A stretch of DNA of 64,000 nt from an uncultured Synergistaceae bacterium. GTDB taxonomy: Bacteria; Synergistota; Synergistia; Synergistales; 79-D21. Below the pieces are notes generated by a model. The model had not been told where the DNA came from, searched no databases, and saw only the letters and a program-made list of their open reading frames with translations. Each line of letters begins with the position of its first letter. Within the stretch, counting starts at the first letter, position 1. The position numbers and the translations under genes were made by a program. Shown one piece after another: positions 1 through 64,000 of the stretch. The stretch covers positions 368,470 to 432,469 of the forward strand of contig CAZFSR010000001.1 of the NCBI GenBank assembly GCA_964521575.1. The letters are read 5' to 3'.

Positions 1-80
1 GGCCCGTACCGGCAGCGGAGAGCGGGGCTCCTTCGGAGGAGTCCTCCAGAAGCCGTGAAAGAAGGAAAGCCCCGGTCGGT

Positions 81-1001
81 TCAGCCTTCCACGCGGTTTC
101 GCCCGCGGGACTTCGCTTTGTAAAGGGCCTTGTCGGTCCTCGCGATGAAATCTTCCAGGGTTTCGTCCGCCAGGAACTCGGTGACCCCGAAGCTGGCGCG
201 GATGCCTTCCTCGAGACCCGGGATAGCGAGCTTCTCCGTGTTTTCGCGAAGTCGTTCGGCGATGGCGCGTGACGGGACGAGCGGGGTTCCGGGCAGGAGG
301 ACGAGGAATTCCTCTCCGCCATAACGGCAGACCGTGTCCTCGAACCGGCAGGAGTTGAAGAGCATTTGGGCAAAGGCGACGAGGACCTCGTCTCCCATGG
401 CGTGGCCGAAACGGTCGTTGAACTGCTTGAAATGGTCGATGTCGGCCATGATGAGGGACATGGGGATGCCCTGCCTCCGGCTGAAGGCGAGGGCCTTCTC
501 GGCGACGCTTACGAACTGCCGGCGGTTCGCGATCCCCGTCAGGGGGTCGGTGTTCATGAGCCGGGTGATGGTGGCGTTGGCTTCCTCCAGCTCGTGGTTC
601 TTTCGCGCCAGTTCCCCGGCCAGGCGGGCCGTCTCCAGGTTCAAGAGGGACATCCTGGCGACGAGGCTTTCCTCCTGGGGGGCACCGATGGGCGCAAAAA
701 GAAGGGTCCGTTCGGGCCCGCCGCCGAGATAGGCGTCCAGGGAAACGGTCGTTCCGTCGGAAGCCGAGAGGAGAACGGCCGTTTTTTCGGGTGCCGCGGG
801 TCCGGTCCTGATCCTTTCGAGAAGGGCGTCCTGTCCCGGGAGCAGGAAGAGGGACAGGGGCCGGCCGACAGGGGATTCCCCAAGCTTCAGGAGGTCGGGG
901 AAGGCTTTGTTGCACTCGATGATGGTGCCCTCGGCGGAGAGCGCCAGGCCGACAATGAAGTCGCACTCGGACAGGGATGAAGGCAGGAATTCGCTTTTCA
1001 T
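81..1001 (-). CDS. Diguanylate cyclase (N-terminal PAS-like sensor + GGDEF domain)
   Basis: 306 aa ORF. Active-site RYGGEEF with an RFED (RxxD) I-site exactly 5 residues upstream. DIDHFKQFND stretch typical of GGDEF domains. The start overlaps the stop of ORF 998..1402 by 4 nt. Confidence 0.9.
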   Translation of the reverse strand: MKSEFLPSSLSECDFIVGLALSAEGTIIECNKAFPDLLKLGESPVGRPLSLFLLPGQDALLERIRTGPAAPEKTAVLLSASDGTTVSLDAYLGGGPERTLLFAPIGAPQEESLVARMSLLNLETARLAGELARKNHELEEANATITRLMNTDPLTGIANRRQFVSVAEKALAFSRRQGIPMSLIMADIDHFKQFNDRFGHAMGDEVLVAFAQMLFNSCRFEDTVCRYGGEEFLVLLPGTPLVPSRAIAERLRENTEKLAIPGLEEGIRASFGVTEFLADETLEDFIARTDKALYKAKSRGRNRVEG

Positions 1002-1402
1002 TTGAATCTCACGTCCAGTTCGTACTGGAAGTCTGGGCGGATCGCGCTTTTCCTGAGCCAGGCGATCAGGGTGGAGGATTCGCCCGGCCGGATCGGCATG
1101 AGGGTCAGGACTGAATGGTCGAGGACGACCCCGTTGATCTCCCGGGAAGAGACGACGATCTTGCCGTCGAAGGTCCTGGCGGAACCGTTCTTCAGGAGAA
1201 CGTAAACCTGGGTTTTCCCGTCGGAGCGGGTTTCCTTCGTTTCGGAAAGCGTCACGGTCACTTTCTTCAGTTCTTCAAGGAACGCGGGTGAGGTTTTCCT
1301 GTCGAAATCGCGCCGCTGCAGGTAAAACCATCCTCCGACGATCGTCGCCAGAAGCAGGAGGATGACGACCGAACAGTCTCCGCGGTGGCGTTTCAGAGGC
1401 AA
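998..1402 (-). CDS. Hypothetical membrane-anchored protein
   Basis: 134 aa with one N-terminal hydrophobic helix (VVILLLLATIVGGWFYL). Translationally coupled to the downstream GGDEF gene. No recognisable domain. Confidence 0.5.
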   Translation of the reverse strand: MPLKRHRGDCSVVILLLLATIVGGWFYLQRRDFDRKTSPAFLEELKKVTVTLSETKETRSDGKTQVYVLLKNGSARTFDGKIVVSSREINGVVLDHSVLTLMPIRPGESSTLIAWLRKSAIRPDFQYELDVRFK

Positions 1403-1478
1403 TGCCGGACCCCCCCTTCAACGGTTCATCAATGACAAACCATTATAACACGGGCCATCCCGGTTTTTCGTCCTGTCC

Positions 1479-2648
1479 TTAAAAGCCAAGGAATCTTCGG
1501 GTCGGAGCGTTCGAGGCGAATGGCGGGTTGTCGTCCTCCAGGTCCACGGACCGCTGGAGGAGAGAGAGGGTTTCCACGTGCCGGGTCTGGGGAAAAAAGT
1601 CGTAGGGGGTGATCGAGACGGCCACGTAGCCGTTTGAGGAAAGAGTTTCCAGGTCCCGGGCCAGTGTCCCGGCGCTGCAGGAAAGGTAGGCGATCCGGGC
1701 CGGCCGGCAGGTTTTCGCGAGCCATTCCGTGATTTCCGGTTCCAGGCCGGTCCGGGGCGGGTTCGCGTAAACGAGCCGGGAAGACCTTGGAACCCCCCGG
1801 ATCCATTCCTCTGCCTGCGGGATGCGGAGGGCGCACCGTCCCCTGAGGAGGCTCGCGCCAGGGGCGTTCAGGCGGGCATTGTCCAAGGCTTCCCCGGATA
1901 GCTCGATCCCGAGGGCCCTGGCACCACGGGCCGTCCATCGGGCAAGGGTGGCCCCGCCGCCGCAATAGAGGTCGATCACCGCCGTCTCCGGGCCGGGATC
2001 GAGGAATGTTTCCGCTTCGTCCAACGACCGGGCGTGAAGGGAAGGGACCAGTTGCTGGAATCCCTGCGGGCCGTGCAAAAGGCCGAGAGGGTTCCGGGAC
2101 AGGGGCTTTCCCCACAAAAGCCGCATGGGGCCCGCGCCGAAAAGGTGCCGCCCCGCGCAAGGGAACAGGTGAAGCCACAGTCCCTCTAGGCCGGTCCGGG
2201 CCAGGGCCTCCGTTTTGCCGGCCATCCAGCCGTCCCCGGGGTCGTTTCGCGTTTTCAGGATGAGGGACGCCTGGGCGCCGACCACCGAAACGATGGCTAG
2301 CGGAAAGGCCCCGGAAGGAGGCAGGGATTCCGCGAGCCAGGCCAGGACGGCCCGGACGCGTTTGCTCTGGACCGGGCAGCGTTCCAGCGGGACGAGCGCA
2401 TCCCGGACCTCCATGCCGAACCGCCATCCGGCCTGGGAATCCCACCGGGCCTTGAGGACCGCCTTGTCGCGGTAACCCCACCTTTCGGCACCCCTCAGGG
2501 CCTCGATACGGCGAAGCGCGCCCGCCCACGGGGCGAGCCTCTCGGCCAGCCAGGATTCCTTCTGGGCGAGGCTGGCGGCTTCGTCCAGGTGACGATGGCT
2601 GCACCCGCGGCATTCAGCCGGGCATCCTTGAGCGGTAAACTCCCCCAT
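1479..2648 (-). CDS. SAM-dependent RNA (uracil-5)-methyltransferase, TrmA/RlmD(RumA) family
   Basis: 389 aa. N-terminal Cys cluster CPAECRGCSHRH, SAM-binding IDLYCGGG, and family motifs VYANPPRTG and YLSCSAGTLARD. Confidence 0.8.
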   Translation of the reverse strand: MGEFTAQGCPAECRGCSHRHLDEAASLAQKESWLAERLAPWAGALRRIEALRGAERWGYRDKAVLKARWDSQAGWRFGMEVRDALVPLERCPVQSKRVRAVLAWLAESLPPSGAFPLAIVSVVGAQASLILKTRNDPGDGWMAGKTEALARTGLEGLWLHLFPCAGRHLFGAGPMRLLWGKPLSRNPLGLLHGPQGFQQLVPSLHARSLDEAETFLDPGPETAVIDLYCGGGATLARWTARGARALGIELSGEALDNARLNAPGASLLRGRCALRIPQAEEWIRGVPRSSRLVYANPPRTGLEPEITEWLAKTCRPARIAYLSCSAGTLARDLETLSSNGYVAVSITPYDFFPQTRHVETLSLLQRSVDLEDDNPPFASNAPTRRFLGF

Positions 2649-2760
2649 CGACGGACTCCTCCTTGAAGTAAGGATGATACTGTAACGGACTGTAGTCAGG
2701 CAAGGCCATTCATGCTAAAGTAACAAAATAGTCTGTTCCTCCTTTGCGAGGTGCCGGACC

Positions 2761-5700
2761 GTGGCTTTTTCCTTTCTTCGCGGGTGTTCATGCTTTCGCG
2801 GCGTATCGCCCGCCCTGTTCCATGGAGGGAACCCGGGGGTCCCTTCACGGCGGGCTGTGTTCGCCTGCCTGCGAAACGCCCGCTTCCAGGTTTTTCTCCC
2901 GTTTTCTCTTTTCTTCCTCTTCTCCGTTTTAGTTTTCGAGGCGCCGGCCCATGCCGCCGCGGCGGGTTCCCCGTCCCACGGCCTGAGCCTGCCCCTGGCC
3001 GGGGGACTGGTCTTTGCCGCCGCCTTCGCGGCCTTTCTTGCCGGCAGGCAGACGGCCCCGCGAAAGGAGCAGTCCAGAAGCGGACAGGCGGAGCCGCCCG
3101 CCTCCAGGGAACCGGAGCTTCCGGAAGCAACGGTCCAGGCCCAACGGGTCCAGCCTGGCGAGAACGAAAGCCTCCTTTCCGAAGCCCAGGAATTGGCCAG
3201 GATCGGTTTCTTCCGGGCGGACCTCCAGACCGGCTCGGTCGAGGCGTCGCCTTTCCTTCGGGATCTCTTCGGCTTTGGCCCGGAAGAGCCGCTCTCCTTC
3301 CAGGACTACGAGAGACGGATTCACCCCGAAGACCTTTCCCGCGTCAGGGCGGCGAGGGAACAGGCTTTCGCCGGGAAGGACGACCTGTACGAAATCCGTT
3401 ACCGGGTGTCGCCCGGCTCCCGCGTCGTCAGGCAGGTCTCCGCAAGGATCCATGTCGTCCGCGGCGACGAAGGGAGGCCGATGGGGCTTTTCGGCGTCAT
3501 CCAGGACCTGACCGACCGGCTTGAGGTGGAAAGCCGCCTGCGGATCAGCCAGGAACTGTTCCGCCAATACATGGAGAACGCGCCGAGCGCGGTGATCATG
3601 GCTTCCGCACAGGGACGCATACAGGACGCCAGCCCTTCGGCCGAGCGTCTTTTCCGCCTCTCCAGGGAACAGCTGCTCGGGATGGTCCTCCTGGACCTTT
3701 TCCCGACGGACTATGTTGACGAAGGGCGAAAACGGCTCCGAGAACTGGCTGGGCGCGGACACCTGAGCGTGGAGGCCCCCTTCCGCACCGCCGCCGGGAA
3801 AGTCGGCTGGGGGAGATGGGATGCCGTGAGCCTCTCCCAGGGGGCCTACATGGTTTTCCTGACCGACCTGACCCAGGAGCACGAGACGCAGGAGGCCCTG
3901 CTCCACAGCGAGGAAGCCTTCAAGAGGCTGGCGGAGAACCTTCCCACCCTGATCTTCAGGGTCGACGAGGATTTCCGGATGGTTTACCTCAACCCCAGCA
4001 CAGAGCGGTTTTTCGGACGGACGATGGAGGAGCTGCAGTGCAAGCCCCTGGAGGACTCCGGCCTGCCGGTTGTTTTCATCCGGCAATGGCTGGACCGGCT
4101 GAAGGATGTCTTCCGGACGGCTCAGGGAATGCGTTTCGAGGTCACCCTGGACACGGGGGCGATGGTCCGCCACCTCCAGACCGCCCTCGTCCCCGAGAAG
4201 GCGGACCTGGGGATCGTACGCTCCGTCCTGGCGGTGTCCACGGACATCACCGACATCAAGCGGCAGGAGGCCCGGACCCAGCAGCAGAGGGACTTCCTGG
4301 ACACCCTCATACGGAACGCCGGGGACGGGATCGCCGTGTTCGATTCCACGGGCCGGTTTCTCGTCTTCAACCCGGCGATGGAGGCGATGACGGGCTGGAA
4401 ACTCGAGGAGCTCCAGCCTCCCGCGATCTCCTATTCCTTTTCCCGCGGGGAGGGAGCCGCGGCGGCGATGGCCGGGATCCTGAAAGCCCTCGAAGGGGTG
4501 GATTCGGAGGAAGAGCGCTTCCTGCCGTGCCGGGGGGACGTGGTGAAGACGGTCATGGTCTCGTCCAGCCCCCTGTCGGGCAACCCCGATAAGCTGACCC
4601 TGGTCATCGTCAGGGACATCACGGAGCAAAAGCGGGCGACCGAGGCCCTGGCCAGGGAGCGGGCATACCTTGACATGCTCTTCGAAAACGCCCCGGACGG
4701 AATGGTCGTGACGGACCGATTCGGGCAGATCCTCCGCGTGAACCGCCGTTTTTCGGAGATGTTCGGTTACGAGCGCCAGGAGGCGATGGGGCGGCAGATC
4801 GACACCCTCGTGGCCCAGGGCGGCTACGCGCGGGAGGGGATGACCCTGACGCGCCAGGTGGCTTCCGGAAGGGCGGTCAGCGTCGAGACGGAACGTGTCC
4901 GCAAGGACGGGACGCTTTTCCCCTGCCGGGCCATCGGGATCCCGATCCGTCTCGAGGGAGGGGATGTCCATCTTTACATCCTGTACCACGACCTGACCGA
5001 GATCCGCCAGCGGGAGGCCGAGCTCCGGCTGGCGAACGAGGTCGTCAAGAGCAGCCCGGTCATTCTCTTCAGGTGGGGGAACGAGCAGGGATCCCCGATC
5101 GACTATGTCTCCGAGAACGTCCGCCTGTGGGGATACGAGCCCGGGGAGCTGGTCTCGGGCCGCAAGCCCTACGCGGAACTGATCCACCCCGAGGACCGGG
5201 AGAAAACCCTCCAGGAAGTGCGGGACTTCGTGGAGGAAAGCCGGGACGAGTTCCAGCAGGAATACCGGGTCGTGATGAAGGACGGGGAGACGATCTGGGT
5301 CAACGACCAGACGCGGGTCGTCAGGACGGAGGCAGGGAGCATCGCCTTCTACCAGGGGGTTGTCCTGGACATCACGGAGAAGAAGCGCTTCGAGATCCTC
5401 CTGGAGGAGAACTACCGGACGATGAGGCGGGCCTGGGACGAAACGATCGAGGTGCTTTCCACCACCGTCGAGATGCGCGATCCCTACACGGCCGGCCACC
5501 AGCGGAGGGTGGCCCGGCTTGCGGGGGCCATCGCCAGGAAGCTCGGGGTTCCCGAGCAGTCCCTCTTTGCCGTTGAAAGGGCTTCGCTCCTCCACGACGT
5601 CGGGAAGATCGAGGTGCCGGCGGAGATCCTCAGCAAGCCCGGCAGCCTGTCTCCCATCGAGATGGGGATCGTGAAGCAGCACGTGGAGGCCGGGTGGAAG

Positions 5701-6006
5701 ATCCTGAAGAACATCGCCCTTCCCTGGCCGCTGGCGGAGATCGTCTACCAGCACCACGAACTCCTTGACGGGAGCGGGTATCCCCGAGGGCTGAGGGGCG
5801 AGGAAATCTGCCTCGAGGCACGGATCATCACCGTGGCGGACATCGTGGAGGCCATGGCCTCCCACAGGCCGTTCAGGCCCTCCAGGGGGCTTGATGCGGC
5901 CCTGGAGGAAATCGGGCAGCAAAAAGGGAAGACCCTGGACTGGCAAGTCGTGGATGCCTGCCTCGAGCTTTTCCGAGGGGAAGGCTTCACGCTGGAAAAG
6001 CCCTGA
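2761..6006 (+). CDS. Membrane-anchored multi-PAS HD-GYP c-di-GMP phosphodiesterase/response protein
   Basis: 1081 aa ORF. N-terminal hydrophobic segments, then several PAS-like repeats (recurring ...DITE(Q/K)K... and IHPED motifs). C-terminal HD-GYP domain (LLHDVGKIEVP ... HHELLDGSGYPRGL). The true start within the first ~100 codons is uncertain. Confidence 0.85.
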   Translation: MAFSFLRGCSCFRGVSPALFHGGNPGVPSRRAVFACLRNARFQVFLPFSLFFLFSVLVFEAPAHAAAAGSPSHGLSLPLAGGLVFAAAFAAFLAGRQTAPRKEQSRSGQAEPPASREPELPEATVQAQRVQPGENESLLSEAQELARIGFFRADLQTGSVEASPFLRDLFGFGPEEPLSFQDYERRIHPEDLSRVRAAREQAFAGKDDLYEIRYRVSPGSRVVRQVSARIHVVRGDEGRPMGLFGVIQDLTDRLEVESRLRISQELFRQYMENAPSAVIMASAQGRIQDASPSAERLFRLSREQLLGMVLLDLFPTDYVDEGRKRLRELAGRGHLSVEAPFRTAAGKVGWGRWDAVSLSQGAYMVFLTDLTQEHETQEALLHSEEAFKRLAENLPTLIFRVDEDFRMVYLNPSTERFFGRTMEELQCKPLEDSGLPVVFIRQWLDRLKDVFRTAQGMRFEVTLDTGAMVRHLQTALVPEKADLGIVRSVLAVSTDITDIKRQEARTQQQRDFLDTLIRNAGDGIAVFDSTGRFLVFNPAMEAMTGWKLEELQPPAISYSFSRGEGAAAAMAGILKALEGVDSEEERFLPCRGDVVKTVMVSSSPLSGNPDKLTLVIVRDITEQKRATEALARERAYLDMLFENAPDGMVVTDRFGQILRVNRRFSEMFGYERQEAMGRQIDTLVAQGGYAREGMTLTRQVASGRAVSVETERVRKDGTLFPCRAIGIPIRLEGGDVHLYILYHDLTEIRQREAELRLANEVVKSSPVILFRWGNEQGSPIDYVSENVRLWGYEPGELVSGRKPYAELIHPEDREKTLQEVRDFVEESRDEFQQEYRVVMKDGETIWVNDQTRVVRTEAGSIAFYQGVVLDITEKKRFEILLEENYRTMRRAWDETIEVLSTTVEMRDPYTAGHQRRVARLAGAIARKLGVPEQSLFAVERASLLHDVGKIEVPAEILSKPGSLSPIEMGIVKQHVEAGWKILKNIALPWPLAEIVYQHHELLDGSGYPRGLRGEEICLEARIITVADIVEAMASHRPFRPSRGLDAALEEIGQQKGKTLDWQVVDACLELFRGEGFTLEKP

Positions 6007-6033
6007 GGAAATGACTGGCGAAAGGAAGGGGCC

Positions 6034-7305
6034 ATGGAGACTCTCAGGGAGATGCCAAGGGATGACCGGCTTCAGTACGGCATACTGGCGGGAACCTTCC
6101 TCTCGCTGGCCCTGGCGGGCCTCCTTTTCGACACCCCTTCGGAGATCGTGCTGGGGCTGGGGAGGATCATCACGGATCCGGACTACCTCATCACCGACTA
6201 CATGGGCGTGGGGGGGATGGGGGCCTCTTTTGTCAACAGCGGCCTCGTTTCCCTGCTTTGCATTGGCCTGCTTCTTCTCCTGAGGGTCCCGGCGACGGGC
6301 ATCACGATCGCAGCCGTCTGGACGGTCGCCGGGTTCTCCTTTTTCGGCAAGAACCTCCTTAACATCTGGTTCATCATCGCAGGCGTGTGGCTCTATGCGC
6401 TGTACCGGAAAGAACCGTTCAGCCGGTTCATCTACTCCGCCCTTTTCGGGACGGCCCTGGCTCCCCTCGTCACGCAGATCCTTTTCGGTTTCAGCGGCCC
6501 CCTTATCCTGAAAATTCCCCTCGCGGCGCTCGCAGGCCTTTCCGTGGGCTTTCTCCTTCCCCCGCTGGGGACCGCGATGATGCGCTTCCACCAGGGGTTC
6601 AACCTTTACAACATCGGGTTCGTCTCCGGGCTTGTCGGTTCGGTTTACCTTTCCCTGTTCCGCTCCTACGGGTTTGTCCCGGCCAGCCGGCTCATCTGGA
6701 CGACGGGGCACAACAGGATGCTCGCTCCCCTGTTCCTGGCCTTCTTCGCGGTTCTTTTCCTTTCCGGGCTCACGCTCAACGGGTTCCGCCTGTCCGGCCT
6801 TTCCGCCATCATGCGCTACCCGGGACGGATCGTCACGGACTTCCTGATGCTGGAGGGAACCGGACCGACCCTGATGAACATGGGGCTTGGAGGGGCGGCG
6901 TCGATCCTCTACCTTCTCGCCATCGGGGGCGACATCAACGGGCCGACCCTGGCCGGGGTCTTCACGGTGGTCGGCTTTTCCGCCTTCGGCAAGCATCTGC
7001 GGAACATGGCTCCCATCGTGACGGGCGTCGTGCTGGGAGGCATCACGAAGGTCTGGGGACTGAGCGATCCCCGCATCCAGCTAGCGGCCCTCTTCGGGAC
7101 AACCCTGGCCCCGGTGGCCGGGGAATTCGGCGTCCTCTGGGGAATCGCGGCGGGCTTCGTCCATTCCTCCCTGGTCCTGAACGTGGGGGCCCTGCACGGG
7201 GGGTTCAACCTTTACAACAACGGCTTCTCGGGCGGGGTGGTCGCCGCCGTCCTCGTTCCGGTCATCGAGGCCATCAGGACAGGGAGGGAACACCGTGATT
7301 CATGA
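6034..7305 (+). CDS. Polytopic membrane protein, DUF1576-like, with internal two-fold repeat
   Basis: 423 aa and very hydrophobic. The two halves share FFGKNLLNIW...FGTALAPLV...HQGFNLYNIGF versus AFGKHLRNMA...FGTTLAPVA...HGGFNLYNNGF. The DUF1576 family assignment is from memory. Confidence 0.75.
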   Translation: METLREMPRDDRLQYGILAGTFLSLALAGLLFDTPSEIVLGLGRIITDPDYLITDYMGVGGMGASFVNSGLVSLLCIGLLLLLRVPATGITIAAVWTVAGFSFFGKNLLNIWFIIAGVWLYALYRKEPFSRFIYSALFGTALAPLVTQILFGFSGPLILKIPLAALAGLSVGFLLPPLGTAMMRFHQGFNLYNIGFVSGLVGSVYLSLFRSYGFVPASRLIWTTGHNRMLAPLFLAFFAVLFLSGLTLNGFRLSGLSAIMRYPGRIVTDFLMLEGTGPTLMNMGLGGAASILYLLAIGGDINGPTLAGVFTVVGFSAFGKHLRNMAPIVTGVVLGGITKVWGLSDPRIQLAALFGTTLAPVAGEFGVLWGIAAGFVHSSLVLNVGALHGGFNLYNNGFSGGVVAAVLVPVIEAIRTGREHRDS

Positions 7306-7642
7306 GCATGAGCGGGTCGTCCGCATGGTTTCGGAGCTCCAGAATTTCCTCTTTTCCATGGGAGCCAGCGAGGTCTGCTCGGTCATTCGGGAGACCCGGG
7401 AGGCCTTCCTCGTCTCCATCCGGGGCAACAGCCGCGGGAACATCTGCCCGAAGGTGGACAAGCTCAGGAAACTTCTCCGCATGCCGCGCCGGGCCGACAT
7501 GGAAGAGGAGCTCTGGTCCCTGGCGGGGGCCGTGGACTACGATACGGAACTTTCCCTCGTCGGCATGATGACCGATAGCGCCGAGATCCGGTGCGACGAG
7601 GCGGCCGGACTGGTGGAGATCGAACTTGTAAGAAAAAAGTGA
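7295..7642 (+). CDS. Hypothetical small cytoplasmic protein
   Basis: 115 aa with a GTG start 4 nt after GGGAGGGA. Overlaps the end of the DUF1576-like gene by 11 nt. No recognisable motif. Confidence 0.45.
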   Translation: MIHEHERVVRMVSELQNFLFSMGASEVCSVIRETREAFLVSIRGNSRGNICPKVDKLRKLLRMPRRADMEEELWSLAGAVDYDTELSLVGMMTDSAEIRCDEAAGLVEIELVRKK

Positions 7643-7714
7643 ATCGGGGGATTTTGTTTATAATCGGTTTAGTTATTGGAAATATCCGCTTTTTTAGTGT
7701 TGTGAAGAGGGGGC

Positions 7715-7743
7715 TTGACAATGATCCTGAACCCCTTTATCAT
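7715..7743 (+). promoter_or_regulatory. Sigma70-like promoter of the ilv-leu leader
   Basis: TTGACA (7715-7720), 17-nt spacer, TATCAT (7738-7743). Lies about 70 nt upstream of the leader ORF in an AT-rich patch. Confidence 0.5.
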
Positions 7744-7813
7744 ACCCCCCAATAAAGATTAACCGGACGGCGAAAGCCAAAAACCGGCATCCTGAAAAAG
7801 GAGGGGAATTCCG

Positions 7814-7906
7814 TGAAGCCGAGCAACCGAGTCAGCAAGCAGCTCGTCCTGGTACTGGCGCTGATTATTGGACACGGGTTCCCTCCTGGGGCAGCCGGTG
7901 CCTAAG
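7814..7906 (+). CDS. ilv-leu leader peptide (30 aa) MKPSNRVSKQLVLVLALIIGHGFPPGAAGA
   Basis: GTG start 9 nt after AAGGAGG (7798-7804). Nine consecutive branched-chain/Ala codons LVLVLALII. Stop TAA at 7904-7906, followed 21 nt later by a terminator. Not in the ORF track because it is under 60 aa. Confidence 0.7.
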
Positions 7907-7927
7907 CGCCGCGCGAGCTGAAACCCA

Positions 7928-7968
7928 GGCCGGGACCCGCGAAAACCAGCGGGTCCCGGCCTTTTTTT
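7928..7968 (+). terminator. Intrinsic terminator (attenuator) upstream of ilvN
   Basis: GGCCGGGACCCGC (7928-7940), loop GAAAACCA, GCGGGTCCCGGCC (7949-7961), then T7 (7962-7968). Confidence 0.8.
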
Positions 7969-8047
7969 ATACGCGAAAGCACTTCAGGCCATCGAATTCA
8001 AGAATATTTCCAGAGACAGAGAGAGAACGTTTCAGGGAGGTGTCGAT

Positions 8048-8605
8048 ATGATGAGAAGGACATTGAGCGTCATCTCGGAGGACAACCCGGGCGTGCTGAC
8101 CCGGCTGGCGGGGCTGATCTACCGGCGCGGGTACAACGTGGAAAGCCTGAGCGTGGGACGTACCGACATTCCCGGCTTTTCACGCTTCACGGTGGTCGTG
8201 AACGGGGACGACGGCGTGATCGACCAGGTCGCCAAGCAGCTGGACAAGCTGATCGAGGTCGTGTCCGTCCGGCGGCTTTCTCCCGGGCGTTCTGTGGAAC
8301 GGTGGCTCCTGCTGATGAAGGTCAAGGCTCCCGTCCACATGAGGCCGCAGGTTCTGCAGGCGGCCGAAATCTTCCGCTGCCGGGTCGTCGACGTGGGCGC
8401 GGAGGCGGTCGTCCTCGAACTGACGGGCGACAAGGGGAAGGTCGAAGCCTGCGTGGAGGCCCTCCGCCCTTACGGGATCCTGGAGATGACCTCCAGCGGC
8501 TCCGTGGCGATGGAGCGCGCCGGTTTCGCGGAGGCGCAGGGCGAGCCGGGAGAAAAGGCGTATTCTTCCGCGGACAGTTTTTCATCCGTGGCATTCACAT
8601 TCTGA
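8048..8605 (+). CDS. ilvN: Acetolactate synthase small (regulatory) subunit
   Basis: 185 aa. ACT-domain N-terminus RRTLSVISEDNPGVLTRLAGLIYRRGYNVESLSVG, typical of IlvN/IlvH. Confidence 0.9.
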   Translation: MMRRTLSVISEDNPGVLTRLAGLIYRRGYNVESLSVGRTDIPGFSRFTVVVNGDDGVIDQVAKQLDKLIEVVSVRRLSPGRSVERWLLLMKVKAPVHMRPQVLQAAEIFRCRVVDVGAEAVVLELTGDKGKVEACVEALRPYGILEMTSSGSVAMERAGFAEAQGEPGEKAYSSADSFSSVAFTF

Positions 8606-8626
8606 TTCGAGGGGAGAGGTTGGGAA

Positions 8627-9637
8627 ATGGCTAAGGTTCTTTACGAGAAGGACGCAAACCCGCAAGTGCTGAAGAGCAGGAAGGTGGCCATCCTGGGGTA
8701 CGGAAGCCAGGGGCACGCCCACGCCCAGAACCTGAAGGAAAGCGGCGTCTCCGTCGTGGTCGGCCTGCATGCCGGCAGCCGGTCGAAGGCGGTCGCCGAA
8801 AAAGACGGCTTTGTCGTGAAAAGCGTTTCCGAGGCGGTGGCCGAGGCCGACGTCGTCATGTTCCTGATGCCCGACCACGTCCAGGCAAAGGTTTTCGAGA
8901 CCGAGGTCCGCCCGGCGCTGAAACCCGGGACGACCCTGGGCTTCTCTCACGGCTTCACGATCCACTACGGCCAGATCGTTCCCCCGAAGACCGCTGATGT
9001 CTTCATGGTGGCCCCCAAGAGCCCGGGGCATCTCGTCCGGCGGATGTACACCGAGGGCAAGGGCGTGCCGGGACTCCTGGCCGTCTACCAGGATGCCACC
9101 GGTATGGCCCGCGAAATCGGCATGGCCTACGCGGCGGCCATCGGTTGCGCCCGGGCGGGCGTCATCGAGACGACCTTCGCCGAGGAGACGGAAACCGACC
9201 TGTTCGGCGAGCAGGCCGTCCTCTGCGGCGGCGTGACCGAGCTCGTAAAGGCGGGTTTCGACACGCTCGTCGACGCCGGATACCAGCCGGAGATCGCCTA
9301 TTTCGAGTGCCTGAACGAGCTCAAGCTCATCGTGGACATGATGTTCGAGGGCGGCATGGGCTGGATGCGCTACTCCGTCAGCGACACGGCCAAGTACGGC
9401 GACTGCGTCGCGGGGCCGAAGGTCGTGGATGCCCGGACCCGGGAGACGATGAGGGAATTGCTGAAGGCCGTGCAGGACGGGACCTTCGCGAAGGACTGGA
9501 TCCTCGAGAACCAGTGCGGACGGCCGCGGATGCGGGCCTGGGAGGCCCGCGAGAGATGCCACCTCATCGAGAAGGTGGGCAGCGAGCTCCGCGACATGAT
9601 GCCCTGGCTCGAGGCGAAAAGACCGCCCGAGGCCTAG
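8627..9637 (+). CDS. ilvC: Ketol-acid reductoisomerase
   Basis: 336 aa. [25 protein letters not shown]-binding motif and class I KARI length. Confidence 0.95.
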
Positions 9638-9649
9638 GGGGGACTTCCG

Positions 9650-11206
9650 ATGCCGGAGGACTGGGTACGAATTTTCGACACGACCCTCAGGGACGGCGAA
9701 CAGTCCGCGGGGGTCAACCTGAACACCGCTGAAAAGATCCAGATCGCCCACCAGCTGGCGAAGATGAAGGTGGACGTCATCGAGGCGGGCTTCCCAGCCG
9801 CCTCGCCCGGCGACATGGAGGCCGTCTCCACGATCGCCCGGGAGGTCAAGGGGCCCATCATCGCGGGGCTGGCCCGGACCCGGGCCGGGGATATCGAGGC
9901 GGCCGCCGGGGCCGTGAAGCATGCGGCGAAACCCCGTATTCACACGTTCATCGCCACGAGCCCGATCCACATGGAGCACAAGCTGAAGATGACGCCCGGG
10001 GAGGTCCTCGAAGAGGTCCGGCGTGGCGTCACGCAGGCACGGTCTTTCGTTTCGGACGTGGAGTTCTCCGCCGAGGACGCCAGCCGCAGCGACGTCGATT
10101 TCCTGGTGAAGGTGTTTTCCCTGGCGATCGAGTGCGGGGCCACGACCCTGAACATCCCCGACACGGTGGGCTACGCGGCCCCCGAGGAGTTCGGCCGCTT
10201 CGTGAAGGCCATCCTCGACGGCGTGAAGGCCCCTCCGGGCGTGATCTGGTCGGTTCACTGCCACAACGACCTGGGCCTGGCGGTGGCGAACTCCCTTGAA
10301 GCGGTCAGGGCCGGCGTGCGGCAGGTCGAGTGCACGGTGAACGGCCTGGGCGAAAGGGCGGGCAACGCCTCCATGGAGGAGGTCGTCATGGCCCTGCGGA
10401 CGCGGCCCGATCGTTACGGGGTGGCTTCAAGGCTGGAGACGCCGCGGCTTTACGCCACGAGCAAGCTGGTGTCACGCCTGACGGGCGTCCTGGTGCCGCC
10501 GAACAAGGCCATCGTGGGGGAGAACGCCTTTGCCCACGAGGCGGGCATCCACCAGCACGGGATGCTCTGCAACAGGGCCACCTACGAGATCATGAAGCCC
10601 GAGGACGTGGGATCCCCCGGGACGGCGCTGGTCCTGGGCAAGCACTCGGGCCGCCACGCCTTCCTGAAGCGCCTGGAGTCCCTGGGCTTCGAGCTGGACG
10701 CTTACCAGAAGGAAAAGGCCTTCCTTGTCTTCAAGGAACTCTGCGACCGCAAGAAGACGGTTTCCGACGGCGACATCGAGGCCCTCGTCGTGGACGAGGT
10801 GCTGGTGGTGGTTCCCGAGCGCCGCTTCGAGCTGAAGGAGTATTCCGTCCAGGTTGCAGGCCGGGGACGGGCCTCCGCCTCCATCACCCTGAGGGACGGA
10901 ACGGGCGAGGTGACCGATGCGGCGGCCGGCAACGGCCCCGTCGATGCGGCCTACAGCGCCATCCGGCGCCTCGTGGGGATTTCCCCGGAGCTGTCCAGCT
11001 ACCGGATCCAGGCGACCAGCGAACGTTCTGACGCCATGGGAGAGGCCGTCATCACGCTGCGGCTGAACGGCCTGAAGGCGCAGGGGCGGGGGGCCAGCAC
11101 CGACGTCATCGAATCGAGCATCAAGGCCTACGTCAACGCCGTGAACAGGCTTTACGCCCTCGCGGCGGCAAAGGGGGAAACGCTCAATGGCGAGAACGCT
11201 GGCTGA
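9650..11206 (+). CDS. leuA: 2-isopropylmalate synthase
   Basis: 518 aa. [12 protein letters not shown] and [17 protein letters not shown] motifs, plus a C-terminal LeuA regulatory domain. Confidence 0.95.
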
Positions 11207-12479
11207 AGCCCTCATCGCCTCCCACACGGAGGATCGCGTCGAACCCGGGGCCATCTGCCGGGTTCGCGTGGATTTCGCCTTCGCCAACGACATCACGGGG
11301 GCCCCGGCCATCGCCGAATTTTCACGCATGGGGGCGGAAAAAGTCTTCGACCCGAACCGGTGCGCGATCGTGCCGGACCATTTCACGCCCAACAAGGATA
11401 TCGCCTCTGCCCGGCAGGTCCAGGCCGCCCGGAAGTTCGCGCGGGAACAGGGGATGCTTTTCTGGGAGGTGGGCCGTGCAGGCGTGGAGCACGCCTTCCT
11501 GCCCGAAAAGGGACTGATCCTCCCCGGGGAGGTGATCCTGGGGGCAGACAGCCACACCTGCACGGGCGGAGCCCTCGGGGCCTTCGCCACGGGAGTCGGC
11601 TCCACCGATCTCGCTGGGGCATGGGCCCTTGGGGAAACGTGGTTCAGGGTTCCCGAGACGATCCGGGTCGAGGTGGAGGGACAGCCTTCCCCCTGGGTAA
11701 CGGGAAAAGACCTGGTCCTCTCCCTGATCGGAAGGATCGGCGTGGAGGGGGCCCGCTACTCGGCCCTGGAGTTCGGGGGCGAGGGGATTGCCGCCCTGCC
11801 CATGGACGACCGGTTCACCGTGGCGAACATGGCCGTCGAGGCGGGTGCCAAGGCCGGCCTTTTCGTCCCCGACGAGCGAACACTGGCCTATGCGCGCGCA
11901 AGGGCGGCCCGGCCGTTCGATCCGGTTTACCCGGATCCCGGGGCTTCCTACGGACAGATCGTCCGGATCGGCGCGGGTTCCCTCGAGCCGGTGGTCGCCC
12001 TGCCTCACCTGCCGTCGAACGTGAAGGCCGCAGGCGAGTGCGGGTCCATCGAGATCGACCAGGTCTTCATCGGAAGCTGCACGAACGGTCGCCTTCGGGA
12101 CCTCGAGCTGGCGGCGGCCGTCCTGAAGAACCGCTCGGTCCACGAGCGGGTGAGGCTGGTCGTCATCCCCGCCACGGCGGAGGTTTTCTCCGAGGCCCTG
12201 AAGCGTGGCTACATCGAAACCTTCCTCGAGGCCGGCGCGTCGGTGAGCACCGCGACCTGCGGTCCCTGCCTGGGGGGACACTACGGCATCCTGGCTCCCG
12301 GCGAGAGGTGCCTTTCCACCAGCAACCGCAATTTCGTCGGGAGGATGGGGCACACGGGAAGCGAGGTTCTCCTTTCCGGTCCCCTCGTGGCGGCCGCCTC
12401 CGCGGTGACGGGGCGCGTGACGGACCCGAGGGAAATCCTCGGCCTCGACGATCTCCCGGAAGGAGGAAAAGGGGAATGA
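11187..12479 (+). CDS. leuC: 3-isopropylmalate dehydratase large subunit
   Basis: 430 aa. Aconitase-family GADSHTCTGGALG and GSCTNGR Fe-S ligand motifs. Overlaps leuA by 20 nt and leuD by 4 nt. Confidence 0.9.
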   Translation: MARTLAEALIASHTEDRVEPGAICRVRVDFAFANDITGAPAIAEFSRMGAEKVFDPNRCAIVPDHFTPNKDIASARQVQAARKFAREQGMLFWEVGRAGVEHAFLPEKGLILPGEVILGADSHTCTGGALGAFATGVGSTDLAGAWALGETWFRVPETIRVEVEGQPSPWVTGKDLVLSLIGRIGVEGARYSALEFGGEGIAALPMDDRFTVANMAVEAGAKAGLFVPDERTLAYARARAARPFDPVYPDPGASYGQIVRIGAGSLEPVVALPHLPSNVKAAGECGSIEIDQVFIGSCTNGRLRDLELAAAVLKNRSVHERVRLVVIPATAEVFSEALKRGYIETFLEAGASVSTATCGPCLGGHYGILAPGERCLSTSNRNFVGRMGHTGSEVLLSGPLVAAASAVTGRVTDPREILGLDDLPEGGKGE

Positions 12480-12994
12480 GCGACCGTTTTTCGGGGAAAG
12501 CCTGGGTTTACGGGGACAACGTGGACACGGACGTCATCATCCCGGCCCGCTACCTTTCGACAAGCGACCCGGCCGAACTGGCTCCCCACTGCCTGGAGGA
12601 CCTGGATCCCGGTTTTGTGAAAGGGATGGAACCGGGAGACCTCATTGTCGCGGGGGGCAACTTCGGCTGCGGGTCGAGCCGAGAACACGCGCCCCTGGCC
12701 ATCAAGGGAGCGGGGGTTTCCTGCGTGATCGCGGTTTCGTTCGCCCGCATTTTCTTCCGGAACGCCCTGAACATCGGCCTGCCGATCCTGGAATGCCCCG
12801 AGGCGGTTTCGGGGATCGAGTCCGGGCAGACGGTGGAAGTGGACCTGGCGGAAGGACGGATCCTGAACCTGGACACGGGGAAAGCCTTTTCCGCGAAGCC
12901 CTTCCCGCCGTTCCTGCGGGACCTGGTGGCCCGCGGCGGGCTTGTCCCGGCCGTGAGGGCCCGCCTTGAAGAGAGAAGGAGGAACGCACGTTGA
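12476..12994 (+). CDS. leuD: 3-isopropylmalate dehydratase small subunit
   Basis: 172 aa starting at the ATGA overlap with the leuC stop. MSDRFSGKAWVYGDNVDTDVIIPARYL and GNFGCGSSREHAP motifs. In the ORF track it appears only as the tail of the artefactual ORF 11360..12994. Confidence 0.9.
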   Translation: MSDRFSGKAWVYGDNVDTDVIIPARYLSTSDPAELAPHCLEDLDPGFVKGMEPGDLIVAGGNFGCGSSREHAPLAIKGAGVSCVIAVSFARIFFRNALNIGLPILECPEAVSGIESGQTVEVDLAEGRILNLDTGKAFSAKPFPPFLRDLVARGGLVPAVRARLEERRRNAR

Positions 12995-14139
12995 CCGAGA
13001 ATAGGTATCGAGTGGCCGTCATCCCGGGTGACGGGATCGGCATCGAGGTGACGGCCGAGGCAAGGAAAGTCGTCGAGGCGGCAGGCCGGAAGTTCGGGTT
13101 TGCCGTCGATTGGACCCACTACCCCTACGGGGCTGAACATTACCTTGCCACGGGAGAAATCCTGCCGGAAACCTTCCTGGAAGAGGCGAAAGGGTTTGAC
13201 GCCCTGCTTCTGGGGGCCATCGGGGATCCCCGGGTAAAACCCGGGATCCTGGAGCGCGGAATCCTGCTGACGCTTCGCTTCACGTTCGACCAGTACGTGA
13301 ACCTTCGTCCCGCGAAGGCCTTCCCGAAGGTCCCCCTTCCCGTACCGACGGGGGGAAAGAAATTCGACACGGTTGTCGTCCGGGAAAACACCGAGGATTT
13401 CTACATGGGGATCGGCGGCGTCTCCAGGGGCGGCCGGGTCGATTTCCCCATGTCCTGCCTGCGGGGGGCCTATGCCCTGGGCGGTTCGGTCTCCGCGGTG
13501 ACGGACCCGGCCGTACCCCTGGCGGTCCAGCTGGGCATCGCCACGAAACCGGGAATCGAGCGGATCGCCCGTTATGCGGGGAACACTGCACGCAAGCGGG
13601 GCGAAAACCGGGTGACCCTCGTGACGAAATCCAATGCGCTTCCGCAGATCTACGGTTTCTGGGAAGAAGTGGCGGGCGCCCTTTTCGCGGCGGAATTCCC
13701 CGACCTGGCCCTCGAGAAGGCGAACGTGGACGCCCTCTGCTACCACCTGGTGAGAAACCCCTGCGCGTATGGGGTCCTCCTCTGCCCCAACATGTTCGGC
13801 GACATCGTCAGCGACCTGCTGGCGGGGCTTTCCGGCGGCCTGGGCATGGCGGCCGGAGCCGACATCGGTGAGGGGCTTTCCATGTTCGAACCTGTTCATG
13901 GGTCGGCCCCGGACATCGCGGGGCAGGGGAAGGCGAATCCCCTGGCGGCCATCCTGACGGCCTCCCTGATGCTGGACCACCTGGGGCAGGCGGAGGCGGC
14001 CGCCGCGGTGGAAAGGGCGGTTGAAGTGCACCTGGCCTCTGCCGGGGCGGAGGGATTGCCGCCGGAGCTCGGCGGCAAGGCGTCCACCTCCGAGGTGGCC
14101 CTTGGCGTGATCCGCGCCCTAGAGGCCCTGGAGGGGTAA
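12991..14139 (+). CDS. leuB: 3-isopropylmalate dehydrogenase
   Basis: 382 aa with a TTG start overlapping the leuD stop. IPGDGIGIEV and NMFGDIVSDL...GGLGMAAGA motifs of the isocitrate/isopropylmalate dehydrogenase family. Confidence 0.9.
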   Translation: MTENRYRVAVIPGDGIGIEVTAEARKVVEAAGRKFGFAVDWTHYPYGAEHYLATGEILPETFLEEAKGFDALLLGAIGDPRVKPGILERGILLTLRFTFDQYVNLRPAKAFPKVPLPVPTGGKKFDTVVVRENTEDFYMGIGGVSRGGRVDFPMSCLRGAYALGGSVSAVTDPAVPLAVQLGIATKPGIERIARYAGNTARKRGENRVTLVTKSNALPQIYGFWEEVAGALFAAEFPDLALEKANVDALCYHLVRNPCAYGVLLCPNMFGDIVSDLLAGLSGGLGMAAGADIGEGLSMFEPVHGSAPDIAGQGKANPLAAILTASLMLDHLGQAEAAAAVERAVEVHLASAGAEGLPPELGGKASTSEVALGVIRALEALEG

Positions 14140-14144
14140 CGCGC

Positions 14145-15824
14145 ATGGATAGCCTGACCGGTGCCGAGATGGTGGTGCGCTCCCTGCAGGCCGAGGGCGT
14201 CGAGGTGGTCTTTGGCCTCCCGGGGGGAACCGTCATTCCTCTCTACGATGCCTTCCATGATGCTGAAAAACCCCTGCACGTCCTGGTCCGTCACGAACAG
14301 GCGGCCGCCCATGCCGCAGACGGCTATGCGAGAGCATCGGGCCGCCCGGGAGTTTGCCTGGCGACTTCGGGTCCGGGAGCCGCAAACCTGGTGACCGGAC
14401 TGGCGACGGCCTGGGCGGATTCCGTGCCCGTCGTGGCGGTGACAGGCCAGACGGCAACTGCCGTGATCGGGACGGACGCCTTCCAGGAAGCCGACATGAT
14501 CGGCATGACCCTGCCCATCCTGAAGCACAGTTTCCCCGTCCGGGAAGTGGACCGCCTTCCCTTTGCCATGAAGGGAGCCTTCACCATCGCCTCGACCCGC
14601 CGGCCGGGACCCGTCCTCGTGGACGTGCCCATCGACGTCCAGCGGGCAAGGGCTCCCTTTGCCTACCCGGAGAGGGTCTTCTTCCCGGGGTATCGCCCCG
14701 ATATCCCGGAACGCCTTGACGACCTTCCGGCGGTGCTTTCAGCCCTGCAGGCCGCCGAAAGGCCCCTCCTGCTTGCCGGTGGGGGAGCCAACGATCCGGA
14801 ATCAGCCAGGATCCTGCTGGAGCTGGCGGAAAGACACGATTTTCCCGTTGCCGTTTCCCTGAGGGGCAAGGGCAGCTTTCCGGAAGCCCACAGGCTTTTC
14901 CTGGGCCTGTGCGGGATGCACGGGACGCTTGCCGCCAATCGAGCGGCCCAGGAGGCCGATTTCATCCTGGCGGTGGGAACCCGGTTCAGCGAAAGGACGA
15001 CCGGCAGGGCCGACCGGTTCGCCCCCTCGGCCAAGGTCGCCCACGTGGACCTGGACCCGGCCGAAATCGGGAAGAACGTGCCTTCCGATTGGTCCCTCGT
15101 GGGCCCCTCCCATGTGGTGCTGAAGCATGTCCAGGATTCGCTCGCGGGCTGGGGCAAAGCCGGGGCCGAATGGCTCCGGACCCTGGAGGGCTGGAAGGAA
15201 GAGGACGCGGCCAGGCTGGCCCTGGAATCCCTGGGGTTTTCGCCTCGTCGGATCCTCGCGGCCATCCGGTCGGCCATGGGCGACAAGGCCCTCGTCACGA
15301 CCGACGTAGGGCAGCACCAGATGTGGGCGGCCCAGCATTTCGAGTCCTGCGGTCCAAGGAGCTTCATTTCTTCGGCCGGGCTCGGGACCATGGGTTTCGG
15401 CCTCCCGGCGGCCATGGGCGCGGCCTTCGCCGCACCTGGTCGTCCGCTGGCCTGCCTGACGGGTGACGGGAGCTTCCTGATGAACATCCAGGAACTCGAC
15501 ACCTGTGCCCGCTACGCGATACCGGTGAAGATCTTCCTTTTCAACAACGGGTCCCTGGGGATGGTCCGTCAATGGCAGGAGCTCTTCTACAAGGAACGCT
15601 ACGCCCACACGGTGACGGACGGGCGGGTCGACTTTGCGCGGATTGCCGATGCTTTCGGGGTTCCGGGAACCAGGGTCGAGCGGGAAAAGGAAATCGACGG
15701 GGCGATCGAGAAGGCCCTTTCCACGGATGGCCCGGCCCTTGTGGAATTTCGCATCGCCATGGAGGAAAAGGTGTTTCCCATGGTTCCGCCCGGGGCGGGG
15801 ATGGACGAGATGATCGAAGGGTAG
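14145..15824 (+). CDS. ilvB: Acetolactate synthase large (catalytic) subunit
   Basis: 559 aa. ThDP-enzyme motifs GPGAANLVTGLATAWADSVPVVAVTGQ and GDGSFLMNIQELDT. Confidence 0.95.
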   Translation: MDSLTGAEMVVRSLQAEGVEVVFGLPGGTVIPLYDAFHDAEKPLHVLVRHEQAAAHAADGYARASGRPGVCLATSGPGAANLVTGLATAWADSVPVVAVTGQTATAVIGTDAFQEADMIGMTLPILKHSFPVREVDRLPFAMKGAFTIASTRRPGPVLVDVPIDVQRARAPFAYPERVFFPGYRPDIPERLDDLPAVLSALQAAERPLLLAGGGANDPESARILLELAERHDFPVAVSLRGKGSFPEAHRLFLGLCGMHGTLAANRAAQEADFILAVGTRFSERTTGRADRFAPSAKVAHVDLDPAEIGKNVPSDWSLVGPSHVVLKHVQDSLAGWGKAGAEWLRTLEGWKEEDAARLALESLGFSPRRILAAIRSAMGDKALVTTDVGQHQMWAAQHFESCGPRSFISSAGLGTMGFGLPAAMGAAFAAPGRPLACLTGDGSFLMNIQELDTCARYAIPVKIFLFNNGSLGMVRQWQELFYKERYAHTVTDGRVDFARIADAFGVPGTRVEREKEIDGAIEKALSTDGPALVEFRIAMEEKVFPMVPPGAGMDEMIEG

Positions 15825-15825
15825 G

Positions 15826-15854
15826 TTGGTGGCACCGGTTTAACCTGCTATACT
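15826..15854 (+). promoter_or_regulatory. Candidate promoter of the pilin-like gene
   Basis: TTGGTG (15826-15831), 17-nt spacer, TATACT (15849-15854). Located immediately after the ilvB stop. Confidence 0.4.
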
Positions 15855-15897
15855 GAAAAGCGTTCAAAAAACGCTTGGAAGGGCGGGGGGAAAAGGG

Positions 15898-16773
15898 ATG
15901 GCGGGATTTCGAGCCAGGGAAGACCGGAAATGGAAGAGCGAAGGCTTCACTCTTGTCGAACTGCTGGTTGCCCTGGTCATCGTCGGGATCTTGGCCGGAG
16001 CCCTTCTCCTGGTTTCTTCGGCCGGGGCGGACAAGGCCCAGGCGGCTCGGGTGGTGAGCGATCTTCGGAACCTGAAGGCCGCGGCGGTGGAGTTCAACGC
16101 GTCCTCCGGGCGCTGGCCCTCGGCGGTGGCCGACCTTTCCGGCTACCTGGACGGCCCCCTGGAGTGCAAGGGGCCTGTCTGCTACGAGGTGGCATCGGGG
16201 GAAACCGGGACTTTCATCGGCTTCACAGCCGATCTCGCCAGGGCAGGAGCGGGTTTGAAGGACCGGTTGAAGGGAATGGCGGGATCCGTTGCCCTCTACT
16301 CCGACACGGCCCTGACGAAGACCTATGCGGGTGAGGCCCTGGCAATCTACCCGGTGTCTTACGCAGGAAGCGGGACGGTGGCCACCGCAGGGGGGACATC
16401 GGGAACAGGCGGAACATCGGAAACAAGCGGAACATCGGGAACAGGCGGAACATCCGAAACAGGCGTACCGAGTGGTGCGGGATCGGGAGAAACCTCTCCG
16501 GATGGCGGTTCCTCTGGTCCCTCTTCGGATCCTGCCTTTTGGGCGACCGAGAAGGACGGGCTGACGATCACACGGACGGCCGAAGGCATATGGGTCCGGC
16601 CCCAGGCCGGGTACCAGATCAAGGGGAGCACGCTCGACGGCAAGAGTTTCACCCTCACGAACGGTTCCGGGTTTGCCCTTTTCTACAAGGGTGCCGACGG
16701 CAACTGGTATTACGAAAAGAACGGCAAGGAAACCCCCGTCGACATCGGAAGCCTGCAGATCATAAAAACCTGA
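15898..16773 (+). CDS. Type IV pilin-like protein (prepilin-type N-terminal cleavage/methylation domain) with Gly/Thr/Ser linker and extra C-terminal domain
   Basis: 291 aa. Class III signal peptide ...KSEG|FTLVELLVALVIVGILAG with G-1, F+1 and E+5. Low-complexity GGTSGTGGTSETSGTSGTGGTSETG linker, then a roughly 90-aa C-terminal domain. Confidence 0.8.
   Translation: MAGFRAREDRKWKSEGFTLVELLVALVIVGILAGALLLVSSAGADKAQAARVVSDLRNLKAAAVEFNASSGRWPSAVADLSGYLDGPLECKGPVCYEVASGETGTFIGFTADLARAGAGLKDRLKGMAGSVALYSDTALTKTYAGEALAIYPVSYAGSGTVATAGGTSGTGGTSETSGTSGTGGTSETGVPSGAGSGETSPDGGSSGPSSDPAFWATEKDGLTITRTAEGIWVRPQAGYQIKGSTLDGKSFTLTNGSGFALFYKGADGNWYYEKNGKETPVDIGSLQIIKT
16396..16467 (+). repeat. 18-nt tandem repeat x4 inside the pilin-like gene
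   Basis: ACATCGGGAACAGGCGGA / ACATCGGAAACAAGCGGA / ACATCGGGAACAGGCGGA / ACATCCGAAACAGGCGTA. In frame, encoding TSGTGG/TSETSG/TSGTGG/TSETGV. Confidence 0.9.
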
Positions 16774-16792
16774 CGGTCGGTTGAAAGACAAC

Positions 16793-16828
16793 AAAAGGCC
16801 CGGCCCCCGTTTCGGGGCCGGGCCTTTT
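16793..16828. terminator. Bidirectional intrinsic terminator between the pilin-like gene and the symporter
   Basis: AAAA, GGCCCGGCCCC (16797-16807), loop CGTTTC, GGGGCCGGGCC (16814-16824), TTTT. Confidence 0.8.
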
Positions 16829-16836
16829 GTTGCACC

Positions 16837-18291
16837 CTACTCGGCTGCGGAAACCGATTCTTTCTCCCCGGACCACTGGCCCACCAGGAGGCCCAGGAGG
16901 TAGAGGCCCGCCGAGAAGGCGATCCCCACGAAGAAAGGGTGAAGGGCGGAAAGCGAGGGCGGGACTTGCACGCCCAGGAGCCCCTTGGCGGTAGGGGCGA
17001 ATCCCGCCGCGTACCAGAGGCTTGCGGCGGCGAGTCCCCCGAGGGAGGAGGCCCATGTTGCCAACCGGTCGGCCTTTCCCGCAAGAAGCGCCAGGTAAGG
17101 GACGAGGATCGCCGAGGCGATGAGGCTCCAGCTGGTCGTGCAAAGAAGGGCGATGATCGTTCCGCTTTTCGCCGCGAAGAGCCCCGAAGCGACGGCACAA
17201 GTCGCGGTGGCGCCTTTCCAGGCCGCCCCTTCGAGTCGACGGCCCGTCAGGTCGTGCCCCAGGCTGCCTGCGGCGATGTGGAGCAGGGCCGATGCGGTGG
17301 AAAGTGAAGCCGAGACGATGGCCATGGCGAAGAGCTGCTGCCCGGGAAGCGAAAGCAGCCTTGAGACGAGCAACGGAATGACGGCATCGGGGGAAGCGAC
17401 CTCGTCGGGGTTGATCAGAAGCCGCGAGAGGCCTCCTGCCAGGTAGGTGCCGCCGACGAGGAGGGCGATGACCAGCATGGCCACTGGAGCGGCCTTTTTG
17501 GCCTCATCGCGGGACGAGAGGGCGAAGTGCCGCTGGATCAGCTGGGGCTGGGCCCAGACCCCGATGGAGGTGACCGCGGCCAGGGTCAGGACGAAGAGGC
17601 CTTGCGGTCCCTCGCTGAGCCGGGTGAATCCCCTGTTGGCCAGTTCCGTCGGGGGAAGGGCAGCCAGCGCCTGCAGGCCGGAGGGCAGGCCCCCGACAGC
17701 CTTGAACACCGCAAAGAGGAGAAGGCCCACGCCCACGGCCATGATTCCGCCCTGCAGGGCTTCCGTGTAGAGGACTCCCCTGAGGCCGCCCCAGGTGACG
17801 CTCACCGCGACGATGAGGACCAGGATCCAAAGGGAAGCGGAAAACGGCAGCGGCGTCACCCCCGAGAGCATCATCGCGGCTCCCTTGAAAACGGCTGAGG
17901 CGTAGACGACCAGCAGTCCTCCCGTCAAAAGGCCGGCGAATACCCGGAAAGAGTTGGAACCGATGGCGGCCCCAAGCAATGCCCCCGGGGTTTTTGCGTT
18001 CAGGCGGCGCTGCCAGAGGCGCGTGGGCCAGGCCAGGAAGCGGTAGGCGAACCAGGTCCCGAACCAGATATTTCCCGCGGCGATCAGGAGCATCTGCAGG
18101 CCGTAACGATGGCACAGTCCCCCGAACCCCACGAGGGCCACGGCCGAAACGTAGGTGGCCACGTAGGCCAGGGCCTGGATGGCCGAACCGACACGGCCGG
18201 GAAGCAAATGGTCCTTCCCCCTTGCCCAGCGGGCAAGGGCGACCAGCAGCAACGCGTAGGCACACCACAGAAGAATAAAACCGAAATTCAT
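16837..18291 (-). CDS. Sodium:solute symporter (SSF) family transporter
   Basis: 484 aa with about 12-13 hydrophobic segments. The N-terminal region resembles PutP/PanF/SSF architecture. Substrate unknown. Confidence 0.8.
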   Translation of the reverse strand: MNFGFILLWCAYALLLVALARWARGKDHLLPGRVGSAIQALAYVATYVSAVALVGFGGLCHRYGLQMLLIAAGNIWFGTWFAYRFLAWPTRLWQRRLNAKTPGALLGAAIGSNSFRVFAGLLTGGLLVVYASAVFKGAAMMLSGVTPLPFSASLWILVLIVAVSVTWGGLRGVLYTEALQGGIMAVGVGLLLFAVFKAVGGLPSGLQALAALPPTELANRGFTRLSEGPQGLFVLTLAAVTSIGVWAQPQLIQRHFALSSRDEAKKAAPVAMLVIALLVGGTYLAGGLSRLLINPDEVASPDAVIPLLVSRLLSLPGQQLFAMAIVSASLSTASALLHIAAGSLGHDLTGRRLEGAAWKGATATCAVASGLFAAKSGTIIALLCTTSWSLIASAILVPYLALLAGKADRLATWASSLGGLAAASLWYAAGFAPTAKGLLGVQVPPSLSALHPFFVGIAFSAGLYLLGLLVGQWSGEKESVSAAE

Positions 18292-18392
18292 CCTCTAGCC
18301 CTCCTTTGGCTTGCAAGCGCCCAGCATGACCACAGGACGCTCGCGATCATGGAAACCACGGCGGTTCCGACCCACATGTCAAATCCTCCCAT
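18288..18392 (-). CDS. 34-aa small membrane protein, translationally coupled to the symporter
   Basis: MGGFDMWVGTAVVSMIASVLWSCWALASQRRARG. ATG lies 7 nt after GGAGGTG, and its stop TGA overlaps the symporter ATG (ATGA). Resembles the small accessory subunits found upstream of some SSF transporters. Below the ORF-track length cut-off. Confidence 0.5.
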   Translation of the reverse strand: MGGFDMWVGTAVVSMIASVLWSCWALASQRRARG

Positions 18393-18405
18393 TGCGATCA
18401 CCTCC

Positions 18406-18442
18406 AAAAAAATAAGGCCGCCAGCCCTGGGGGCTGACGGCC
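18406..18442 (-). terminator. Intrinsic terminator directly upstream of the small ORF/symporter RBS
   Basis: On the minus strand: GGCCGTCAGCC CCCAG GGCTGGCGGCC TTATTTTTTT. The T-run ends 5 nt before the GGAGGTG Shine-Dalgarno (14 nt before the ATG). Confidence 0.7.
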
Positions 18443-18654
18443 TTGAACCTTCTCACGGGTTGCGGATCAGGCGGTGAGAGGACAGGACCGGGCACCTCCG
18501 GGGCGATGCTGCGCCGGAGCGGTGGTATAGAGATAAGCCTGGCCCGTCCTGTTTCCGATGAAGTTATGGATGCCGTTTTGTCGCTTCATCAATTGGAAGC
18601 CTCACCTTTTGGAAAATTTGCGTCATCTTACAGGGGAAATCCCTGCCTTGTCAA
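18443..18654 (-). promoter_or_regulatory. Promoter plus ~180-nt structured leader of the symporter operon (class unknown)
   Basis: TTGACA (18654-18649), 18-nt spacer, TAAGAT (18630-18625). The leader can fold as a long nested rod: GGTGAGG/CCTCTCACC, ACAGGACGGGC/GCCCGGTCCTGT, CACCGCTCCGG/CCGGAGGTG. It contains a 40-codon ORF (18589..18467). Confidence 0.4.
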
Positions 18655-18665
18655 GACCGCCAAGG

Positions 18666-19544
18666 TTAATTCGATTGTGAACGCGAGGGCATGACGCGGG
18701 ACTCGGTCCCGAATGGAGGCGTGATGGCTTCCTCCGCCTGGAGCCGTGCGTCCTCGGCGAGTTTTTTGGCTTGCGTGGATGCGGCGCAAACGGCCTTCAT
18801 GAAGGCCGTCCGGACGCGCCCCTCTTCCAGTTCGTAGAGTCCCTCGATGGTGACCCCGCCGGGCGTGACGACGCTGTCGCGCAGTTCCGCAGGGTGCTTT
18901 CCCGAGGCCAAAAGGAGCTCGGAGGCCCCGATGAGGGTGTGGGCCGCCGACCGGAGGGCCAGGTCACGGGGCAGTCCCATGCGGAGGGCGCCGTAGACCA
19001 GGGCCTCGACCACCGTGTAGAGGTAGGCTGGCCCGCTCCCGGCCATGGCGGTCAGGACGTCCAGGTGGGATTCGTCCACCGGCTGGATCTCTCCCGTCCG
19101 CTCCATGATGGTCTCGGCCAGCTTCCGGTCCGCTTCCGTCACCCGGTTTGAGCAGGCGTAGACGGTGTAGCCTTTGCGGATTTCGACCGCGGTGTTGGTC
19201 ATCGCGCGGATGAAACGCGTTCCAGGGGCAGCCCGGTTCATGATGTCCAGCGATATGGCAGCCGCAAAGGAAATGACCGGCTTGCCGTCCGTGAAGGGCG
19301 CGATTTCCTGGAGCACCGGGACGATCTGGCGCGGTTTCACGGCCAGCAGGACGATGTCGGCCCAGGCTGCGGCCTCGGTGTTGTCCGTCGACAGGGCGAC
19401 ACCGAGCCCCTCCAAGGGTCGGGCCTTATTCAGTTCCCTGCGGGTGGCCGTGACGGGCCACTCCGGGGCGAGGGCCCTGGCCAGGGCTCCCCCGATGGTT
19501 CCTGCCCCGATGATGGCGATTCGAGCGCGTTCCTGCCTCTCCAT
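18666..19544 (-). CDS. proC: Pyrroline-5-carboxylate reductase
   Basis: 292 aa. IAIIGAGTIGGALARAL Rossmann motif and C-terminal VVTPGGVTIEGLYELEEGRVRTAFMKAV, typical of ProC. Confidence 0.85.
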   Translation of the reverse strand: MERQERARIAIIGAGTIGGALARALAPEWPVTATRRELNKARPLEGLGVALSTDNTEAAAWADIVLLAVKPRQIVPVLQEIAPFTDGKPVISFAAAISLDIMNRAAPGTRFIRAMTNTAVEIRKGYTVYACSNRVTEADRKLAETIMERTGEIQPVDESHLDVLTAMAGSGPAYLYTVVEALVYGALRMGLPRDLALRSAAHTLIGASELLLASGKHPAELRDSVVTPGGVTIEGLYELEEGRVRTAFMKAVCAASTQAKKLAEDARLQAEEAITPPFGTESRVMPSRSQSN

Positions 19545-19579
19545 GATGCATTCCTCCCCTTGACGGATGGTTGAAGGAT

Positions 19580-19613
19580 AAAAAAGGGCCGCCGACCCGA
19601 AGGTCGGCGGCCC
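19580..19613 (-). terminator. Intrinsic terminator 36 nt upstream of the proC start
   Basis: On the minus strand: GGGCCGCCGACC TTCG GGTCGGCGGCCC TTTTTT. The proC RBS AAGGGGAGG follows. Confidence 0.75.
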
Positions 19614-19635
19614 GAAATCCCTGGAATTGACTGAA

Positions 19636-19731
19636 TCAGGCTCCAGGACACGGCCAGCCTTCCCCGGGCTTGAAGCTCACGGGGCGAGGGCTGCACGGGA
19701 GGGCCATGTCAAGACGCCGATTCATGGACAT
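19636..19731 (-). CDS. Candidate 31-aa leader ORF upstream of proC (weak call)
   Basis: MSMNRRLDMALPCSPRPVSFKPGEGWPCPGA. ATG lies 7 nt after AAGGAAG. It has 6 Pro codons but no tandem run. It ends 22 nt before the terminator stem. Confidence 0.25.
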   Translation of the reverse strand: MSMNRRLDMALPCSPRPVSFKPGEGWPCPGA

Positions 19732-19796
19732 GCGGATCTTCCTTTCGCTGAAGCGATGAGAATTTCGCGAAACGATAACCTTTTTTCGCCCGGAAG

Positions 19797-21002
19797 TCAA
19801 GCCGTTGTCGACGAGGGGCCTGGCGCCGCCTGTCCCGGGGCCAGCACGTACGAGGCGGCTTCCCTGATTTTCCCCATGTCGGGGGAACGGAGAAGATAGC
19901 AGGTGTCTCCCATGGCCGGGCTGAAAACATCCGGGACCCGTTCGTGGTGGACAAGGAGGTTCCCGTAGGCCCGCAGGATGCTGTCGTGGTCGTGGGCATA
20001 GGCCCGGCCGTCCCTCCTGCCGAGGAAGGTACAGTGGTATTTCCGTTCGTAGGAAAGCGGGGCATAGGCCGGGTTGGTCAGCATCTCGGCCCACTCCGCG
20101 AAAAGGTCGATGTCCGAGGAGAAGTTGTACATGTCCAGGATCAGGCCTCCGGGAGGCCGGACGTTGATCTCCAGGGCGATCAGGCGGCCGTCGGCCGAGG
20201 TCCGGAAAAACTCGAGGTGGAAAAACCGCTCTTTCAGGCCGAACGCGGCGACGGCCCTGCTCCCCGCTTCGACGAGATCCGCCGGAAGTTCGCGGAGGGT
20301 GTGCAGGAAGATGTCGAGGCGGTCGTTGACCATCTCCATCATGCCGTCGGCATATCTCAGGGAGGCGTAAAACACGATCCTGCCGTCACGGTCTGCGAGG
20401 CCGTCGAAGGTGACAATGCTCCCCGTGATGAATTCCTCCATGAACATGTCCACGGGCGGCTTTTGGGCGAAAAAGCGTTTCATCCCGTCCCGGTCGGCGA
20501 TCTTCCAGGTTCCCGTTGCCCCGACCCCCTGGTCGGGCTTGAGCACGACCGGGTAGCCCACTTCCGAAACCATCTCGAGGGCTTCTTCGAGTCCGTGAAC
20601 GACCTTTCCCCTCGCCACGCGAAGACCGGCGCGGGAAAAAACTTCCTTCATCAGCGACTTCCGCCGCATGGGGGCCAGGTCCTCCGGCTTCAGGCCGGGG
20701 ATGCCGAATTCCTGCCTCAGGCGGGCGTCGCTGTCGAGCCAGTGCTCGTTATGCGACTCCAGGCGGTCGATGGGCCCGAACCGGTCCCGGAAACGGCCGA
20801 CCGCAGCGGACATTTGGTCGGCCCGGTGAAGGTCGTCGACCCGGATGACGTCCGTCAGGGCCGCCCGCAGGGCGGGGGCCAGGCCTTCGGGAGCCTGGTC
20901 CACGATGCCGAGGACATTCGCCCCCCGCCGGCGGAGGGCGACTGAAAAGTTCACGTAGTTGGGCGGGAAATGCGGGGAAACCAGGACGATGTTCAAGGGC
21001 AA
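19797..21002 (-). CDS. ATP-grasp domain protein (carboxylate-amine ligase-like), product unknown
   Basis: 401 aa. ATP-grasp core ...GYPVVLKPDQGVGATGTWKI...MEEFITGSIVTFDGL...LEINVRPPGG. Confidence 0.8.
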   Translation of the reverse strand: MPLNIVLVSPHFPPNYVNFSVALRRRGANVLGIVDQAPEGLAPALRAALTDVIRVDDLHRADQMSAAVGRFRDRFGPIDRLESHNEHWLDSDARLRQEFGIPGLKPEDLAPMRRKSLMKEVFSRAGLRVARGKVVHGLEEALEMVSEVGYPVVLKPDQGVGATGTWKIADRDGMKRFFAQKPPVDMFMEEFITGSIVTFDGLADRDGRIVFYASLRYADGMMEMVNDRLDIFLHTLRELPADLVEAGSRAVAAFGLKERFFHLEFFRTSADGRLIALEINVRPPGGLILDMYNFSSDIDLFAEWAEMLTNPAYAPLSYERKYHCTFLGRRDGRAYAHDHDSILRAYGNLLVHHERVPDVFSPAMGDTCYLLRSPDMGKIREAASYVLAPGQAAPGPSSTTA

Positions 21003-21040
21003 TCACTCCCTTCAGGGTGAAAAAGGCTTCGCGGAGGCGC

Positions 21041-21778
21041 TCAATAGCCCAGCTTTCCGAGAAAATAGGGCATCTGCCGCTGCCACCAGGGCCAATCGTG
21101 GTCCGCGTCGGGCCCCCAGAGATCCACCCAGGCCGGTACTCCCTTGGATTCCAGGATGGATTTCACGGCCAGGGTCTCCCGGATGGACTCCTCCTCCCAT
21201 GCTCCTTGCCCGGTACAGAGAACGATCCGGCTTTGCCTGTAGAGATCCAGGTACCACGGATCTTCCAGGGAGGGAAGGAAATCGAGGGGCGAGTGAAAAT
21301 ACGAGCCGTCCTCGAGGTTGTTTCCCAGGCTGAACGATAGACTGTACACACCGCTGAGGCCGATGACCGTATCGAAAACGTCGGGGTGCCGGAAGAATAT
21401 GTTTGCGGCGTGGTAGGCCCCCAGGCTGCAACCGGTAACCGAGATTCTCTTTCCTTCGGCGGGATTGCACCCGATGAACGGCAGGACTTCTTCGAGGATG
21501 TAGCGCTCGTAGGCTTCATGCCTGGCAACCTTCTCGAAGGTCGAAGCCCTTGCGTTCAGCCAGGATTGCCAATCCACGCTGTCCACCGTGAAGAGCCTGA
21601 GACGCCCCTCGTCGATGAAAGGACTCAGGGCCCCGGTCATCCCGAAGTCCTCGTATTCGTGGAATCTGCCTCCCGAAGTCGGAAAGACGAGGACATCCCG
21701 GCCTGCATGCCCGTAGACCTTGAGTTCCATGTCCTGCCCCAGGGAAGGGCTGTACCAGGTTTTGTACTCCGTCTGCAT
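21041..21778 (-). CDS. Esterase family protein (alpha/beta hydrolase, esterase-D-like)
   Basis: 245 aa. Nucleophile elbow GCSLGA and putative-esterase-type N-terminus. Lies 38 nt upstream of the ATP-grasp gene on the same strand. Confidence 0.75.
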   Translation of the reverse strand: MQTEYKTWYSPSLGQDMELKVYGHAGRDVLVFPTSGGRFHEYEDFGMTGALSPFIDEGRLRLFTVDSVDWQSWLNARASTFEKVARHEAYERYILEEVLPFIGCNPAEGKRISVTGCSLGAYHAANIFFRHPDVFDTVIGLSGVYSLSFSLGNNLEDGSYFHSPLDFLPSLEDPWYLDLYRQSRIVLCTGQGAWEEESIRETLAVKSILESKGVPAWVDLWGPDADHDWPWWQRQMPYFLGKLGY

Positions 21779-21906
21779 TCGGGCTCCCCCGGTGTAAAAT
21801 TGGTATGACTATTGAAAGCTATAGCGAAGCAGAATAATGGTTATCCCGCTCGATGTCAAGATAAACCCGTTCCATGCTTGCGGGAAAAATGAACGGGGGG
21901 ATGAAA

Positions 21907-22698
21907 ATGAAGAACATGCTGCTGCTTGTGGATCCCCAGAACGACTTTTGCGATCCGGAAGGCGCCCTGTTCGTTCCAGGAGCGGCGGGGGACGCTCGCC
22001 GGACGGCCGAGATGATCGATCGCGTTTCACCCGTTCTCGACGACCTTGTTGTCACGCTCGACTGCCATCATGTCCTCGACGTCGCCCACCCCCTGATGTG
22101 GGTGGACCGTGAAGGGAAGCATCCGATGCCCTTCACGCAGATCTCGCTGGAAGACCTTGAAAGCGGCACCTGGAACGCGGTCCGGCCGGAATGGCGGGAC
22201 AGGCTCCGGCAGTATGTTTCCGACCTCGAGGCTTTCGGGCGCTACCGGCTGACCATCTGGCCCGAGCACTGCCTCGTCGGCGGCTGGGGTTTCGGGGTCG
22301 TCCCCTGCGTATTCAAGGCCGTCACGGGATGGGAAAGGAGGCATGCGGCGTCGGCAACGCTTGTCCTCAAGGGGGAAAACCCCTGGACCGAACATTACTC
22401 GGCGGTCAGGGCCGAGGTTCCTGACCCGGGGGATCCACGGACCGCGATCAACCGCGTCCTCCTGGAAAGAATCCTCTCGAGCGACTGTTGCGCGGTGGCG
22501 GGCCAGGCCCTTTCGCACTGCGTGGCCAACACGGTCCGTGATCTCGTCGAACCTCTTGGGGGCGACCTGTCCAGGCTGGTTCTCATCCGTGATGCGACTT
22601 CGAGCGTTCCCGGTTTCGAGTCCATCGGCGAAGCGTTCCTGGAAGAGATGGCGGCACTGGGCATGCGGCTCGAGTCCAGCACCGCCTTCCTGTCCTGA
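21907..22698 (+). CDS. Isochorismatase-family cysteine hydrolase (nicotinamidase-like)
   Basis: LLLVDPQNDF (catalytic Asp region) and AGQALSHCVANTV (nucleophile Cys). The start is chosen 6 nt after the GGGGGG run. In-frame ATGs at 21901 and 21874 are alternatives. Confidence 0.75.
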   Translation: MKNMLLLVDPQNDFCDPEGALFVPGAAGDARRTAEMIDRVSPVLDDLVVTLDCHHVLDVAHPLMWVDREGKHPMPFTQISLEDLESGTWNAVRPEWRDRLRQYVSDLEAFGRYRLTIWPEHCLVGGWGFGVVPCVFKAVTGWERRHAASATLVLKGENPWTEHYSAVRAEVPDPGDPRTAINRVLLERILSSDCCAVAGQALSHCVANTVRDLVEPLGGDLSRLVLIRDATSSVPGFESIGEAFLEEMAALGMRLESSTAFLS

Positions 22699-22709
22699 AG
22701 CCCGGTTTT

Positions 22710-23984
22710 TCAAGCGCCCGATGTGACCCGGACCCGCTTTGCCTTGCCCTCGAACCGTTCCAGGCTGCCTGGGAGGAGGACCTTCACCGCGACGCGCAGC
22801 CCCAGCGCCTCGTGGAGGGCCCGCACGGCCTCTTTCTCGAGCCGCTCCATCTCCAGTTCGCCCAGGCCCGAAACGCTTTCGACCAATACGGCCAGGTCCT
22901 TCACATAGTTCTTTTCCGACACCTCCAGGGCATAGTTCATCGAAAGCCCCGCCACGTGTCCCAGCGCCGCTTCGACCTGGGTGGGGAAGACGTTGACCCC
23001 CTTGATGATGAGCATATCGTCGGACCGTCCCCTGATGCGGGCGATCCGGGTGGCCTGCCGCCCGCAGGCGCAGGTGCCGGGGATGATCCGGGTCAGGTCG
23101 CGTGTCCGGTAGCGGGCAAGCGGCAGGGCTTCCTTCGTCAGGGTCGTGATGACGAGCTCTCCCTCTTCCCCGTCCGGCAGGAGTTCTCCTGAAACGGGAT
23201 CGATGATTTCAGCGATGAAATGGTCCTCGTTGAGGTGAAGCCCGTCCTGGCAGCGACACTCGATCGCCACGCCGGGCCCCATGACCTCGGAGAGGCCGTA
23301 GATGTCGAGGGCGGGGACTCCCAGGCCCGCCTGGACCGTCTGCCTCAGGGCCTCAGTCCAGGGTTCGGCGCCGAGGATCGCGACCTTGAGGGAATGGCCG
23401 GGGCCGTGCGGGTTTTCTTGTTTCGATGCCAGGACTTCGGAGAGATGAACGGCGTAGGAAGGCGTGCAGGCGATCGCTGTGCTGCCGAGGTCCTGCATCA
23501 GCTGGATCTGTCGCTCGGTGAAGCCGGTCCCGGAAGGGATGACCGTCGCCCCGAGGTGTTCCCCCCCGTAATGGAAGCCGAGTCCCCCCGTGAACAGCCC
23601 GTAGCCGAACATGACCTGCAGGGTGTCACGGTTCGTGACCCCCGCGATGGCCAGGCAATTCGCCATGCAGTCTTTCCAGGCCTCGAGGTCGTTTTTCGTG
23701 TAGGCCACGATGGTCATCTTGCCGGTCGTTCCTGAGGAGGCGTGGACCCGGAGCAGTTCCTCCCTGTCACAGGCCAGAAGACCGAAGGGATAGGCGTCCC
23801 GCAGGTCCTGCTTCGTGGTGAAGGGAAGTTTCTGCAAGTCTTCTGCTGCCCGGATGTCCGACGGGGCGACACCGGCCTTTGCCATCTTCTCCCGGTAGTG
23901 GGGAACCCGGTCCCAAAGCCGTTTCACGGTATCCTGCAGCTTTTCCGCCTTCATGCTGTTTCCCTTCCGGTTCGTTCCTTCCAT
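22710..23984 (-). CDS. paaK: Phenylacetate-CoA ligase
   Basis: 424 aa from the ATG preceded by AAGGAGGAGAGAAAA. PaaK-type N-terminus (VPHYREKMAKAGV...LPFTTKQDLRDAYPFG) and AMP-binding motif SSGTTGK. The track start at 24053 adds 23 unlikely residues. Confidence 0.9.
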   Translation of the reverse strand: MEGTNRKGNSMKAEKLQDTVKRLWDRVPHYREKMAKAGVAPSDIRAAEDLQKLPFTTKQDLRDAYPFGLLACDREELLRVHASSGTTGKMTIVAYTKNDLEAWKDCMANCLAIAGVTNRDTLQVMFGYGLFTGGLGFHYGGEHLGATVIPSGTGFTERQIQLMQDLGSTAIACTPSYAVHLSEVLASKQENPHGPGHSLKVAILGAEPWTEALRQTVQAGLGVPALDIYGLSEVMGPGVAIECRCQDGLHLNEDHFIAEIIDPVSGELLPDGEEGELVITTLTKEALPLARYRTRDLTRIIPGTCACGRQATRIARIRGRSDDMLIIKGVNVFPTQVEAALGHVAGLSMNYALEVSEKNYVKDLAVLVESVSGLGELEMERLEKEAVRALHEALGLRVAVKVLLPGSLERFEGKAKRVRVTSGA

Positions 23985-24006
23985 TTTTCTCTCCTCCTTT
24001 GGCAAT

Positions 24007-24041
24007 AAAAAAGGCCGGGGCCCCTTTTGGGGACCCCGGCC
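24007..24041 (-). terminator. Intrinsic terminator (attenuator) abutting the paaK RBS
   Basis: On the minus strand: GGCCGGGGTCCCC AAAA GGGGCCCCGGCC TTTTTT. The T-run ends 22 nt before the paaK ATG, so there is no room for a promoter. Confidence 0.8.
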
Positions 24042-24059
24042 TCGAATCGGCACGGACGC

Positions 24060-24140
24060 CTAGGCGTCGGCCCTCCGAGGGGGTCCCACGCCGGTAAAAA
24101 AGAAGCGGACGGACATCTTTGAGTTAGTTGGATTCATCAT
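24060..24140 (-). CDS. Candidate Phe-codon leader peptide (26 aa) MMNPTNSKMSVRFFFTGVGPPRRADA
   Basis: Three consecutive Phe codons TTC TTT TTT (24104-24096). The stop TAG sits inside the palindrome GACGCCTAGGCGTC. GGGACCCC within the ORF is perfectly complementary to GGGGTCCC in the terminator 5-prime arm. No clear Shine-Dalgarno. Confidence 0.55.
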   Translation of the reverse strand: MMNPTNSKMSVRFFFTGVGPPRRADA

Positions 24141-24180
24141 TTTGTCATCTCGCGATTTTATAGGGATAAATTAGTGAGAA

Positions 24181-24210
24181 CTTATACCATGCCTCTCCGC
24201 TTTTCGTCAA
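24181..24210 (-). promoter_or_regulatory. Candidate promoter of the paaK leader
   Basis: TTGACG (24210-24205), 18-nt spacer, TATAAG (24186-24181). Lies 10 nt downstream of the murE stop. Confidence 0.45.
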
Positions 24211-24219
24211 GGTCTTATC

Positions 24220-25716
24220 TCACGGGACGACCTGAATGCCCCTAAAGCGGCTCCACTCCAGCACGCTCTCCTCGTCGTTGTAGGGAACGGGACCCTGGGC
24301 GAGGATCATGGTCGTCTCCGGCCCCTTCCCCGCCAAAAGGACGACGTCGCCGGGACGTGCGGCATCGAGTGCGGCATGGACCGCATCCCGCCGGTCCAGG
24401 ATGACGGAATGGGACCGGATCCGCGGTCCGTCCAACCCTTCCTCGATCTGCAGAGCGATGCGCATGGGGTCTTCGCTTCGGGGATTGTCCATGGTGAGCA
24501 CCACATGGTCGGCATGGGTCGCCGCGACTCGGCCCATGAGAGGCCGGTTTTCGACCGTCCTCTCCCCTCCGAGTCCGAAAACCGCGTGGACGGAACCGCG
24601 ACAGTTTTCCCCGACGGCCTTGAGAGCTTTCTCGAGCCCGTCGGGGGTGTGGGCATAATCGATGAAGCAGGAAACGCCGTTTTCGAAACGGAAGCGCTGC
24701 AGCCTGCCGGGCACGGGGGGTGCGTTCTCGATGCCCAGCCGGATCGGTTCCGGTCCCATCCCAAGGATCATGCCGAGGGCCGCCGCGGCGAGAACGTTCG
24801 ACACATTGTGAAGGCCCACGAAGGGGCTTTTGACGCGCAATGAAGCGCCGGATCCCGGAAGGGTGAGGTCGAGATCCGTCCCCTCGAGGTCCGCGGCAAG
24901 GACCCGGCCCCTGACCCCCGGCCCCTCCCCGACCCCGTAGGGAACCGTCCTCTCCGGGAAGAGTCCCGCGAGCCGCCGGCCCCAGGGGTCGTCGACGTTG
25001 AAGCAGAAGCGCGCCTCAGGGCGCGGATACTCGGAGAAGAGCCTGAGCTTGGCCTGGAAATAGCTTTCCATGTCGCCGTGGAAATCCAAATGTTCCGGGG
25101 TCAGGTTCGTGAAAGCCAGGGCGTCGAAGCGGCACCCTTCTAGCCGGTGAAGGTCCAGCCCGTGGGAAGAGGCCTCCATGACGCAGGCGGGCACCTTGTT
25201 TGCGACCATTCGCGAAAGCCAGCGCTGGACCGATGGGCCGTCGGGAGTGGTTCGGACGCCGGGTTCCTCGGATTTGCCGTCGTCGTAGACGATGGTTCCC
25301 AGGAGCCCGCAGGGCACCCCCCCATGGCGAAGGATCGACCGGGTGATCCAGGCGGTGGTGCTTTTCCCGTTTGTACCGGTGACGGCGGCAAGGCGCAGCC
25401 GGCTCGCCGGGAAACCGTGAACCGCTGCGGCTGCGGTTGCGGCCGCCTTTCGGACGTCGTTCACGCAGATCACGGGCAAAGAGGTGTCCAGGGAACGCTC
25501 AGCGAGAAAGGCTGCGGTGCCTTTCTTTTCCGCCGTGCCCGCGAAGGCGTGCCCGTCGGACTTGAAGCCCCTGACGCAGCAGTAGAGGGCGCCGGCCTTG
25601 ACGTCGTCCGTTCGGGTGCAGACGTCCGTAACGGTGGGATCGTCAGAGGCAGACCGGGCGAAAGCCGGGTCAAGCCTGGCCGATTCAAGGATCTGGAAAA
25701 TTCGCGAAAGTTTCAT
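24220..25716 (-). CDS. murE: UDP-N-acetylmuramoyl-L-alanyl-D-glutamate--2,6-diaminopimelate ligase
   Basis: 498 aa. VTGTNGKSTT P-loop and the DNPRSEDP (DNPR) motif associated with meso-DAP-specific MurE. Confidence 0.9.
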   Translation of the reverse strand: MKLSRIFQILESARLDPAFARSASDDPTVTDVCTRTDDVKAGALYCCVRGFKSDGHAFAGTAEKKGTAAFLAERSLDTSLPVICVNDVRKAAATAAAAVHGFPASRLRLAAVTGTNGKSTTAWITRSILRHGGVPCGLLGTIVYDDGKSEEPGVRTTPDGPSVQRWLSRMVANKVPACVMEASSHGLDLHRLEGCRFDALAFTNLTPEHLDFHGDMESYFQAKLRLFSEYPRPEARFCFNVDDPWGRRLAGLFPERTVPYGVGEGPGVRGRVLAADLEGTDLDLTLPGSGASLRVKSPFVGLHNVSNVLAAAALGMILGMGPEPIRLGIENAPPVPGRLQRFRFENGVSCFIDYAHTPDGLEKALKAVGENCRGSVHAVFGLGGERTVENRPLMGRVAATHADHVVLTMDNPRSEDPMRIALQIEEGLDGPRIRSHSVILDRRDAVHAALDAARPGDVVLLAGKGPETTMILAQGPVPYNDEESVLEWSRFRGIQVVP

Positions 25717-25870
25717 CGAATGGGGTCCCCTCTTTCTGGAAACGCTCGATTGTCTATTCTAAAGCGTTTAAACGGCAGCGCAAGAGTTCATCAGGGACGA
25801 GCGGTATTGCGGAGGGGAACCCTTTTGCTGTTTAATGGCGGAAATCTGATGTTTCTGCGGAGGCGCACCG

Positions 25871-26542
25871 ATGGAAGAATTCACGGACAACCTGAAGTCC
25901 TTGCGGGAAAAGGTGTACCAATACCTCAGGAAAGGCCTGAACGAAGGGCGCCTCAGGCAAGGCGCCTTCCTCAACCTGAACGCCATCAGCGCGGAGCTGG
26001 GCATGAGCCGCACGCCCCTTAGGGACGCCCTTTTCCAGCTCGAGGCCGAAGGGTACGTGACGATCTTCCCGAGGCGCGGAGTCATGGTCAACCGGCTCGA
26101 CCTGGAGAAGATCCGCAATATCTACGAGATCAGCGGGGCCCTGGAAAGCACGGTGATTGCCCATTCCGGGCGCAAGCTCACCGATGCGGACCTCGCTGCG
26201 ATGGAAGAACTGAACGAGCAAATGCGGGTGGCAGTTGAAACACAGGACATCGACGGCTACTACGAAAAGAACACGGCTTTCCACAACATCTATCTGAACC
26301 TCTCCCAGAACGGGGACCTGATCCGGACGATCCACACGATGCGCGAACGGCTCTACGATTTCCCCAGGAGCAAGGCGTTCATCAAGGATTGGGAACTTGC
26401 CGCGATCGAGGAACACGAAGAGCTCATCCGCCGGCTCAGGGCAAAGGACTTCAACGGGGCTGCGGAACACCTTCGGGACGTTCATTGGTCCTTCGAGGTC
26501 CAGGAACGGTATGCGCGGCTGTACTACTTCGGGCAGGAATGA
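25871..26542 (+). CDS. GntR-family transcriptional regulator (FadR/FCD subfamily)
   Basis: 223 aa. N-terminal winged HTH (LNAISAELGMSRTPLRDALFQLEAEGYV) and a helical FCD-like C-terminal domain. Confidence 0.85.
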   Translation: MEEFTDNLKSLREKVYQYLRKGLNEGRLRQGAFLNLNAISAELGMSRTPLRDALFQLEAEGYVTIFPRRGVMVNRLDLEKIRNIYEISGALESTVIAHSGRKLTDADLAAMEELNEQMRVAVETQDIDGYYEKNTAFHNIYLNLSQNGDLIRTIHTMRERLYDFPRSKAFIKDWELAAIEEHEELIRRLRAKDFNGAAEHLRDVHWSFEVQERYARLYYFGQE

Positions 26543-26569
26543 CGGTGCCTTCCTCCACAGGCATGGGCC

Positions 26570-26602
26570 GGCCGGGCGGGATTTTTCCCGCCCGGCCGTT
26601 TT
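26570..26602 (+). terminator. Intrinsic terminator after the GntR gene
   Basis: GGCCGGGCGGG (26570-26580), loop ATTTTT, CCCGCCCGGCC (26587-26597), GTTTT. Confidence 0.7.
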
Positions 26603-26612
26603 GTGCGCAAGA

Positions 26613-26642
26613 TTGACATTGCCAGACTCTTCCAGCTAATAT
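26613..26642 (+). promoter_or_regulatory. Strong sigma70-like promoter of the DUF3798-like/M24 operon
   Basis: TTGACA (26613-26618), 18-nt spacer, TAATAT (26637-26642), followed by an AT-rich 5-prime UTR and a GAGGGGGG RBS. Confidence 0.55.
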
Positions 26643-26685
26643 ATCAGAGATATTTTTATCATATTTTTAGAGGGGGGTTTGAAGC

Positions 26686-27879
26686 ATGCGGAAGTCTTGG
26701 ATTGTCCTGCTGGCAGGGTTGGCGCTGTTCGCCCTGATGGCGGGGACGGCGATGGCGGAAGCGCCGTTCCATATCGGCGTCGTGACCCTGACCGTTTCAC
26801 AGGCGGAAGACACTTACCGCGGTGCCGAACGGCTGACCAAGGAATACGGGGACGTGGCCAAGGGCGGGTACATCAAGCACATCACGCTTCCCGACAGCTT
26901 CATGTCGGAGATGGAAACGAGCATCAGCCAGATCGCCGGTCTCGCCGACGACCCGAAAATGAAGGTCATCGTCGTGGACGACGCGGTTCCGGGAACGACC
27001 GAGGGGTTCCGGCGGGTCAAGGAAAAGCGCCCCGACATTCTCTGCTTCGCCGGTGAACCGCAGGAAGACCCGAACGTCATCACCTCGGTGGCCGACCTCG
27101 CCATCGGAGTGGACAACGTGCTCCGCGGCTACCTCATCATCAACACCGCGAAGAAGATGGGCGCGGACACTTTCGTCCACATCTCCTTCCCCCGCCACAT
27201 GAGCTACGAGCTTCTTTCAAGGCGGCGCAACATCATGGAGCAGGCCTGCAAGGACCTGGGCATGAAATTCGCCTTCGAGACCGCTCCCGACCCCACCAGC
27301 GACGTCGGCGTGGCGGGTGCCCAGCAGTACATCCTTGAAAAGGTTCCGGCCTGGGTCCAGAAATACGGCAAGAAAGCGGCCTTCTTCTGCACGAACGACG
27401 CGCAGACGGAACCCCTTCTCCGGCAAGTCGCGAAATACGGCGCTTTCTTCGTGGAGCCCGACCTCCCCTCCCCGCTGATGGGTTATCCCGGAGCCTTCGG
27501 GATCGATCTTTCCAAGGAGAAGGGCAACTGGCCGGCCATCCTGAAGAAGGTCGAGCAGGTCGTCATCAAGGCCGGCGGCAAGGGCCGCATGGGCACCTGG
27601 GCCTATTCCTACGGCTACGCCACCACCGCGACGCTGGGCGAGTACGGCAAGCGCATCGTCGAGAAGAAGGCAAAGCTCGGGAACATGAAGGACCTGATGG
27701 TTGCCTACGAGAAATACACCCCGGGTGCCAAGTGGAACGGCAGCAATTACGTCGACATGGGTACCGGCGTCAAGAAGAAGAACTTCATCCTCGTCTACCA
27801 GGACACCTACGTGTTCGGTAAGGGGTACATGGGCGCCACCAGCGTCAAGGTTCCCGAGAAATACCTGAAAATCAAGTAG
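26686..27879 (+). CDS. Secreted periplasmic-binding-protein-like protein (DUF3798-like)
   Basis: 397 aa. Signal peptide MRKSWIVLLAGLALFALMAGTAMAEA. The body resembles DUF3798/type I PBP-fold lipoproteins; the family call is from memory. Confidence 0.7.
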   Translation: MRKSWIVLLAGLALFALMAGTAMAEAPFHIGVVTLTVSQAEDTYRGAERLTKEYGDVAKGGYIKHITLPDSFMSEMETSISQIAGLADDPKMKVIVVDDAVPGTTEGFRRVKEKRPDILCFAGEPQEDPNVITSVADLAIGVDNVLRGYLIINTAKKMGADTFVHISFPRHMSYELLSRRRNIMEQACKDLGMKFAFETAPDPTSDVGVAGAQQYILEKVPAWVQKYGKKAAFFCTNDAQTEPLLRQVAKYGAFFVEPDLPSPLMGYPGAFGIDLSKEKGNWPAILKKVEQVVIKAGGKGRMGTWAYSYGYATTATLGEYGKRIVEKKAKLGNMKDLMVAYEKYTPGAKWNGSNYVDMGTGVKKKNFILVYQDTYVFGKGYMGATSVKVPEKYLKIK

Positions 27880-27982
27880 GAACGGTTGGACGGGAAAGGA
27901 AATGGAAGGGACCGGGGGATTTGCTTTCCCCCGGTTTTTTTCGGGAGCCTGTCTCCCGCGCAAGAAGAAGGAGGAATCACCC

Positions 27983-29080
27983 TTGCTGAAGGATCACCTG
28001 CAAAACCTCACGGAGCGCCTCCGGAAGGGGAATCTCGACGCGATTCTCCTGGGTCCGTCGCCTGACCTGGAATACCTCGCCGGGCTTAGCCTCTTTGCCG
28101 ACGAGCGTTTCAAGGGGCTCGTCGTCCTGGCCGACGGTCGGATGTTCTCCATCGTGCCGAAGCTCTACCGGGAGCAGATGGAGTCCGTACTCGGACCGGA
28201 ATGTCCCGCCTGCGTCTGGGACGACGCAGAGGGTTTCCTGGAGAAGGTGACGGCCGCATGGAAGGGTTTTGGCCTTGCCGGCAAAACCGTGGCCGTGAAC
28301 GACGGAATTCGTGCCGTGGACTTGATCGACCTGGAGCGGGGCGTTCCCGGGACGAGTTTCGTCAACGGGCACCACGTGGTGGAAGCCATGCGGCTGATCA
28401 AGTCACCGGGGGAGATGGATATCTTGCGAAAGGCGGCCCGCATCGCCGACGAGGCTTTCGGGGAGCTGGTGGCGTTCATCCGCCCTGGGGTCCGCGAAGG
28501 CGAAGTGGCCAAGCGCCTCGAGGAGCTGCTTTTCGAGAAGGGGGCAGACGGCCTGTCCTTCCCCACGATCGTCGCTTCCGGCCCGAACGGCTCCAACCCC
28601 CACTACATGGGAACGAGCCGCGTGCTCTGCGAGGGCGACCCCGTGGTCATCGACTTCGGGTGCACTTACCGGGGCTATTGCTCCGACACGACCCGCACCG
28701 TTTTCGTCGGGAAGGCTTCCGAGGAGGACCGGGAGATCTACCGGATCGTCCTGGAGGCGAACCTTGCCGGGGAGGCGGCCGTGCGGGAAGGGGCGACCGC
28801 CCAGGACGTGGACAGGGCGGCGAGGGCGGTCATCGAGAAAGCGGGGTACGGTGAGTATTTCATCAACCGGACCGGGCACGGGATCGGAGTGGCGGTTCAC
28901 GAAGCCCCCTACATCATGGAGGGGAACCGGCAGGAACTGAAAGAAGGGATGGCCTTCAGCGTGGAGCCCGGCATCTACATCCCGGGGCGCCTGGGCATCC
29001 GGATCGAGGACATCGTCCTGGTGACGGACAAGGGAGGGGAACCCCTGAGCGCTTTTACCAAGGACCTCACGATCGTCTAA
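27983..29080 (+). CDS. M24-family Xaa-Pro dipeptidase/aminopeptidase
   Basis: 365 aa from TTG 27983, 6 nt after AAGGAGGA. Pita-bread metal ligand regions DFGCTYRGYCSDTTRT, GHGIGVAVHE and VEPGIY...IRIEDIV. Confidence 0.85.
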   Translation: MLKDHLQNLTERLRKGNLDAILLGPSPDLEYLAGLSLFADERFKGLVVLADGRMFSIVPKLYREQMESVLGPECPACVWDDAEGFLEKVTAAWKGFGLAGKTVAVNDGIRAVDLIDLERGVPGTSFVNGHHVVEAMRLIKSPGEMDILRKAARIADEAFGELVAFIRPGVREGEVAKRLEELLFEKGADGLSFPTIVASGPNGSNPHYMGTSRVLCEGDPVVIDFGCTYRGYCSDTTRTVFVGKASEEDREIYRIVLEANLAGEAAVREGATAQDVDRAARAVIEKAGYGEYFINRTGHGIGVAVHEAPYIMEGNRQELKEGMAFSVEPGIYIPGRLGIRIEDIVLVTDKGGEPLSAFTKDLTIV

Positions 29081-29104
29081 ACCCTTAGGGAACAGGAAAG
29101 ATCA

Positions 29105-29138
29105 GCCGGGGGCGCGAGCAGCGCCCCCGGCTTTTTTT
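29105..29138 (+). terminator. Intrinsic terminator after the M24 peptidase gene
   Basis: GCCGGGGGCGC (29105-29115), loop GAGCA, GCGCCCCCGGC (29121-29131), T7. Confidence 0.8.
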
Positions 29139-30082
29139 CAGGCCTTCGGCACGAACAGGTCCGAAGCCCCGTGCGGGGAGAGGCGGACGTCCGGTTCGTT
29201 CGTCGCGACATGGTGAATGACCCATTCGGCCCACTTGACCTTCTTTTCCATCAGCCGGACGTGTTCCTCCTCCGAGTTGAAGGGGTTGTAGAACCCGGCG
29301 GCGGGGGCCGGCTCGAACTTGAAGTAGCAGGGGCCGTAGATCTTCGCCACCTCCGGAGCGTCGTAGAGGCGGTTGGCGCCGCCGTAGGAATCGAAGGTCC
29401 AGATGTAAAAGTCGATGGGGATGTCGACGACCTTCCGGATTGCGGCCATCTGGGGCAGGGTCAGGTCCGAGACGGGGTTGAAGGAACTGGCCCCGAGGTC
29501 CTGGGCGAGCTTGGCCCCGGCTGCGGAGGAAACGCCGGCCCAGACCGAGAGCTTGATGGCGATGTCCTTCGGGAAGTTTCCCTGCTCCTGCATGGTCTTC
29601 ACGAGGGAAAGGACGCCCCGGTCCACGAGCATGAAGCCCCGGAAACCGATCTCGTACATGCGGAACATGTCGGCGATCACCTTGCGGATTTCGTCGGATC
29701 CCCGGTGGTTCAAGCCGCCGCAGCGCTGTCCGTCCGCGGTCACGAACTGCCTCCCGATGTCCCAGGCATTCCGGGGCCCCGGGATGGCAATGACCTCCAT
29801 CTTGTCCTCGGCGGCCATCTGGGCGAAGTCCTTCAGTTCCGCGTCATCGTAAAGGGTGCCGCCCTGGCAGAAGGACACGAGGCGATGGATGGGGATATTC
29901 CTCCTGCGGCGTTCGGCGATGAGGGCTTCAAGCACCTTAGGTCCTTCGACACCGGACATCTCGATGCGGTAGTGCCCTCCATCGGGGAAGCTTTTTCCGC
30001 TTGCGGGCCGATCATAGAGATCGCGACCGGGGATTCCCGCCTGTTCCATGAATTGGGAAACCTTCTCCAGGCTGACTGGCAT
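29138..30082 (-). CDS. Conserved-looking hypothetical protein, function unknown
   Basis: 314 aa with non-repetitive composition and an RBS AAGGAGGGAAAGA before the ATG. No motif I can assign. The alternating pattern could be a TIM-barrel-like fold, but that is speculation. Confidence 0.6.
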   Translation of the reverse strand: MPVSLEKVSQFMEQAGIPGRDLYDRPASGKSFPDGGHYRIEMSGVEGPKVLEALIAERRRRNIPIHRLVSFCQGGTLYDDAELKDFAQMAAEDKMEVIAIPGPRNAWDIGRQFVTADGQRCGGLNHRGSDEIRKVIADMFRMYEIGFRGFMLVDRGVLSLVKTMQEQGNFPKDIAIKLSVWAGVSSAAGAKLAQDLGASSFNPVSDLTLPQMAAIRKVVDIPIDFYIWTFDSYGGANRLYDAPEVAKIYGPCYFKFEPAPAAGFYNPFNSEEEHVRLMEKKVKWAEWVIHHVATNEPDVRLSPHGASDLFVPKA

Positions 30083-30177
30083 GTCTTTCCCTCCTTGTCC
30101 CGGTAGCCAAAAGAGCGAGTTGAAAAGGCATGAAAATTAGTAGCATGGGCTTCCCGGGGTGTCAATCGCGCGAAGGC

Positions 30178-30207
30178 TTGACAGGGCCGGAAGGTCCGTG
30201 GTAAATT
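30178..30207 (+). promoter_or_regulatory. Candidate promoter of the trp leader
   Basis: TTGACA (30178-30183), 18-nt spacer, TAAATT (30202-30207). The predicted start site falls at or just before ATG 30215. A divergent TTGACA (30165-30160) with TACTAA could serve the gene at 29138..30082. Confidence 0.45.
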
Positions 30208-30214
30208 CCTCGCC

Positions 30215-30283
30215 ATGATGAATCGATATAGCGACAACATGACCGCAACGAACGTGAAGGCACTTTGGTGGTGGGGGTCCTAG
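30215..30283 (+). CDS. Trp-codon leader peptide MMNRYSDNMTATNVKALWWWGS (or 14 aa from ATG 30239)
   Basis: Three consecutive TGG codons at 30266-30274 and stop TAG at 30281-30283. A terminator follows 30 nt downstream. Not in the ORF track because it is under 60 aa. Confidence 0.75.
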   Translation: MMNRYSDNMTATNVKALWWWGS

Positions 30284-30312
30284 GCCCCCGCCCACCTTGG
30301 CATGTGCTGAGA

Positions 30313-30349
30313 GGGCCGCGGGGAAATCAATACCCGCGGCCCCTTTTTT
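30313..30349 (+). terminator. Intrinsic terminator 1 (attenuator) upstream of trpB
   Basis: GGGCCGCGGG (30313-30322), 10-nt loop, CCCGCGGCCC (30333-30342), C, T6 (30344-30349). Confidence 0.8.
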
Positions 30350-30361
30350 ACCCGGAAACCG

Positions 30362-30392
30362 GCGGGGGCCCGAAGGGCCTCCCGCTATTTTT
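30362..30392 (+). terminator. Second terminator-like hairpin upstream of trpB
   Basis: GCGGGGGCCC GAA GGGCCTCCCGC (one mismatch) followed by TATTTTT. Lies 35 nt before the trpB ATG. Confidence 0.5.
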
Positions 30393-30426
30393 GTTCCCAA
30401 AACCCATTTTCGAGGAGGAAGATGAG

Positions 30427-31683
30427 ATGAGGCAGACGAGCGCAACACAGGCGAGCACGAGAGGGTTTTACGGCGAATACGGGGGAAGGTTCGTGCCGGA
30501 GGCGATCGGAACCCTGCTGGACGAACTCGAGGCGGCTTTTGACGCGGCCATGGCCGACGGGGCCTTTGTCGCGGAGATGGACCGCCTGCTGGGGGAATAC
30601 GTGGGACGCCCCTCCCCCATCACGGAGTGCGCCAACCTGTCCAGGGAGCTGGGGGGAGGCCGTCTCTTCCTGAAGAGGGAAGACCTGAACCATACCGGGG
30701 CGCACAAGATCAACAACGCCCTGGGGCAGGCTCTCCTGGCGAAGCGCATGGGCAAGACCCGGCTGATCGCCGAAACGGGGGCGGGGATGCACGGAACCGC
30801 CAGTGCCACCGCGGCGGCCCTGATGGGGATGGAATGCACGGTCTACATGGGAGCCGTGGACGTGGCGAGACAGGCGCCGAACGTTTCCCGCATGAAGGCC
30901 CTGGGGGCCAGGGTCGTTGCGGTGCATGAAGGACAGGCGACCCTCAAGGAGGCCGTCGACGCGGCCCTGGCCGCCTGGATCGAGGATACCGGGGCCTTCT
31001 ACCTTCTGGGTTCCGTCGTCGGGCCATCGCCCTACCCGGAGATCGTCAGGACTTTTCAGTCGGTCATCGGCCGGGAGGCCCGGCAGCAGTTCCTTGAAAG
31101 GGAAGGCCGCTTGCCCGAGGAAGTGGCGGCCTGCGTGGGAGGTGGTAGCAACGCCATGGGCCTCTTTTCGGGTTTCCTGGATGACCCGTCGGTTTTGATC
31201 ACCGGCGTCGAACCCGGCGGGAAAGGGGTCGAGAAGGGACTGGGAGCCCATGCCGCCACGTTATGCGCGGGAACGAGGGGCATCGTTCACGGCTTCCGTA
31301 CGGTGGTCCTCTCTGATGCTTCGGGGGACCCGGCGCCTGTCCACTCGGTCGCGGCCGGGCTGGATTATCCCGGAGTGGGCCCCGAACACGCCCACCTGAG
31401 GGACACGGGGCGCGCCCGTTACGTGGCGGTGACCGATGACGAGGCCCTCGATGCCTTTGGAAGGATGTGCCGTCTTGAAGGGATTATCCCGGCCCTGGAG
31501 AGTTCCCATGCACTGGCCTACGCGATGAAGCGCCTTCCGGGGATGGCCCGTGACCAAGCTATCCTGGTCAACCTGTCCGGGCGCGGCGACAAGGACCTCG
31601 ACACGGTGTTTTCCGAGAAGGAGAAAAAAGCCGCCGCCGGGAGCCTCAAGGGAATCCAGTCGAGGGGGTTGTTTTACGTCTAG
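30427..31683 (+). CDS. trpB: Tryptophan synthase beta chain (orphan; no trpA in window)
   Basis: 418 aa from the ATG 7 nt after GAGGAGGAAG. FYGEYGGRFVPE, the HTGAHKINN PLP-lysine motif and GGGSNAMG. The track start at 30265 would read through the attenuator. Confidence 0.9.
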   Translation: MRQTSATQASTRGFYGEYGGRFVPEAIGTLLDELEAAFDAAMADGAFVAEMDRLLGEYVGRPSPITECANLSRELGGGRLFLKREDLNHTGAHKINNALGQALLAKRMGKTRLIAETGAGMHGTASATAAALMGMECTVYMGAVDVARQAPNVSRMKALGARVVAVHEGQATLKEAVDAALAAWIEDTGAFYLLGSVVGPSPYPEIVRTFQSVIGREARQQFLEREGRLPEEVAACVGGGSNAMGLFSGFLDDPSVLITGVEPGGKGVEKGLGAHAATLCAGTRGIVHGFRTVVLSDASGDPAPVHSVAAGLDYPGVGPEHAHLRDTGRARYVAVTDDEALDAFGRMCRLEGIIPALESSHALAYAMKRLPGMARDQAILVNLSGRGDKDLDTVFSEKEKKAAAGSLKGIQSRGLFYV

Positions 31684-32459
31684 GAGCGGATTTCCCTGGA
31701 TTTCCGGGCGATAAGGGCCGCCCCGACGGCTCCGGCATACGGGGCATCCGGGGAGGTGACCACGGGGCGTCCAAGGCGCTTCTCCAGGAGCCGGACTAGG
31801 TTGCGGCTCCTGGAGACCCCTCCCGTGAAGGCGACGGGCCCGGATCCTCCCAGCTTTTGAAGCATCGCGCAGGCACGGCCCGCGATGGAATCGAGAAGTC
31901 CCAGTGCCAGCGAGTGCTTGTCTACCCCTCGGGCCAGGAGACTGACCACCTCGGATTCTGCGAAGACCGTGCACATGCTGGAAATGGGCTGAGGGGGCAA
32001 ATCTTCCGGCAGCCGGCTGAAATCGTCCAGTTCCATTTCCAGCAAGGCAGCCATGACCTGGAGGAACCGTCCCGTTCCTGCGGCGCATTTGTCGTTCATC
32101 AAAAAATCGTTGACGGTCCCTCCCCTACCGAGGGAGATGGCCTTGCTGTCCTGCCCTCCGATGTCCAGGACGGTTTCCGACCCGGGGTACAGGAAAGCGG
32201 AACCGGCTGCATGACAGGTGATTTCGGTCACCGGCGTGCCGATCCCCTTGAGGCTTTTCCGCCCGTATCCCGTGAGCACGATCCCGGCTGCTTCCGATGG
32301 GTCTATCCTGTTACGGGCCAGTATTTCCCTGAGGGCTTGTTCGCCCGTTTCCCGAGGGTTCCAGCCCGAGGGCACCATGAGCCGGTCCACGACGGATTCG
32401 TCGAAGAGGACGATCTTGATGCCCATGGAGCCCAGGTCGACGCCGACGCTCAGGCTCAC
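31680..32459 (-). CDS. HgdC/BcrAD-type ATP-dependent activase (CoA-substrate-specific enzyme activase)
   Basis: 259 aa from GTG 32459 (GTGA overlap with the DUF3343 stop). ASKHA motifs VGVDLGSMGIKIV, DIGGQDSKAI and NDKCAAGTGRFL (cluster-bridging Cys). The 94 P/R-rich residues upstream in the track ORF are rejected. Confidence 0.85.
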   Translation of the reverse strand: MSLSVGVDLGSMGIKIVLFDESVVDRLMVPSGWNPRETGEQALREILARNRIDPSEAAGIVLTGYGRKSLKGIGTPVTEITCHAAGSAFLYPGSETVLDIGGQDSKAISLGRGGTVNDFLMNDKCAAGTGRFLQVMAALLEMELDDFSRLPEDLPPQPISSMCTVFAESEVVSLLARGVDKHSLALGLLDSIAGRACAMLQKLGGSGPVAFTGGVSRSRNLVRLLEKRLGRPVVTSPDAPYAGAVGAALIARKSREIRS

Positions 32460-32677
32460 GGCTGCTGCACCACCAGTTCGACGGGGATGGCAAGACTTGC
32501 TGCAGCCTCCCTGACGACTTCGGACTGTACGGCGTCGAAGCGCAGGGCGATTCCGCAACTGTCCGCCAGGTGGCGAGGGGTGGGGCAGATTTCGTCCCGC
32601 AGCCCCAGGACTCTCAGGTGCCGGTGAAGGATCATCCCGTCGGTCGCAGTCTTGAAGAGAGCGTACGCAAAGGTCAA
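32456..32677 (-). CDS. DUF3343-like small protein (putative Se/S carrier-like fold)
   Basis: 73 aa with a TTG start overlapping the upstream stop. Pattern ...ILHRHLRVLGLRDEICPTPRHLADSCGIALRF matches my memory of DUF3343 (xPxPRxxSSxCGxxxxF). Confidence 0.65.
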   Translation of the reverse strand: MTFAYALFKTATDGMILHRHLRVLGLRDEICPTPRHLADSCGIALRFDAVQSEVVREAAASLAIPVELVVQQP

Positions 32678-33222
32678 GTCCGTTTTCCTTTCGCAAGCCT
32701 TTCCCGGGTTTCTTCCCAGCAGGCGGTTTCGGGGTCCCCATTGTCCGCGTCGGTCATGGCGAGGTCAAGGCCCCGGGCGGAAAGTCCCTGGCGAAGGACC
32801 TCGATGAAAACGCCAGGTCCCTCCCCTCGCCGGGCCTCCTGGCTGCCGCGGGCGGTTCCGCCGCGACAGCCGAGGCAGGTCTCGCGGACACCGCAACTGG
32901 GACTTCCCTTGACGCCGACGATTCCCAGGATCTCGACGCCGTTTTCAAGCGCATCCTCGACCTGGTCGATAAACGGTTCGAGGATGGAGGCACAGTGCCG
33001 CCGGAAAGCCGGTGTGTCGTACTGCTCTGAAGTCATGCCCCACCGTTTCAGGCCCAGGAACGTACTTTCCGGGCATGGAAGCTGAATGATCCCGAGTCCG
33101 TCCCGGGCTATGGGAAGGAGCAGGTTTTCCAGGGCTCCCGTATAGGCGGCTTCGCCTTCCACGATCGCGCTGGCGTTCAGGATGCAGTGACAGAGAACGA
33201 CTATCCGGCGGCTGCGCTTCAT
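32674..33222 (-). CDS. Cys-rich protein, TudS(DUF523)-related putative desulfidase (CD3072-like; from memory)
   Basis: 182 aa with RBS AGGAGG. Conserved-looking Cys positions: VVLCHCILN, QLPCPE, GSPSCGVRETCLGC. Confidence 0.55.
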   Translation of the reverse strand: MKRSRRIVVLCHCILNASAIVEGEAAYTGALENLLLPIARDGLGIIQLPCPESTFLGLKRWGMTSEQYDTPAFRRHCASILEPFIDQVEDALENGVEILGIVGVKGSPSCGVRETCLGCRGGTARGSQEARRGEGPGVFIEVLRQGLSARGLDLAMTDADNGDPETACWEETRERLAKGKRT

Positions 33223-33232
33223 GGATGTCCTC

Positions 33233-33811
33233 CTATTGACCGGTTGTTCCCTTTAGAAACGGGTTGCCGCCCTTCGCCAGTGTCTGCGGAGGGAGCTTGG
33301 GCAGGATCAGCGCCACGAGGACCGAACAGGCGACCTTGTCCACCAGGTTCCCGGTGATGCGGGGGATGAAAGCGGAGGTGAAGATCGAGTTGCCGCTCTT
33401 CAAGAGCCAGAGGAAAAGCAGGTCCGTGCCGCCCCCCGTGAGGCCGCCGTAAATCCAGACGGCGATGGGCGTGCCGATCAAAGGGGCGATGACGGCCAGG
33501 GCCAGGCCCGTGGCAATGGCGACCGGGAGGGTAAAGCGGAACTTTCGGGCGACAAGGCCGGCAACCAGCCCGATCGCCATGTTGACCAGGGCGAAGGGGA
33601 TGTCCCGCGGGTTGGTCAGGATTCCCTGGACGACGTTCGTGACGAGGCCGATGAGGACGCCGTGGAAAGGCCCGAGCAGGACCGCGCCGAAAATCGTCCC
33701 GAGGGTGTCCAGGAAGATAAGGGGGATGTGAAGCATCTGGACGAATGTCCCGAGGGCCAGGTTGACAACCACGCAGATGGCGCTGAAGGTCAGCGCAAAG
33801 TTCTTGTTCAT
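33233..33811 (-). CDS. ECF-transporter S-component-like membrane protein (CD3073-like; from memory)
   Basis: 192 aa with about 6 TM helices and an RBS AAGGAG. No EcfA/EcfT genes in the window. Confidence 0.65.
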   Translation of the reverse strand: MNKNFALTFSAICVVVNLALGTFVQMLHIPLIFLDTLGTIFGAVLLGPFHGVLIGLVTNVVQGILTNPRDIPFALVNMAIGLVAGLVARKFRFTLPVAIATGLALAVIAPLIGTPIAVWIYGGLTGGGTDLLFLWLLKSGNSIFTSAFIPRITGNLVDKVACSVLVALILPKLPPQTLAKGGNPFLKGTTGQ

Positions 33812-33844
33812 CTGTTTTCTCCTTTTTCTTCTCTCCGGCCTGCT

Positions 33845-35125
33845 CTAGCGTCCCAGGCTTTCGACGAAAGCTTCGATCCGGGTGCGAAGCTGTCCCTCGT
33901 CGCCGGAAGCATAGTCGGTCTCGAGAGGCAGGAAGGGAATGCCCTCGTCCTGGAGGCGCTTTCTCAATTTTTCGTTTTCCACCTGGTACGTGGTGCAGAA
34001 GCTCAGGTTCAGGCCCACGACCCCGTCCACGCCATATTCCCGGACCAGCCTGGCCACGTCGTCTGCGCGTCCCTCGTTCGGGGAGAAGCAGGCGCAGTGG
34101 ATCCGGTCGAAATAGCGGTGCGCGATCGCGTCGACCAGATCTTCGACCGTGGAGGCACCTGACGTGTCCACTCGGCTTTCGAAGTACCGTGTGCCGGTGC
34201 AGTTTTCCTCGACGACCACGGCGGCGCCGCTGGTTTCGATGATTTTGTGGACCTTCCAGTTGGGGACAACGATGGGGGTTCCGGTAACCAGAAGACGCTT
34301 CGTTCCCTCCGGGAAGATGGCCTTTCCGGTTTTGATTCTTTCTTCGCATTCCTCCGCCAGGGCGGTCGCCTGTGAAATGAAGCGATCGGCGTCGTCGTAA
34401 AACGCGACCTGGCTGGCCAGGAGCATGTCCAGCCCGCTGATGGGGACTTTCGGGGCCTTTCGGGTTTCATACAATCGCTGAAGGATGGCACGCTTCCGAT
34501 CCACCGTCTCGATGGCGGAAAGCAGCCGGTCGAAAGTGAGGCGATTGCCGGTGACTTCTTCCAGTTTTGTCACGAGATCGGTCATGGATTTCCTGAAAAG
34601 GGCAAAGCCGGCTTCACTCTTGGTGTTGGGCAGGTCCATCACGTAGGTGGGAGCCATGTCACCCAGGACTTCCCAGGCCTTCTTCTTGCCGTCGCAGGTG
34701 TTTTCCCCGACGACCAGGTCGACGGACTGGAAATAGGGGCAGGTTCTCGAGACCTTTGCCCCGATACCCGCCTTGATCAGGGGGCAGAGGTTCCGGGGAA
34801 GGACCTGTTCCCCCGCGGGCACCCAGAACTCGGAGCCGGCACACAGGCCGACCATGATCCCGTCCAGGGCCATGACGATCTCCTCGGGAACGTAGATGCA
34901 GAAACTCCCGACGATTTTTCCGCCGCGGGCCTTGTGGTCCAGCAGTTCCTGGATCCGGAGGCCGTGGACCTCGGCGATCACCATGTTGAAGTAATCCATT
35001 CCCAGGGGACGGTCCGGCTGGGTCAGGAAGACCTGTTCAAACGCGGGGGGCAGAGCGGCGCAAAGCTGGTCGTGGGTGGCCAGGTCCATGCCCAGTCCTT
35101 CCCACATCTTGTGATAATCGGCCAT
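33845..35125 (-). CDS. 2-hydroxyacyl-CoA dehydratase / benzoyl-CoA reductase family protein, single-subunit (double-cubane-cluster-protein-like)
   Basis: 426 aa from the ATG 8 nt after GAGGAGG. Multiple conserved-type Cys (GSFCIYVPEE, GLCAGSE, NLCPLIKAG, ENTCDGKKK, EENCTGTRY, HCACFSPN). Encoded in one operon with an HgdC-type activase. Confidence 0.8.
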   Translation of the reverse strand: MADYHKMWEGLGMDLATHDQLCAALPPAFEQVFLTQPDRPLGMDYFNMVIAEVHGLRIQELLDHKARGGKIVGSFCIYVPEEIVMALDGIMVGLCAGSEFWVPAGEQVLPRNLCPLIKAGIGAKVSRTCPYFQSVDLVVGENTCDGKKKAWEVLGDMAPTYVMDLPNTKSEAGFALFRKSMTDLVTKLEEVTGNRLTFDRLLSAIETVDRKRAILQRLYETRKAPKVPISGLDMLLASQVAFYDDADRFISQATALAEECEERIKTGKAIFPEGTKRLLVTGTPIVVPNWKVHKIIETSGAAVVVEENCTGTRYFESRVDTSGASTVEDLVDAIAHRYFDRIHCACFSPNEGRADDVARLVREYGVDGVVGLNLSFCTTYQVENEKLRKRLQDEGIPFLPLETDYASGDEGQLRTRIEAFVESLGR

Positions 35126-35427
35126 AAGGCAATCCTCCTCTGAAAAATCGGCAACAGGCAAGAGTTCCCGGCGGGAGTGCCGGAACGCCTGCCGTCATGT
35201 CTGAAAGCCGTTTTGCCGTAGGAGTGCCCTGGGGGGAGGGGTTGTGTCAGAAGGTACCGGAAAAGCAGGCTGGTCGATCCGGTCCTTTGGCGCCGTCCTC
35301 GCTGCCCTGGGCGATCCCCGACTGCGGTGCAGACCCTGCACCGCCCGTTCTGCAGTCTCAGTGGCGCTCCTTCCGGATCATCTCCAACCCTCCTTTCGCG
35401 GAAAAGGCTTTACTGACAAGGATGATA
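35126..35427 (-). promoter_or_regulatory. Promoter plus ~290-nt structured leader; candidate riboswitch (possibly cobalamin-like, uncertain)
   Basis: TTGCCC (35450-35445), 17-nt spacer, TATCAT (35427-35422). The leader contains AAAGGAGGGTTGGAGATGATCCGGAAGGAGCGCCACTGAGA (GCCACTG box), nested GC helices, ACCAGCCTGC and a long 3-prime hairpin followed by GATTTTT before the RBS. Confidence 0.4.
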
Positions 35428-35482
35428 AGGTATTAACCGAAAACGGGCAACGGAACAAGGCTTTAGGGAGCCGTTTCCCCCT

Positions 35483-36370
35483 TCAGGCCGTTGCCTTCCA
35501 GTGTTTGAAGCCCTTGCCGAAAACCTCCGTGGCGTCGGTCTGGATCAGGAAGGCGTTCGGGTCGTGCTCGGCCAGGAAGAGTTTCAGGTCGGCCACCTGG
35601 CGGGGCAGGAGAAGGGACATGACGATCGGGCGTTCCCTGCCCGTGTAGGCTCCCTCGCTGTGGATCACCGAAGCCCCGCGGCGGAGTTCCTCCAGGATGT
35701 ACCGCCTCACCTCGAGGTGCTTGTCGGAGATGATGAAGACCTGCACGCAGCGATCAAAGGATCGGAGCGCGCCGTCCAGGAAGGTGGAACCGGCGAACAG
35801 CATCGCCACCGCGTAAAGCGTGTTCTCGATCCCGACGATGAAGATCGCGGGGATTAGGACGAAGGAGTTGATCCAGAAGGTGAACTTTCCGATCTCCATG
35901 CCGGTCTTCCTGCGGACGATGGCGGCGAGGATGTCCGTCCCCCCCATGGACCCGCCCGCGTTGAAGACGAGTGCCCCGCTGATCCCGTTGATCGCGGCGG
36001 CCGTAAGGACGGCAAGAAGCTTGTCCTGCAGGGGCGGGGGAGGAAGCATCCTGAACAGGTCGAGCGAGCCCGAGAAGAGAAGGACCGAATAAGCGGTGAG
36101 GTACAGGAAGCGCCGCGGCAGGACCCTCCAGCCGAGGGCGAAAAGGCCGATGTTGAAGACCAGGTTGACGAGGCCGACAGGGAGCCCCAGGGTGTAGTTC
36201 AGCAGGATGGAAATGCCGGTGAACCCGGTACTGGGAAACCGGTAGGGCAGGACGAGCAACGAGATGGCCAGGGCGTAGAGAACGGTTCCGACCGTCACTC
36301 TCAGGACCCCCGGCGCCTCCCTTTTCACGGTTCTCCTGGTCAGAAGGGTCAAGCGGGTGAGAAGGCGCAT
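35483..36370 (-). CDS. YitT-family membrane protein (with DUF2179-like C-terminal domain)
   Basis: 295 aa. N-terminal 5-6 TM region with GGTDIL-type motif (GGSMGGTDILAAIV) and a soluble C-terminal domain. Confidence 0.8.
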   Translation of the reverse strand: MRLLTRLTLLTRRTVKREAPGVLRVTVGTVLYALAISLLVLPYRFPSTGFTGISILLNYTLGLPVGLVNLVFNIGLFALGWRVLPRRFLYLTAYSVLLFSGSLDLFRMLPPPPLQDKLLAVLTAAAINGISGALVFNAGGSMGGTDILAAIVRRKTGMEIGKFTFWINSFVLIPAIFIVGIENTLYAVAMLFAGSTFLDGALRSFDRCVQVFIISDKHLEVRRYILEELRRGASVIHSEGAYTGRERPIVMSLLLPRQVADLKLFLAEHDPNAFLIQTDATEVFGKGFKHWKATA

Positions 36371-36534
36371 CGGGAAACCTCCATCGCGCAGTTTTCTGGA
36401 TGCCGTACCCGTAGTTTAAGGCAAATTTGCCGTTTTGGGCCGCCGGCTTCAAGAAGGACCGTGACCAATATTGACCAAAGGTGTAAAATACCTCACCGGG
36501 AAACCGAATACAAGAACCGGGAGGTCGATTCACC

Positions 36535-38454
36535 TTGAGCGAAGGCAGGACGAAGGAACACCTTTCTTTCCAGGCGGAGGCGAAGCAGGTTCTGGACCTG
36601 ATGATCCACGCCGTCTACTCGAACAAGGATGTTTTCCTGCGGGAACTCGTCAGCAACGCCTCGGACGCGCTGGACAAACTTCGCCTGGAAGCCCTGACGA
36701 ACGACGCGTTACGGGATGCGGTCCAGGCTCCCGCGATCACGATCGAGAGGGACGTGCAAAGCCGGACCCTTTCCGTCTCCGACAACGGGATCGGCATGAC
36801 GAAGGAAGAGATGGTCCGGTTTCTCGGGACCATCGCCAAGTCCGGGACGAAGGAGTTTTTGCGGATCCTGAAGGAATCCGGTCGCGGGAACGATCCGGAA
36901 GCCCTCATCGGGCAGTTCGGTGTCGGGTTTTACGCTTCTTTCATGGTGGCGGACCGGGTGACGGTCACCAGCCGGAAGGCGGGAACGGACGAGGCCTGGA
37001 AGTGGGAATCGGAGGGCGACGGCGGTTATTCCCTGGAACCGGCCGAAAGGGCGGGCTCGGGGACGACGGTGACGCTGTCCCTCCGCCCCGCCGATGAGGA
37101 GGACGGGCTTCGGGATTACACGGACGAATGGGTCCTGAAGGAGATTGTCAGGAAATACTCGGATTTCGTGGCCTATCCCATCCGGTTCGGTGAAGAGACC
37201 CTCAACAGCATGAAGGCGATCTGGGCCCGGCCGAAATCGGAGGTCAAGGATGCCGATTACGACGAGTTCTACCGGCATGTCAGCCACGACTGGAACCCTC
37301 CCCTTAAGCGGATCGCCTGGAAGGCGGAGGGGACGGTCACCTTCGACGCGCTCCTCTTCATTCCCTCCAAGGCTCCTCTTGACCTCTTCATCCGCGACGT
37401 GGACCGAGGGCTGCAGCTCTACGTCAAGCGGGTGTTCATCAAGAGTGACTGCCGCGAGCTGCTGCCCGACTACCTCCGTTTCATCCGGGGCGTGGTGGAC
37501 AGCGAGGACCTGTCGCTCAACATGTCGAGGGAAATTCTCCAGCAGAACCGGCAGATGGAGCTGATCCAGGCGGGCCTGACCCGGCGGATCCTGTCCACCC
37601 TCGAGGAGATGCGTTCCAGTGACCCGGAAAGCTACCGGACCTTCTGGAGGGAGTTCGGGCGGGTGCTGAAGGAGGGGCTCTTCCTGGACGGGAAGAACCG
37701 CGAGAAGCTTCTCGAACTCTGCCTTTTCAAGTCCTCCATCTCCGGGGAGGAGTGGGTCACCCTGGAGGAGGCGGCCTCGCGCCTTGCCGACGGCAGGAAG
37801 GAGATCTTCTATCTCGTCGGCGAGGACCGGTCGGTGCTGGAACGGTCTCCCATCCTGGAGGCTTTCCGCTCTCGCGGGATCGAAGTCCTGTTCATGACGG
37901 ACCCGGTCGACGAAATCTGGCTCCAGGCCGTGGACGGATTCAGGGAATTCGGCCTGAGGGATGCGGGCAAGGGCGACCTGGATCTCGAAAGTGAAGCGGA
38001 GAAGGAAAAGGCCAGGGAAGTTCGTGATGCCGCCGAGAAGAGCCTGAGGCCGCTGATGGACTACCTGAAGAACCGTCTTTCCGAGCGGGTGCGGGAGGTC
38101 CGCCTATCGGGGCGCCTGACGGATTCCCCGGCATGCCTGGTCCAGGACGAAAGGGACCCGTCGCCCCAGTTTGCCCGTGTCCTGGCCTCCCTGGGTCGTG
38201 ACGTTCCGCATTCCAGGCCGGTTCTGGAACTCAACCCCGGGCATCCCATCATCAGGGGCATGTCCGACCTGTTGGAGAAAGCCCCGGCAAGCCCTGCCCT
38301 GGAGGCCTACGCAGAACTTCTCTGCGGGATGGCGGCACTGGCGGAAGGCAGCCTGCCGCAAGATGCCCCCGGTCTCTCCAGGAGGCTGGCCGAACTTCTC
38401 GAGGAGAAGGTGGGCTCGGCGAGAGATTCCAGGGTGGAAGTCTTGCCAGAATAA
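36535..38454 (+). CDS. htpG: Molecular chaperone HtpG (Hsp90)
   Basis: 639 aa with a TTG start. [37 protein letters not shown] and [18 protein letters not shown] ATPase motifs. Confidence 0.95.
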
Positions 38455-38526
38455 ACCGCTAAGGTTATATTTTGATAAAGGGAGGGGCCTGAAAGGCTCG
38501 GCCGTCATCCCAACAGGGGAGGTGTC

Positions 38527-38700
38527 GTGGGCGTGCTGACAAACCGTCATGTGGAGTGCCCGCACTGCGGGACCGAGTTCAATGTCTACCTGAACTTCAA
38601 GGAAGGCAAACTGGTCTGCCCCGGTTGTTCCAAGAATTTCGTGCCGGAATACTTCAACCTCGATTTCAAGCAGCTGGAGGAAGGTTGCAAGAAAGAATGA
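38527..38700 (+). CDS. Small zinc-ribbon protein (57 aa)
   Basis: VGVLTNRHVECPHCGTEFNVYLNFKEGKLVCPGCSKNF..., with a CxxC-x17-CxxC pattern. GGGGAGG lies 4-10 nt upstream of GTG 38527/38533, and a strong terminator follows. Not in the track, where ORF 38556..38798 is a different frame. Confidence 0.5.
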   Translation: MGVLTNRHVECPHCGTEFNVYLNFKEGKLVCPGCSKNFVPEYFNLDFKQLEEGCKKE

Positions 38701-38722
38701 CGGCAGGAAGGACAGGAAGGAA

Positions 38723-38763
38723 GGGCCCGGCCTTCGCGCGAAGGCCGGGCCCTTTTGTTTTTT
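38723..38763 (+). terminator. Intrinsic terminator after the zinc-ribbon ORF
   Basis: GGGCCCGGCCTTCG / CGAAGGCCGGGCCC, a near-perfect 13-14 bp stem, followed by TTTTGTTTTTT. Confidence 0.85.
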
Positions 38764-38775
38764 CGCCGCGGCGTG

Positions 38776-40050
38776 CTACAGGAGGTACCTCAGCGTGATG
38801 TAGATCGATGAGGCTACCAGGGTCAGGGCGGTGATGGGAATTCCCTTCCGGAGGAAGTTGCCGAAGGAGATCGGGCGACCCGCCTTCTCGGCAAGACCTG
38901 CCATGACGAGGTTGGCCGAGGCTCCCACGAGCGTCGCGTTTCCGCCGAGGCACGCGCCGAGTGAAAGGGCCCACCAGAGGGGACGGGCGTCAAGGTGGGC
39001 GAGGTTCGCCATATCCTTGACGAGCGGGATGACGGCCGCAGCGTAGGGCACGTTGTCCACGACGGCTGAAATCGCTCCCGATCCCCAAACGAGGAACATC
39101 GCCAGGATCTTGGGGTGCTCGCCGGCCGCTCCGGCAAGGAAGCGGGCGGCAATCCCGATGATGTCCAGGTGTTCCAGGGTTCCCACGAGCATGAAAAGGG
39201 TCGAGAAGAAAAGGATGGTGACCCAGTCGATCTCTTCGAGGGCGGTTTCCACCTTGACGGGGCAGATGACGAGGCCGAGGGTGGCTCCGGCCAGGGCGAT
39301 GGTTGCCGCTTCCAGGTGCAGCCATCCGTGGAGGAAGAAGGCCAGAAGGACCAGTCCTAAAACGGACAGGACCCTTACGGCCAGGGGCTTGTCGAGGTGC
39401 TTCCTGAGGGTGTGGAAACCCTCGATCAGGTCTTCGATGGGCCGGTTTTGGGAAAGTTCCCGGGCGTAGAAAAAGTGGAGACCGAGGTACATGGCTCCGA
39501 GCGAAAGGGCTGCGGCGGGTCCCACGTTCAGCAGGAAGTCGTTGAAGGACAACCCGGCGGCAGAACCGATCAGGATGTTCGGCGGATCCCCGATCAGGGT
39601 GGCGGTTCCGCCGATGTTCGAAGCGAAAACCTCCGCGAAGATGAACGGCAGGGGGTCCAGGTCGAGCGTTTCGCAAACCGCCAGCGCGACAGGGCCGATC
39701 AGGAGAACCGTGGTGACGTTGTCCAGGAAGGCGGAAACGACCGCCGTGAGAAGGGAAAGGGAAACGAGGAGCCGCCAGGGATTGCCCTTGCTCTCCCTGA
39801 TGGCGATCAGGGCGGTATACTGGATCAGCCCGGTCTGCTTGACGATCCCCACGAGGATCATCATGCCGATCAGAAGGCCGATGGTGTTGAAGTCGATGAA
39901 GCTGAAGGCGTCGTGCTGCTCGACGAGCCGCAGCAGGAGGATCCCGGAAAGGCCCACCAGGGCGGCCTTCAGGCGGTGCATGCGCTCCGTGACGATAAGG
40001 GTATAGGTGAAGACGAAAAGGCCCAAAGCACTCCATTGAGTTGCCGACAT
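38776..40050 (-). CDS. ArsB/NhaD-superfamily anion permease (CitMHS/YbiR-like)
   Basis: 424 aa from ATG 40050 (GGGAG 9 nt upstream). Motifs AFLDNVTTVLL and NIGGTATLIGDPPNI. Confidence 0.8.
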   Translation of the reverse strand: MSATQWSALGLFVFTYTLIVTERMHRLKAALVGLSGILLLRLVEQHDAFSFIDFNTIGLLIGMMILVGIVKQTGLIQYTALIAIRESKGNPWRLLVSLSLLTAVVSAFLDNVTTVLLIGPVALAVCETLDLDPLPFIFAEVFASNIGGTATLIGDPPNILIGSAAGLSFNDFLLNVGPAAALSLGAMYLGLHFFYARELSQNRPIEDLIEGFHTLRKHLDKPLAVRVLSVLGLVLLAFFLHGWLHLEAATIALAGATLGLVICPVKVETALEEIDWVTILFFSTLFMLVGTLEHLDIIGIAARFLAGAAGEHPKILAMFLVWGSGAISAVVDNVPYAAAVIPLVKDMANLAHLDARPLWWALSLGACLGGNATLVGASANLVMAGLAEKAGRPISFGNFLRKGIPITALTLVASSIYITLRYLL

Positions 40051-40318
40051 TTTTCCCGTCTCCCTTTGGCGGTCTTCCATTCGCCAGATGACGGCGTATT
40101 CTATCAGCAACGGGGACGGCATGCAATGGGATTTTGAAAAGACAACCTAATTCAGAAAAGACAGAAAAGACCGTCATTATGGCGGGGAGATGAAAGGGGG
40201 AGGTTCCCATGAACCTGCGGGGTTTCCTGTCCAAGTGCCCGCCTTGAATACTGCTTTGGGGGGGCGTGGCTCTCGCACTCGTGCTGTTGTGGATTTTTAG
40301 GGTCCTGAAGGGCTAGGG

Positions 40319-40361
40319 AAAACCGGGAAGGGGCCCGGGACCTGTCCGGGCCCCTTCCCGG
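40319..40361 (-). terminator. Intrinsic terminator after the coiled-coil protein gene
   Basis: On the minus strand: CCGGGAAGGGGCCCGG ACAG GTCCCGGGCCCCTTCCCGG TTTT. Confidence 0.75.
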
Positions 40362-40366
40362 GGACT

Positions 40367-41320
40367 TCATTTCCTGAAGAGGTAAGAATAGCGTCTCACT
40401 CCGGATTTTGGGTCCGCCGGAGGGGCGGGCTTCGGTTTTGGCGAAACGTCCTGCCTGAAACCCGCCAGGGAAAGGGCATCCTCGGCGAGAGCTTCCTCCG
40501 AGGCCTTGCCGATCAGGGCGAAGACGCGGCCGGTCGCGACCTGTATGTTTTCCCTGACCGATTCCCGCAACGTTTCGGACAGGGCCTTGATTTGCCTGTC
40601 GAGGTCGTCCGACTTCTGGAGCGCTCCACCGACCTGCTGGTAGAATTCGTTGAGGCGGCTTTCGAAATGGCTCCTGAGGTCGCGTTCGAGGGCGCCGAAC
40701 TGCGCGACGAGTTCCGACGAGATCCCCTGGAGGTCGCGACGGTCCCTGAGGAGCGCTTCCTCGAAGGATGAAAGCCGGAGGGCTTGCTCTTGAAATAGCT
40801 TTTCCACGGCCAGGAGCCTTTCTCCCGCATCCTGGGGAATCGCCCTTGTCACGGTGGCGAGCCGGTTCATCTCCAAAGCGAGGGTTTTGAGGGTTTCCTG
40901 GACCTGCTCGTTCTGTTCCACGGATTTCCTGGACCTTTCCTCGAGCCCGGCCAGAAGCTCCTTGCGGGTGGATTCGACCATGTTGCCGAAGAAGGTCAGC
41001 CGCTTTTCCTGGTCGTCCTTTCCGCTTTCGGCTTCCTGGAGAATCCGCTTGCGGGCCTCCTCCAGGGTGTCGTTCACCTCGTCCTGGACCCGGGTCATGC
41101 GCTCGTTGAGAGACATGGTGGAATCGCGCAGTGCCCGGGTTTCCGATGAGAGTCGATCCTGGGCCTCGTTCACCCGCCGATCCAGGTTCTCCTGCATGCG
41201 TGCGGCGGTTTCACGGATTTCCCGTGCGGTTTCCGAGATGCGGCTATGGCATACAAGAAGGCCCACCGCTCCGATGCCGAACAGGATGAGCAGGGTCAGC
41301 GTGTTGAACTCAAAATTCAT
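40367..41320 (-). CDS. Membrane-anchored coiled-coil protein, function unknown
   Basis: 317 aa. N-terminal TM helix (LTLLILFGIGAVGLLV), then a long heptad-like E/R/L/Q-rich region. Confidence 0.6.
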   Translation of the reverse strand: MNFEFNTLTLLILFGIGAVGLLVCHSRISETAREIRETAARMQENLDRRVNEAQDRLSSETRALRDSTMSLNERMTRVQDEVNDTLEEARKRILQEAESGKDDQEKRLTFFGNMVESTRKELLAGLEERSRKSVEQNEQVQETLKTLALEMNRLATVTRAIPQDAGERLLAVEKLFQEQALRLSSFEEALLRDRRDLQGISSELVAQFGALERDLRSHFESRLNEFYQQVGGALQKSDDLDRQIKALSETLRESVRENIQVATGRVFALIGKASEEALAEDALSLAGFRQDVSPKPKPAPPADPKSGVRRYSYLFRK

Positions 41321-41445
41321 GACCGGTGCCTCCTATACGTGTGGGATCCGTCACGAATGGTTGTTTTTTTAACAGCGTTCCTATCATAACATGCTTTTCG
41401 ATTTGGTGACCTGCTTGCCGAGTCAACTGAACATCGTTTTTTTTG

Positions 41446-42759
41446 ATGAAAGCGAGTGAAGACGGATTGGAGAACCCCAACTTGGGCCGGAACCCTGTAA
41501 ACATCCTGCTGCATTTTCTTTTCGGGCTGCTCGTCATGGCCTACTTCCTCACCTTTTTCTTCCGCGTCTCGGCTGCGGTCGTGCTGCCCCGCCTGGCTTC
41601 GGAAATGGGCATGACGGCGGGGATGACCGGTTTTGTCTCCAGCCTCTACTATTACGCCTATGCTTCGATGCAGCCCCTGTGCGGTTCCATGAACGACCGG
41701 TGGGGACCGCTGAGGGTCGTGGGAGCCGGTTTGGTTGTGACTGCGGCGGGCTCCGCGCTCTTCATGTCCGCCTCGACTCCATGGACCCTTGCGGCCGGCC
41801 GCCTTCTGACCGGGCTTGGCCTGGCGCCGATGTTCTCGGGGGCGCTCGTCTACCAGGCCACCGCCTTCCCGGCTCATCGCTACGCTTTCTACTCATCGGT
41901 CACGATCGCCATCGGAAACCTTGGAGCCGTCGTTTCCGTCGGGCCTCTCGGAGCGGCGATCGACCGATGGGGCCGCGCTTCCGTCTTCCTTGCCCTCTCG
42001 GTTGCCAGCCTTGGCCTGGCCGGCATTCTTTTCGCAAAGGCAAAATCGGATCCCGTGAGGCAGTCGGTGAGTGGAGGACGCCGGAGCGGGATTCCTTTTA
42101 CGGCACACCTCCGTGCGGGTTTTTCAGCCCTCCTGTCTTCGAGGGAATGCCGGTGCCTTACGGTGCTTTGGGGTGTCTCCGTCGCAGCCATGCTGGCCTT
42201 CCAGGGCCTCTGGTCCGTAACCTGGTACCAGACCGCGTACGGGGTCGAGGCCTCAACCGCCCGGAATTGGGCGAGTGCCGTCGGCATCGGGATCATGATG
42301 GGGACACTATTGGGAGGCCGTTTCTCCGAGGGGCCCGGGGGGCGGATGAAAGCCATCGGGCTGGGGTTGTCCCTGAATCTCGGGGCCTGGCTGGCTCTGT
42401 GGGCCGGAATTGTCCTTCGCCTCCCCCTGGCGTTGACCGGAAGTCTCGGTTTCCTTCTCGGCGGGGCCACCGGTTTTCTCGTCGTCCATTTCGCTTCCGC
42501 CCTCAACGAGATGACGCCCCGCTCGAGGGCCGGATCCGTGCTGGGGGTGGTCAACATGCTGGTCATGGTGAGCGTGATCCTCTTCCAATGGGGTACCGGC
42601 AGCATCCTGGGACTATTCCCCGGACCGGGAGCCGGTTCCTATTCCTCCTTCGGATTCCTGGTGACGTTCGGGGTGGTGATCGGCCTTGTGGCGGCAAGCG
42701 CTATTGCGCTCCGGGGCATGCGGGGTTTTCCGGAAGCGGTGAAGAGGGCATCGGAATGA
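41446..42759 (+). CDS. MFS transporter
   Basis: About 437 aa with 12 predicted TM segments and an MFS loop motif GSMNDRWGPLRV between TM2 and TM3. The stop overlaps the next gene start (ATGA). Confidence 0.8.
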   Translation: MKASEDGLENPNLGRNPVNILLHFLFGLLVMAYFLTFFFRVSAAVVLPRLASEMGMTAGMTGFVSSLYYYAYASMQPLCGSMNDRWGPLRVVGAGLVVTAAGSALFMSASTPWTLAAGRLLTGLGLAPMFSGALVYQATAFPAHRYAFYSSVTIAIGNLGAVVSVGPLGAAIDRWGRASVFLALSVASLGLAGILFAKAKSDPVRQSVSGGRRSGIPFTAHLRAGFSALLSSRECRCLTVLWGVSVAAMLAFQGLWSVTWYQTAYGVEASTARNWASAVGIGIMMGTLLGGRFSEGPGGRMKAIGLGLSLNLGAWLALWAGIVLRLPLALTGSLGFLLGGATGFLVVHFASALNEMTPRSRAGSVLGVVNMLVMVSVILFQWGTGSILGLFPGPGAGSYSSFGFLVTFGVVIGLVAASAIALRGMRGFPEAVKRASE

Positions 42760-44072
42760 AAAGAAGGGTTTTGCTGCTTGGTTTCGTGTTTCTGCTTTCC
42801 CTTTTCATGCGTGCCGATGCGGGCGTGATCCGTTCGGAGAAGGCCGACGAATGGGGAGGGATGGCCGGCCTCGGGAAGAAATCCTTCCGCTTCGTGGTGT
42901 TTGGAGACACCCAGCCGCTGGGTCCCGGCAGGGCTCTTTCACCTCTCGTGGAGAGGTTGTTGACGGAAGCTTCCTGGCTCGGGCCGGATTTCGTCATCCA
43001 CCTGGGAGACTCCGTCTCCGGCTACGGGGATTCGCTGGAGGAGGCCCGGACCGGATTTTCCGCCCTGAAGGAAAAAATCGACCGGCTGCTGCCTGGCGTT
43101 CCGTTTTTCGCCGTGCCGGGCAACCATGACCAGGCGACTCCCGGAGCGCTGGCAGCCTACCGCGAAACCTTCGGGTCGCTGCTCTACTACGATTTTCCCT
43201 ACGGCAACGCCCGTTTCGTGATCCTCAACGGCAACTTCCCGGCCTGGATGGCCCCCAAGGGGAAAGACTACGGATTTTTCAACCTGAACGACGGCATGCA
43301 TGTCCTGCCCATGGCCGACTGGGCGAACGAGGCCTTCAGCCGGGGTGGGAAACTTCTTTTCGTCTTCCTCCACACTCCGCCCTTCCCGGCGTATACGCCG
43401 CCTCCCGGCAAAGGAACCCACGGTTTCCTCACGACGGCCAACCGCGACGCCTTTGTCGCCGCGTTGCCGAAGGGCAGGACCAGGGCGGTGTTCTCCGGTC
43501 ACGAGCACCTCTTCTACGTGGAGGAACACGGAGGGATCAAGTTCTTCACCGTCGGCACGGGAGGGGGGCCTCTTTCCGGCCCTGTGACGGGACCCGCAGG
43601 GGTCAATGCGGGAATTCCCCCGAAATTCAACCTGCTGAAGGGGGATCCCGATATCGACCGTGGAGGGGGGTATTCGAAAGGACTTTTCCGATCGGGCGCT
43701 CTCGGTATCTTTGGCTTCCTGGTCGTGAAGGTGGACGGGGACAAGGTGGCCTATGAGTTCGCGGTTCCCTTTACCCTGGAAGTTTCGTACCCGGAGGGAA
43801 ACGACGGGATGTCGGCGACGGCGCATGCCGTCCTGGAAAACCGCGGACGTTTCGTCCAGGTCCTGAAGGGGGTGACTTTCCTGATGCCCGTTTCTCCCGG
43901 GGGGTACGCCCTGAAGTCCACGGCCAGGAACGGGGACCGGACGGTCGTCGAGCTGGGGCCGGTTCCCGAAGTGCTGGAAACAGTTCCCGCGGATCCCGGG
44001 AAGGTTTTCGTGCGGGTCCAGGTGACGGTGCCTCCTGCCATGGCCATCGATCTCCGGATCGAGGCGAAATAA
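42756..44072 (+). CDS. Secreted calcineurin-like metallophosphoesterase
   Basis: 438 aa. Signal peptide MKRRVLLLGFVFLLSLFMRADA. Motifs VVFGDTQ, HLGDSV, VPGNHD and SGHEHLF. The track shows it only as the tail of ORF 41679..44072. Confidence 0.85.
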   Translation: MKRRVLLLGFVFLLSLFMRADAGVIRSEKADEWGGMAGLGKKSFRFVVFGDTQPLGPGRALSPLVERLLTEASWLGPDFVIHLGDSVSGYGDSLEEARTGFSALKEKIDRLLPGVPFFAVPGNHDQATPGALAAYRETFGSLLYYDFPYGNARFVILNGNFPAWMAPKGKDYGFFNLNDGMHVLPMADWANEAFSRGGKLLFVFLHTPPFPAYTPPPGKGTHGFLTTANRDAFVAALPKGRTRAVFSGHEHLFYVEEHGGIKFFTVGTGGGPLSGPVTGPAGVNAGIPPKFNLLKGDPDIDRGGGYSKGLFRSGALGIFGFLVVKVDGDKVAYEFAVPFTLEVSYPEGNDGMSATAHAVLENRGRFVQVLKGVTFLMPVSPGGYALKSTARNGDRTVVELGPVPEVLETVPADPGKVFVRVQVTVPPAMAIDLRIEAK

Positions 44073-44077
44073 AGGCA

Positions 44078-44104
44078 GAGACCCCCTTTCGGGGGCCTCT
44101 TTTC
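44078..44104 (+). terminator. Intrinsic terminator after the metallophosphoesterase gene
   Basis: GAGACCCCC TTTC GGGGGCCTC (one mismatch) followed by TTTT. Confidence 0.6.
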
Positions 44105-44170
44105 CGTTAGCCAGGCCTTGCCGGCGGGACTTGCGCCCCGAAACGGGGACTGCCGGCCGGGCAGGGCGGG

Positions 44171-44356
44171 CTAGAAACCTTCGGCCGAAAAGCGGGGCGA
44201 AGCGCTTTTCAGCATCTGCTCGAGGGTGACCTGCCTGCGAAGCTCGGGATTTTTCCGGGACAGGTCGCCATCGCAAAGGCGTTCGATCTGGTGCGCGGAA
44301 AGCCGCGAAGGATGGAGTCCGCTTCTTCTGCCGAGGAAAGAAAGGATTCGTTTCAT
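44171..44356 (-). CDS. Hypothetical small protein (61 aa)
   Basis: MKRILSFLGRRSGLHPSRLSAHQIERLCDGDL.... ATG lies 9 nt after GAGGAGG. No family recognised. Confidence 0.4.
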   Translation of the reverse strand: MKRILSFLGRRSGLHPSRLSAHQIERLCDGDLSRKNPELRRQVTLEQMLKSASPRFSAEGF

Positions 44357-44446
44357 ACGGTAAGCCTCCTCGATAAATGATGACATAGAGAAATCTATCG
44401 AGGCCTATGATGACATGGAGCGGATGATTTGTCAACTATATGTATT

Positions 44447-45160
44447 CTATCCAGTGATCCCGCTATCTTTTAGTTCGGAAAGCTGTCCCAGGGCCTCTTC
44501 CAGGTGCCGCCTGAGGGCCCCCATGGCTCCTTCGGGATCCTTCCGGGCAATCGAATCCACAAGGAGCTCGTGCTCTTCCAGGATTTTTCCCGACATGCCC
44601 GAGTAGCGCAGCAGGAGCCCACGGCTCGTGACGATCTGTTTTTCCATCGTCGAAGTCAACCCTTCGTAAACGCGCGTGAGGACGGGGTTATGGGCGGCGC
44701 CGACCACAAGTGCGTGCAGGAGGGAGTCCCACGTGGCTCCCGAGGAGGCTCCCCCGTCAGGGGAGGAGTGGACTTCTTCCAGGTGTTTCACGCATTTTCG
44801 CATCTGTTCCAGTTCGCCTTCCGTCCTCCGCCGGGCTGCGAGACCGGCCGCCGGCACCTCGACGACCAGGCGCATCTCCATCAGGTGGATGAGAAGTTCC
44901 TCCGGCCACAGGGACAGCGTCTTCAGGCTCACGGCGAAATCCTCGCTCCGCAGGGCCTTGACGAAGATCCCCTGCCTTTCCCTTACTTCCAGTACCCCGA
45001 GCGCTTCCAGCGTGATGACGGCTTCCCTGAGCAGGGTTCGGCTGACCCCCATCTCCCGCGCCAGGTCCCGCTCCGGCGGGAGTTTCCCGCCGGGAAAGCG
45101 GCCCGGGTCGTCGACCCATTCCGAGAGTTTGCGGACAACCTCTCCTCTCTTCCCTTCCAT
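44447..45160 (-). CDS. GntR-family transcriptional regulator (FadR/FCD subfamily)
   Basis: 237 aa. HTH LPPERDLAREMGVSRTLLREAVITLEALGVL and a helical C-terminal FCD-like domain. Divergent from dctP. Confidence 0.85.
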   Translation of the reverse strand: MEGKRGEVVRKLSEWVDDPGRFPGGKLPPERDLAREMGVSRTLLREAVITLEALGVLEVRERQGIFVKALRSEDFAVSLKTLSLWPEELLIHLMEMRLVVEVPAAGLAARRRTEGELEQMRKCVKHLEEVHSSPDGGASSGATWDSLLHALVVGAAHNPVLTRVYEGLTSTMEKQIVTSRGLLLRYSGMSGKILEEHELLVDSIARKDPEGAMGALRRHLEEALGQLSELKDSGITG

Positions 45161-45241
45161 CGAAATCCTCCTCGTTAACAGAAAAACAATATCCAGGCCC
45201 CTTTCACGTCAACAAAGCTAATGATAAACTATCTTTCGTAG

Positions 45242-45270
45242 AATTGGTAGGTCCTTGGTTGGACCAAATT
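45242..45270 (+). promoter_or_regulatory. Candidate GntR-type operator in the dctP 5-prime region
   Basis: Imperfect inverted repeat AATTGGTAGGTCC-TTGGTT-GGACCAAATT (GGTCC/GGACC core, TTGGT...ACCAA arms). Ends 3 nt before the dctP RBS. Confidence 0.3.
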
Positions 45271-45287
45271 CAAGGAGGTGTGCAGTG

Positions 45288-46256
45288 ATGAAAAGGTTTT
45301 TTTCCGTTTTCCTGGTGGCGCTGTTCCTGCTCTCCATGGCCGCGTCCGCGTTCGCCCTGGAGATCAAGCTGGCCCACGTCGTGAACGAGAAGGACTCGTT
45401 CCACCTGGCTGCCGAGAAGTTCAAGGCCCTGACCGAGAAGTACACGAACGGCTCGGTGACGGTCACGATCTTCCCCAACGCCAAGCTCGGCGACGAGAGG
45501 ACGCTGCTCGAGCGCATGAAGATGGGCATCGTCGACGCGGGGATCATCACGAACGGGCCCATCATCAACTTCGTTCCCCGTTTCGGGGCCATCGACCTGC
45601 CTTTCCTTTTCAGGAGCCCGGAGCACGCCTACAAGGTCCTTGACGGGCCGATCGGCAACCTGCTGTTCGCCGACCTGGAGAAGCAGGGGTGGAAGGGGCT
45701 GGCCTGGGCCGAGCGCGGATTCCGTAACCTGACCAACAGCAAGAAGGACGTGAACTCTCCAGACGACATCAAGGGCCTGAAGATCCGCGTCATGCAGAAC
45801 CCGGTTTACGTCGATTCATTCAAGGCTCTCGGCGCCAACGCCGTGCCCATGGCCTGGACCGAAGCCCTCACGGCCCTCCAGCAGGGAACCATCGACGGCC
45901 AGGAGAACCCTCTCAACGTCATCGTGGCCTTCAAGCTGAACGAAAGCCAGAAATACATGTCCATTACCCGTCATGCCTACGCCCCGGCCCCGATCCTCAT
46001 GAGCATGGTCACGTGGAAGAAGCTCAACCCCGAACAGCAGAAGGCCGTCCTGAAGGCCGCCCAGGAAGCCGCCGTCTACGAACGGGCTTTCAACAACGCC
46101 AGCGAGAAGCTGTGGGTGAAGGAACTGGAGAGCAAGGGAATGAAGGTCACGACTCCCGACCTGAAGCCTTTCCTCGCGGCCGTGAAGCCGGTTTACGACA
46201 CCTATACCCCGAAATTCGGGAAGGATTTCATCGCGGCGATCCAGAACACCAAGTAG
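45288..46256 (+). CDS. dctP: TRAP transporter substrate-binding protein
   Basis: 322 aa from the ATG after AAGGAGG. Signal peptide MKRFFSVFLVALFLLSMAASAFA. DctP-family motifs (IKLAHVVNEKDS..., RGFRNLTN). Confidence 0.9.
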   Translation: MKRFFSVFLVALFLLSMAASAFALEIKLAHVVNEKDSFHLAAEKFKALTEKYTNGSVTVTIFPNAKLGDERTLLERMKMGIVDAGIITNGPIINFVPRFGAIDLPFLFRSPEHAYKVLDGPIGNLLFADLEKQGWKGLAWAERGFRNLTNSKKDVNSPDDIKGLKIRVMQNPVYVDSFKALGANAVPMAWTEALTALQQGTIDGQENPLNVIVAFKLNESQKYMSITRHAYAPAPILMSMVTWKKLNPEQQKAVLKAAQEAAVYERAFNNASEKLWVKELESKGMKVTTPDLKPFLAAVKPVYDTYTPKFGKDFIAAIQNTK

Positions 46257-46265
46257 GTGTAAACC

Positions 46266-46775
46266 TTGAACGGGACAACGCAACAGGAGGGGGCTTCCCG
46301 CCCCCTCCTGCAAGTTCTCAGCGATTCGGTGAACCGGCTTAGCGAACGTCTTCTGTTCTTCCTGATGCTCCTGATGATCGGCGTGACGACGGCCCAGGTG
46401 TTCTTCCGCTTCTTTTTCGAAGCCCTCACCTGGTCGGAGGAACTCTCCTGCTTTCTCCTCGTGCTGGCTTCCCTCCTGGGGGCTGCAGTGGCCTTCAAGC
46501 GGGGCAGCCACATCGCCGTGACTTTCGTGACGCAGAAGCTTCCGCCGAGCCTGCAGAAAGGGACGGCGACCCTCGTGAACCTGCTCGGGATCCTCTTTTT
46601 CGCCATCGTGGCGTATTACGGTGCGGTCCTCATGAAAACCGAGGCGAGCCAGACCACTCCCGCCATGATGATCTCCATGTCATGGATCTACGCGATGTAC
46701 CCGGTCCTGGGGGCGGTCATCATCCTCCACCTCGCCGCAGGCATGGGTGAGATCCTGAAGGGAGGGCGTTCCTGA
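46266..46775 (+). CDS. dctQ: TRAP transporter small permease
   Basis: 169 aa with 4 TM segments. Stop/start overlap with dctM. Confidence 0.85.
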   Translation: MNGTTQQEGASRPLLQVLSDSVNRLSERLLFFLMLLMIGVTTAQVFFRFFFEALTWSEELSCFLLVLASLLGAAVAFKRGSHIAVTFVTQKLPPSLQKGTATLVNLLGILFFAIVAYYGAVLMKTEASQTTPAMMISMSWIYAMYPVLGAVIILHLAAGMGEILKGGRS

Positions 46776-48058
46776 TGGGCTGGGTTATCTTCGGGTCCTT
46801 CTTCCTCCTGATGCTCATCGGGGTTCCCATCGGCCTTTCCATCGGGCTCGCGGCCCTCGTCGTCTTCCTGGTGAGCGGGATTCCGCTGCAAATGGTTCCC
46901 CAGACGCTCCTGGAAGGAAACAATTCCTTCGCCCTCGTGGCGGTTCCCTTCTTCGTCCTTGCGGGTGACATCCTGGCCAGGGGCGGAATTTCCGAGCGCA
47001 TCGTCGCGTTTGCGGAAGCCACCCTGGGGCGGATCCGGGGCGGGCTTTCCATCGTGTCGGTCCTGGCGTCCATGTTCATCGCGGCGATCTCTGGTTCCGG
47101 CGCGGCCACGACGGCTGCCGTCGGATCGGCGCTTTTGCCCGAACTCAAAACGAAAAAATACGACGTCGATTTTTCCGCGGCCCTCATCGCCTCCGCGGGC
47201 ACGATCGGGGTGGTCATTCCGCCCAGCGTCCCGATGGTCCTTTACGCGGTCATCGCCGGGGAGTCCGTCGCCAAGCTTTTCATGGCCGGCTTCATCCCCG
47301 GTGCCCTCATGGGAGGCGGGCTCATCGCCTATGCCCTGTGGATCGCCAACAGGAGGGGCTACCCGGCGGGTGAAAAGCTGCCGGGTGCGGAGGTGGGGAG
47401 ACGTTTCGTCTCGGCCCTCTGGGGGCTGATGACGCCGGTCATCATCCTGGGAGGCATCTTCACGGGCGTGTTCACCCCGTCCGAGGCGGCGGCCATCGCG
47501 GTGGATTACACGCTCCTGGTTGCCTGGCTGGTCTACAGGTCGCTGGACTTCAAGAAGTTCTACGAACTCGTGGTCAACGCGGGCGTCACCTCCGCCCTGA
47601 TCATGTTCATCATCGCCACGGCGAAGCTGTTCGGCTGGGGGCTGGCCTTCTACCAGATCCCGGAGGCCATCGCGCAGACCCTCATGTCGGTCGCGGGCAA
47701 CAACACCTTCATGATCTACCTGATGATCAACGTCATCATCCTGCTCGCCGGGATGTTCATGGAGACGGCCTCGGCCCTGATCATCCTCACGCCGATCTTT
47801 CTTCCGGCGATCCTTGGGATCGGCGGGAACCTCATCCACTTTGGCCTCCTGATCACCGTCGGCCTGGCGATCGGGATGGCGACCCCGCCGGTGGCGATCG
47901 ACATCTACGTGGCCAGCGCCATAACGGGGCTTTCCATGGAAGAGGTCAGCAAGCCGATCCTGCCGATGGTCCTGATCCTGGTCGCGGTCCTGTTCATTTG
48001 CACCTATGTCCCGTCGCTTGTCCTGATGCTGCCCCGGCTGTTCATGGCGGGCGTCTGA
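46775..48058 (+). CDS. dctM: TRAP transporter large permease
   Basis: 427 aa, polytopic. DctM-type N-terminus and PFFVLAGDILARGGIS motif. Confidence 0.9.
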   Translation: MGWVIFGSFFLLMLIGVPIGLSIGLAALVVFLVSGIPLQMVPQTLLEGNNSFALVAVPFFVLAGDILARGGISERIVAFAEATLGRIRGGLSIVSVLASMFIAAISGSGAATTAAVGSALLPELKTKKYDVDFSAALIASAGTIGVVIPPSVPMVLYAVIAGESVAKLFMAGFIPGALMGGGLIAYALWIANRRGYPAGEKLPGAEVGRRFVSALWGLMTPVIILGGIFTGVFTPSEAAAIAVDYTLLVAWLVYRSLDFKKFYELVVNAGVTSALIMFIIATAKLFGWGLAFYQIPEAIAQTLMSVAGNNTFMIYLMINVIILLAGMFMETASALIILTPIFLPAILGIGGNLIHFGLLITVGLAIGMATPPVAIDIYVASAITGLSMEEVSKPILPMVLILVAVLFICTYVPSLVLMLPRLFMAGV

Positions 48059-48084
48059 TTTCGAGAAAGGAAGCGTGAGAAAGA

Positions 48085-49755
48085 ATGAGAAGCGACAGTG
48101 CCAAGAAAGGCATCGAGCGGGCTCCGCACCGCTCCCTCATGAAGGCTTCGGGCTATACCGACTGGGAGATCGAACGCCCGTGGGTCGGGGTGGTCAACGC
48201 CTACAACGCGATCATTCCCGGGCATGTCCACCTGAACCGCCTGGCCGCCGCCGTCAAGGCGGGTGTCTACGCCGCCGGGGGACTGCCCATCGAATTTCCC
48301 GTTATCGGGGTTTGCGATGGAATCGCCATGAACCACGCCGGGATGAAGTTCTCCCTCCCGAGCCGCGAGTTGATCATGGATTCCATCGAGGTCATGGCGG
48401 AGGGGCATGCCCTGGACGCCCTCGTCATGGTGACGAACTGCGACAAGATCATCCCGGGGATGGCGATGGCCGCCGCCCGTTTGAACATCCCCACCGTCGT
48501 CATCAGCGGAGGTCCCATGATGGCAGGACTCCTGAAAGGACGGGAGGTGGACCTCAACACGGTCTTCGAGACGGTCGGCAAGTGCATCGCCGGCAGTGCG
48601 ACAGAGGAGGAGCTGGCGGAGGTCGAGAACGCGGCCTGCCCCGGCTGCGGTTCTTGCGCGGGGATGTTCACGGCCAACACGATGAACTGCATGATGGAGG
48701 CCCTGGGGCTCGCGCTGCCGGGCAACGGCACGATCCCGGCCGTCCTGGCCGAGCGGGAGCGCCTGGCCAAGGATGCGGGACGGGCCATCATGACCCTTCT
48801 CGAGAAAAACATCCGGCCGCGTGACATCCTCACGAAGGAAGCCTTCGAGAACGCCGTCTCCGTGGACCTGGCCCTCGGCGGGTCCACGAACACGGCCCTT
48901 CACCTGCCGGCCATCGCTCACGCCGCCGGTCTCGAACTGCCCCTGGACCTTTTCAACTCGATCGGGCAGAAGGTTCCCCATCTCTGCAGCATGAGCCCGG
49001 CGGGGCCTCACCACATCCAGGATCTTTACCGTGCAGGCGGGGTGCAGGCCGTGATGTCCCGGCTTTCCGAAAAAGGGCTCATCGAGGGCAGCTGCATCAC
49101 CGCCACGGGGCGGACCGTCTCGGAAAACCTCAGGAAGGCCTCCGTGCAGGACGACACCGTGATCAGGCCACTAGAGAACCCCTACCATGCTCAGGGGGGA
49201 CTCGCCTTCATCAAGGGTTCCCTCGCTCCTGGCGGAGGCATCGTCAAGCAGTCCGCCGTGTCGGAGGAGATGCTGCGCCATACGGGCCCGGCACGGGTTT
49301 TCGACGGGGAGGAAGCGGCTTTCAAGGCGATCCGCGGACAACAGATCAGGCCTGGCGACGTGATCGTGATCCGGTATGAGGGGCCAAAGGGGGGCCCGGG
49401 GATGCGGGAAATGCTCACCCCCACATCCTCCCTTGCCGGAATGGGCTTGGACAAGTCGGTTGCCTTGATTACCGACGGCCGGTTTTCCGGGGCAAGCCGG
49501 GGTGCGGCCATTGGGCACGTTTCCCCTGAAGCGGCCGCGGGGGGGCCCATCGCCCTGGTCCGCGAGGGGGACACCATCTCCATCGACATTCCCGGGAAAC
49601 GCCTGGATCTTTTGGTGGACGAAGCGGAGCTGGAGCGCAGGAAGGCGGAGTGGAAGCCCTGGGTACAGCCTGTCCAGAGCGCTTTCCTGAACCGCTACCG
49701 GGCCTTCGTGACATCGGGGGTGACCGGCGCGGTCCTTCAGGATGGGCACGAATAG
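48085..49755 (+). CDS. ilvD: Dihydroxy-acid dehydratase (IlvD/Edd family)
   Basis: 556 aa. [44 protein letters not shown] (Fe-S ligands) and [11 protein letters not shown]. Starts 26 nt after dctM. Confidence 0.9.
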
Positions 49756-49775
49756 CGGGCAGTCCGCGAAAGTAA

Positions 49776-49810
49776 CGGGGGGGCCGCTTAGGCGGCCTCC
49801 CCGCTTTTTT
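49776..49810 (+). terminator. Intrinsic terminator after ilvD
   Basis: CGGGGGGGCCGC TTA GGCGGCCTCCCCG C TTTTTT. Confidence 0.75.
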
Positions 49811-49854
49811 GGGACCGGTCGGCGAGGGGGCTTACAATACGATCAGGCCGGGAG

Positions 49855-50415
49855 GTGGTCTTCTTGGACGAAGCGAAAAAAGAAACACCGGTGCTGGAAA
49901 AGGGATTGCTCCAGGTCTACACGGGAAACGGCAAGGGAAAGACGACGGCTGCCCTGGGGTTGGCGCTCCGCATGGCGGGCCAGGGGGGACGGGTGGCCTT
50001 TATCCAGTTCATGAAGGGCTGGGATTTCTACGGGGAGATAGAGGGGCTGAAGAACCTCCCCGGCCTGCGTCACGAGAGAACCGGAACTCCCGATTACGTT
50101 TATCGCGGCCATGAAAGCCCCACCGACCGAAGCGAGGCTGAAAGGGGTTTCGAGCTGGCCCGTGAATGCATCGGCAGCGGTTCCTATGACCTGGTGGTGC
50201 TGGACGAGCTGAACGTCGTCCTGGATTATGGCCTTCTCGAAATCGAACCGGTCCTGGAGCTTTTCCGAAAACGCCCTGCCCACGTGGAAGTCCTCTCCAC
50301 GGGCAGGGGAGCGCCGCAGGCCCTGCTCGATGCCGCCGACCTCGTGACCGAGATGCGGGAGGTTCGGCATCCCTACACGAAGGGAGTCGTTTCCAGGCGG
50401 GGGATCGATTATTGA
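49855..50415 (+). CDS. cobO: Cob(I)yrinic acid a,c-diamide adenosyltransferase
   Basis: 186 aa with a GTG start after GGGAGG. P-loop YTGNGKGKTTAALG, VVLDELN and HPYTKGVVSRRGIDY, typical of CobA/CobO/BtuR. Confidence 0.9.
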   Translation: MVFLDEAKKETPVLEKGLLQVYTGNGKGKTTAALGLALRMAGQGGRVAFIQFMKGWDFYGEIEGLKNLPGLRHERTGTPDYVYRGHESPTDRSEAERGFELARECIGSGSYDLVVLDELNVVLDYGLLEIEPVLELFRKRPAHVEVLSTGRGAPQALLDAADLVTEMREVRHPYTKGVVSRRGIDY

Positions 50416-50435
50416 GGAGGAAAAAGCCGGGGGAT

Positions 50436-50479
50436 AAAAAGAGGGAGGGAACCGGCTTAGCCGGTTCCCTCCCTCTTTT
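50436..50479. terminator. Bidirectional intrinsic terminator between cobO and tctA
   Basis: AAAAA GAGGGAGGGAACCGG CTTAG CCGGTTCCCTCCCTC TTTT, a perfect 15-bp stem. Confidence 0.85.
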
Positions 50480-50489
50480 CCGATTAACG

Positions 50490-52016
50490 CTAATCGATGG
50501 GGATGTCCACCGATTTTTCCCGTTTCTTACGGGCGCGCCAGTCGGAGATGAAGGGCCACGCCAGGGAAAGGAAGGCTGCGATCAAAAGCCCGTTGGAGAT
50601 CCCGGAGCGGAAGAAAATCGAAAGCGACCCGTCCGAAAGCATGAGGGACTGGCGGAAGGACGACTCCATCGATGCGCCCACCACCGAGGCCAGGATGAGG
50701 GGCGCGGTCGGGACCTTGTATTTCTTCATCAGGTACCCCACGAAACCCAGGCCGACCAGGAGGTAGAAATCCATGATGCTGAAGTTGATCGTGTAGACCC
50801 CCAGGAAGGCGAGAACCACCACCAGGGGATAGAGAATTTTCGGGGGGATCGAAAGAACCCTCACCAGCAGGCCTGCAAGCGGAATGTTGATGAACGCGCA
50901 GGCGATATTCCCCAGGAACATGCTGGCGATGACGCCCCAGGCGACGTCCGGATGCTGCTCGAAAAGGAGGGGTCCGGGCTGAAGGCCCAGGATCAGGAGG
51001 GCGCCCAGCATGACGGCGGTCGTTCCGGATCCGGGGACCCCCAGGGTCATCATCGGGATCATGGCCCCGACCGAGCAGGAGTTGTTTGCCGCTTCCGGGG
51101 CGGCCAGGCCCTCGATGGCGCCCTTACCGAACTCCTCGGGGTGCTTCGAGATCTGCTTCTCGTTGTTGTAGGCCATCAGCGCCGCGATGGTTGCCCCTGC
51201 GCCGGGAAGAACCCCTACGAAGAACCCGACCGGGGTCTGCCGCAGGATCGGGCCGATGCTGCGTTTCCACTGGGCCATGGAGATCCAGATCCTGCCGAAC
51301 TTGGTCTGGACCGGCCGGGTAATCTGCTGGGCGATATGCTCAAGGTTGACGAAGACCTCGCTGATCCCGTAGATGCCGATGATGACGACCACGAAGTCGA
51401 TTCCCATCTGGAGCTCGACTGATCCGAAGGTGAAGCGCGGCACGCCGGACTGGAAGTCCAGTCCCACCGTGGTGAGCATCAGGCCGAGGACAAGGGAAAT
51501 GACGCCCTTGAGCAGGGCTTCCTTGGAAATGGCGGCCGTTGCCGCCAGGGCGAAGACCATCAGGCAGAAATACTCGGGCGGCCCGAAACGAAGGGCGAAC
51601 CGGGCCACCGGCAGGGCGACGAGGACGAAGGCGATCGTGGCGATGAGGCCGCCGATGAACGAGGCGATTGCCGAGATGGCCAGGGCGGCTTCCGCCTGGC
51701 CGTTTCGCGCCATGGGGTAACCGTCGAAGCAGGAGGCGACGGCTGCCCCGTCACCGGGGACGTTCAGGAGGATGGAGCTCCGCGAACCGCCGAACATGGC
51801 CCCGTAGTAGATGGCGGCCATGGCGATCAGGGCCGTGTCGGGGCGCATCCCGAAGGTCATGGGCAGAAGCAGGGCAATGCCCGTGGAGGGTCCAAGCCCC
51901 GGCAGCATCCCCAGGACGGTCCCCAGGATGGAGCCGCCGAGCAGCCAGATCAGGTTCAGGGGGGTCAGGGCGACGGCGAAGCCTTGCATCAGGTGATTGA
52001 AAATTTCCATGTCCAA
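50490..52016 (-). CDS. tctA: Tripartite tricarboxylate transporter permease
   Basis: 508 aa, polytopic. TctA-type N-terminus (MLPGLGPSTGIALLLP). Confidence 0.9.
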   Translation of the reverse strand: MDMEIFNHLMQGFAVALTPLNLIWLLGGSILGTVLGMLPGLGPSTGIALLLPMTFGMRPDTALIAMAAIYYGAMFGGSRSSILLNVPGDGAAVASCFDGYPMARNGQAEAALAISAIASFIGGLIATIAFVLVALPVARFALRFGPPEYFCLMVFALAATAAISKEALLKGVISLVLGLMLTTVGLDFQSGVPRFTFGSVELQMGIDFVVVIIGIYGISEVFVNLEHIAQQITRPVQTKFGRIWISMAQWKRSIGPILRQTPVGFFVGVLPGAGATIAALMAYNNEKQISKHPEEFGKGAIEGLAAPEAANNSCSVGAMIPMMTLGVPGSGTTAVMLGALLILGLQPGPLLFEQHPDVAWGVIASMFLGNIACAFINIPLAGLLVRVLSIPPKILYPLVVVLAFLGVYTINFSIMDFYLLVGLGFVGYLMKKYKVPTAPLILASVVGASMESSFRQSLMLSDGSLSIFFRSGISNGLLIAAFLSLAWPFISDWRARKKREKSVDIPID

Positions 52017-52026
52017 CTCCCCTCCC

Positions 52027-52476
52027 CTACGGCAGGTTGATCTGGAAAAGCTTGACGAAGGTGTACCAGGCTCCGAAGGTGAAGCCCACTGTCAGGACCG
52101 TGTTGAGTTTCCAGGCCCTGGGGCCGTTGATCAAGAACAGGAGGGCACCCAGGAAGATCAGCGTGGAGAGGATGAAGCCCAGGTTTTCGAAAATCAGGGC
52201 ATAAAGGATGCAGAGAGCGGCCGCACCGAAAATCAGCTTGAGGCTGGAAGCCTGGAATTTTGGGCGCTTGACGCCTTCCAGGTTTGTCAGGCCCTTGCGG
52301 GCCTCGAGAACCACCATGAGAAGACCGAGGGCTGCCATGAGAACGCCCAGCCCGATGGGGAAATAGACGGGGGCCCAGGGGTTCCCGATCATGGCTTTCG
52401 GAAGGTGGAAAGCCTGGACCGCGTAGACGATGCCGACGAAGATGGCGGTGAATCCGACCAGTGCATTGGGTCGCAT
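52027..52476 (-). CDS. tctB: Tripartite tricarboxylate transporter small membrane protein
   Basis: 149 aa with 4 TM segments, located between tctC and tctA. Confidence 0.8.
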   Translation of the reverse strand: MRPNALVGFTAIFVGIVYAVQAFHLPKAMIGNPWAPVYFPIGLGVLMAALGLLMVVLEARKGLTNLEGVKRPKFQASSLKLIFGAAALCILYALIFENLGFILSTLIFLGALLFLINGPRAWKLNTVLTVGFTFGAWYTFVKLFQINLP

Positions 52477-52500
52477 GGGATCACTCCTTGAATTGAAAGG

Positions 52501-52530
52501 AGGGCGAGCCCGGCCTGACGGGCTCGCCCT
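52501..52530 (-). other. Intercistronic stem-loop between tctC and tctB
   Basis: AGGGCGAGCC (52501-52510) and GGCTCGCCCT (52521-52530) form a perfect 10-bp stem. No U-tract. Confidence 0.5.
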
Positions 52531-52545
52531 TGCAGGTCAAGTTTT

Positions 52546-53544
52546 TTACTGGGCCTTCAGCATGCCGATCTCGGCCAGCAGGGCTTTGTATTCGGCGTTG
52601 GTCTTGTCCAGGAACTTCGCAAAGTCGGCCGCGTTCATGTAGACCTGGGTCCAGCCGTTGCGCTGCGCGATTTCCTTCCATTCGGGGGTCTTCACCATCT
52701 TGGCCAGGGCGTCTTCCATGTACTTCACGGCAGGGGCCGGCATAGCCTCGGGGCCGAAGATCCCGCGCCAGTTGATGAACTCGGCGTCGACACCGGATTC
52801 CTTAAGCGTCGGGACGGTCATCATGGGGCCGGACTTGATGCGGTTGGGCGAGGAAACGGCCAGGACCCTGATGTCTCCGGACTGCATGGGGCCGACGGTT
52901 TCGGCCATGCCGGTGGAAAGCAGGTCGATGTGCCCGCCCATGAGGGCCGCGATGCCTTCACCGCCCTGGAAGGCGATGTACTGGATGGCCTTCAGGTCCT
53001 TCACTCCTGCCGCCTTGGCCGCCACGAGGAACTGGATGTGGTCCATGCTGCCCATGGCGGAGGTGCCGCCGATCTTCACGCTCTTAGGGTCTTTCTTGAT
53101 CGCTTCCAGGACGTCCTTGATGGTCTTGTACTTCGAGTTCTTGGGAACGGCGTAAGCCCCGAAGTCGTTGATCAGCATGGAAATGGGAGTGACGTTCTTG
53201 TAGCTCAGCGGGGTGGAGCCGGTCAGGTTGATCAGGAGCAGCGGCGGGGAGTAGACGACGAGCGTGTCGTCCTTTCCCTTCTTCTTCTGCAGGTAGGCCA
53301 GGGCGACGCCGCCGCCGCCGCCGGGCTTGTTGATGACCGGCATGGGGACGGTCACGAATTTCTTCTCAGTCAGGACCTTGGTGACCATCCGCATCGTCGT
53401 GTCCCAGCCGCCGCCTGGGCCGGCAGGGGCGATGCATTCGAACGGCTTCGTGGGATAGGCCGCCGAGGCCACGCCGGCGAAAAAGCCGGCCAAAAGCAGC
53501 GCTGCAATCATCGGGAACAGGGCCTTGCGCATCGTGTTCTTCAT
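52546..53544 (-). CDS. tctC: Tripartite tricarboxylate transporter substrate-binding protein (Bug/TctC family)
   Basis: 332 aa with a signal peptide. Bug-family motifs (YPTKPFECIAPAGPGGGWDT, PGGGGGVA). Confidence 0.9.
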   Translation of the reverse strand: MKNTMRKALFPMIAALLLAGFFAGVASAAYPTKPFECIAPAGPGGGWDTTMRMVTKVLTEKKFVTVPMPVINKPGGGGGVALAYLQKKKGKDDTLVVYSPPLLLINLTGSTPLSYKNVTPISMLINDFGAYAVPKNSKYKTIKDVLEAIKKDPKSVKIGGTSAMGSMDHIQFLVAAKAAGVKDLKAIQYIAFQGGEGIAALMGGHIDLLSTGMAETVGPMQSGDIRVLAVSSPNRIKSGPMMTVPTLKESGVDAEFINWRGIFGPEAMPAPAVKYMEDALAKMVKTPEWKEIAQRNGWTQVYMNAADFAKFLDKTNAEYKALLAEIGMLKAQ

Positions 53545-53640
53545 CAGGATACCCCCCTCTATCTGTCTTGGTATGGAAAAGCCGCTTGGGTGCGCCGCGA
53601 TGGTTCGCTCTCTCGGCCAGGTCTTCTTCCATCCCCCCGT

Positions 53641-54351
53641 TCATCGGCCCGGGTGGGCCTGGCGGTTCCGGTGCCCCGAAAAACTCTTGAGGTAAGCTTC
53701 GAGGGCTCCCCGAATATGTTCGCGGGTCAGGGCCTCGGCCCGCTTTTCGTCCCGGTCGCGGATCGCTTCGAGGATTCCCCGGTGCTCCCGCCGGACGAGT
53801 TCCCTTCGGGAAGGACCCGCCAGGGTGACGCGCCGGAACCGTTCGAGGTATTCCTTGTAGGTGTTGATGACCTGGATCAGCCGGGGCATGTGGCAGGCCG
53901 CGATAACGCCTTCCGAGAAAACGCGGTTGGCCTCGAAGACTTCGGCGGCGTCTGCCTTTTCCCCCAGGTCGCAAAGCCGGTCGATCTCGTCCATGGCCTT
54001 TTCCAGCCTGCGGATTTCTTCCTCGGTTGCCCTGCGGACTGCCTGGACGGCCGCAAGGGCTTCCATGGCTTCCCGCAAAGTGTAGATCTCGAGGATGTCT
54101 TCCTCGCTGAACGTCTTCACGACGGCGCCCTTCCGGGGCTGGTGCTCCACGAGCCCCTCGGCCTCCAGCTTCCGGATGGCTTCCCGGACCGGCATCCGGC
54201 TGACGTTGAGGGTTTCCGCCAGCTCGCTCTCGACCAGGCGTTCGCCGGGAGGAATGGAACCATCCAATATTGCCTGCCGGAGAGAGTCGTAGACGACGTT
54301 GCGAATGGGAGTGAGCAGGCTCGGGTCGATGGCTTGGAGATCGGTTACCAT
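53641..54351 (-). CDS. GntR-family transcriptional regulator (FCD subfamily)
   Basis: 236 aa. HTH ESELAETLNVSRMPVREAIRKLEAEGLV plus an FCD-like domain. Lies between tctCBA and the divergent citDEF. Confidence 0.85.
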   Translation of the reverse strand: MVTDLQAIDPSLLTPIRNVVYDSLRQAILDGSIPPGERLVESELAETLNVSRMPVREAIRKLEAEGLVEHQPRKGAVVKTFSEEDILEIYTLREAMEALAAVQAVRRATEEEIRRLEKAMDEIDRLCDLGEKADAAEVFEANRVFSEGVIAACHMPRLIQVINTYKEYLERFRRVTLAGPSRRELVRREHRGILEAIRDRDEKRAEALTREHIRGALEAYLKSFSGHRNRQAHPGR

Positions 54352-54365
54352 GCAGGGAGCCTCCT

Positions 54366-54386
54366 TTTGGGATACGGGATCCCAAA
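54366..54386. promoter_or_regulatory. Inverted repeat TTTGGGAT-N5-ATCCCAAA next to the GntR RBS (candidate operator)
   Basis: Perfect 8-bp arms at 54366-54373 and 54379-54386, in the cit/GntR divergent intergenic region. Confidence 0.3.
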
Positions 54387-54457
54387 TCCAGGATCCTATG
54401 GTAAAATTTACTCGGTTTTCCCCGGATTGTCAATTTTAAGAAGCCTATTCAGGGGCG

Positions 54458-54730
54458 GTGGTCGAATTGGTTTTACGGATGGCGCAAGCGGGAACCCTGG
54501 AATCCGCCGATTGCCTGGTGACGGTGGTCCCGGCGGAAGAATTCAGGCTGGATTACAGGGGAGTGAACCGGAAGCTTTTCGGGGAACGGACCCGGAAGCT
54601 GGTGCTGGAAACCCTCGAGAGGACGGGCTTTTCGGGAGCGCAGGTCACCATTCAGGACCAGGGGGCCCTGGAGCTGGTGATCCGGGCACGGCTCGAAACC
54701 GCTCTCAGGCGGGCGGCGGGGGAGGTTTGA
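54458..54730 (+). CDS. citD: Citrate lyase acyl carrier protein (gamma subunit)
   Basis: About 90 aa. The AGTLESAD motif contains the prosthetic-group Ser. Start uncertain (GTG 54458 or ATG 54479). Confidence 0.85.
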   Translation: MVELVLRMAQAGTLESADCLVTVVPAEEFRLDYRGVNRKLFGERTRKLVLETLERTGFSGAQVTIQDQGALELVIRARLETALRRAAGEV

Positions 54731-54734
54731 TCCC

Positions 54735-55622
54735 ATGAGGGGCATGAGGTCGATGCTCTACATCCCGGGTAACGCCCCGGGAATGATCCAGAACGCGGCG
54801 GTTTTCGGGGCGGACATGGTCATGATCGACCTGGAGGACGCGGTCGCGCTGTCCGAGAAGGATGCGGCCAGGGATATCGCGGCCGGTTTCTTGAGGCATT
54901 ACGATTTCGGCGATCTCCCGGTCGTCGTCAGGATCAACGGGGCGGATACGCCCTTTTTCGAGGAGGACCTCGAGGCGATCGTTCCCCTCAAGCCTTTTGC
55001 GATTCGCCTTCCCAAGTGCCAGGATCCCTCCGATGTCCTGCTGGCCGATACGAGAATGACGGAGATCGAGAAAAGGCACGGCTTGTCCGGGGGCATCGTC
55101 CCCATCCACGCCATGCTCGAATCCGCCCGGGGCATCGAAAACGCCTACGCGATCGCCACGGCGAGCCCCCGTGTGACGGCCCTGACCCTCGGCGGGCAGG
55201 ACCTGACCGCCGACATGGGTATCCAGAAAACGCGAGACGGTTGGGAGTTCTTCTACGCCCGCAGCCGGGTGATCATGGCGGCCAAGGCGGCCGGCATCGC
55301 GGCCTTCGACACGGTATGGACCGATTTCAACGACCCGGAAGGGCTCTTCCGGGAGGCGAGGCAGATCGTGGAACTGGGTTTCACCGGCAAGGCGGCCATT
55401 CACCCGAGCCAGGTGGAGGTCATCCACCGGGCTTTCCGTCCCGACGCGAAGGAAGTCCGGAAGGCGGAACGCATCGTCGCGGCGGCTGCCGAGGCGGAGC
55501 GCCAGGGACGGGGCGTGGTGGCCGTAGACGGGAAGATGGTTGACGGGCCCATCATCGTGCGGGCCCGCCACCTCATCAGCCTGGCCGGGCTTTACGGCAT
55601 GGAAGGGGGGGAAGCCCAATGA
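54735..55622 (+). CDS. citE: Citrate (pro-3S)-lyase beta subunit (citryl-CoA lyase)
   Basis: 295 aa. HpcH/CitE motifs SMLYIPGN, IDLEDAV and HPSQV. Confidence 0.9.
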   Translation: MRGMRSMLYIPGNAPGMIQNAAVFGADMVMIDLEDAVALSEKDAARDIAAGFLRHYDFGDLPVVVRINGADTPFFEEDLEAIVPLKPFAIRLPKCQDPSDVLLADTRMTEIEKRHGLSGGIVPIHAMLESARGIENAYAIATASPRVTALTLGGQDLTADMGIQKTRDGWEFFYARSRVIMAAKAAGIAAFDTVWTDFNDPEGLFREARQIVELGFTGKAAIHPSQVEVIHRAFRPDAKEVRKAERIVAAAAEAERQGRGVVAVDGKMVDGPIIVRARHLISLAGLYGMEGGEAQ

Positions 55623-57184
55623 ACCTCGTTAAGAACGCCCTGGGACGGCTGGTTCCTGTCGGGGTCGACGGAGTGGGGGCCTTCAGCCCCTATGAGGGAG
55701 CCTTTGCCCGCGTCCTGAAAGGGGCCCCATGGCCCGCAGCCTACCCGGTCCGGAAGCCCGAACCGCCAAGCCGGAGCAAGGTGGCGCCGAGCCTGAAGAC
55801 GGCGATCGAGCGTTCGGGCCTCGAGAACGGCATGACCGTCTCGTTCCATCATCACCTGAGAAACGGCGACGAGGTCATCCCCCTGGTGCTCGAAACGCTC
55901 CTCCAAATGGGATTCAGGGACCTCACCTTCGCACCGAGCTCGATTCCCGACTCGCACGACTGTGTCGCGGATTACGTCCGAAAGGGGCTCATTCGCCGGA
56001 TCTGGACCTCCGGGGCACGCGGCGAAGTGGGCCGCATGATCTCCAGGGGAGAAATGGAAGAGACGGTCATCATCCGGAGCCACGGCGGAAGGGCCAGGGC
56101 CATCGAGGAGGGGTCCATCGCGATCGATGTGGCCTTCCTGGCCGCACCGGCCTGCGACGCGCTGGGCAACAGCGCAGGCTGCTCCGGGAAATCCGCCTGC
56201 GGGTCGCTGGGTTACGCGATCACCGACGCGCGTTTCGCGCGGCACGTCATCGCCGTGACGGACAACTTGGTCGAGTATCCCCTCCATCCCCATATCTCGG
56301 TTCCCCAGCACCTGGTGAACCAGGTCGTCGTCGTCGACAGCCTTGGGGATCCGGCGAAGATCGCATCCGGGGCTGCGCGCATCACGCGAAACCCGCTTGA
56401 CTTGAAGGTCGCGGAGAATGCCTATCGCCTTCTTTCCGCCTCGGGGATCCTCGCTCCGGGCTGCTCGTTCCAGGTGGGGGCCGGGGGCGCGAGCCTTGCG
56501 GTCGCGGCTTTCGTCAGGGATCACCTGAAGGCGAAGGGGATCCAGGGCGGGTTCGGGTTGGGCGGCATCTCGGGTTACATGGCCCAGATGCTGGAAGAAG
56601 GGCTCTTTCGGGGGCTTTTCGACGTCCAGAGTTTCGATTCGGCAGTAACCGGCTCGATGGTCAAGAACCGCGCCCACATGGAGATCGATCCCTCATGGTA
56701 TGCCAACCCGATGAACCAGGGATGCCTGGTTCACAACCTGGACGTCGTTATCCTGGCGGCTCTGGACGTGGACACGGACTTCAACGTGAATGTCATGACC
56801 GGCAACGACGGCGTGCTGCGCGGGGCTTCCGGGGGGCATAGCGACACCGCGGCCGGTGCGAAGATGGCCATCGTGGTGGCCCCTTCCTTCCGGGGCGGGG
56901 TCCCGACGATCAAGGACCGGGTCCAGACCCTCGTCACTCCCGGAGAGACGGTGGATGCCATCGTCACGGAACGCGGTATCTGCATCAACCCCAACCGGGC
57001 GGATCTCTGGGATGCGGCGAAGAAGGCCAACCTGCCCCTGAAGGAGATAACGGACCTGAAGAAGGAAGTCGAGCGGTTCACCGGTGTCCCGGAGCCTGTC
57101 GAGATGGACATGGACCGGGTCGTAGCCGTTGTGGAATACCGTGACGGGACCCTGCTCGACAGCATCTACCGGGTCAAGGAATAA
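55619..57184 (+). CDS. citF: Citrate lyase alpha subunit (citrate CoA-transferase)
   Basis: 521 aa with CitF-type length. Overlaps citE by 4 nt. FHHHLRNGD motif near the N-terminus. Confidence 0.9.
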   Translation: MNLVKNALGRLVPVGVDGVGAFSPYEGAFARVLKGAPWPAAYPVRKPEPPSRSKVAPSLKTAIERSGLENGMTVSFHHHLRNGDEVIPLVLETLLQMGFRDLTFAPSSIPDSHDCVADYVRKGLIRRIWTSGARGEVGRMISRGEMEETVIIRSHGGRARAIEEGSIAIDVAFLAAPACDALGNSAGCSGKSACGSLGYAITDARFARHVIAVTDNLVEYPLHPHISVPQHLVNQVVVVDSLGDPAKIASGAARITRNPLDLKVAENAYRLLSASGILAPGCSFQVGAGGASLAVAAFVRDHLKAKGIQGGFGLGGISGYMAQMLEEGLFRGLFDVQSFDSAVTGSMVKNRAHMEIDPSWYANPMNQGCLVHNLDVVILAALDVDTDFNVNVMTGNDGVLRGASGGHSDTAAGAKMAIVVAPSFRGGVPTIKDRVQTLVTPGETVDAIVTERGICINPNRADLWDAAKKANLPLKEITDLKKEVERFTGVPEPVEMDMDRVVAVVEYRDGTLLDSIYRVKE

Positions 57185-57206
57185 CGAACGAGGGAACCTG
57201 GACACA

Positions 57207-57243
57207 AGAGGGGGATCCGCACCGGGTGCGGATCCCCCTCTTT
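57207..57243. terminator. Hairpin terminator between citF and the convergent GNAT gene (weak U-tract)
   Basis: AGAGGGGGATCCGCA CCGGG TGCGGATCCCCCTCT, a perfect 15-bp stem, followed by only TTT. Confidence 0.55.
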
Positions 57244-57257
57244 GATAATGTTCTGTT

Positions 57258-57743
57258 TCAGTCCAGCGGCAGTTCCAGGAGAGGGAGGACGTGGCTTTCC
57301 CCTCCCGCGACCGTCGGCTTGCCGCCGATGCGGACCGCACCCATCTTCAGGTAGAATCCCTCCGCCCTGGGTTCAGCCGTGATCGTCATCCTGCGTGCCC
57401 CGGCCTTTCGCGCTTCAAGGACCGCCCGTTCGAACATGAACCGTCCTACACCCTTGCCCTGAGCTTCGGGCAGGACCCAGAAATGGTCGAGATCCAGGGT
57501 GTCGGGCCTTTCGACCGGCATAAGGGAGAAGAAGCCGACCGGGACGAACCGGCCGTCCCTTTCCTCCTCGGCGACGAAATAGGCCTCTTCGCGAAGATGT
57601 TCCTCAAGGACCGTGAGAGGGCCATTCCATTCGTCCAAAGTTTCCTCGGGGTATCCCCAGGTTCGTTTCGAGGCGTAGGCGAGTTCCGTCAGCATCGGCC
57701 CCTCGTTCGGTCTTGCGGGCCTGATTTCCAGGCGGTCACTCAT
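57258..57743 (-). CDS. GNAT-family N-acetyltransferase
   Basis: 161 aa. Acetyl-CoA motif VLPEAQGKGVGRFMFE. The start overlaps the yedF stop (ATGA). Confidence 0.8.
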   Translation of the reverse strand: MSDRLEIRPARPNEGPMLTELAYASKRTWGYPEETLDEWNGPLTVLEEHLREEAYFVAEEERDGRFVPVGFFSLMPVERPDTLDLDHFWVLPEAQGKGVGRFMFERAVLEARKAGARRMTITAEPRAEGFYLKMGAVRIGGKPTVAGGESHVLPLLELPLD

Positions 57744-58336
57744 GCGACCGTCAGCACCTTCGGAGCCGCCAGCAGGGCGTCGGTGATCTCCATCATGTTC
57801 GAGATGCAGCCGGCCCCGACCTTCTCTGTCACGCCGAAATGCTTCGTGCAGGTTCCGCAGACGAGGACCGTTACCCCTTTCTCCTCGATTTTTTTCAGGG
57901 TTTCGCAGGTCGAGGTTCCCTCGAGGGCAAGGAGAACCCCGCCGTTCATGAGGGCGATGACCATGGGAGCCTCCTCCCTGTCGGCCAGGTTGCTCAGGAA
58001 AGCTTTCACCAGGCCCTCCCCGAGAGTTGCGTCCGGGGAGCCCAGGACATTATTCTGCAGGAAGACCGCATAGCCCTTTTCGGGGGCCGGGACCTTATCG
58101 GGCCTTGCCGCCGGAGCGAAGTTGGGAGAACCGGTTCCCCTGATGATGAAGTCCGCGCCGTGCAGCTCTTCCGCGACCGAAAACCCCTGGCTTTCCAGAA
58201 AGCGCTTGACGTTGGAAGCCGAAACGGCGTTGTCAACCAGGATTTCAATCTTCGATGCCCCGTCCTCCAACGCTTTGCGAACCATCACGACAGGCTGGGG
58301 ACAGGCTTTCCCTCTTGCGTCGATCATTTTTTCCAT
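57740..58336 (-). CDS. yedF: YedF-type sulfurtransferase-like selenium metabolism protein (TusA-like + DsrE-like domains)
   Basis: 198 aa. N-terminal TusA motif DARGKACPQPVV and a C-terminal DsrE/F-like half with VCGTCTKHFG. Confidence 0.75.
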   Translation of the reverse strand: MEKMIDARGKACPQPVVMVRKALEDGASKIEILVDNAVSASNVKRFLESQGFSVAEELHGADFIIRGTGSPNFAPAARPDKVPAPEKGYAVFLQNNVLGSPDATLGEGLVKAFLSNLADREEAPMVIALMNGGVLLALEGTSTCETLKKIEEKGVTVLVCGTCTKHFGVTEKVGAGCISNMMEITDALLAAPKVLTVA

Positions 58337-58551
58337 GGGTGGGGTCCTCCTTTATCTCAAGGCTCTTCGGATTGTGCAGGTTGTATGGTACCAGTTTACC
58401 CCTGAATCATCCTGACGTTCCTACTATATCAGGGACCCGGGGGGTGAGAAATTGAAAAGGCTCATTCCGGGTCCAACCCACGTTCAAACGACCAAAGGAC
58501 AGCTTCCCTCCAGCCTGTTAAAATTCTTGGGAAGTGTTGGGGAGGTTCTGG

Positions 58552-59610
58552 ATGGACTGGTTGATCGGTTTCCTGCATCTTTTTGCCATTGGAGTCCCGG
58601 GCTGGCTTCTTCTACGGTTTTTCCATGTCCCTGCCGCTGCAATGATGGGCGCCATGATTTCCGCAGGATTCTTTGCCGTGAAGGGTTGGGGCCTGCCGGA
58701 CGTCCCGGGAGGGGCGAACCTGGTCCTGCAGGTCGTTTTGGGCCTTTTTATCGGCGTGCGGGTGACGCGGGAAGCCCGTGCCGAGTTCGGGAGGAGCGCA
58801 CCGGTGGCCCTTCTGGCGGGGATCTGGTGGCTCCTGCTGCCTCTCGGTCTCGGGATGCTGGTGACGAGGTGGTTCGGCCTGGACCTTCCCACTTCCCTCC
58901 TGGGGACCGTTCCGGGAGGGATCGCAGAGATGAGCCTGCTGGCCCTGACCTTGAACGCGGATGCCGCACTCGTTGCGCTGATGCAGTTTTGCCGCCTGGC
59001 GGCCGTGCTTGTCGGCATGCCTTTCCTGTCCGCCTGGATCAACCGGCGGATGGGGGACGGGGAATCGAGCCGGCCGAAACCCGCTTGCGGGCCGGGGGCC
59101 GGGAAAGGCCCCGCCGCAACACGGCATGGAATGGCTGCGGCCCTTGTGCTGGCTGTCCTGGGAGGGCTTGCGGGTTCCCGGGCGGGGCTTCCTGCGGGAG
59201 CTTTCGTGGGAGCGATGGTCCTGACCGGGATTGCGTCGGTTTCGGGCTTGCGGCTTTGCCCTTTGCCCGTCGCTTTCCGGACCGGTGCCCAGGTGGGGCT
59301 TGGGGGCCTGATCGGGCTGAATGTCACCCCGGAGGTGATCGGGGTCTTTCGGGCCATGCTTCTCCCCACCCTGGCAGTGACGGTCGCCATGGTGGCCTGG
59401 GGAATCCTGCTGGCCTTCATGGTGAGGAAGAGGACCGGCTGGAACCTCATGACCTGCCTCATCGCCACTTGTCCCGGAGGGATCACCCAGCTTGCTTCAA
59501 TTGCGGACGAACTTGGCGCTGATCCCTTGCGGGTGAGCCTTCTCCACCTTGTCCGCCTCTTCACGATCTTCCTTGTCCTCCCTCCCCTCATCAACCGCAT
59601 CCTGGCCTAG
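58552..59610 (+). CDS. AbrB-family duplicated membrane protein (putative transporter/regulator)
   Basis: 352 aa from the ATG 7 nt after GGGGAGG. Two homologous halves carry TVPGGIAEMSLLA and TCPGGITQLASIA. Confidence 0.75.
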   Translation: MDWLIGFLHLFAIGVPGWLLLRFFHVPAAAMMGAMISAGFFAVKGWGLPDVPGGANLVLQVVLGLFIGVRVTREARAEFGRSAPVALLAGIWWLLLPLGLGMLVTRWFGLDLPTSLLGTVPGGIAEMSLLALTLNADAALVALMQFCRLAAVLVGMPFLSAWINRRMGDGESSRPKPACGPGAGKGPAATRHGMAAALVLAVLGGLAGSRAGLPAGAFVGAMVLTGIASVSGLRLCPLPVAFRTGAQVGLGGLIGLNVTPEVIGVFRAMLLPTLAVTVAMVAWGILLAFMVRKRTGWNLMTCLIATCPGGITQLASIADELGADPLRVSLLHLVRLFTIFLVLPPLINRILA

Positions 59611-59635
59611 GTTCAAAAGCGGGGCCGGGTTGCGA

Positions 59636-59739
59636 TAAAATGAACCCGGCTGTTCTCACAAGGCACGGAGAAGGAGGAGCGTTCCCGGGGCCGCTGGATG
59701 GTGCGCGGGCCTGACCCGGGGGGAAACCCATCCTGGCCG
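59636..59739 (+). promoter_or_regulatory. Conserved promoter-leader module, copy A (upstream of the M20 gene)
   Basis: TAAAAT (59636-59641), 36 nt, then AGCGTTCCCGGGGCCGC-N8-GCGCGGGCCTGACC-C-GGGGGGAA-N3-CATCCTGGCCG (59678-59739). Matches copy B block for block. Confidence 0.6.
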
Positions 59740-59877
59740 GTTCATTTCGTGAACCGGCGCGACCGAGGTGAGGATCATGCGCAAGCTGGACGCGCCCATC
59801 CCCCCGGAAGGGGATTCCGGCTCCTGTATCTCACGGTTTTTGAGCCCCTGCCCGATTCCGGAAAGGGGGCACGCCCG

Positions 59878-61530
59878 ATGACCTGGCAACTCGGGAACGC
59901 CCCGGAGGAACTCTATCGGCTGCTCCTCGATCTTGTGAGGGTTCCCAGCGTGTCCCTGACGCTGGGTGAAGTTGAAATCGCCGAGCGAATCGAGGCGTCC
60001 CTGGGGGCTCTCCCCTATTTCCGTTCCAACCCGGACGACCTCCGTTTCATTCCCATTCCTGACGACCCCATGGGCCGTAAAAGCGTGATGGCCCTTGTCC
60101 GGGCAAAACCGGCGACGCGAAGGACGATCATCGTGATCGGCCATGCGGATGTCGTCGGGCCCGAACCCTACGGGAACCTCGCGGAGCTGGCATTCGACCC
60201 GGTTGCCCTGACGGCCCGGATGAAGGAAGAAGACCTGCCCCCGGAAGTCCGGGCAGACCTTGAAAGCGGGGATTTCCTTTTCGGCCGGGGTGTCGGTGAC
60301 ATGAAGGCCGGGGTGGCTCTCGGGATGGGCCTTGTGGCGGAGCGCTCCGCCGACACCTCCTCGATGGGCGCGAACCTGCTTTTTCTTGCCCTCGTGGACG
60401 AGGAGATCAGCTCGGGCGGCATGCGGGCGGCCGTTCCCGTGCTGGCCGGCCTGCAGGAAGAACTCGACTTCGTCGCCTGCATGAACACGGAGCCGTCGGA
60501 CCCGGGTTTTTCCCAGGGGCGGAACCATTGCTTCTCGCTGGGTTCCGCGGGCAAGCACAACCTGTTTTTCCTCTTCGCGGGCCGGGCCTCCCACAGCACC
60601 GCCTATTTCGAGGGTTTCAACGCGATCCTGCCGGCTGCGCACCTTGCGGTCCTGCTGGAAGGGAACGATTCCCTGACCGACCGATCCCCCAGGGACACCT
60701 TTTCGCCCATGGGGTGCCTCAAGCTGAAAGATCTCAGGACCACCTATTCGGGAACCCTTCCGGAAACGGCCGCTGTCTATGTCAACCTGAACCCGGTCCA
60801 CAGGATGCCCGGGGAGATCCTCTCGTCCCTGGAGAGGTTTTCCAGGGAGGCACTGGACCGCTCCATCCGCCAGGTCAGGGATGCCTACCTCCGCTACGGG
60901 GAAAACATCGGTCAGTGGCCGCCTCGCGGTGAATGGCATGGGAAAGTCCTGCCCTTCTCGGAGCTGGCCGCAGCTGCGGAAAAGCAAGTGGGCCCAGGTT
61001 TCGACGGGATCATGCGAAAGTTTGTCGCGGAACTGCCGACCGGGATGGAGGAGCAGGACCGCTGCATTGCCGTGGCGGAGGAAACCCTGCGCAGGTCTGG
61101 GATGGAAGGGCCCCTTGTCGTTTACGGTTTTCTCCCGCCCTATTACCCTCAAAGGATCACCACAGGCAGGACCCGGACCGAAAAGAACCTGCTCGGTGCC
61201 GTCGACTGGGCCATCCGGGAAGGGCGGGACCGGTACGGGGTCAAGATCGACGTGAACGACTACTTCGGCGGGGTCTCCGACCTGAGTTTTTTCGGATTCC
61301 AGGGAACGGCTTCCGACATGGAAGCGCTTTCCGGCAACCTCCCCGGGTGGGGAACGGTTTTCCCTTTCCCGGACAAGGACTTGCCCAGGCTGGACGTCCC
61401 GGTGGCGAATATCGCCCCGGCAGGGAAAGACAGCCACAAGAAGACGGAAAGACTGGAAATCTCCTATTCGCTAGAGGTGGTGCCCCGCCTTTTGGCCGGG
61501 GTTTTCGACAGGCTGGCGGCCGGAAATTAG
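59878..61530 (+). CDS. M20-family metallohydrolase (RocB-like, ~550 aa)
   Basis: 550 aa from the ATG after GAAAGGGGG. M20 motifs IVIGHADVV and GRGVGDMKAG. The length and N-terminus recall RocB-type proteins (from memory). The track start 59698 would translate the conserved leader. Confidence 0.75.
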   Translation: MTWQLGNAPEELYRLLLDLVRVPSVSLTLGEVEIAERIEASLGALPYFRSNPDDLRFIPIPDDPMGRKSVMALVRAKPATRRTIIVIGHADVVGPEPYGNLAELAFDPVALTARMKEEDLPPEVRADLESGDFLFGRGVGDMKAGVALGMGLVAERSADTSSMGANLLFLALVDEEISSGGMRAAVPVLAGLQEELDFVACMNTEPSDPGFSQGRNHCFSLGSAGKHNLFFLFAGRASHSTAYFEGFNAILPAAHLAVLLEGNDSLTDRSPRDTFSPMGCLKLKDLRTTYSGTLPETAAVYVNLNPVHRMPGEILSSLERFSREALDRSIRQVRDAYLRYGENIGQWPPRGEWHGKVLPFSELAAAAEKQVGPGFDGIMRKFVAELPTGMEEQDRCIAVAEETLRRSGMEGPLVVYGFLPPYYPQRITTGRTRTEKNLLGAVDWAIREGRDRYGVKIDVNDYFGGVSDLSFFGFQGTASDMEALSGNLPGWGTVFPFPDKDLPRLDVPVANIAPAGKDSHKKTERLEISYSLEVVPRLLAGVFDRLAAGN

Positions 61531-61547
61531 CCAGGCAGGAACAAGAA

Positions 61548-61573
61548 GGGGGGCGGACCACGGTCCGCCCCCC
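61548..61573. other. GC hairpin between the convergent M20 and kamA genes
   Basis: GGGGGGCGGACC / GGTCCGCCCCCC arms. No clear U-tract on either strand. Confidence 0.4.
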
Positions 61574-61588
61574 TTCATCGTGAAAAAA

Positions 61589-62863
61589 TCAGTTTTTCCC
61601 TTCGGCCCGCCTTTTCCTGGCGGTCGTCTCAGGCTGGATGGAAACCCGCTCCCCCTCGAAGAGGGGGATCATTCCTTCCCGGGAAAAGGCCTTCTGCCTT
61701 TCGCAAATCCTGCCGCAGTGCTCGGGGCAGCGACTGGTCTTGTCCTCGGGTTCCGTGTAGGTCGTGAAGGTTCCCTCGTAGTTACGCAGGATGACCTTTC
61801 GGTCCGACATGGAAACGAGGTAGTTGGGCAGGATCGGGATCTTGCCTCCACCTCCCGGGCTGTCGATGATGTAATAAGGGACCGCCAGGCCGGACGTGTG
61901 TCCCCGCAGGTATTCCATGATCTGGATCCCCTTGCCCACGGCGGTCCGGAAGTGCTCGATGCCCGGCGAAAGGTCGCACTGGTAGATGTAGTAGGGGCGC
62001 ACCCGGATCGTCAACAGTTTCTGGTTCAGCTCCCGGAAGATGTACGGGCAGTCGTTCACTCCTTTCAGGAGGACCGACTGGTTTCCCAGGGGAACGCCGG
62101 CCCGCGCCAGCCGGTCGCAGGCGGCTTTCGACTCCGGGGTGATTTCGTTCGGGTGGTTGAAGTGGGTGTTGATCCAGACGGGCGGGTATTTTTCCAGGAT
62201 GCGGCAGAGGCTGTCCGTGATGCGCTGGGGCATGACGACCGGCGTTCGGGTGCCGAAGCGGACGATCTCCAGGTGAGGGATGCTCCAGGCCTCTTCCAGG
62301 AGCCACTCGATCGTTTCGTCATCGACCGTGAAGGGGTCCCCTCCCGTGAAAAGGAGATCCCGGAAGCCAGGGTTGTTTCGGATGTACTCGAAACAGGCCT
62401 CCATCTGGGTCCGGGAGAAGGGGCGGTCGGTTTCCCCGGCCATCCTCCTTCTCGTGCAGTGGCGGCAGTACATGGAACACTGGTCGGTCACCAGGATAAT
62501 GCCCCGGTCCGGGTAAAGCTGGGTCAGCCCGGGAACGGGCGAGTGATGAACCTCAGCCTGCTGGTCAATCAGGTCGTAGGCCTTGATGTCGGTTTCGGCG
62601 ATCGTCGGGACCGCCTGCCTGCGGATCGGGTCGTCAGGGTTTTCCGGGTCGATGAGGGATGCGTAGTAGGGGGTGACCGCCATCCTCAGGCGGTTCAGGC
62701 TCCTGTCGAGGACCTCGGTTTCCGCGGGAGCCAGGGGGAGAACCCTTTCGAGGGCCTCGCGCGTCGTGAGCCGGTTCGCGATCTGCCAGCGCCAGTCATT
62801 CCATTGCTCGTCGGGAACGTCTTTCCATGGGGTTTCCATTCGCGCGTCACGCATGGTGTTCAC
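61589..62863 (-). CDS. kamA: Lysine 2,3-aminomutase family radical SAM enzyme
   Basis: 424 aa. CSMYCRHCTRR (CxxxCxxC), GGDP, YYIYQCDLSPGIEHFR and IIDSPGGGGK. Both Asp positions that I recall as lysine-specific are retained. Confidence 0.85.
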   Translation of the reverse strand: MNTMRDARMETPWKDVPDEQWNDWRWQIANRLTTREALERVLPLAPAETEVLDRSLNRLRMAVTPYYASLIDPENPDDPIRRQAVPTIAETDIKAYDLIDQQAEVHHSPVPGLTQLYPDRGIILVTDQCSMYCRHCTRRRMAGETDRPFSRTQMEACFEYIRNNPGFRDLLFTGGDPFTVDDETIEWLLEEAWSIPHLEIVRFGTRTPVVMPQRITDSLCRILEKYPPVWINTHFNHPNEITPESKAACDRLARAGVPLGNQSVLLKGVNDCPYIFRELNQKLLTIRVRPYYIYQCDLSPGIEHFRTAVGKGIQIMEYLRGHTSGLAVPYYIIDSPGGGGKIPILPNYLVSMSDRKVILRNYEGTFTTYTEPEDKTSRCPEHCGRICERQKAFSREGMIPLFEGERVSIQPETTARKRRAEGKN

Positions 62864-62939
62864 CTCGATGCGGACCTCCGGGCATACGGGAACCTCGCTG
62901 CAGCACCCCGCGGGTCCTTCTTGCCCGGATCGGCCAGGA

Positions 62940-63043
62940 TGAAATTCCCCCCAGGTCAGGCCCGCGCGTGCCGCGCGCGGCCCCGGGAACGCTCCCCCTT
63001 TCCCTTGCCTGCATAAAGAGACGGTTTTATTTTAGTGCATTGC
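62940..63043 (-). promoter_or_regulatory. Conserved promoter-leader module, copy B (upstream of kamA)
   Basis: On the minus strand: TAAAAT (63043-63038), 35 nt, then AGCGTTCCCGGGGCCGC-N9-GCGCGGGCCTGACC-T-GGGGGGAA-N3-CATCCTGGCCG (63002-62940). Confidence 0.6.
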
Positions 63044-63150
63044 GGGGCCTCGTCCGACCACTGTTTCGGCTCTTCCTTCATCCTGCGGAGGGGAGGTATG
63101 ATGGAATCAGCCGCAAGGAAAGGGCAACCTCATTTCACGGGGTAAAAACC

Positions 63151-64000
63151 ATGTCCTCGATGAAGATCCGGCACTGGGCCGAAAACCGTCCCTTCCTTTT
63201 CGCATCCGGGCTCGTGGGAACAGCCACCGTGCTTTTCCTTCCGGGAAGGGACCTGCTCGGGAAGGGGCACTGGGCCCTGCTCTACCTGCTCGTGATCTCG
63301 GTCGTCGCCTCGGTGGCCGGTTCCAGGCCCGCCCTGGTGGCGGCGCTGGTTTCGTTTTTGACCTGGAACGTCTTCTTCCTGCCGCCGTACAACACCTTCC
63401 GGGTGGACGACCCGAAAGACTGGATTTCCCTTGGAGTCTTCCTGGTCGTGGGAGTCCTGATCGGCCTGACCTCGGGTCGCCTGAGGGAAAGGGAAGCCCT
63501 GGCCGTTTCACAGGAAAGGGAAATGGCCCTCCTCAACCGCCTGACAGGACGCCTGCTGGCGATCCAGGGTCCCCTCGAGATGGCGGAAGTGCTCTGCGCC
63601 GAGATCGAGGGGGTCTTCTCACCGCGCTTCATCCGGTTCCACCTAGTCGAAAGCGGTGGGAGGAGAACGCTCCTGTTCGGCATGAAAGCCGAGCTCGAAA
63701 TGGATCCACTGGAAGAGGACTTTCTGGAATGGGTGGCCAGGAACGTCAAGGGAGTGGCTTCCCCGGCAGAGGATCCGTCGGGTGCAAACCGGCCGGGAGG
63801 AAGCGGGAGCCCTGTCCCCCACTCCACGCTTTTCCCAGCCGTTTCAAGAGGGGATGTCTTTCTCCCCGTTCTTTCCTCGTCGGGGCTCGAAGGCATCCTG
63901 CACGTAGGCGAGCGGCGCAACCAGGTGCCTTTCAGCTGGAGTGAAATCCAGCTTTTGTCGGCGGCTGCCCACATGGCGGGACTTTTTCTCGAAAGGAACC
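63151..64000 (+). CDS. Sensor histidine kinase N-terminal part (DUF4118 membrane domain + GAF-like region), truncated by window end
   Basis: My own translation from ATG 63151 stays open to the window end. MSSMKIRHWAENRPFLF...LTWNVFFLPPYNTFRVDDPKDWISLGVFLVVGVLIGLTSGRLRERE is the KdpD-type DUF4118 signature. Absent from the ORF track because no stop is reached. Confidence 0.75.
   Translation, partial: MSSMKIRHWAENRPFLFASGLVGTATVLFLPGRDLLGKGHWALLYLLVISVVASVAGSRPALVAALVSFLTWNVFFLPPYNTFRVDDPKDWISLGVFLVVGVLIGLTSGRLREREALAVSQEREMALLNRLTGRLLAIQGPLEMAEVLCAEIEGVFSPRFIRFHLVESGGRRTLLFGMKAELEMDPLEEDFLEWVARNVKGVASPAEDPSGANRPGGSGSPVPHSTLFPAVSRGDVFLPVLSSSGLEGILHVGERRNQVPFSWSEIQLLSAAAHMAGLFLERN

Follow-up and report, generated by a model that had tools for sequence, protein, structure and literature searches.

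The Bacillus subtilis ilv-leu operon is controlled by a T-box, a tRNA-Leu riboswitch that reads uncharged tRNA directly and involves no leader peptide. In Staphylococcus aureus, the ilv-leu attenuator comprises a short Ile/Leu-rich ORF with a Shine-Dalgarno (SD) sequence followed by a terminator, is conserved within its lineage, and is backed by genetics, with suppressor mutations in the terminator and in one leader codon; the antiterminator proposed for it captures the poly-U tract, and CodY control may be combined with the attenuator (Kaiser et al. 2018, PMC5794164). Actinobacterial ilvB leaders, such as that of Corynebacterium ilvBNC, contain short ORFs in which Ile, Val and Leu codons are clustered and which overlap terminator hairpins upstream of acetohydroxyacid synthase genes (Seliverstov 2005, PMC1262725; PMC10272879; PMC11857589). 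Mutation of the regulatory codons in the candidate leaders of Streptomyces coelicolor ilvB and leuA revealed no classical attenuator behavior (PMC1262725), so that this subgroup is not a set of proven attenuators.

The RNA motif PBC-10 has been described from Synergistia and metagenomes, with ilvH and the phenylacetate-CoA ligase gene as the commonest downstream genes. It contains an intrinsic terminator stem and alternative structures, is co-oriented with the downstream gene, and often occurs in more than one copy per genome; its authors put it forward, under a cautious name, as a candidate for protein binding and mentioned no leader ORF (Stav et al. 2019, BMC Microbiol 19:66, PMC6429828). 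Our search for follow-up literature on PBC-10 returned nothing beyond Stav 2019 and Geng 2022.

The ilv-leu leader and its conservation

We analyzed a 64-kb stretch of DNA, hereafter the window. The first-pass annotation of this stretch had taken its gene content as Synergistota-like, and the closest IlvN relatives are indeed those of Synergistales MAGs, with 87–97% identity. The seven-gene ilv-leu operon that it had noted was confirmed by NCBIfam as ilvN-ilvC-leuA-leuC-leuD-leuB-ilvB (Table 1). Neighboring genes of this operon (8048–15824, + strand) overlap or are closely spaced.

Table 1 Features of the ilv-leu and ligase loci, in window coordinates.
Feature	Position	Strand	Details
Sigma-70-type promoter	7715-7743	+	-35 TTGACA 7715-7720, 17-nt spacer, -10 TATCAT 7738-7743
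SD of leader ORF	7798-7804	+	AAGGAGG, 8 nt before GTG start
Region 1 (leader SD and start codon)	7799-7815	+	pairs with region 2 (7873-7887); predicted anti-antiterminator, also sequesters the leader ribosome binding site
Leader ORF	7813-7905	+	MKPSNRVSKQLVLVLALIIGHGFPPGAAGA; GTG start at 7813, 30 codons and stop
Regulatory codon run	7843-7869	+	CTC GTC CTG GTA CTG GCG CTG ATT ATT (L V L V L A L I I), codons 11-19
Region 2 (antiterminator 5' strand)	7873-7890	+	in ORF 3' end, codons H-G-F-P-P-G
Inner hairpin (antiterminator apex)	7892-7920	+	loop CUAA contains leader stop UAA 7903-7905
Region 3	7924-7941	+	7924-7929 and 7932-7939 pair with region 2; 7927-7941 is the terminator 5' arm
Terminator stem	7927-7941 with 7948-7962	+	14-15 bp, 12 G-C, loop 6-8 nt
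Region 4	7948-7968	+	terminator 3' arm 7948-7962 and T7 7962-7968
T7 tract of terminator	7962-7968	+	79 nt before ilvN
ilvN	8048-8605	+	NCBIfam
ilvC	8627-9637	+	NCBIfam
leuA	9650-11206	+	NCBIfam
leuC	11187-12479	+	NCBIfam
leuD	12476-12994	+	NCBIfam
leuB	12991-14139	+	NCBIfam
ilvB	14145-15824	+	NCBIfam
Phenylacetate-CoA ligase (PaaK-like) gene	22710-23984	-	TIGR02155, 509 bits
Second attenuator copy	24006-24210	-	found by model R1, match 24093-24006
Promoter-like sites of second copy	24210-24205; 24186-24181	-	TTGACG; TATAAG
Second-copy leader ORF	24140-24060	-	MMNPTNSKMSVRFFFTGVGPPRRADA; three Phe codons 24104-24096
Second-copy region 2	24087-24074	-	
Second-copy stop codon	24062-24060	-	TAG, in loop
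Second-copy region 3	24046-24030	-	
Second-copy terminator	24043-24007	-	

The promoter upstream of the operon stands as first described, TTGACA-17-TATCAT, and agrees with the consensus at 11 of 12 positions. It is the best of only three promoter-like sites in 5000–20000, sits in a low-GC intergenic stretch (GC 0.39–0.41), and has counterparts in relatives, where comparable TTGACA/TAnnAT promoters precede the leaders; transcription would start near 7750. All the leader elements that the first-pass annotation had placed are present, with slips in detail: the GTG start is at 7813, not 7814; the SD lies 8 nt rather than 9 nt upstream of it; the stem of the GC hairpin preceding T7 has 14–15 bp at 7927–7962 instead of 13 bp from 7928; and of the two antiterminator strands, CCCAGGCCGGGA occupies 7924–7935 as proposed, whereas TCCCTCCTGGGG is found at 7880–7891 and not at 7881–7892. 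The 30-codon ORF with its run of nine Leu, Val, Ala and Ile codons, and the 21 nt separating its stop codon from the terminator stem, were correctly read. In a scan of 15 kb, no terminator-like site on the + strand was stronger than the terminator at 7927–7968. Among 412 six-frame ORFs of 20–60 aa in the window, only the leader ORF contains at least eight L/V/I residues in nine consecutive positions, and the leader fold has a z of -4.4 against dinucleotide shuffles; on both grounds, the leader exceeds chance expectation.

Regions 2 and 3 form the antiterminator (7875–7890 with 7924–7939; -40.8 kcal/mol), in which region 2 contributes an outer (7875–7882) and a middle (7885–7890) helix strand. 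This computed pairing is essentially the antiterminator originally suggested to overlap the terminator 5' arm, now with compensatory changes, and the terminator hairpin itself has an energy of -34.4 kcal/mol. The regulatory codons precede region 2 by 8–32 nt; from the start of region 2 to the stop codon there are 28 nt. The pairing of regions 1 and 2, which is present in the minimum-free-energy fold, is specific: the duplex has an energy of -21.6 kcal/mol in the window and a mean of -18.1 over 51 loci, compared with -11.9 for pairing with the ilvN SD and -11.6 for shuffled sequence, and is stronger than the pairing with the ilvN SD in 50 of the 51 loci.

The SD, short ORF, BCAA codon run, antiterminator and terminator are found together at approximately 58 of 60 Synergistota ilvN loci, namely 54 measured loci (L044, L046 and L047 included), L054, L055 and L059, and Thermovirga lienii DSM 17291 (L193, leader at 2790–2946). 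The two remaining loci end early, L012 within the leader and L013 inside the terminator T-tract. The first-pass annotation had pointed to relatives with an unconserved ORF or terminator as the observation that would speak against it; the opposite was found, all ilvN loci with enough upstream sequence carrying both. Every locus has an SD, a start codon and an ORF of 22–37 aa; in 52 of 52 Synergistota loci, the start codon is in frame and accompanied by an SD-like block. In nearly all of the 54 measured loci, the stop codon precedes a 12–17 bp terminator with a T-run by 15–29 nt. The frame is conserved as well: the fraction of L/V/I codons is 0.61 in frame, compared with 0.25 and 0.08 in the other two frames. 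At other loci too, variants of unrelated sequence included, the antiterminator loop contains the stop codon. The T-run is 21–40 nt from the ilvN start in most loci, which leaves no room for a separate promoter.

Across distant genera, the sequence of regions 2, 3 and 4 (GGGTCCC / CCGGGACCC) has been kept to an unusual degree. In L044, L046 and L047, GCCCUCUU pairs with GAGAGGGC, the codon run consists of Ile only, and the G-S-P peptide tail is absent. Because these loci keep the codon run and lose the tail, the tail appears to be dictated by the RNA. When transcripts were cut before region 4, the terminator 5' arm paired with the ORF 3' end in 53 of 54 loci (-23 to -46 kcal/mol, median z -3.5). 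Covariation was evaluated on a sequence-only MAFFT alignment (53 sequences), using explicit column pairs on the longer alignment A2 and treating related genomes as independent. For the antiterminator, 90.2% of cells were paired and 9 of 13 pairs had changed on both sides; none of 500 shuffles was as good, and slid controls reached at most 71%. The corresponding values for the terminator were 90.8% and 8 of 14 pairs. RNAalifold, applied to the MAFFT alignment of truncated leaders, recovered only four pairs because a 3-nt indel shifts the region 2 register between clades, and it was replaced by the A2 column pairs. The four-region attenuator design is conserved across the phylum Synergistota.

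Codon content, a second copy and PBC-10

Across the loci, the codon runs contain 430 L/V/I codons versus 9 for Phe or Met. The Leu content of the run follows the presence of leuA: there are 4.0 Leu codons per run in 31 operons with leuA versus 0.93 in 15 ilvN-ilvC-ilvB operons (p = 2.7e-6, with related genomes counted as independent), Leu being mostly absent from the leaders of the latter. The ilvN-ilvC-ilvB loci L038 and L040 run counter to this trend and carry Leu-rich leaders. A leu-only (leuABCD) operon has a Leu/Ile/Ala leader without Val. In a pattern scan of metagenomes, from which approximately 35 GC-rich chance matches inside coding regions, with the stop codon outside the match, were discarded, the same cassette was found at 22 loci in front of genes without an obvious BCAA link. 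An unannotated protein of 52–55 aa, ending in RGPFEG[YF]R, is also encoded behind BCAA leaders; searches of these small RGPFEGYR proteins against Pfam and NCBIfam gave no match.

The covariance model R1, built from ilvN leaders only, matched a second copy in the window over its full length (51.2 bits, E = 2.4e-9). The antiterminator of this copy has an energy of -38.0 kcal/mol. Homologs of the adjacent PaaK-like ligase gene in four divergent relatives (L194–L197) have upstream leaders with Phe or Tyr codons, and the Phe-codon leader in the window is predicted to control the ligase gene.

Copies of the attenuator are thus distributed as in PBC-10: they occur before ilvN (about 58 loci) and before paaK (the window and L194–L197), with two copies in the window. 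The taxon, the two main downstream genes, the orientation, the terminator with alternative structures and the multiple copies published for PBC-10 are all matched by the Synergistota leaders. The Synergistota attenuator is very probably PBC-10, the match being one of published properties. The T. lienii ilvH gene maps to ~151–152 kb of CP003096.1, and its leader scores 78.3 bits with R1. Since this position is near 152 kb and not 318.7 kb, the PBC-10 type region NC_016148.1:318758-319077 is a different copy.

Proposed mechanism and alternatives

The leader combines a translatable ORF, a cluster of cognate codons, an intrinsic terminator before the first structural gene and a mutually exclusive antiterminator. 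From this arrangement, we consider it highly likely that it is a ribosome-mediated (leader-peptide) transcription attenuator, through which the supply of charged Leu-, Val- and Ile-tRNA would set expression of the seven-gene operon. A multivalent Leu/Val/Ile attenuator was what the first-pass annotation had proposed, and that proposal is now supported by the conserved elements, the covarying helices, the codons that track operon content, and the Phe-codon version at the ligase gene.

In the proposed mechanism, a ribosome would load on the leader SD and GTG (7798–7815) of a transcript started near 7750 before region 2 is made. When BCAAs are plentiful, it would pass the codon run and reach the stop codon; because this codon lies in the loop at the antiterminator apex, the ribosome there would melt or occlude the inner hairpin together with region 2. 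This would release region 3 for pairing with region 4; with the terminator (7927–7962 and T7) formed, RNA polymerase would stop 79 nt before ilvN. If a BCAA runs short, the ribosome would stall within 7843–7869, upstream of region 2, and region 2 and the emerging region 3 would form the three-tier antiterminator (-41 kcal/mol), leaving region 4 without a partner and allowing polymerase to read into the operon. If the leader is not translated, region 2 would pair with region 1, making termination the default.

At equilibrium, the full-length leader favored the terminator together with the region 1:2 pairing under every ribosome mask tried, and a purely thermodynamic switch was rejected, as masked-footprint folding never gave the antiterminator once region 4 was present. 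Given this preference, antitermination would have to be a co-transcriptional kinetic effect. Such kinetic control is usual for attenuators. The distance from the start codon to the run, ~10 codons, equals one ribosome footprint. A single stalled ribosome would leave region 1 uncovered and in principle able to capture region 2, so the model needs an assumption on how region 1 is blocked; a second ribosome initiating on the leader, for example, may keep it occupied while the first is stalled.

In the protein-mediated antitermination proposed for PBC-10 by Stav et al. 2019 (PMC6429828), a dimeric RNA-binding protein would bind the palindrome-like GGGNCCC/CCGG at the stem base and block the terminator, and the short ORF would have no role. 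The sequence conservation of regions 2, 3 and 4, which exceeds the needs of base pairing, fits this proposal, but the SD and start codon at 52 of 52 loci, the conserved frame, the stop codon in the apical loop, and the switching of codons with the pathway (L/V/I, V/I only, Ile only, Leu without Val, Phe) are all left unexplained, and clades with wholly different region 2, 3 and 4 sequences retain the logic of the ORF. We regard it as improbable. Control at the promoter by a CodY-like repressor, with the hairpin acting as a constitutive partial terminator or RNA-stability element, appears slightly less probable still. The predicted CodY targets that Geng et al. 2022 give for Synergistetes include ilvN, ilvB, ilvC and leuC, the sequence ahead of the promoter is rich in A and T, and CodY and an attenuator coexist in S. 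aureus (PMC5794164), so that both mechanisms are possible together. Yet the canonical box AATTTTCWGAAAATT was absent from the whole window with up to 3 mismatches, and CodY control does not account for the conserved alternative pairing and the codon logic. CodY would more plausibly add a further level of regulation than take the place of the attenuator.

The least probable reading, in our estimate, is that the leader ORF stands alone, encoding a small hydrophobic (membrane) peptide and having a terminator of its own; constitutive leak-through or a different promoter would then account for operon expression. The hydrophobic core of the peptide is long enough to lie in a membrane, and the cassette also precedes the genes without an obvious BCAA link in the 22 metagenomic loci. 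Against this, neither the N-terminus nor the tail is conserved as peptide, the tail changing with the RNA, and the leader of paaK, with just three Phe codons, lacks a hydrophobic core. No promoter-like site was found between the terminator and ilvN (7969–8047), a gap that spans only 21–40 nt in many loci. Furthermore, an exact look-up of five leader peptides, including those of the window and T. lienii, in a collection of 15 billion proteins found none of them, and the five had no family match.

We lean slightly towards a reading in which one portable PBC-10 attenuator design, with four regions, the leader ribosome binding site as anti-antiterminator and the stop codon at the antiterminator apex, serves many amino-acid supply genes across Synergistota and is re-coded for each amino acid sensed by ribosome stalling. 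If so, the codes would be Leu/Val/Ile for ilv-leu, Val/Ile only for ilvN-ilvC-ilvB, Ile only in one clade, Leu without Val for leuABCD, Phe and Tyr for phenylacetate-CoA ligase, and possibly Pro for proC. The PaaK-like ligase would then be induced by Phe starvation, which would imply an anabolic role (Phe from phenylacetate) and not a catabolic one, and the 52–55 aa RGPFEG[YF]R protein would be a candidate member of a BCAA-starvation response.

Synergistota are anaerobic amino-acid fermenters of digesters, oil wells, gut and oral sites, and to our knowledge, their gene regulation is almost unstudied. The attenuator model would provide a first mechanistic regulatory hypothesis for the phylum, concrete and testable, and the leader-peptide mechanism would cover both main gene associations of PBC-10, an orphan left unexplained since 2019. 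It would also allow the sensed amino acid to be read directly from the leader codons, giving physiology from sequence. Annotation pipelines miss this family entirely, as the looked-up leaders are absent from Pfam, NCBIfam, Rfam and public protein collections; a covariance model like R1 could close this gap.

Relation to known systems

The mechanism proposed here is of a known kind in a new lineage. That it might be undocumented in Synergistota had been suggested at the outset, and our literature search for leader-peptide attenuation in Synergistetes/Synergistota found no description; the Synergistota case is apparently undescribed.

Like the B. subtilis ilv-leu T-box, the Synergistota leader would act by transcription attenuation in an ilv-leu 5' leader and sense tRNA charging. 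Rfam searches gave no relevant match in 7000–9000 at E up to 10 and, at the gathering score, no T-box or other relevant family in the 64-kb window and six related loci. The T-box and known Rfam leader families were ruled out by this lack of a covariance-model match. Relative to the S. aureus attenuator, likewise from outside Proteobacteria, the Synergistota antiterminator takes up the terminator 5' arm, and its support is comparative. The actinobacterial ilvB leaders are unrelated in sequence, and the Synergistota leaders have a clearer four-region design with codons matched to the pathway; the Streptomyces result, in which mutated regulatory codons made no difference, nevertheless counsels caution.

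The enterobacterial ilvGMEDA attenuator (ilvL peptide MTALLRVISLVVISVVVIIIPPCGAALGRGKA; PF08046, NF007744) is likewise under multivalent Leu/Val/Ile control, with a leader of ~30 codons. The resemblance to its peptide that the first-pass annotation had noted is accurate (IIIPPCGAALG versus IIGHGFPPGAAGA) but does not amount to family membership by PF08046 or NF007744, and homology was not detectable. When five Synergistota leaders were searched against Pfam and NCBIfam at E up to 10, no leader-peptide family was matched, the one hit being a chance match to PsbQ (E 0.12), and the E. coli IlvL control matched PF08046 (E 4e-17) and NF007744 (E 1.5e-23). Both systems place a competition between terminator and antiterminator in front of a BCAA operon, and in both a stretch of hydrophobic codons leads into a Pro/Gly/Ala tail whose coding sequence is part of a GC-rich stem. 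In contrast to ilvGMEDA, the role of region 1 falls in the Synergistota leaders to the SD and start codon of the leader itself and not to the segment with the regulatory codons, the antiterminator has the stop codon in its apical loop, and the operon begins with ilvN and ends with ilvB.

Leader region and its conservation

The stretch at 7715–7968, upstream of the ilvN-ilvC-leuA-leuC-leuD-leuB-ilvB operon, is likely a leader-peptide attenuator responsive to branched-chain amino acids (BCAA: Leu, Val and Ile). This reading, put forward in the first-pass annotation, is supported by conservation of the elements, by covariation of both helices and by regulatory codons that follow the pathway. The promoter, leader ORF, codon run and hairpin with T7 that had been noted are all present, with 1-nt offsets corrected; the GTG start had been placed at 7814 and actually lies at 7813. 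In a scan of positions 5000–20000, the promoter was one of only three promoter-like sites, the hairpin was the top-scoring plus-strand terminator-like site, and no promoter-like site was found between the leader terminator and ilvN. Of the 412 six-frame ORFs of 20–60 aa in the window, none besides the leader ORF has 8 or more L/V/I in a stretch of nine residues, and the leader fold is far more stable than those of shuffled controls (z = −4.4).

Coordinates of leader elements, RNA structures and associated genes
Feature	Position or loci	Strand	Remarks
−35 TTGACA	7715–7720	+	17-nt spacer to −10
−10 TATCAT	7738–7743	+	promoter matches consensus at 11/12 positions
Leader SD AAGGAGG	7798–7804	+	8 nt 5' of start codon
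Leader start GTG	7813	+	
Leader ORF	7813–7905	+	encodes MKPSNRVSKQLVLVLALIIGHGFPPGAAGA
Regulatory codon run L V L V L A L I I	7843–7869	+	codons 11–19
Antiterminator outer helix	7875–7882 with 7932–7939	+	fold of cut transcript
Antiterminator middle helix	7885–7890 with 7924–7929	+	fold of cut transcript
Antiterminator inner hairpin	7892–7920	+	loop CUAA holds leader stop codon
Terminator stem	7927–7941 with 7948–7962	+	leader stop codon 21 nt 5' of stem
T7 tract	7962–7968	+	
ilvN, ilvC, leuA, leuC, leuD, leuB, ilvB	8048–15824	+	NCBIfam
Phe-codon leader ORF	24140–24060	−	encodes MMNPTNSKMSVRFFFTGVGPPRRADA, three consecutive Phe codons
Phe-copy terminator	24043–24007	−	ends 22 nt before PaaK-like gene
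PaaK-like phenylacetate-CoA ligase gene	23984–22710	−	3' of Phe-codon leader; whole unit 24210–22710
leuA-leuC-leuD-leuB leaders	L102, L127, L170		leader reads ...SNAMMIAILALALTLDFGSPPGTPTG; Leu, Ile, Ala, without Val

NCBIfam confirmed all seven genes of the proposed operon, which are tightly packed, and IlvN assigns the genome to the order Synergistales of the Synergistota, in line with the initial assignment from gene content. No terminator-like site was found after ilvB (15825–15897), and the next gene on the same strand (15898–16773, with a prepilin-type N-terminal methylation motif) begins 73 nt further on, giving the operon no clear 3' boundary. Upstream of the leader, on the same strand, are genes for a PAS-HD sensor (2761–6006) and a DUF1576 protein (6034–7305) and an uncharacterised 115-aa ORF that ends at 7642. 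A 1355-aa minus-strand ORF (2929–6996) overlapping the first two has no Pfam match; most probably it is a shadow ORF arising from the high GC content.

We compared 60 ilvN loci from Synergistota, each species being represented by a single genome. A short ORF with an L/V/I codon run and, 3' of it, a GC-rich hairpin with a T-run was present at every ilvN locus with enough upstream sequence, as anticipated for relatives, including Thermovirga lienii DSM 17291 and 3 loci with tandem ilvN genes, where the leader is 5' of the first copy. An in-frame ATG, GTG or TTG with an SD-like block 5' of it was found in 52 of 52 loci, giving leader peptides of 22–37 aa, and L/V/I make up 61% of leader codons −24 to −9 in frame versus 25% and 8% in the other frames. 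The stop codon lies 15–29 nt 5' of a stem of 12–17 bp. In most loci the T-run ends only 21–40 nt 5' of ilvN, so there is no room for a separate promoter. Two tandem ilvN-like genes with a leader (e.g. MTGRFNSVLVIVVVIILAGLLG) 5' of the first copy were seen in L054, L055, L057 and L059; in L054, L055 and L059 this arrangement stands downstream of rplL.

Alternative RNA structures and proposed mechanism

For antiterminator folding, each transcript was cut where the terminator 5' arm ends. In 53 of 54 loci this arm and the ORF 3' end form a three-tier hairpin, and the computed energy in the window is −40.8 kcal/mol versus −34.4 for the terminator hairpin. Both the fold and the covariation, counted on a MAFFT alignment fitted to no structure, agree with the antiterminator proposed from the window, overlapping the terminator 5' arm. 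For the antiterminator, 90.2% of cells are paired and 9 of 13 pairs changed on both sides, with none of 500 shuffles as good and the best slid control at 71%; for the terminator, the values are 90.8% and 8 of 14, with none of 500 shuffles as good (2 of 500 for the count of changed pairs) and the best slid control at 66%. Compensatory examples read from the sequences include outer helices GGGCUCC:GGAGCCC (L039) and GGGUUCC:GGAACCC (L032) versus the common GGGUCCC:GGGACCC, and the middle-helix variants CCUGG:CCAGG, CCCGG:CCGGG and CCGA:UCGG.

Before the terminator 5' arm is made, the ORF 3' end is predicted to pair with the leader SD and start codon (7799–7815 with 7873–7887 in the window), as in nearly all of 50 folded loci, with 3 exceptions. 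The mean energy of this duplex is −18.1 kcal/mol (controls: ilvN SD, −11.9; shuffled, −11.6; other leader windows, −6.8), and in 50 of 51 loci the ilvN SD control is the weaker of the two. The leader therefore has a four-region design: region 1, SD and start codon; region 2, ORF 3' end; region 3, terminator 5' arm and its upstream flank; region 4, 3' arm. Regions 1 and 2 enclose a loop that contains the regulatory codons.

When the complete leader is folded at equilibrium, the terminator is favoured whichever ribosome footprint is masked, so the decision must be kinetic, as in classical attenuators. We infer that a ribosome would initiate on the leader before region 2 exists. When charged tRNAs are plentiful, it would reach the stop codon in the antiterminator apex and prevent region 2 and the inner hairpin from pairing during synthesis of regions 3 and 4, allowing the terminator to form. 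When Leu-, Val- or Ile-tRNA is limiting, the ribosome would stall at 7843–7869 (the first regulatory codon is 32 nt and the last 8 nt 5' of region 2), regions 2 and 3 would pair, and the polymerase would read through. If the leader is not translated, region 1 would pair with region 2, making termination the default. A stalled lead ribosome leaves region 1 uncovered; on the basis of a conserved spacer of ~10 codons, equal to one ribosome footprint, we speculate that region 1 is held by a second, initiating ribosome for as long as the first is stalled.

Regulatory codons and the regulated pathway

Across the loci, the runs are specifically L/V/I, with 430 L/V/I codons versus 9 for Phe or Met, even though both sets are NUN codons. 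When 31 operons with leuA after ilvC were compared with 15 ilvN-ilvC-ilvB operons, counting related loci as independent, the runs contained on average 4.0 versus 0.93 Leu (Mann–Whitney p = 2.7e-6), 3.06 versus 4.07 Val (p = 0.005) and 2.52 versus 3.87 Ile (p = 0.0009). The second group comprises at least three clades, read off the locus list; L038 and L040 are exceptions to the trend of Leu with operon content. A metagenomic leuA-leuC-leuD-leuB operon has a leader of the same design with the run IAILALALTL.

A clade of three loci with leaders preceding ilvN-ilvC-ilvB (L044, L046 and L047; positions 3830–3970) has entirely different region 2, 3 and 4 sequences, in which GCCCUCUU pairs with GAGAGGGC, and retains all four regions as well as the loop position of the stop codon. 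Ile is the sole BCAA in the run, ISIINIIIRI (MSNYMNSISIINIIIRISSAPSFRLDV), and the tail is RISSAPSFRLDV instead of ISSGSPEVAGA. Since the peptide tail differs where the RNA differs, the G-S-P-P-G tail is a by-product of the RNA, and the codon run, rather than the tail, is the conserved feature of the leader. If the leader were a protein-binding RNA or encoded a structural peptide, its codons would not change with the regulated pathway; such changes are characteristic of ribosome-stalling attenuation.

The covariance model R1, built from ilvN leaders only (region 2 through the T-tract), finds a second full-length copy in the window at 24093–24006 on the minus strand (51.2 bits, E = 2.4e-9). This Phe-codon copy has a promoter-like site of its own and an antiterminator of −38 kcal/mol, with an outer-helix U-A pair flipped to A-U and the stop codon UAG in the apical loop. 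Four homologous loci (L194–L197, 58–83% PaaK identity), including Aminithiophilus ramosus, have Phe/Tyr codons just 5' of region 2 (RFFFT, RFFAIRYYFT, VFSMGYFFT and VFSMVFSFT), two of them with a different terminator sequence. This arrangement implies that the PaaK-like ligase would be induced by Phe starvation.

A promoter-like site at 19800–19772 (minus strand) is followed by a 31-codon ORF (19731–19636) encoding MSMNRRLDMALPCSPRPVSFKPGEGWPCPGA with six Pro codons, a strong terminator (19613–19586 plus T6) and proC (19544–18666). The ORF 3' end pairs with the terminator 5' arm (−27.3 kcal/mol, cut transcript) and the leader scores 26.7 bits with R1; this candidate, known from the window copy, may be a proline-sensing leader. 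A further minus-strand promoter-like site (18654–18625) precedes a 40-codon ORF (18589–18467) without an obvious codon run, a terminator (18444–18414 plus T7), a small membrane ORF and a sodium:solute symporter gene (18291–16837); in L194, the homologous symporter directly follows paaK with no leader between.

In 22 metagenomic loci (including L080, L091, L097, L100, L118, L121, L131, L153 and L183), a leader of the BCAA attenuator design is followed by an unannotated ORF of 52–55 aa with a good SD, a conserved C-terminus W-x3-RGPFEG[YF]R and no Pfam or NCBIfam match; the genes further 3' vary.

Relation to known RNA motifs and attenuators

No Rfam family reached its gathering score anywhere in the 64-kb window, and its leader and terminator elements are outside current RNA family libraries. 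Membership of the Synergistota leaders in the enterobacterial leader families was rejected: PF08046 and NF007744 gave no match to the five leaders scanned and no Rfam model matched, while the E. coli IlvL control matched PF08046 and NF007744. The noted likeness of the tail to the enterobacterial ilvL peptide is real (PPxGAA); the simplest explanation would be that translation of GC-rich stem sequence yields Pro, Gly and Ala. A collection of 15 billion proteins contained none of the five leader peptides checked against it.

The closest prior record of the leader is the orphan RNA motif PBC-10, described by Stav et al. (2019) from 53–58 examples in Synergistia, most often upstream of ilvH and phenylacetate-CoA ligase genes. 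It was reported to contain a terminator stem, to adopt alternative structures and, tentatively, to be the binding site of a protein dimer. Compared by published description, it shares both gene associations (ilvH/ilvN and phenylacetate-CoA ligase) with the leader; in T. lienii, ilvH is at ~152 kb and the intergenic region published as the PBC-10 type locus at 318.7 kb. CodY control of ilv genes has been predicted in Synergistetes, with attenuation unmentioned (Geng et al. 2022); the window contains no canonical CodY box. The suggestion that the mechanism may be undocumented in Synergistota stands, as we found no description of leader-peptide attenuation there in a literature search that covered a minority of subscription journals.

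Mutating the regulatory codons of Streptomyces leaders had no effect (PMC1262725), a precedent that calls for caution in reading the present leader as an attenuator. The attenuation mechanism itself is textbook; what is added is a probable leader-peptide attenuator conserved across a whole phylum, one design reused with pathway-specific codons, and a candidate mechanism for PBC-10, to which the leader very probably corresponds. As proposed here, the Synergistota ilvN leader would operate on the same principle as the attenuators of the enterobacterial ilvGMEDA, leu and ilvBN operons and the ilv-leu attenuator peptide of S. aureus.

Follow-up and report, generated by a model that had tools for sequence, protein, structure and literature searches.

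The window, a 64,000-nt stretch of DNA from an uncultured Synergistaceae bacterium, carries on its minus strand a gene for a PaaK-family aryl/phenylacetate-CoA ligase (23984-22710; 424 aa, Pfam AMP-binding and AMP-binding_C_2). The nearest solved structures, 2y4o (E = 3e-119), 2y27 and 4r1l, are all phenylacetate-CoA ligases. Against TIGR02155 the protein scores 508.7 bits, under the 646.3 cut-off, and it is best classed as a member of the family rather than as the aerobic-pathway PaaK equivalog. The next gene, an isochorismatase-like ORF (21874-22698, plus strand), is convergent with paaK, so that paaK is monocistronic. On the upstream side murE ends at 24220, and a leader lies between it and paaK. 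Direct reading places every element of this leader, from the promoter to the paaK ribosome binding site, on the minus strand and at the positions of the original prediction, with one small correction to the terminator given below. The ribosome binding site itself, GGAGGAG (23997-23991), is invariant among the compared loci.

What drives transcription of the leader? The promoter that had been proposed, TTGACG-18-TATAAG at 24210-24181, is present: a -35 box TTGACG (24210-24205), read directly and invariant in nine orthologous loci, is followed after an 18-nt spacer by an extended -10 box, TGgTATAAG (24189-24181, with TG at 24189-24188 and TATAAG at 24186-24181). In the orthologous leaders both boxes are unchanged while the spacer varies freely. 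Our promoter scan omitted this -10 box because it demands a T at hexamer position 6. The form TTGAC(A/G/C) serves as the -35 box in all leader classes, and TGnTATAA(A/G) is found in 10 of the 11 compared leaders (classes 1, 2, 3 and 7), the exception being L189 with TGA TATAAG. A probable 5' untranslated segment, 24174-24141, running from a presumed transcription start site, is kept in the orthologues. The promoter inside the murE-paaK interval is, as far as the sequences tell, the one that drives the leader transcript, and none follows the terminator. From the T tract to the paaK ATG at 23984 is 22 nt in the window and 22-75 nt across loci, which leaves no room for a separate paaK promoter; the promoter-free gap from which obligatory read-through had been deduced is thus confirmed in its structure.

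The leader ORF, MMNPTNSKMSVRFFFTGVGPPRRADA and a stop, occupies 24140-24060 and has 26 codons before the stop. The Phe codons expected at 24104-24096 are there as TTC TTT TTT, and they are invariant in class 1. TTC outnumbers TTT here by 123 to 22, which makes TTT the rare Phe codon, and the rare codons TTT and TAT occur in aromatic runs. Is the ORF translated? The absence of a clear Shine-Dalgarno sequence had been raised as a doubt, and in the window's leader the sequence is indeed weak (GAGAUGA, in place of which L085, L091 and L189 have GAGAGGA). The doubt about translation is answered elsewhere. Among nine distinct orthologous leaders the variable sites fall at codon positions one, two and three in the ratio 2/3/10, so that the third position accounts for 10 of 15, and six of the variable codons differ by synonymous changes alone in the leader ORF frame, against none in either of the other two frames. 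In the first nine-locus alignment, all changes between the second ATG and the Phe run are synonymous third-position changes. Paralogue leaders have a strong Shine-Dalgarno sequence, GGAGG, 6-8 nt 5' of their ATG. Because of the substitution pattern and these strong paralogue sites, we take the leader ORF to be translated. As for the start codon, each orthologue has one or the other member of an ATGATG pair, and no ATG is common to all; a further in-frame ATG lies 7 codons 5' of the pair in all orthologues, the window alone having ATA there (24161-24159).

When leaders of paralogous and distant Synergistota ligases are compared, the aromatic run is kept while the remaining peptide drifts. Seven classes can be told apart by the run: FFF, (FF/LF)xxxYYF, YFF, FSF, FFFF, FYFF and FYFYYF. 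From the end of the run to GGG(A/U)CCC, the alternative partner of the terminator 5' arm, the distance is always 9 nt. Because the make-up of the run varies by class and the spacing is constant, the run appears to consist of regulatory codons rather than to be a fixed peptide. A run of three codons is short, and in one class it amounts to no more than F-S-F.

Downstream of the ORF is an intrinsic terminator (24043-24007) with a 14-bp stem (arms 24043-24030 and 24024-24011), a 5-nt loop and six T residues (24012-24007). The GC stem and T6 of the original prediction are therefore in place, the stem starting at 24043 instead of 24041. The terminator is part of the minimum free energy fold of the full leader (-65.5 kcal/mol, z = -3.3; none of 200 shuffles folds as well), and it is present at all loci, with a varying loop. 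An alternative pairing competes for its 5' arm. As had been claimed, the ORF segment GGGACCCC (24087-24080) is the exact complement of GGGGTCCC (24037-24030), and the pairing continues further, with CUCGGA (24079-24074) opposite UUCGAG (24046-24041). In the predicted fold of a transcript that ends before the terminator 3' arm, the 14 nt at 24087-24074, which span leader ORF codons 19-23, pair with 24046-24041 and 24037-24030. The antiterminator 3' strand (24046-24030) thus consists of UUCGAG, a GCC bulge and GGGGUCCC, and its positions 24043-24030 double as the terminator 5' arm. The two strands enclose an inner hairpin (24072-24049) that carries the UAG stop codon (24062-24060) in its apical loop. 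As a substitute sequence for GGGACCCC we specify GGGAGGCC, paired with a compensatory change in GGGGUCCC.

The same geometry recurs in all seven classes. Structures were folded class by class instead of as one consensus, because in the A3 alignment the 3' strands of the classes do not line up (a bulge of 3 nt versus one of 2 nt). In each class the truncated-transcript fold joins the nucleotides 19/21-26/31 past the run to the terminator 5' arm, of which 6-12 nt are paired. In the minimum free energy folds the stop codon of classes 1-5 falls within the inner hairpin's apical loop, that of class 6 adjoins the loop and that of class 7 is 3' of the hairpin. Both helices co-vary, with GGGACCCC:GGGGUCCC and CUCGGA:UUCGAG in one group and GGGUCC:GGGCCC and CGCUCG:CGAGCG in another. 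By these predicted folds, antiterminator and terminator are mutually exclusive in every class. The antiterminator duplex beats dinucleotide shuffles by a modest margin, 7-47 in 500 of them reaching its value; the context is GC-rich. The truncated transcript is predicted to adopt the antiterminator even without a ribosome. Therefore the classical 1:2 "superattenuation" hairpin would be weak, and regulation would need close coupling of ribosome and polymerase.

How widely is the leader distributed? Orthologues were obtained by a homologous-protein search and then from the contigs encoding the proteins; they are 82-91% identical in amino acid sequence, syntenic, and retain the whole leader. The arrangement is the same in 11 of 11 Synergistota-clade PaaK homologues inspected with upstream DNA, and also in 17 metagenome loci, for which the search pattern fixed only one TTT of the aromatic run. 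One of the genomes is that of a cultivated organism, Aminithiophilus ramosus (CP072943), which has a class-3 leader. A contig search with PaaK gave, among the matches listed, other phyla only, at no more than 54% identity, and served as a negative control: the leader is absent from all 80 of these PaaK loci, among the matches listed, and what they hold by way of mini-ORF plus terminator is chance-like. The ligases behind the seven leader classes are 52-100% identical. A 69-nt RNA core is 97-100% identical, against 57-69% for the third positions of paaK. The conservation of this core, loops included, exceeds what base pairing alone needs. Paralogue leaders have the core in common; in the other classes the architecture and the aromatic codons persist, but the core sequence does not. 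The check set beforehand, whether paaK orthologues too have the FFF mini-ORF in front of them, came out positive and stronger than had been asked, and among the compared sequences this conservation is the decisive evidence for the leader.

We consider it very probable that the paaK leader is a ribosome-mediated transcription attenuator of the leader-peptide type that reports the charging of tRNA-Phe; across the family the best reading of the signal is the charging of Phe (or Tyr) tRNA. Transcription would begin at the strong extended -10 promoter and enter the 26-codon ORF, and read-through from murE could enter it too. When Phe-tRNA is scarce, the ribosome would stall at the Phe run (24104-24096), any one of whose three codons may occupy the A site, and its leading edge would halt just short of GGGACCCC at 24087. 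The free GGGACCCC and CUCGGA would then pair with UUCGAG...GGGGUCCC (24046-24030) once that stretch has been transcribed, so that the antiterminator would capture the terminator 5' arm and RNA polymerase would continue into paaK. With ample Phe-tRNA, the ribosome would cross the antiterminator 5' strand and reach the UAG, which sits in the inner hairpin's apical loop; with the antiterminator blocked, the 14-bp terminator and its T6 would form, and transcription would end 22 nt before paaK. We infer the stalling, the coupling of transcription and translation and the sign of the response.

Other accounts of the conserved unit can be given. A nascent peptide of the form [FY][FY]F-T-[GNS]-[VA]-G-P might itself stall the ribosome, sensing free Phe/Tyr, phenylacetate or a drug, in which case tRNA charging would be irrelevant. 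TnaC and ErmCL offer precedents, since both are nascent peptides that sense small molecules within the exit tunnel. In all classes the leader peptide has a similar C-terminal half (FTGVGPPR, FTNAGPAP, FTSAGPPR), and several classes have Pro-Pro or Pro-x-Pro, stretches known to slow ribosomes. The conserved segment is, however, the one that the antiterminator 5' strand encodes, so that RNA pairing already explains the conservation of the peptide. Stalling at the GPP codons would moreover mask that strand and give termination, not read-through, while a run that varies in length (from two of three up to six) and in Phe/Tyr make-up, behind a drifting N-terminus, is what codon-level sensing predicts. 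We regard a peptide stall as unlikely. If instead the leader were a structured RNA that is not translated, a riboswitch or a protein-binding element like the PyrR and TRAP sites, with the ORF incidental, the extreme conservation of the core, its loops and its presence in paralogue leaders would find a ready explanation, and so would the weak Shine-Dalgarno sequence of the window's leader. Against this stand the substitutions 5' of the Phe run, synonymous in the ORF frame only; the strong Shine-Dalgarno sequence and ATG of the paralogues; and the other classes, which lack the core sequence and show no conserved unpaired nucleotides for an aptamer. No Rfam family reaches threshold either: the top match, BcKCsr2, scores 35.5 bits under a cut-off of 40 and reflects a generic hairpin plus terminator. 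An untranslated RNA of this kind is very unlikely.

That faint likeness to an sRNA, together with the way in which strong promoter and terminator signals delimit a discrete transcript, could suggest that the promoter-to-terminator unit of about 165 nt is an independent gene for an sRNA or small protein, with paaK expressed by leakage. Yet a PaaK-family gene immediately follows the unit every time, although the genomic contexts are unrelated (the upstream neighbour may be murE, gntR, encapsulin or hypothetical), and the gap from the T tract to the ATG is too small for a promoter of paaK's own. The unit was never found without a ligase; the three motif matches without PaaK that were examined in detail (L135, L164 and L214) all also lack the ORF and the terminator. 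To an independent gene we accord only a slim chance. It might finally be argued that the hairpin and T6 terminate murE, some 180 nt past which they lie in the window, and that the FFF ORF is fortuitous. But L087 has an identical leader with no murE upstream, so the terminator is not murE's; a consensus promoter separates the terminator from murE; paralogue loci carry the same unit in other contexts; and FFF would occur by chance within 25 gene-like codons with P of about 0.0013. This last account is barely credible.

Attenuation at a Phe-codon leader has well-known precedents. In pheA (PheL) and pheST (PheM) of E. coli, a leader ORF with Phe codons, seven and five respectively, is coupled to a choice between terminator and antiterminator, with read-through at low Phe-tRNA. 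The paaK leader follows the same logic without homology in sequence or structure to these leaders (Rfam Phe_leader, RF01859), and it differs from them in having three Phe codons, in belonging to the Synergistota rather than the Gammaproteobacteria, in having an arylacetate-CoA ligase as its target where theirs is a chorismate-pathway enzyme or PheRS, and in having sister leaders that mix Tyr and Phe codons. In its few tandem regulatory codons, and in a ribosome position that would pick antiterminator or terminator, it resembles the enterobacterial trp leader (TrpL); unlike TrpL, its 1:2 pause/anti-antiterminator hairpin is weak, and its antiterminator is one long bulged hairpin with the stop codon in the apical loop in most classes. 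The window also holds another leader like TrpL, and the parallel drawn in the original prediction is borne out: a WWW leader with a terminator, built like the TrpL attenuator, precedes a trpB-like gene. T-box riboswitches turn uncharged tRNA into read-through, the same physiological signal; the mechanism at paaK appears to be translational sensing, and Rfam gives no T-box match here.

Searches for known elements were otherwise negative. Rfam finds no family in the whole window at gathering score, and at E <= 10 it finds no leader family, RF01859 included, on 23900-24300; ARAGORN finds no tRNA-like fold; and in 20 Firmicutes loci the region ahead of iorAB-paaK has neither a T-box nor another Rfam element. 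We found no description in the literature of a leader or attenuator at paaK, or of leader-peptide attenuation in Synergistota. Comparative genomics has uncovered other lineage-specific leaders, namely His-codon leaders in the Bacillus cereus group, Peptostreptococcaceae and Erysipelotrichales (PMC9413887) and uORF attenuator candidates including uORFC-8-2 (cysS) and uORFC-13-1 (aroF-like, Phe) (PMC8632094). The paaK leader is like these in being lineage-specific, in coming from comparative genomics and in having 2-5 regulatory codons directly 5' of alternative hairpins; they differ in amino acid or targets and in phylum, and none is on paaK or in Synergistota. The paaK leader is best read as a new family of leaders, attached to a target gene of a new kind.

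In which direction does the ligase work? Phenylacetate and p-cresol in the gut are examples of catabolic products. Whether PaaK-type ligases and indolepyruvate:ferredoxin oxidoreductase (IOR) in anaerobes run to aryl acids or to aromatic amino acids is debated, and the IOR-associated AMP-forming arylacetate-CoA ligases have been argued to be anabolic (PMC13285125). PMC4162585 cites Porat et al. for an aryl-acid route by which Methanococcus maripaludis makes aromatic amino acids. In Clostridia, homologues at about 50% identity lie directly after IorA/IorB (TIGR03336, 676-733 bits). Compared with these iorA-iorB-paaK operons of Clostridia and Bacteroides, the Synergistota ligase belongs to the same family, at about 50% identity, but stands alone, free of IOR in the fetched loci and with its own attenuator. 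By tblastn the window has no match to IorA or IorB, nor have the fetched Synergistota paaK loci, and no IOR or PPFOR gene is present in the window or adjoins any Synergistota paaK examined. Transport of phenylacetate is unsupported; in some relatives paaK is followed by an SSF symporter, whose scores are those of a generic PanF/PutP-like transporter. Because of the leader geometry, and in agreement with PMC13285125, we infer that the ligase is an anabolic salvage enzyme induced by Phe starvation. It would activate imported phenylacetate, which reductive carboxylation would convert to phenylpyruvate and so to Phe; the YYF-led paralogue may likewise serve 4-hydroxyphenylacetate on the way to Tyr.

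A broader scheme is speculative and, on balance, somewhat doubtful. The leader codons might label the amino acid served by each ligase paralogue and, with the WWW-led trpB-like gene, make up a Synergistota salvage regulon that produces Phe, Tyr and Trp from the fermentation end-products phenylacetate, 4-hydroxyphenylacetate and indole, not from chorismate; the 69-nt core might bind a factor as a second input. The leader codons offer a testable predictor of the substrate preference of the paralogous ligases, and as Aminithiophilus ramosus is cultivated, the prediction is open to a bench test. An attenuator able to switch paaK on only when Phe/Tyr-tRNA is uncharged would be regulatory evidence for the anabolic direction, and it would extend classical leader-peptide attenuation to the Synergistota and to salvage-activating ligases as targets.

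On the minus strand, the murE stop codon (24220; Mur ligase domains) is followed by a -35 box TTGACG (24210-24205), an 18-nt spacer and an extended -10 element TG-g-TATAAG (24189-24181), then by an untranslated stretch of about 35 nt and, in the ORF listing, a 26-aa leader ORF with an ATG start, MMNPTNSKMSVRFFFTGVGPPRRADA (24140-24060), whose Phe codons TTC TTT TTT lie at 24104-24096. Next comes a hairpin (24043-24030/24024-24011) of 14 pairs, 11 of them G-C, with T6 at 24012-24007, and a 22-nt gap containing the RBS GGAGGAG before the ATG (23984) of a 424-aa AMP-forming ligase (Pfam AMP-binding and AMP-binding_C_2). Direct reading bears out the promoter, FFF ORF, terminator and 22-nt gap of the original prediction, save for one or two coordinates. 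The ligase scores 508.7 bits against TIGR02155 PaaK, under the cut-off of 646.3, and among solved structures the phenylacetate-CoA ligases 2y4o, 2y27 and 4r1l are nearest to it. A mechanical ORF list stretches the ligase ORF (22710-24053, minus strand) to a GTG at 24053, within the terminator; because RBS and ATG are conserved, 23984 is the true start. The ligase gene is monocistronic, since the gene that comes next, an isochorismatase-like ORF on the plus strand, is convergent.

Is the leader ORF translated? In a first nine-locus alignment, all substitutions from the second ATG to FFF are synonymous third-position changes (AAT/AAC, CCA/CCG, ACT/ACC/ACG, TCA/TCG, AAG/AAA, TCC/TCT, GTC/GTT/GTG, CGC/CGT). 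Once metagenomic orthologues are included, giving nine distinct sequences, 2, 3 and 10 sites vary at codon positions 1, 2 and 3, respectively; the ORF frame has six codons whose variation is entirely synonymous, and each other frame has none. The stretch 5' of the ATGATG pair lacks a codon-like substitution pattern, and for that reason the pair is, judging from the alignment, most likely the translation start. The window's Shine-Dalgarno sequence (SD) is weak (GAGAUGA; GAGAGGA in three orthologues); the paralogue leaders carry GGAGG, 6-8 nt 5' of their ATG. All orthologous leaders carry an extra in-frame ATG seven codons 5' of the pair (MKSRDDKMMNPT...), without an SD, and the window has ATA at that site (24159-24161, minus strand). 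This stretch is probably 5' UTR, since substitutions there are not codon-like; it is conserved nevertheless, unlike the promoter spacer.

A run of three Phe codons is expected in about 1 in 760 sets of 25 gene-like codons, and the full leader has an MFE of -65.5 kcal/mol (z = -3.3; 0 of 200 shuffles as low), though conservation is the real test of the leader beyond chance. The ligase homologues, whose sources are named Synergistales, Synergistaceae and Aminithiophilus ramosus, fall into two sets, tight orthologues of 82-91% identity and Synergistota paralogue or relative groups of 57-64%. All six orthologues that come with upstream DNA show synteny (DUF3798 - gntR - murE - ligase) and have the same leader, so the FFF mini-ORF, whose conservation the original prediction had set as a check, is kept in every one. 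Across orthologous loci the promoter hexamers are invariant and the spacer between them varies freely. A 69-nt core (24030-24098, minus strand), which begins with the last Phe codon and runs through the terminator 5' arm, is 97-100% identical (L081-L091, L093-L094, related loci), whereas third codon positions of paaK are only 57-69% identical in the same genomes. The core, loops included, is near-identical even between FFF and YYF paralogue leaders, whose ligases are just 62% identical. Such conservation is most simply explained by overlapping constraints or gene conversion; the core may have an additional binding partner.

The 62% paralogue is present in the same species group as an 83% orthologue and has its own leader, MRLHSVTPKMNRFFAIRYYFTGVGPPRWADA, in which promoter region and N-terminus differ and the 3' half of the RNA is nearly identical. 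The Aminithiophilus ramosus leader is MSRRCVFSMGYFFTNAGPAPGSA, followed by a different RNA sequence with its own terminator, and protein homology led to leaders ending in VFSFTNAGPAPGSA (L216) and FLYNFYFFTNVGPAPGIGVRLR (L217). A metagenome scan with an 18-nt degenerate pattern, fixing just one TTT codon and the start of the antiterminator strand, gave 120 stretches. A short ORF carries the motif in 17 of these, with a terminator, then a T tract and then a PaaK homologue (52-89% identity) on its 3' side; further classes there end in NFFFFTSAGPPRGAGA, GFYFYYFTGVGPPQRFDA and GFFFFTNAGPARRIGG. Among the matches listed, none of 80 PaaK loci of about 50% identity (Desulfobulbaceae, Clostridia, others) has the element. 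The N-terminal peptide drifts across the family (in class 2, the YYF leaders, 11 of 13 variable codons alter the amino acid), and the aromatic run varies in length and Phe/Tyr make-up, yet its end is fixed 9 nt 5' of GGG(A/U)CCC. Such fixed position with variable composition is, at the sequence level, the behaviour of regulatory codons. This genome has a GC content of 63%, and TTT in the window's run and TAT in the paralogue's are the rare members of their synonymous pairs (TTT 22, TTC 123; TAT 20, TAC 83).

The surroundings of the ligase vary. In L095, L216 and L217 (classes 3 and 7), an encapsulin pair (Linocin_M18 and EncFtn-like) and Rrf2 - cysteine desulfurase - NifU flank it, a context wholly unlike the window's, with the leader retained. 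Paralogue classes have a small ORF (40-59 aa) directly 3' of the ligase, with the motif EDWGE(I/F)ALGY(V/L)EA(R/K)KA (L093 5268-5447; L094 5289-5462; L095 5292-5435; L216 4313-4471; L217 4284-4406); it matches no family, and the window, with a convergent gene next to its ligase, lacks it. Several orthologous genomes have, directly after the ligase, a same-strand 35-aa ORF and a generic PanF/PutP-like sodium:solute symporter (L087 4460-5914; L089 4319-5790; also L090 and L092), which may be co-transcribed with the ligase and hence attenuator-controlled. The window's symporter (16837-18291, minus strand) lies about 4.4 kb off, beyond esterase, ATP-grasp and proC genes.

The terminator is the predicted preferred fold of the full-length RNA. 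Cut 5' of the terminator 3' arm, the transcript is predicted to form a long bulged hairpin in which GGGACCCC-CUCGGA (24087-24074) pairs with UUCGAG-[GCC]-GGGGUCCC (24046-24030), enclosing a small hairpin with UAG in its apical loop. In all seven leader classes, 6-12 nt of the terminator 5' arm are predicted to pair with nt 19/21 to 26/31 past the run, so the pairing of an ORF segment with that arm, as originally proposed, recurs throughout. The helices change jointly: GGGACCCC:GGGGUCCC with CUCGGA:UUCGAG in some classes, GGGUCC:GGGCCC with CGCUCG:CGAGCG in others. Because the whole region is GC-rich, each duplex taken singly has only a modest advantage over dinucleotide shuffles (7-47 of 500 reach it); the antiterminator argument is one of conserved geometry with altered sequence. 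In constrained folds, a ribosome mask placed over Phe codon 1 or 2 leaves the entire antiterminator free, one on the third adjoins it, and one on the stop overlies the inner hairpin together with the six inner pairs, leaving only the outer 8 pairs, which would have to close around the ribosome.

We consider it likely that the element is a ribosome-mediated attenuator reporting tRNA-Phe charging. With Phe-tRNA scarce, a ribosome would stall at FFF, the antiterminator would form and transcription would read through into the ligase gene; with Phe-tRNA ample, the ribosome would pass the antiterminator strand to the stop, and the terminator would end transcription. The cut RNA is predicted to form the antiterminator without a ribosome as well; therefore the switch would rely on tight ribosome-polymerase coupling, not on a strong 1:2 hairpin.

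Ligand-dependent nascent-peptide arrest would account for the conserved FT(G/N)(V/A)GP segment, but that conservation is confounded by the segment's role as antiterminator strand, and variation in the aromatic run favors codon sensing; we regard arrest as improbable. An untranslated riboswitch or protein-binding RNA is very improbable, being contradicted by the codon-position pattern and the SDs, and conserved unpaired bases are absent across classes. An independent sRNA spanning promoter to terminator is slightly less probable still: the unit always accompanies the ligase, and the three short-ORF motif matches without a ligase that were checked in detail also lack the ORF/terminator arrangement. 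That the hairpin merely terminates murE is hardly credible, because L087, a locus without murE, keeps the leader unchanged; the paralogue loci also contradict it.

Attenuation by codon sensing would follow the same working logic as the leaders of pheA, pheST and trp. For other genes and in other phyla, leader peptides that are lineage-specific and have 2-5 regulatory codons are known, for example at his operons in some Firmicutes (PMC9413887) and at cysS and an aroF-like gene (PMC8632094). The paaK leader matches no Rfam leader family or T-box family, and full-text literature searches yielded no paper that connects phenylacetate-CoA ligase with attenuation or a leader peptide, and none on leader-peptide attenuation in Synergistetes, in keeping with the view that Phe-codon attenuators are undescribed for paaK. 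On these grounds we class it as a new family of an already known type of regulator, with a target of a new type. The parallel leader claimed before a trpB gene is also present: on the plus strand (30178-30420), a promoter TTGACA-17-TGgTAAATT precedes MMNRYSDNMTATNVKALWWWGS (30215-30283), and a terminator GGGCCGCGGGG...CCCGCGGCCCC with T6 (about 30313-30349) follows, before a PALP/trpB-like gene. A further hairpin with a T run (about 30361-30393) lies 5' of that gene's RBS, and the gene's listed start (TTG, 30265) is an over-extension across the leader.

What purpose might the ligase serve? An AMP-forming ligase of this kind yields arylacetyl-CoA; the known way from there to Phe is reductive carboxylation, through indolepyruvate/phenylpyruvate:ferredoxin oxidoreductase (IOR), and then transamination. 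The aryl-acid route was reportedly established for rumen anaerobes by Allison in 1965. A passage of PMC4162585 citing Porat et al. gives it as established for Methanococcus maripaludis, and a 2026 study found phenylacetate, 4-hydroxyphenylacetate and indoleacetate to be substrates of the AMP-forming, IOR-associated ligases of Bacteroides and C. difficile, for which it argued a probably anabolic role (PMC13285125). In Clostridia the ligase lies directly 3' of iorA-iorB, with no T-box at those loci; iorAB was not found within the window or beside any Synergistota ligase in the loci examined. In deltaproteobacterial relatives (Desulfobulbaceae loci L009 1133-2660 and L005 2095-2820) the PaaK homologue lies 3' of LivG/LivF-type ABC transporter ATPase genes, not iorAB, suggesting a third type of setting for the ligase family. 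Since any stall at the aromatic codons would turn the gene on, we infer that the ligase is wanted, and serves, when Phe is short, and the Tyr-rich paralogue leaders suggest a division of labor between Phe and Tyr.

Follow-up and report, generated by a model that had tools for sequence, protein, structure and literature searches.

The window analyzed here, a 64,000-nucleotide stretch of DNA from an uncultured Synergistaceae bacterium, carries a lone trpB gene preceded by a short leader in which a promoter, a tryptophan-rich open reading frame (ORF), alternative hairpins, and two successive terminators can be recognized. In order along the DNA, the features are as follows.

30178 to 30207, + strand: sigma-70-type promoter, with TTGACA at 30178 to 30183, an 18-nt spacer, and TG-n-TAAATT, the TAAATT at 30202 to 30207
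30215 to 30283, + strand: leader ORF of 22 codons, encoding MMNRYSDNMTATNVKALWWWGS*, the peptide ending in KALWWWGS (ORF list)
30265 to 30296, + strand: hairpin 1:2, whose 5' arm holds the Trp codons, with the stop codon in the loop and region 2 (30283 to 30296) as the 3' arm
30266 to 30274, + strand: three consecutive TGG Trp codons, the predicted sensing site within region 1 (read from the sequence)
30286 to 30323, + strand: antiterminator 2:3, in which CCCCGCCC at 30286 to 30293 pairs with GG at 30314 to 30315 and GCGGGG at 30318 to 30323
30313 to 30349, + strand: terminator T1 (regions 3:4) plus U6 (folding, shuffles, alignment)
30361 to 30392, + strand: terminator T2 (regions 5:6) plus UAUUUUU (folding; counterpart in 9 of 12 lineages)
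30412 to 30418, + strand: Shine-Dalgarno sequence of trpB, GAGGAGG (read from the sequence)
30427 to 31683, + strand: trpB, monocistronic, 418 amino acids, starting at ATG 30427, with a divergent gene on one side and a convergent gene on the other

An initial annotation of this DNA had listed the promoter, the leader ORF with its WWW run, structures 1:2 and 2:3, T1, T2, and trpB, and rereading the sequence placed all of them at the same coordinates. The promoter matches 10 of 12 consensus positions in addition to having the extended −10 TG, and it was the sole promoter-like site on the plus strand between 29000 and 33000. The initial annotation would have had to be abandoned if trpB had a promoter downstream of 30392; no such site was seen, the scan from 29000 to 33000 finding none on the plus strand between T2 and trpB, and no small ORF was found in the spacer running from T1 through T2 to trpB. 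Three related loci (L081, L161, and L163) have the same promoter with identical spacing.

The leader ORF stops at TAG (30281 to 30283) and has a second in-frame ATG at 30239. Its first ATG lies 7 nt past the −10 box, and in seven loci the −10 box and the leader ATG are separated by 6 to 7 nt without a Shine-Dalgarno sequence, while in lineages that have a 5' untranslated region (UTR) a Shine-Dalgarno-like sequence precedes the leader ATG. Because the ATG sits only 6 to 7 nt from the −10 box, the leader mRNA is probably leaderless and the ORF probably translated from it in that form, an idea that had been raised from the window alone and that has a precedent in rnTrpL of rhizobia (PMC6614838).

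Comparison of the alternative folds agreed with the classic 1:2 / 2:3 / 3:4 arrangement that had been proposed, since 1:2, 2:3, and T1 all fold as predicted. In hairpin 1:2, GGUGGUGGGGGUCC and GGCCCCCGCCCACC form the arms, with an energy of −22.8 to −24.2 kcal/mol. Structure 2:3 is the minimum-energy fold of 30283 to 30330 (−23.2 kcal/mol), and its duplex energy of −14.3 kcal/mol, with shuffles averaging −18.0, is not significant at this single locus with its G+C-rich leader. T1 joins GGGCCGCGGGG (30313 to 30323) to CCCGCGGCCCC (30333 to 30343) just ahead of T6 at 30344 to 30349, and at −27 kcal/mol (z = −4.9) it was equaled by 0 of 200 shuffles. T2 joins GGCGGGGGCCC (30361 to 30371) to GGGCCTCCCGC (30375 to 30385), followed by TATTTTT to 30392, at −22.6 kcal/mol (z = −2.7). 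Once transcribed, both T1 and T2 were preferred in every equilibrium fold, so that antitermination must be kinetic, as in classical attenuators.

A ribosome shields about 12 to 14 nt of mRNA 3' of the first A-site base. Assuming this value, a ribosome with any of the three Trp codons in its A site (W1 to W3) would cover the leader to about 30278 to 30286, and the coordinates leave the 2:3 strand at 30286 to 30293 unpaired and uncovered. A ribosome at the stop codon would instead reach to about 30293 to 30295 and mask region 2. The geometry of the window fits the leader-peptide model, with footprints that we infer from coordinates.

The comparison set consisted of the 23 related Synergistales trpB loci that were available, from 12 lineages, with TrpB proteins 60 to 90% identical and with differing flanking genes. 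Cultured carriers of the leader are Dethiosulfovibrio salsuginis and Aminithiophilus ramosus/Aminirod propionatiphilus. The attenuator layout was found upstream of trpB in all 23 loci despite divergent leader sequences and neighbors; mini-ORF and terminator were both present 23 times out of 23, and their absence from orthologous upstream regions was what the initial annotation had named as evidence against it. In every locus, a mini-ORF that starts with ATG carries WW, WWW, or WWWW, and the stop codon follows 1 to 3 codons past the W-run in 22 of them (11 of 12 lineages), the remainder of the peptide and its length being variable. A hairpin of the 1:2 design is present in every lineage, with the stop inside or adjoining its loop in 22 loci. 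The exception in both respects is L176, where the stop lies 8 codons past a WW. In related loci, a terminator follows 56 to 67 nt past the leader stop. About 323 kb of Synergistales sequence was searched on both strands for further WWW mini-ORFs; the composite pattern of W-run mini-ORF plus terminator occurred once per locus, always upstream of trpB and nowhere else in that sequence. In the window, TGGTGGTGG was counted 3 times, where 0.4 would be expected.

The pairing partners of these leaders have changed together. Column-wise co-variation of the 1:2 helix in a MAFFT alignment gave 61% of cells paired, no better than shuffles, because the helix register shifts between lineages, and per-locus folding and partner-swap tests were used in its place. 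In the swap tests, duplexes were more stable with a locus's own partner than with a swapped one, both for 1:2 (p = 5e-5) and for 2:3 (p = 0.0014). The T1 helix in alignment A1 had 98.3% of cells paired, and 3 of its base pairs have changes in both partners. The 1:2 / 2:3 / 3:4 arrangement seen in the window is kept, with co-varying partners, in 12 Synergistales lineages. Based on the layout in 23 loci and this own-partner complementarity, we conclude with high confidence that the leader is a ribosome-mediated (leader-peptide) attenuator through which the level of charged tRNA-Trp governs a stand-alone trpB. Judging from the sequence, trpB is very likely switched on only under tryptophan shortage.

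Other kinds of regulatory RNA were compared with the same leader. At gathering scores, an Rfam scan of the window returned no family reaching threshold, and the same scan of nine outgroup loci returned RNase P and tRNA only. A permissive scan of 30080 to 30460 returned RcsR1 (RF02552; 23.9 bits, E = 0.008, gathering score 60) and BjrC80 (RF02354; 28.4 bits, E = 0.001, gathering score 80), and Trp_leader (RF00513) was not listed for this interval even at E ≤ 10. T-box leaders (RF00230) have a specifier loop and a conserved T-box sequence that pairs with the acceptor end of the tRNA; a leader of this type was rejected, with no Rfam match and no simple TGG-N-ACC core motif. Bacillus-type trp leaders regulated by TRAP have about 9 to 11 (G/U)AG triplets spaced 2 to 3 nt apart; here, 7 (G/T)AG triplets are scattered over 219 nt with no run of ≥5, and a TRAP-type leader was rejected as well.

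These results bear on the possibility that the mini-ORF is untranslated and that the leader works as an RNA switch of the T-box, TRAP, or riboswitch type, recognizing a protein, a tRNA, or a ligand, with TGGTGGTGG conserved solely because it supplies the G-rich side of a helix. In keeping with such a switch, the 1:2 helix does have UGGUGGUGG as one of its strands. Such a switch would not account for an in-frame ATG and a stop 1 to 3 codons past the W-run in 22 of 23 loci while other parts of the peptide vary, nor for the Shine-Dalgarno-like sequence ahead of the ATG where a lineage has a 5' UTR. Little sequence separates the hairpins, and this spacer is not conserved; neither an Rfam family at gathering score nor a T-box core nor (G/U)AG repeat arrays were found, making an RNA switch extremely unlikely.

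The resemblance to RcsR1 raises a second alternative, in which the leader, terminated at about 135 or 180 nt, would serve mainly as a small RNA acting in trans, with control of trpB secondary. RcsR1 is rnTrpL of Sinorhizobium meliloti, the trpE(G) attenuator RNA with a leaderless trpL and three stem-loops, and it acts in trans (PMC6614838). It is one of the two best Rfam resemblances of the leader, with the UGGUGGUGG hairpin and the terminator aligning, and a strong promoter followed by efficient-looking terminators would suit a small RNA. However, there is just one terminator in the rhizobial RNA, whose target is trpE(G) and whose action in trans is documented, and the window scores far below the gathering score of 60. 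The Synergistales element always lies directly upstream of trpB despite changing contexts, the sequence examined holds no other trp operon as a target, and a trans role would be additional to the cis role rather than a substitute for it. We consider a primarily trans-acting product very unlikely.

Under the attenuator model, transcription would start at about 30214 to 30215 from the TTGACA/TAAATT promoter, and the 22-codon leader would be translated, probably as leaderless mRNA. When tryptophan is plentiful, the ribosome would reach TAG and cover region 2 (30283 to 30296), allowing T1 to form from regions 3 and 4; if no ribosome loads, 1:2 would pair and T1 would form as well. Transcription would then end at 30344 to 30349, and any polymerase leaking through would meet T2. 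When Trp-tRNA is scarce, the ribosome would stall on WWW and hold region 1, leaving region 2 free to pair with region 3, and since 2 is paired with 3, T1 could not form. Polymerase would most likely pass T2 because another strand captures the 5' arm of T2 ahead of synthesis of the 3' arm, namely the freed 3' arm of T1 (4:5, seen in all lineages) or region 2 (2:5, with 10 bp matching perfectly in the window's lineage). The trpB mRNA would then be made, and TrpB would form tryptophan from indole and serine without TrpA.

T2 lies 12 to 22 nt beyond T1 in the 9 lineages that keep it, and its sequence turns over completely among them. T2 hairpins across lineages reach −15.7 to −26.5 kcal/mol with U5 to U8, as strong as bona fide terminators, and tandem pairs were absent (0) among 64 background terminator-like sites of these loci. 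Three lineages (L082, L168, and L176) have a single terminator without T2, and at L171 no good U tract follows the T2 hairpin. In tandem riboswitches and tandem T-boxes, each terminator has its own sensor. The window resembles these systems and the gammaproteobacterial rimP leader (PMC2965389) in placing two terminators serially in one 5' leader, and differs from tandem riboswitches and T-boxes in that a single leader peptide is the only recognizable sensor for both.

The pairing potential of T2 suggests how one sensor might serve both terminators. Positions 30365 to 30370 of T2 are complementary to the end of the T1 3' arm (30338 to 30343), and this 4:5 complementarity was stronger within a lineage than between swapped lineages (p = 0.013). 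At the single locus of the window the 4:5 duplex has an energy of −15.8 kcal/mol versus −15.6 for shuffles, and rank p values against unrelated terminators were only 0.06 to 0.44 per locus. The T2 5' arm (30361 to 30370) is perfectly complementary to region 2 (30283 to 30292), giving a 2:5 duplex of −26.8 kcal/mol (z = −3.0) in the window. When region 1 is masked, T1 plus 2:5 is isoenergetic with T1 plus T2 (−58.3 kcal/mol), and before arm 6 is transcribed T1 plus 2:5 is the minimum-energy fold. As a general anti-T2 mechanism 2:5 was rejected, being strong in the window's lineage only (cross-lineage p = 0.18). Arm-5 pairing under "starved" and "replete" ribosome masks showed small, inconsistent differences in equilibrium ensembles.

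Two readings of T2 follow. In the first, one leader peptide gates two serial terminators through a helix relay and drives a cross-phylum clade of TrpA-independent TrpB1 enzymes making tryptophan from environmental indole. The off state of the relay would consist of 1:2, 3:4, and 5:6; on induction, formation of 2:3 would free arm 4 to capture arm 5, or region 2 would pass from 3 to 5, so that T2 would be bypassed by arm-5 capture. T2 would then stop only transcripts leaking through a correctly formed T1, deepening repression multiplicatively while leaving induced expression undiminished. In the second, attenuation is classical and acts at T1 only, and T2 works unconditionally, as a moderately efficient back-up or insulator that scales both states down without a dedicated antiterminator. 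The three lineages without T2, the poor U tract at L171, the weak per-locus 4:5 statistics, the confinement of 2:5 to one lineage, and equilibrium ensembles that poorly tell the two ribosome states apart would all fit an unconditional T2. Such a terminator would give a regulatory range no better than that of a weaker promoter, yet 9 of 12 lineages retain T2 close to T1 at a fixed spacing, with hairpins that rival bona fide terminators, with own-lineage 4:5 complementarity exceeding swapped, and with 0 of 64 background sites in tandem. The relay, with its wider claim, is put forward tentatively, and the unconditional terminator is a possibility held with similar reserve.

The 3' arm of T2 was also considered as an anti-Shine-Dalgarno element, as it contains CCUCC in the window and L171; this motif is not general, and the idea was therefore dropped.

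The target of the attenuator is a TrpB1-type enzyme. The window protein scored 568 bits against TIGR00263 (cut-off, 392), and its best PDB matches were TrpB chains, led by LBCA-TrpB (5ey5). The catalytic lysine of HTGAHK is present at the position of E. coli K87; it is invariant, as are D305, K167, and G162. Searches of the 64-kb window by tblastx with a Pfam-verified trpEGDCFBA locus and by tblastn with TrpA found no trpA, -C, -D, -E, -F, or -G, and none of the 23 related loci has a trp gene other than trpB. The initial annotation had described trpB as alone in the window; it is equally alone in 23 of 23 loci with different neighbors. TrpA is nearby in 0 of 23 Synergistales loci, compared to 131 of 177 loci overall, the absence of trpA for the clade covering 1 to 6 kb beside trpB.

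Residues that contact the alpha subunit, taken from PMC9083551 and PMC8187860, point in the same direction. Beta-R175 is retained in 130 of the 131 TrpB proteins with an adjacent trpA, and is A, T, E, N, M, Q, S, or G in the window's TrpB clade, which is exclusive in a neighbor-joining tree. In this clade, positions 20, 22, 161, 168, 171, 172, 176, 288, 293, and 294 are changed or relaxed, and the marks of a canonical alpha2-beta2 enzyme (an adjacent trpA and the beta-R175, beta-20, beta-168, and beta-288 contacts) were not found. By sequence, this TrpB seems to work without the usual alpha partner. The loss of alpha-interface residues supports a partner-less tryptophan step from indole and serine, in keeping with the indole-plus-serine salvage originally suggested, and tryptophan from indole and serine would be the physiological role of trpB.

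The mechanism itself is of the textbook kind, here in an unstudied phylum, with a conserved second terminator and a seemingly partner-less target enzyme. Escherichia coli/Salmonella trpL (RF00513) shares the short ORF carrying Trp codons in tandem, a stop codon near region 2, the mutually exclusive 1:2/3:4 and 2:3 structures, and an intrinsic terminator ahead of the structural gene. Unlike trpL, which controls trpEDCBA, the window's leader has three Trp codons, a probably leaderless start, a second terminator, and a lone trpB as target, and it has no sequence or covariance-model match to trpL. The departures from the classical case are the probable leaderless start, the second terminator, and the trpA-less TrpB clade. 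The trp attenuators of actinobacteria (Corynebacterium and Streptomyces; C. diphtheriae trpB1EDGC and trpB2A; PMC1262725) also have leader peptides with double or triple UGG and GC-rich terminators, sometimes with trpB first, but there trpB heads multigene trp operons including trpA, with a single terminator and in another phylum. Chlamydia trachomatis trpRBA (PMC7755916, PMC6504234) likewise serves an incomplete pathway, with tryptophan made from exogenous indole and Trp-dependent transcription through to trpB. It differs in keeping trpA as an allosteric partner (PMC8376405) and in using the repressors TrpR and YtgR rather than a WWW leader with intrinsic terminators.

No RNA-level tryptophan control in Synergistota was found reported in Rfam or the searchable literature, which also held nothing usable on tryptophan regulation or auxotrophy in Synergistetes. 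The leader described here would extend leader-peptide attenuation to this phylum, and the conservation of its second terminator makes it a simple natural system for studying how one sensor might gate two terminators. Synergistota are amino-acid-fermenting anaerobes of digesters and guts. A trpB that is very likely induced by tryptophan starvation, with no trpA nearby and with eroded alpha contacts, hints at an indole-scavenging lifestyle in indole-rich anaerobic communities. Stand-alone TrpB1 enzymes are sought for biocatalysis, and the clade is, from its sequences, a candidate ready-made family of natural ones. One natural stand-alone TrpB1 was reported in 2025 (PMC11917138): like the reconstructed ancestor LBCA-TrpB (PDB 5ey5), the best PDB match of the window protein, plTrpB of Pelodictyon luteolum is of the TrpB1 type and active without TrpA. 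P. luteolum keeps trpA nine genes off, whereas the putative stand-alone clade of the window has no trpA within 1 to 6 kb and has lost beta-R175 and other alpha contacts.

Reading of positions 29800 to 30700 placed every leader element listed in the initial annotation at the coordinates it had proposed, and the anatomy, the conservation in 23 related loci, and partner-swap tests all support its claim that a tryptophan attenuator controls trpB. We therefore regard ribosome-mediated Trp attenuation of this stand-alone trpB as highly probable. The features are as follows.

30178-30183 and 30202-30207, + strand: promoter, TTGACA and TAAATT 18 nt apart, with TG two bases upstream of the −10 box (sequence reading)
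30215-30283, + strand: leader ORF, product MMNRYSDNMTATNVKALWWWGS
30266-30274, + strand: three TGG Trp codons, read directly in the sequence
30281-30283, + strand: leader stop codon, TAG
30313-30349, + strand: terminator T1, GGGCCGCGGGG/CCCGCGGCCCC and then T6
30361-30392, + strand: terminator T2, GGCGGGGGCCC-GAA-GGGCCTCCCGC and then TATTTTT
30412-30418, + strand: trpB Shine-Dalgarno sequence, GAGGAGG
30427-31683, + strand: trpB, start at 30427, 418 amino acids
29138-30082, − strand: U32-like gene, upstream and divergent from trpB
31680-32741, − strand: acyl-CoA dehydratase activase (BcrAD_BadFG/TIGR00241), downstream and convergent with trpB

The 418-aa product is by sequence a canonical TrpB1, scoring 568 bits against TIGR00263 (cutoff, 392), with the HTGAHK catalytic lysine present and only TrpB chains among its best PDB matches. 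Flanked by a divergent upstream gene and a convergent downstream gene, trpB is monocistronic, which leaves the leader transcript as the only possible target of the two terminators. The promoter at 30178 to 30207 was the only promoter-like site on the + strand between 29000 and 33000. As had been proposed, trpB is alone: tblastx with the full trpEGDCFBA locus L018 as the query, its content verified by Pfam, found no other trp genes in the 64-kb window.

Folding energies were −27 kcal/mol for T1 (z = −4.9) and −22.6 kcal/mol for T2 (z = −2.7). The Trp-codon strand (region 1) pairs with 30283 to 30296 (region 2) in a 1:2 hairpin of −22.8 to −24.2 kcal/mol, and when the first strand is omitted, 30286 to 30293 pairs with the T1 5′ arm (2:3, −23.2 kcal/mol). 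A ribosome protects about 12 to 14 nt of mRNA 3′ of the A site, the value assumed in our geometry. A ribosome stalled at the Trp codons would cover the transcript to about 30278 to 30286, leaving 30286 to 30293 free for 30314 to 30323, while one at the stop codon would reach about 30295 and mask region 2. This geometry is that of the classical attenuation model. Thermodynamics favor T1 as soon as it has been transcribed in full (−34.1 versus −23.2 kcal/mol), so antitermination must be kinetic, as in Escherichia coli. No T-box core, TRAP repeats, or extra ORF was found in the leader region. No Rfam family reached threshold; the two best subthreshold matches (30251 to 30348) were RcsR1 (E = 0.008) and BjrC80 (E = 0.001), and these appear meaningful rather than random because RcsR1, now called rnTrpL, is the attenuator RNA of Sinorhizobium trpL and has been described as leaderless (PMC6614838).

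Relatives were collected by TrpB searches of genome collections, metagenome collections, and a protein database. TrpB places the window in Synergistales, with best matches 79 to 90% identical from Synergistaceae and Aminobacteriaceae MAGs, and the resulting set comprised 23 Synergistales-type loci in 12 lineages. By tblastn, TrpA adjoined trpB in 131 of 177 loci overall and in 0 of these 23, where trpB was always solitary among unrelated, lineage-specific neighbors. Every one of the 23 has an ATG-started mini-ORF with WW, WWW, or WWWW (examples: MKSALSLTTKKYFYWWWL, MRKRAQSFDRNFVMINVWWWWP, and MTRSFANNSMLFWWWWT) ending 123 to 261 nt before the trpB ATG, with the stop 1 to 3 codons past the W run in 22 loci and 8 codons past WW in locus L176. 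In all lineages except L176, the W run and stop lie inside a hairpin, with the stop codon in the loop and a strong terminator next. A detector for a W-run mini-ORF plus terminator, run over both strands of about 323 kb, matched once per locus, always at the leader site. Two more TGGTGGTGG runs in the window (10803 to 10811, +, and 50816 to 50824, −) were rejected as attenuators; both are within long ORFs, neither is in a mini-ORF, and neither is followed by a terminator.

In the window and loci L081, L161, L163, L165, L167, and L168, the ATG lies 6 to 7 nt past the −10 hexamer and lacks a Shine-Dalgarno sequence; more distant lineages have a 26- to 46-nt 5′ UTR with a Shine-Dalgarno-like sequence. 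Judged from this spacing, leaderless translation, suggested in the initial annotation, is plausible for the window's subclade.

In a fixed-column count, the T1 helix was paired at 98.3%, with three pairs altered on both sides, but such a count is uninformative for 1:2, where the helix register shifts among lineages. For this reason a partner-swap test was adopted, comparing duplex energies with own and other-lineage partners in nine lineage representatives. Own partners were better for 1:2 (P = 5e-5), 2:3 (P = 0.0014), and 4:5, the T1 3′ arm with the T2 5′ arm (P = 0.013), and not for T2 5′ arm pairing with region 2 (2:5, P = 0.18). Single-locus shuffle statistics were weak for 2:3 and 4:5 in these G+C-rich loci.

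A second hairpin follows T1 by 12 to 22 nt in 9 of 12 lineages (−15.7 to −26.5 kcal/mol), usually with U5 to U8, although the U tract is poor in L171; L082, L168, and L176 have a single terminator. The T2 sequence is wholly replaced between lineages while the hairpin is retained, and the 64 further terminator-like sites of these loci include no tandem pair. No promoter-like site was found between T2 and trpB, and thus induction requires passing T2. The T2 5′ arm can pair at its base with the last bases of the T1 3′ arm and the adjoining U tract in every lineage, giving 4:5 duplexes of −12.6 to −20.7 kcal/mol.

Window: T1 3′ arm end GGCCCC, T2 5′ arm base GGGGCC
Locus L003: T1 3′ arm end UCCCUCU, T2 5′ arm base AGAGGGA
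Locus L086: T1 3′ arm end CUUUUGUUUU, T2 5′ arm base AAAACGAAAG
Locus L171: T1 3′ arm end GCCCCUUU, T2 5′ arm base GGAGGGGC

Region 2 offers a second match for the T2 5′ arm in the window's lineage, with perfect complementarity over 10 nt (−26.8 kcal/mol, z = −3.0). With region 1 masked in the window, T1 plus 2:5 and T1 plus T2 are isoenergetic (−58.3 kcal/mol), the former being the minimum-energy fold until arm 6 exists. The 4:5 complementarity and this 2:5 match led us to propose a relay, in which arm 5 would be captured by whichever strand stays unpaired in the antiterminated state, so that T2 would form solely on transcripts with T1 already formed. A serious rival is that T2 is an unconditional backup terminator, a reading in line with equilibrium ensembles, which separate the two states poorly; conditional control of T2 by the relay is possible but somewhat doubtful. 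In L171 and L175 (Aminirod/Aminithiophilus; CP074691.1 and CP072943.1), the second hairpin (5987 to 6000) lacks a good U tract. Its 3′ arm CCCCUCCUU could pair with GAGGAGG, the Shine-Dalgarno sequence of trpB, which starts about 15 nt farther on; in this lineage, T2 may have been converted into an element that acts on translation.

TrpBs of all loci were aligned, and the adjacent-trpA and Synergistales sets were compared. Nineteen positions at least 85% conserved in adjacent-trpA TrpBs are changed in the Synergistales set, including β-20, 168, 175, and 288 (4 of 11 contacts; hypergeometric P = 0.001), which are among the α-subunit contacts (PMC8187860, PMC9083551). Neither set varies at K87, D305, K167, or G162. 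β-R175, kept in 130 of 131 partnered TrpBs, is A, T, E, N, M, Q, S, or G in the Synergistales set. The 32 sequences without R175, from all 23 Synergistales loci and nine MAG or metagenome loci (L002, L004, L010, L013, L017, L032, L055, L083, and L084), form an exclusive clade in a neighbor-joining tree. Six of the nine are from MAGs labeled Desulfovibrio, Burkholderiales, Pseudomonadota, Bacteriovoracaceae, Elusimicrobiaceae, and Propionibacteriaceae; L083 and L084 are unlabeled metagenome contigs. No trpA was near trpB in any of the 32 loci, catalytic residues are intact, and α-interface residues are changed or relaxed (β-R175 lost, D168E, Q293E/D, and I294P). This cross-phylum clade appears to be a family of naturally stand-alone TrpB1 enzymes that has so far gone undescribed.

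W-leaders with a single terminator also occur in several outgroup members (examples: MKNAFGNTLSLRNWWWHW, MNTHETLCNTIQWWWPC, and MNARNISISFLWWRHGKHAAGCVPA). W-rich leader ORFs lie at 5765-5821 in L013, 2223-2276 in L032, 5847-5924 in L004, 1667-1744 in L084, and 5240-5308 in L017, with endings that include NWWWHW-stop, QWWWPC-stop, and LWWRH followed by further residues before the stop. The one terminator in each of L004, L013, L032, and L084 is similar among them (GCCGCGGCAGUG...ACUGACCGCGGC and a U run); the L017 leader showed no clear terminator hairpin. The leader-plus-trpB module therefore seems, from these sequences, to travel between phyla. Clade membership, R175 loss, the lack of a nearby trpA, and the W-leaders support a role for the window trpB in making tryptophan from indole plus serine without TrpA, probably induced by Trp starvation. 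The lost α contacts and the lack of a nearby trpA agree with the salvage role first proposed for the attenuator.

The core attenuation mechanism is ordinary, and Proteobacteria provide the textbook cases of leader-peptide Trp attenuators. Such attenuators have been predicted in Actinobacteria, some of them preceding trpB-first operons (PMC1262725), Sinorhizobium has a leaderless trpL (PMC6614838), and Chlamydia salvages indole via TrpBA (PMC7755916). A single natural stand-alone TrpB1 was reported in 2025 (PMC11917138). Literature searches turned up neither a Trp attenuator from Synergistetes nor another leader peptide followed by two conserved terminators, the nearest case being the rimP leader with its tandem terminators (PMC2965389); no Rfam model capturing the window leader was found. 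What merits further attention is the pairing of two terminators in one leader and the clade of orphan TrpBs.

Window positions 24220 to 38454 are syntenic with L161 and L163 (MAG contigs JARDUI010000437.1 and ERZ27257417 k141_70475), sharing Mur ligase, DUF3798, M24 peptidase, and U32-like genes and then YitT and HSP90; the U32-like-to-YitT block varies, with trpB and its leader as the constant part. The M24 peptidase (+) and U32-like (−) genes converge on a GC-rich hairpin (29104 to 29132), a perfect 12-bp palindrome that is followed by T7 on the + strand and is terminator-like read on both strands. In L163, the genes convergent with trpB (2994 to 5363) also include an HGD-D dehydratase subunit; with the activase, these are 2-hydroxyacyl-CoA dehydratase-type genes, used in amino acid fermentation. 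The counterpart − strand ORFs of the window (33219 to 34349 and 33845 to 35161, in the convergent block 31680 to 35161) have no Pfam assignment.
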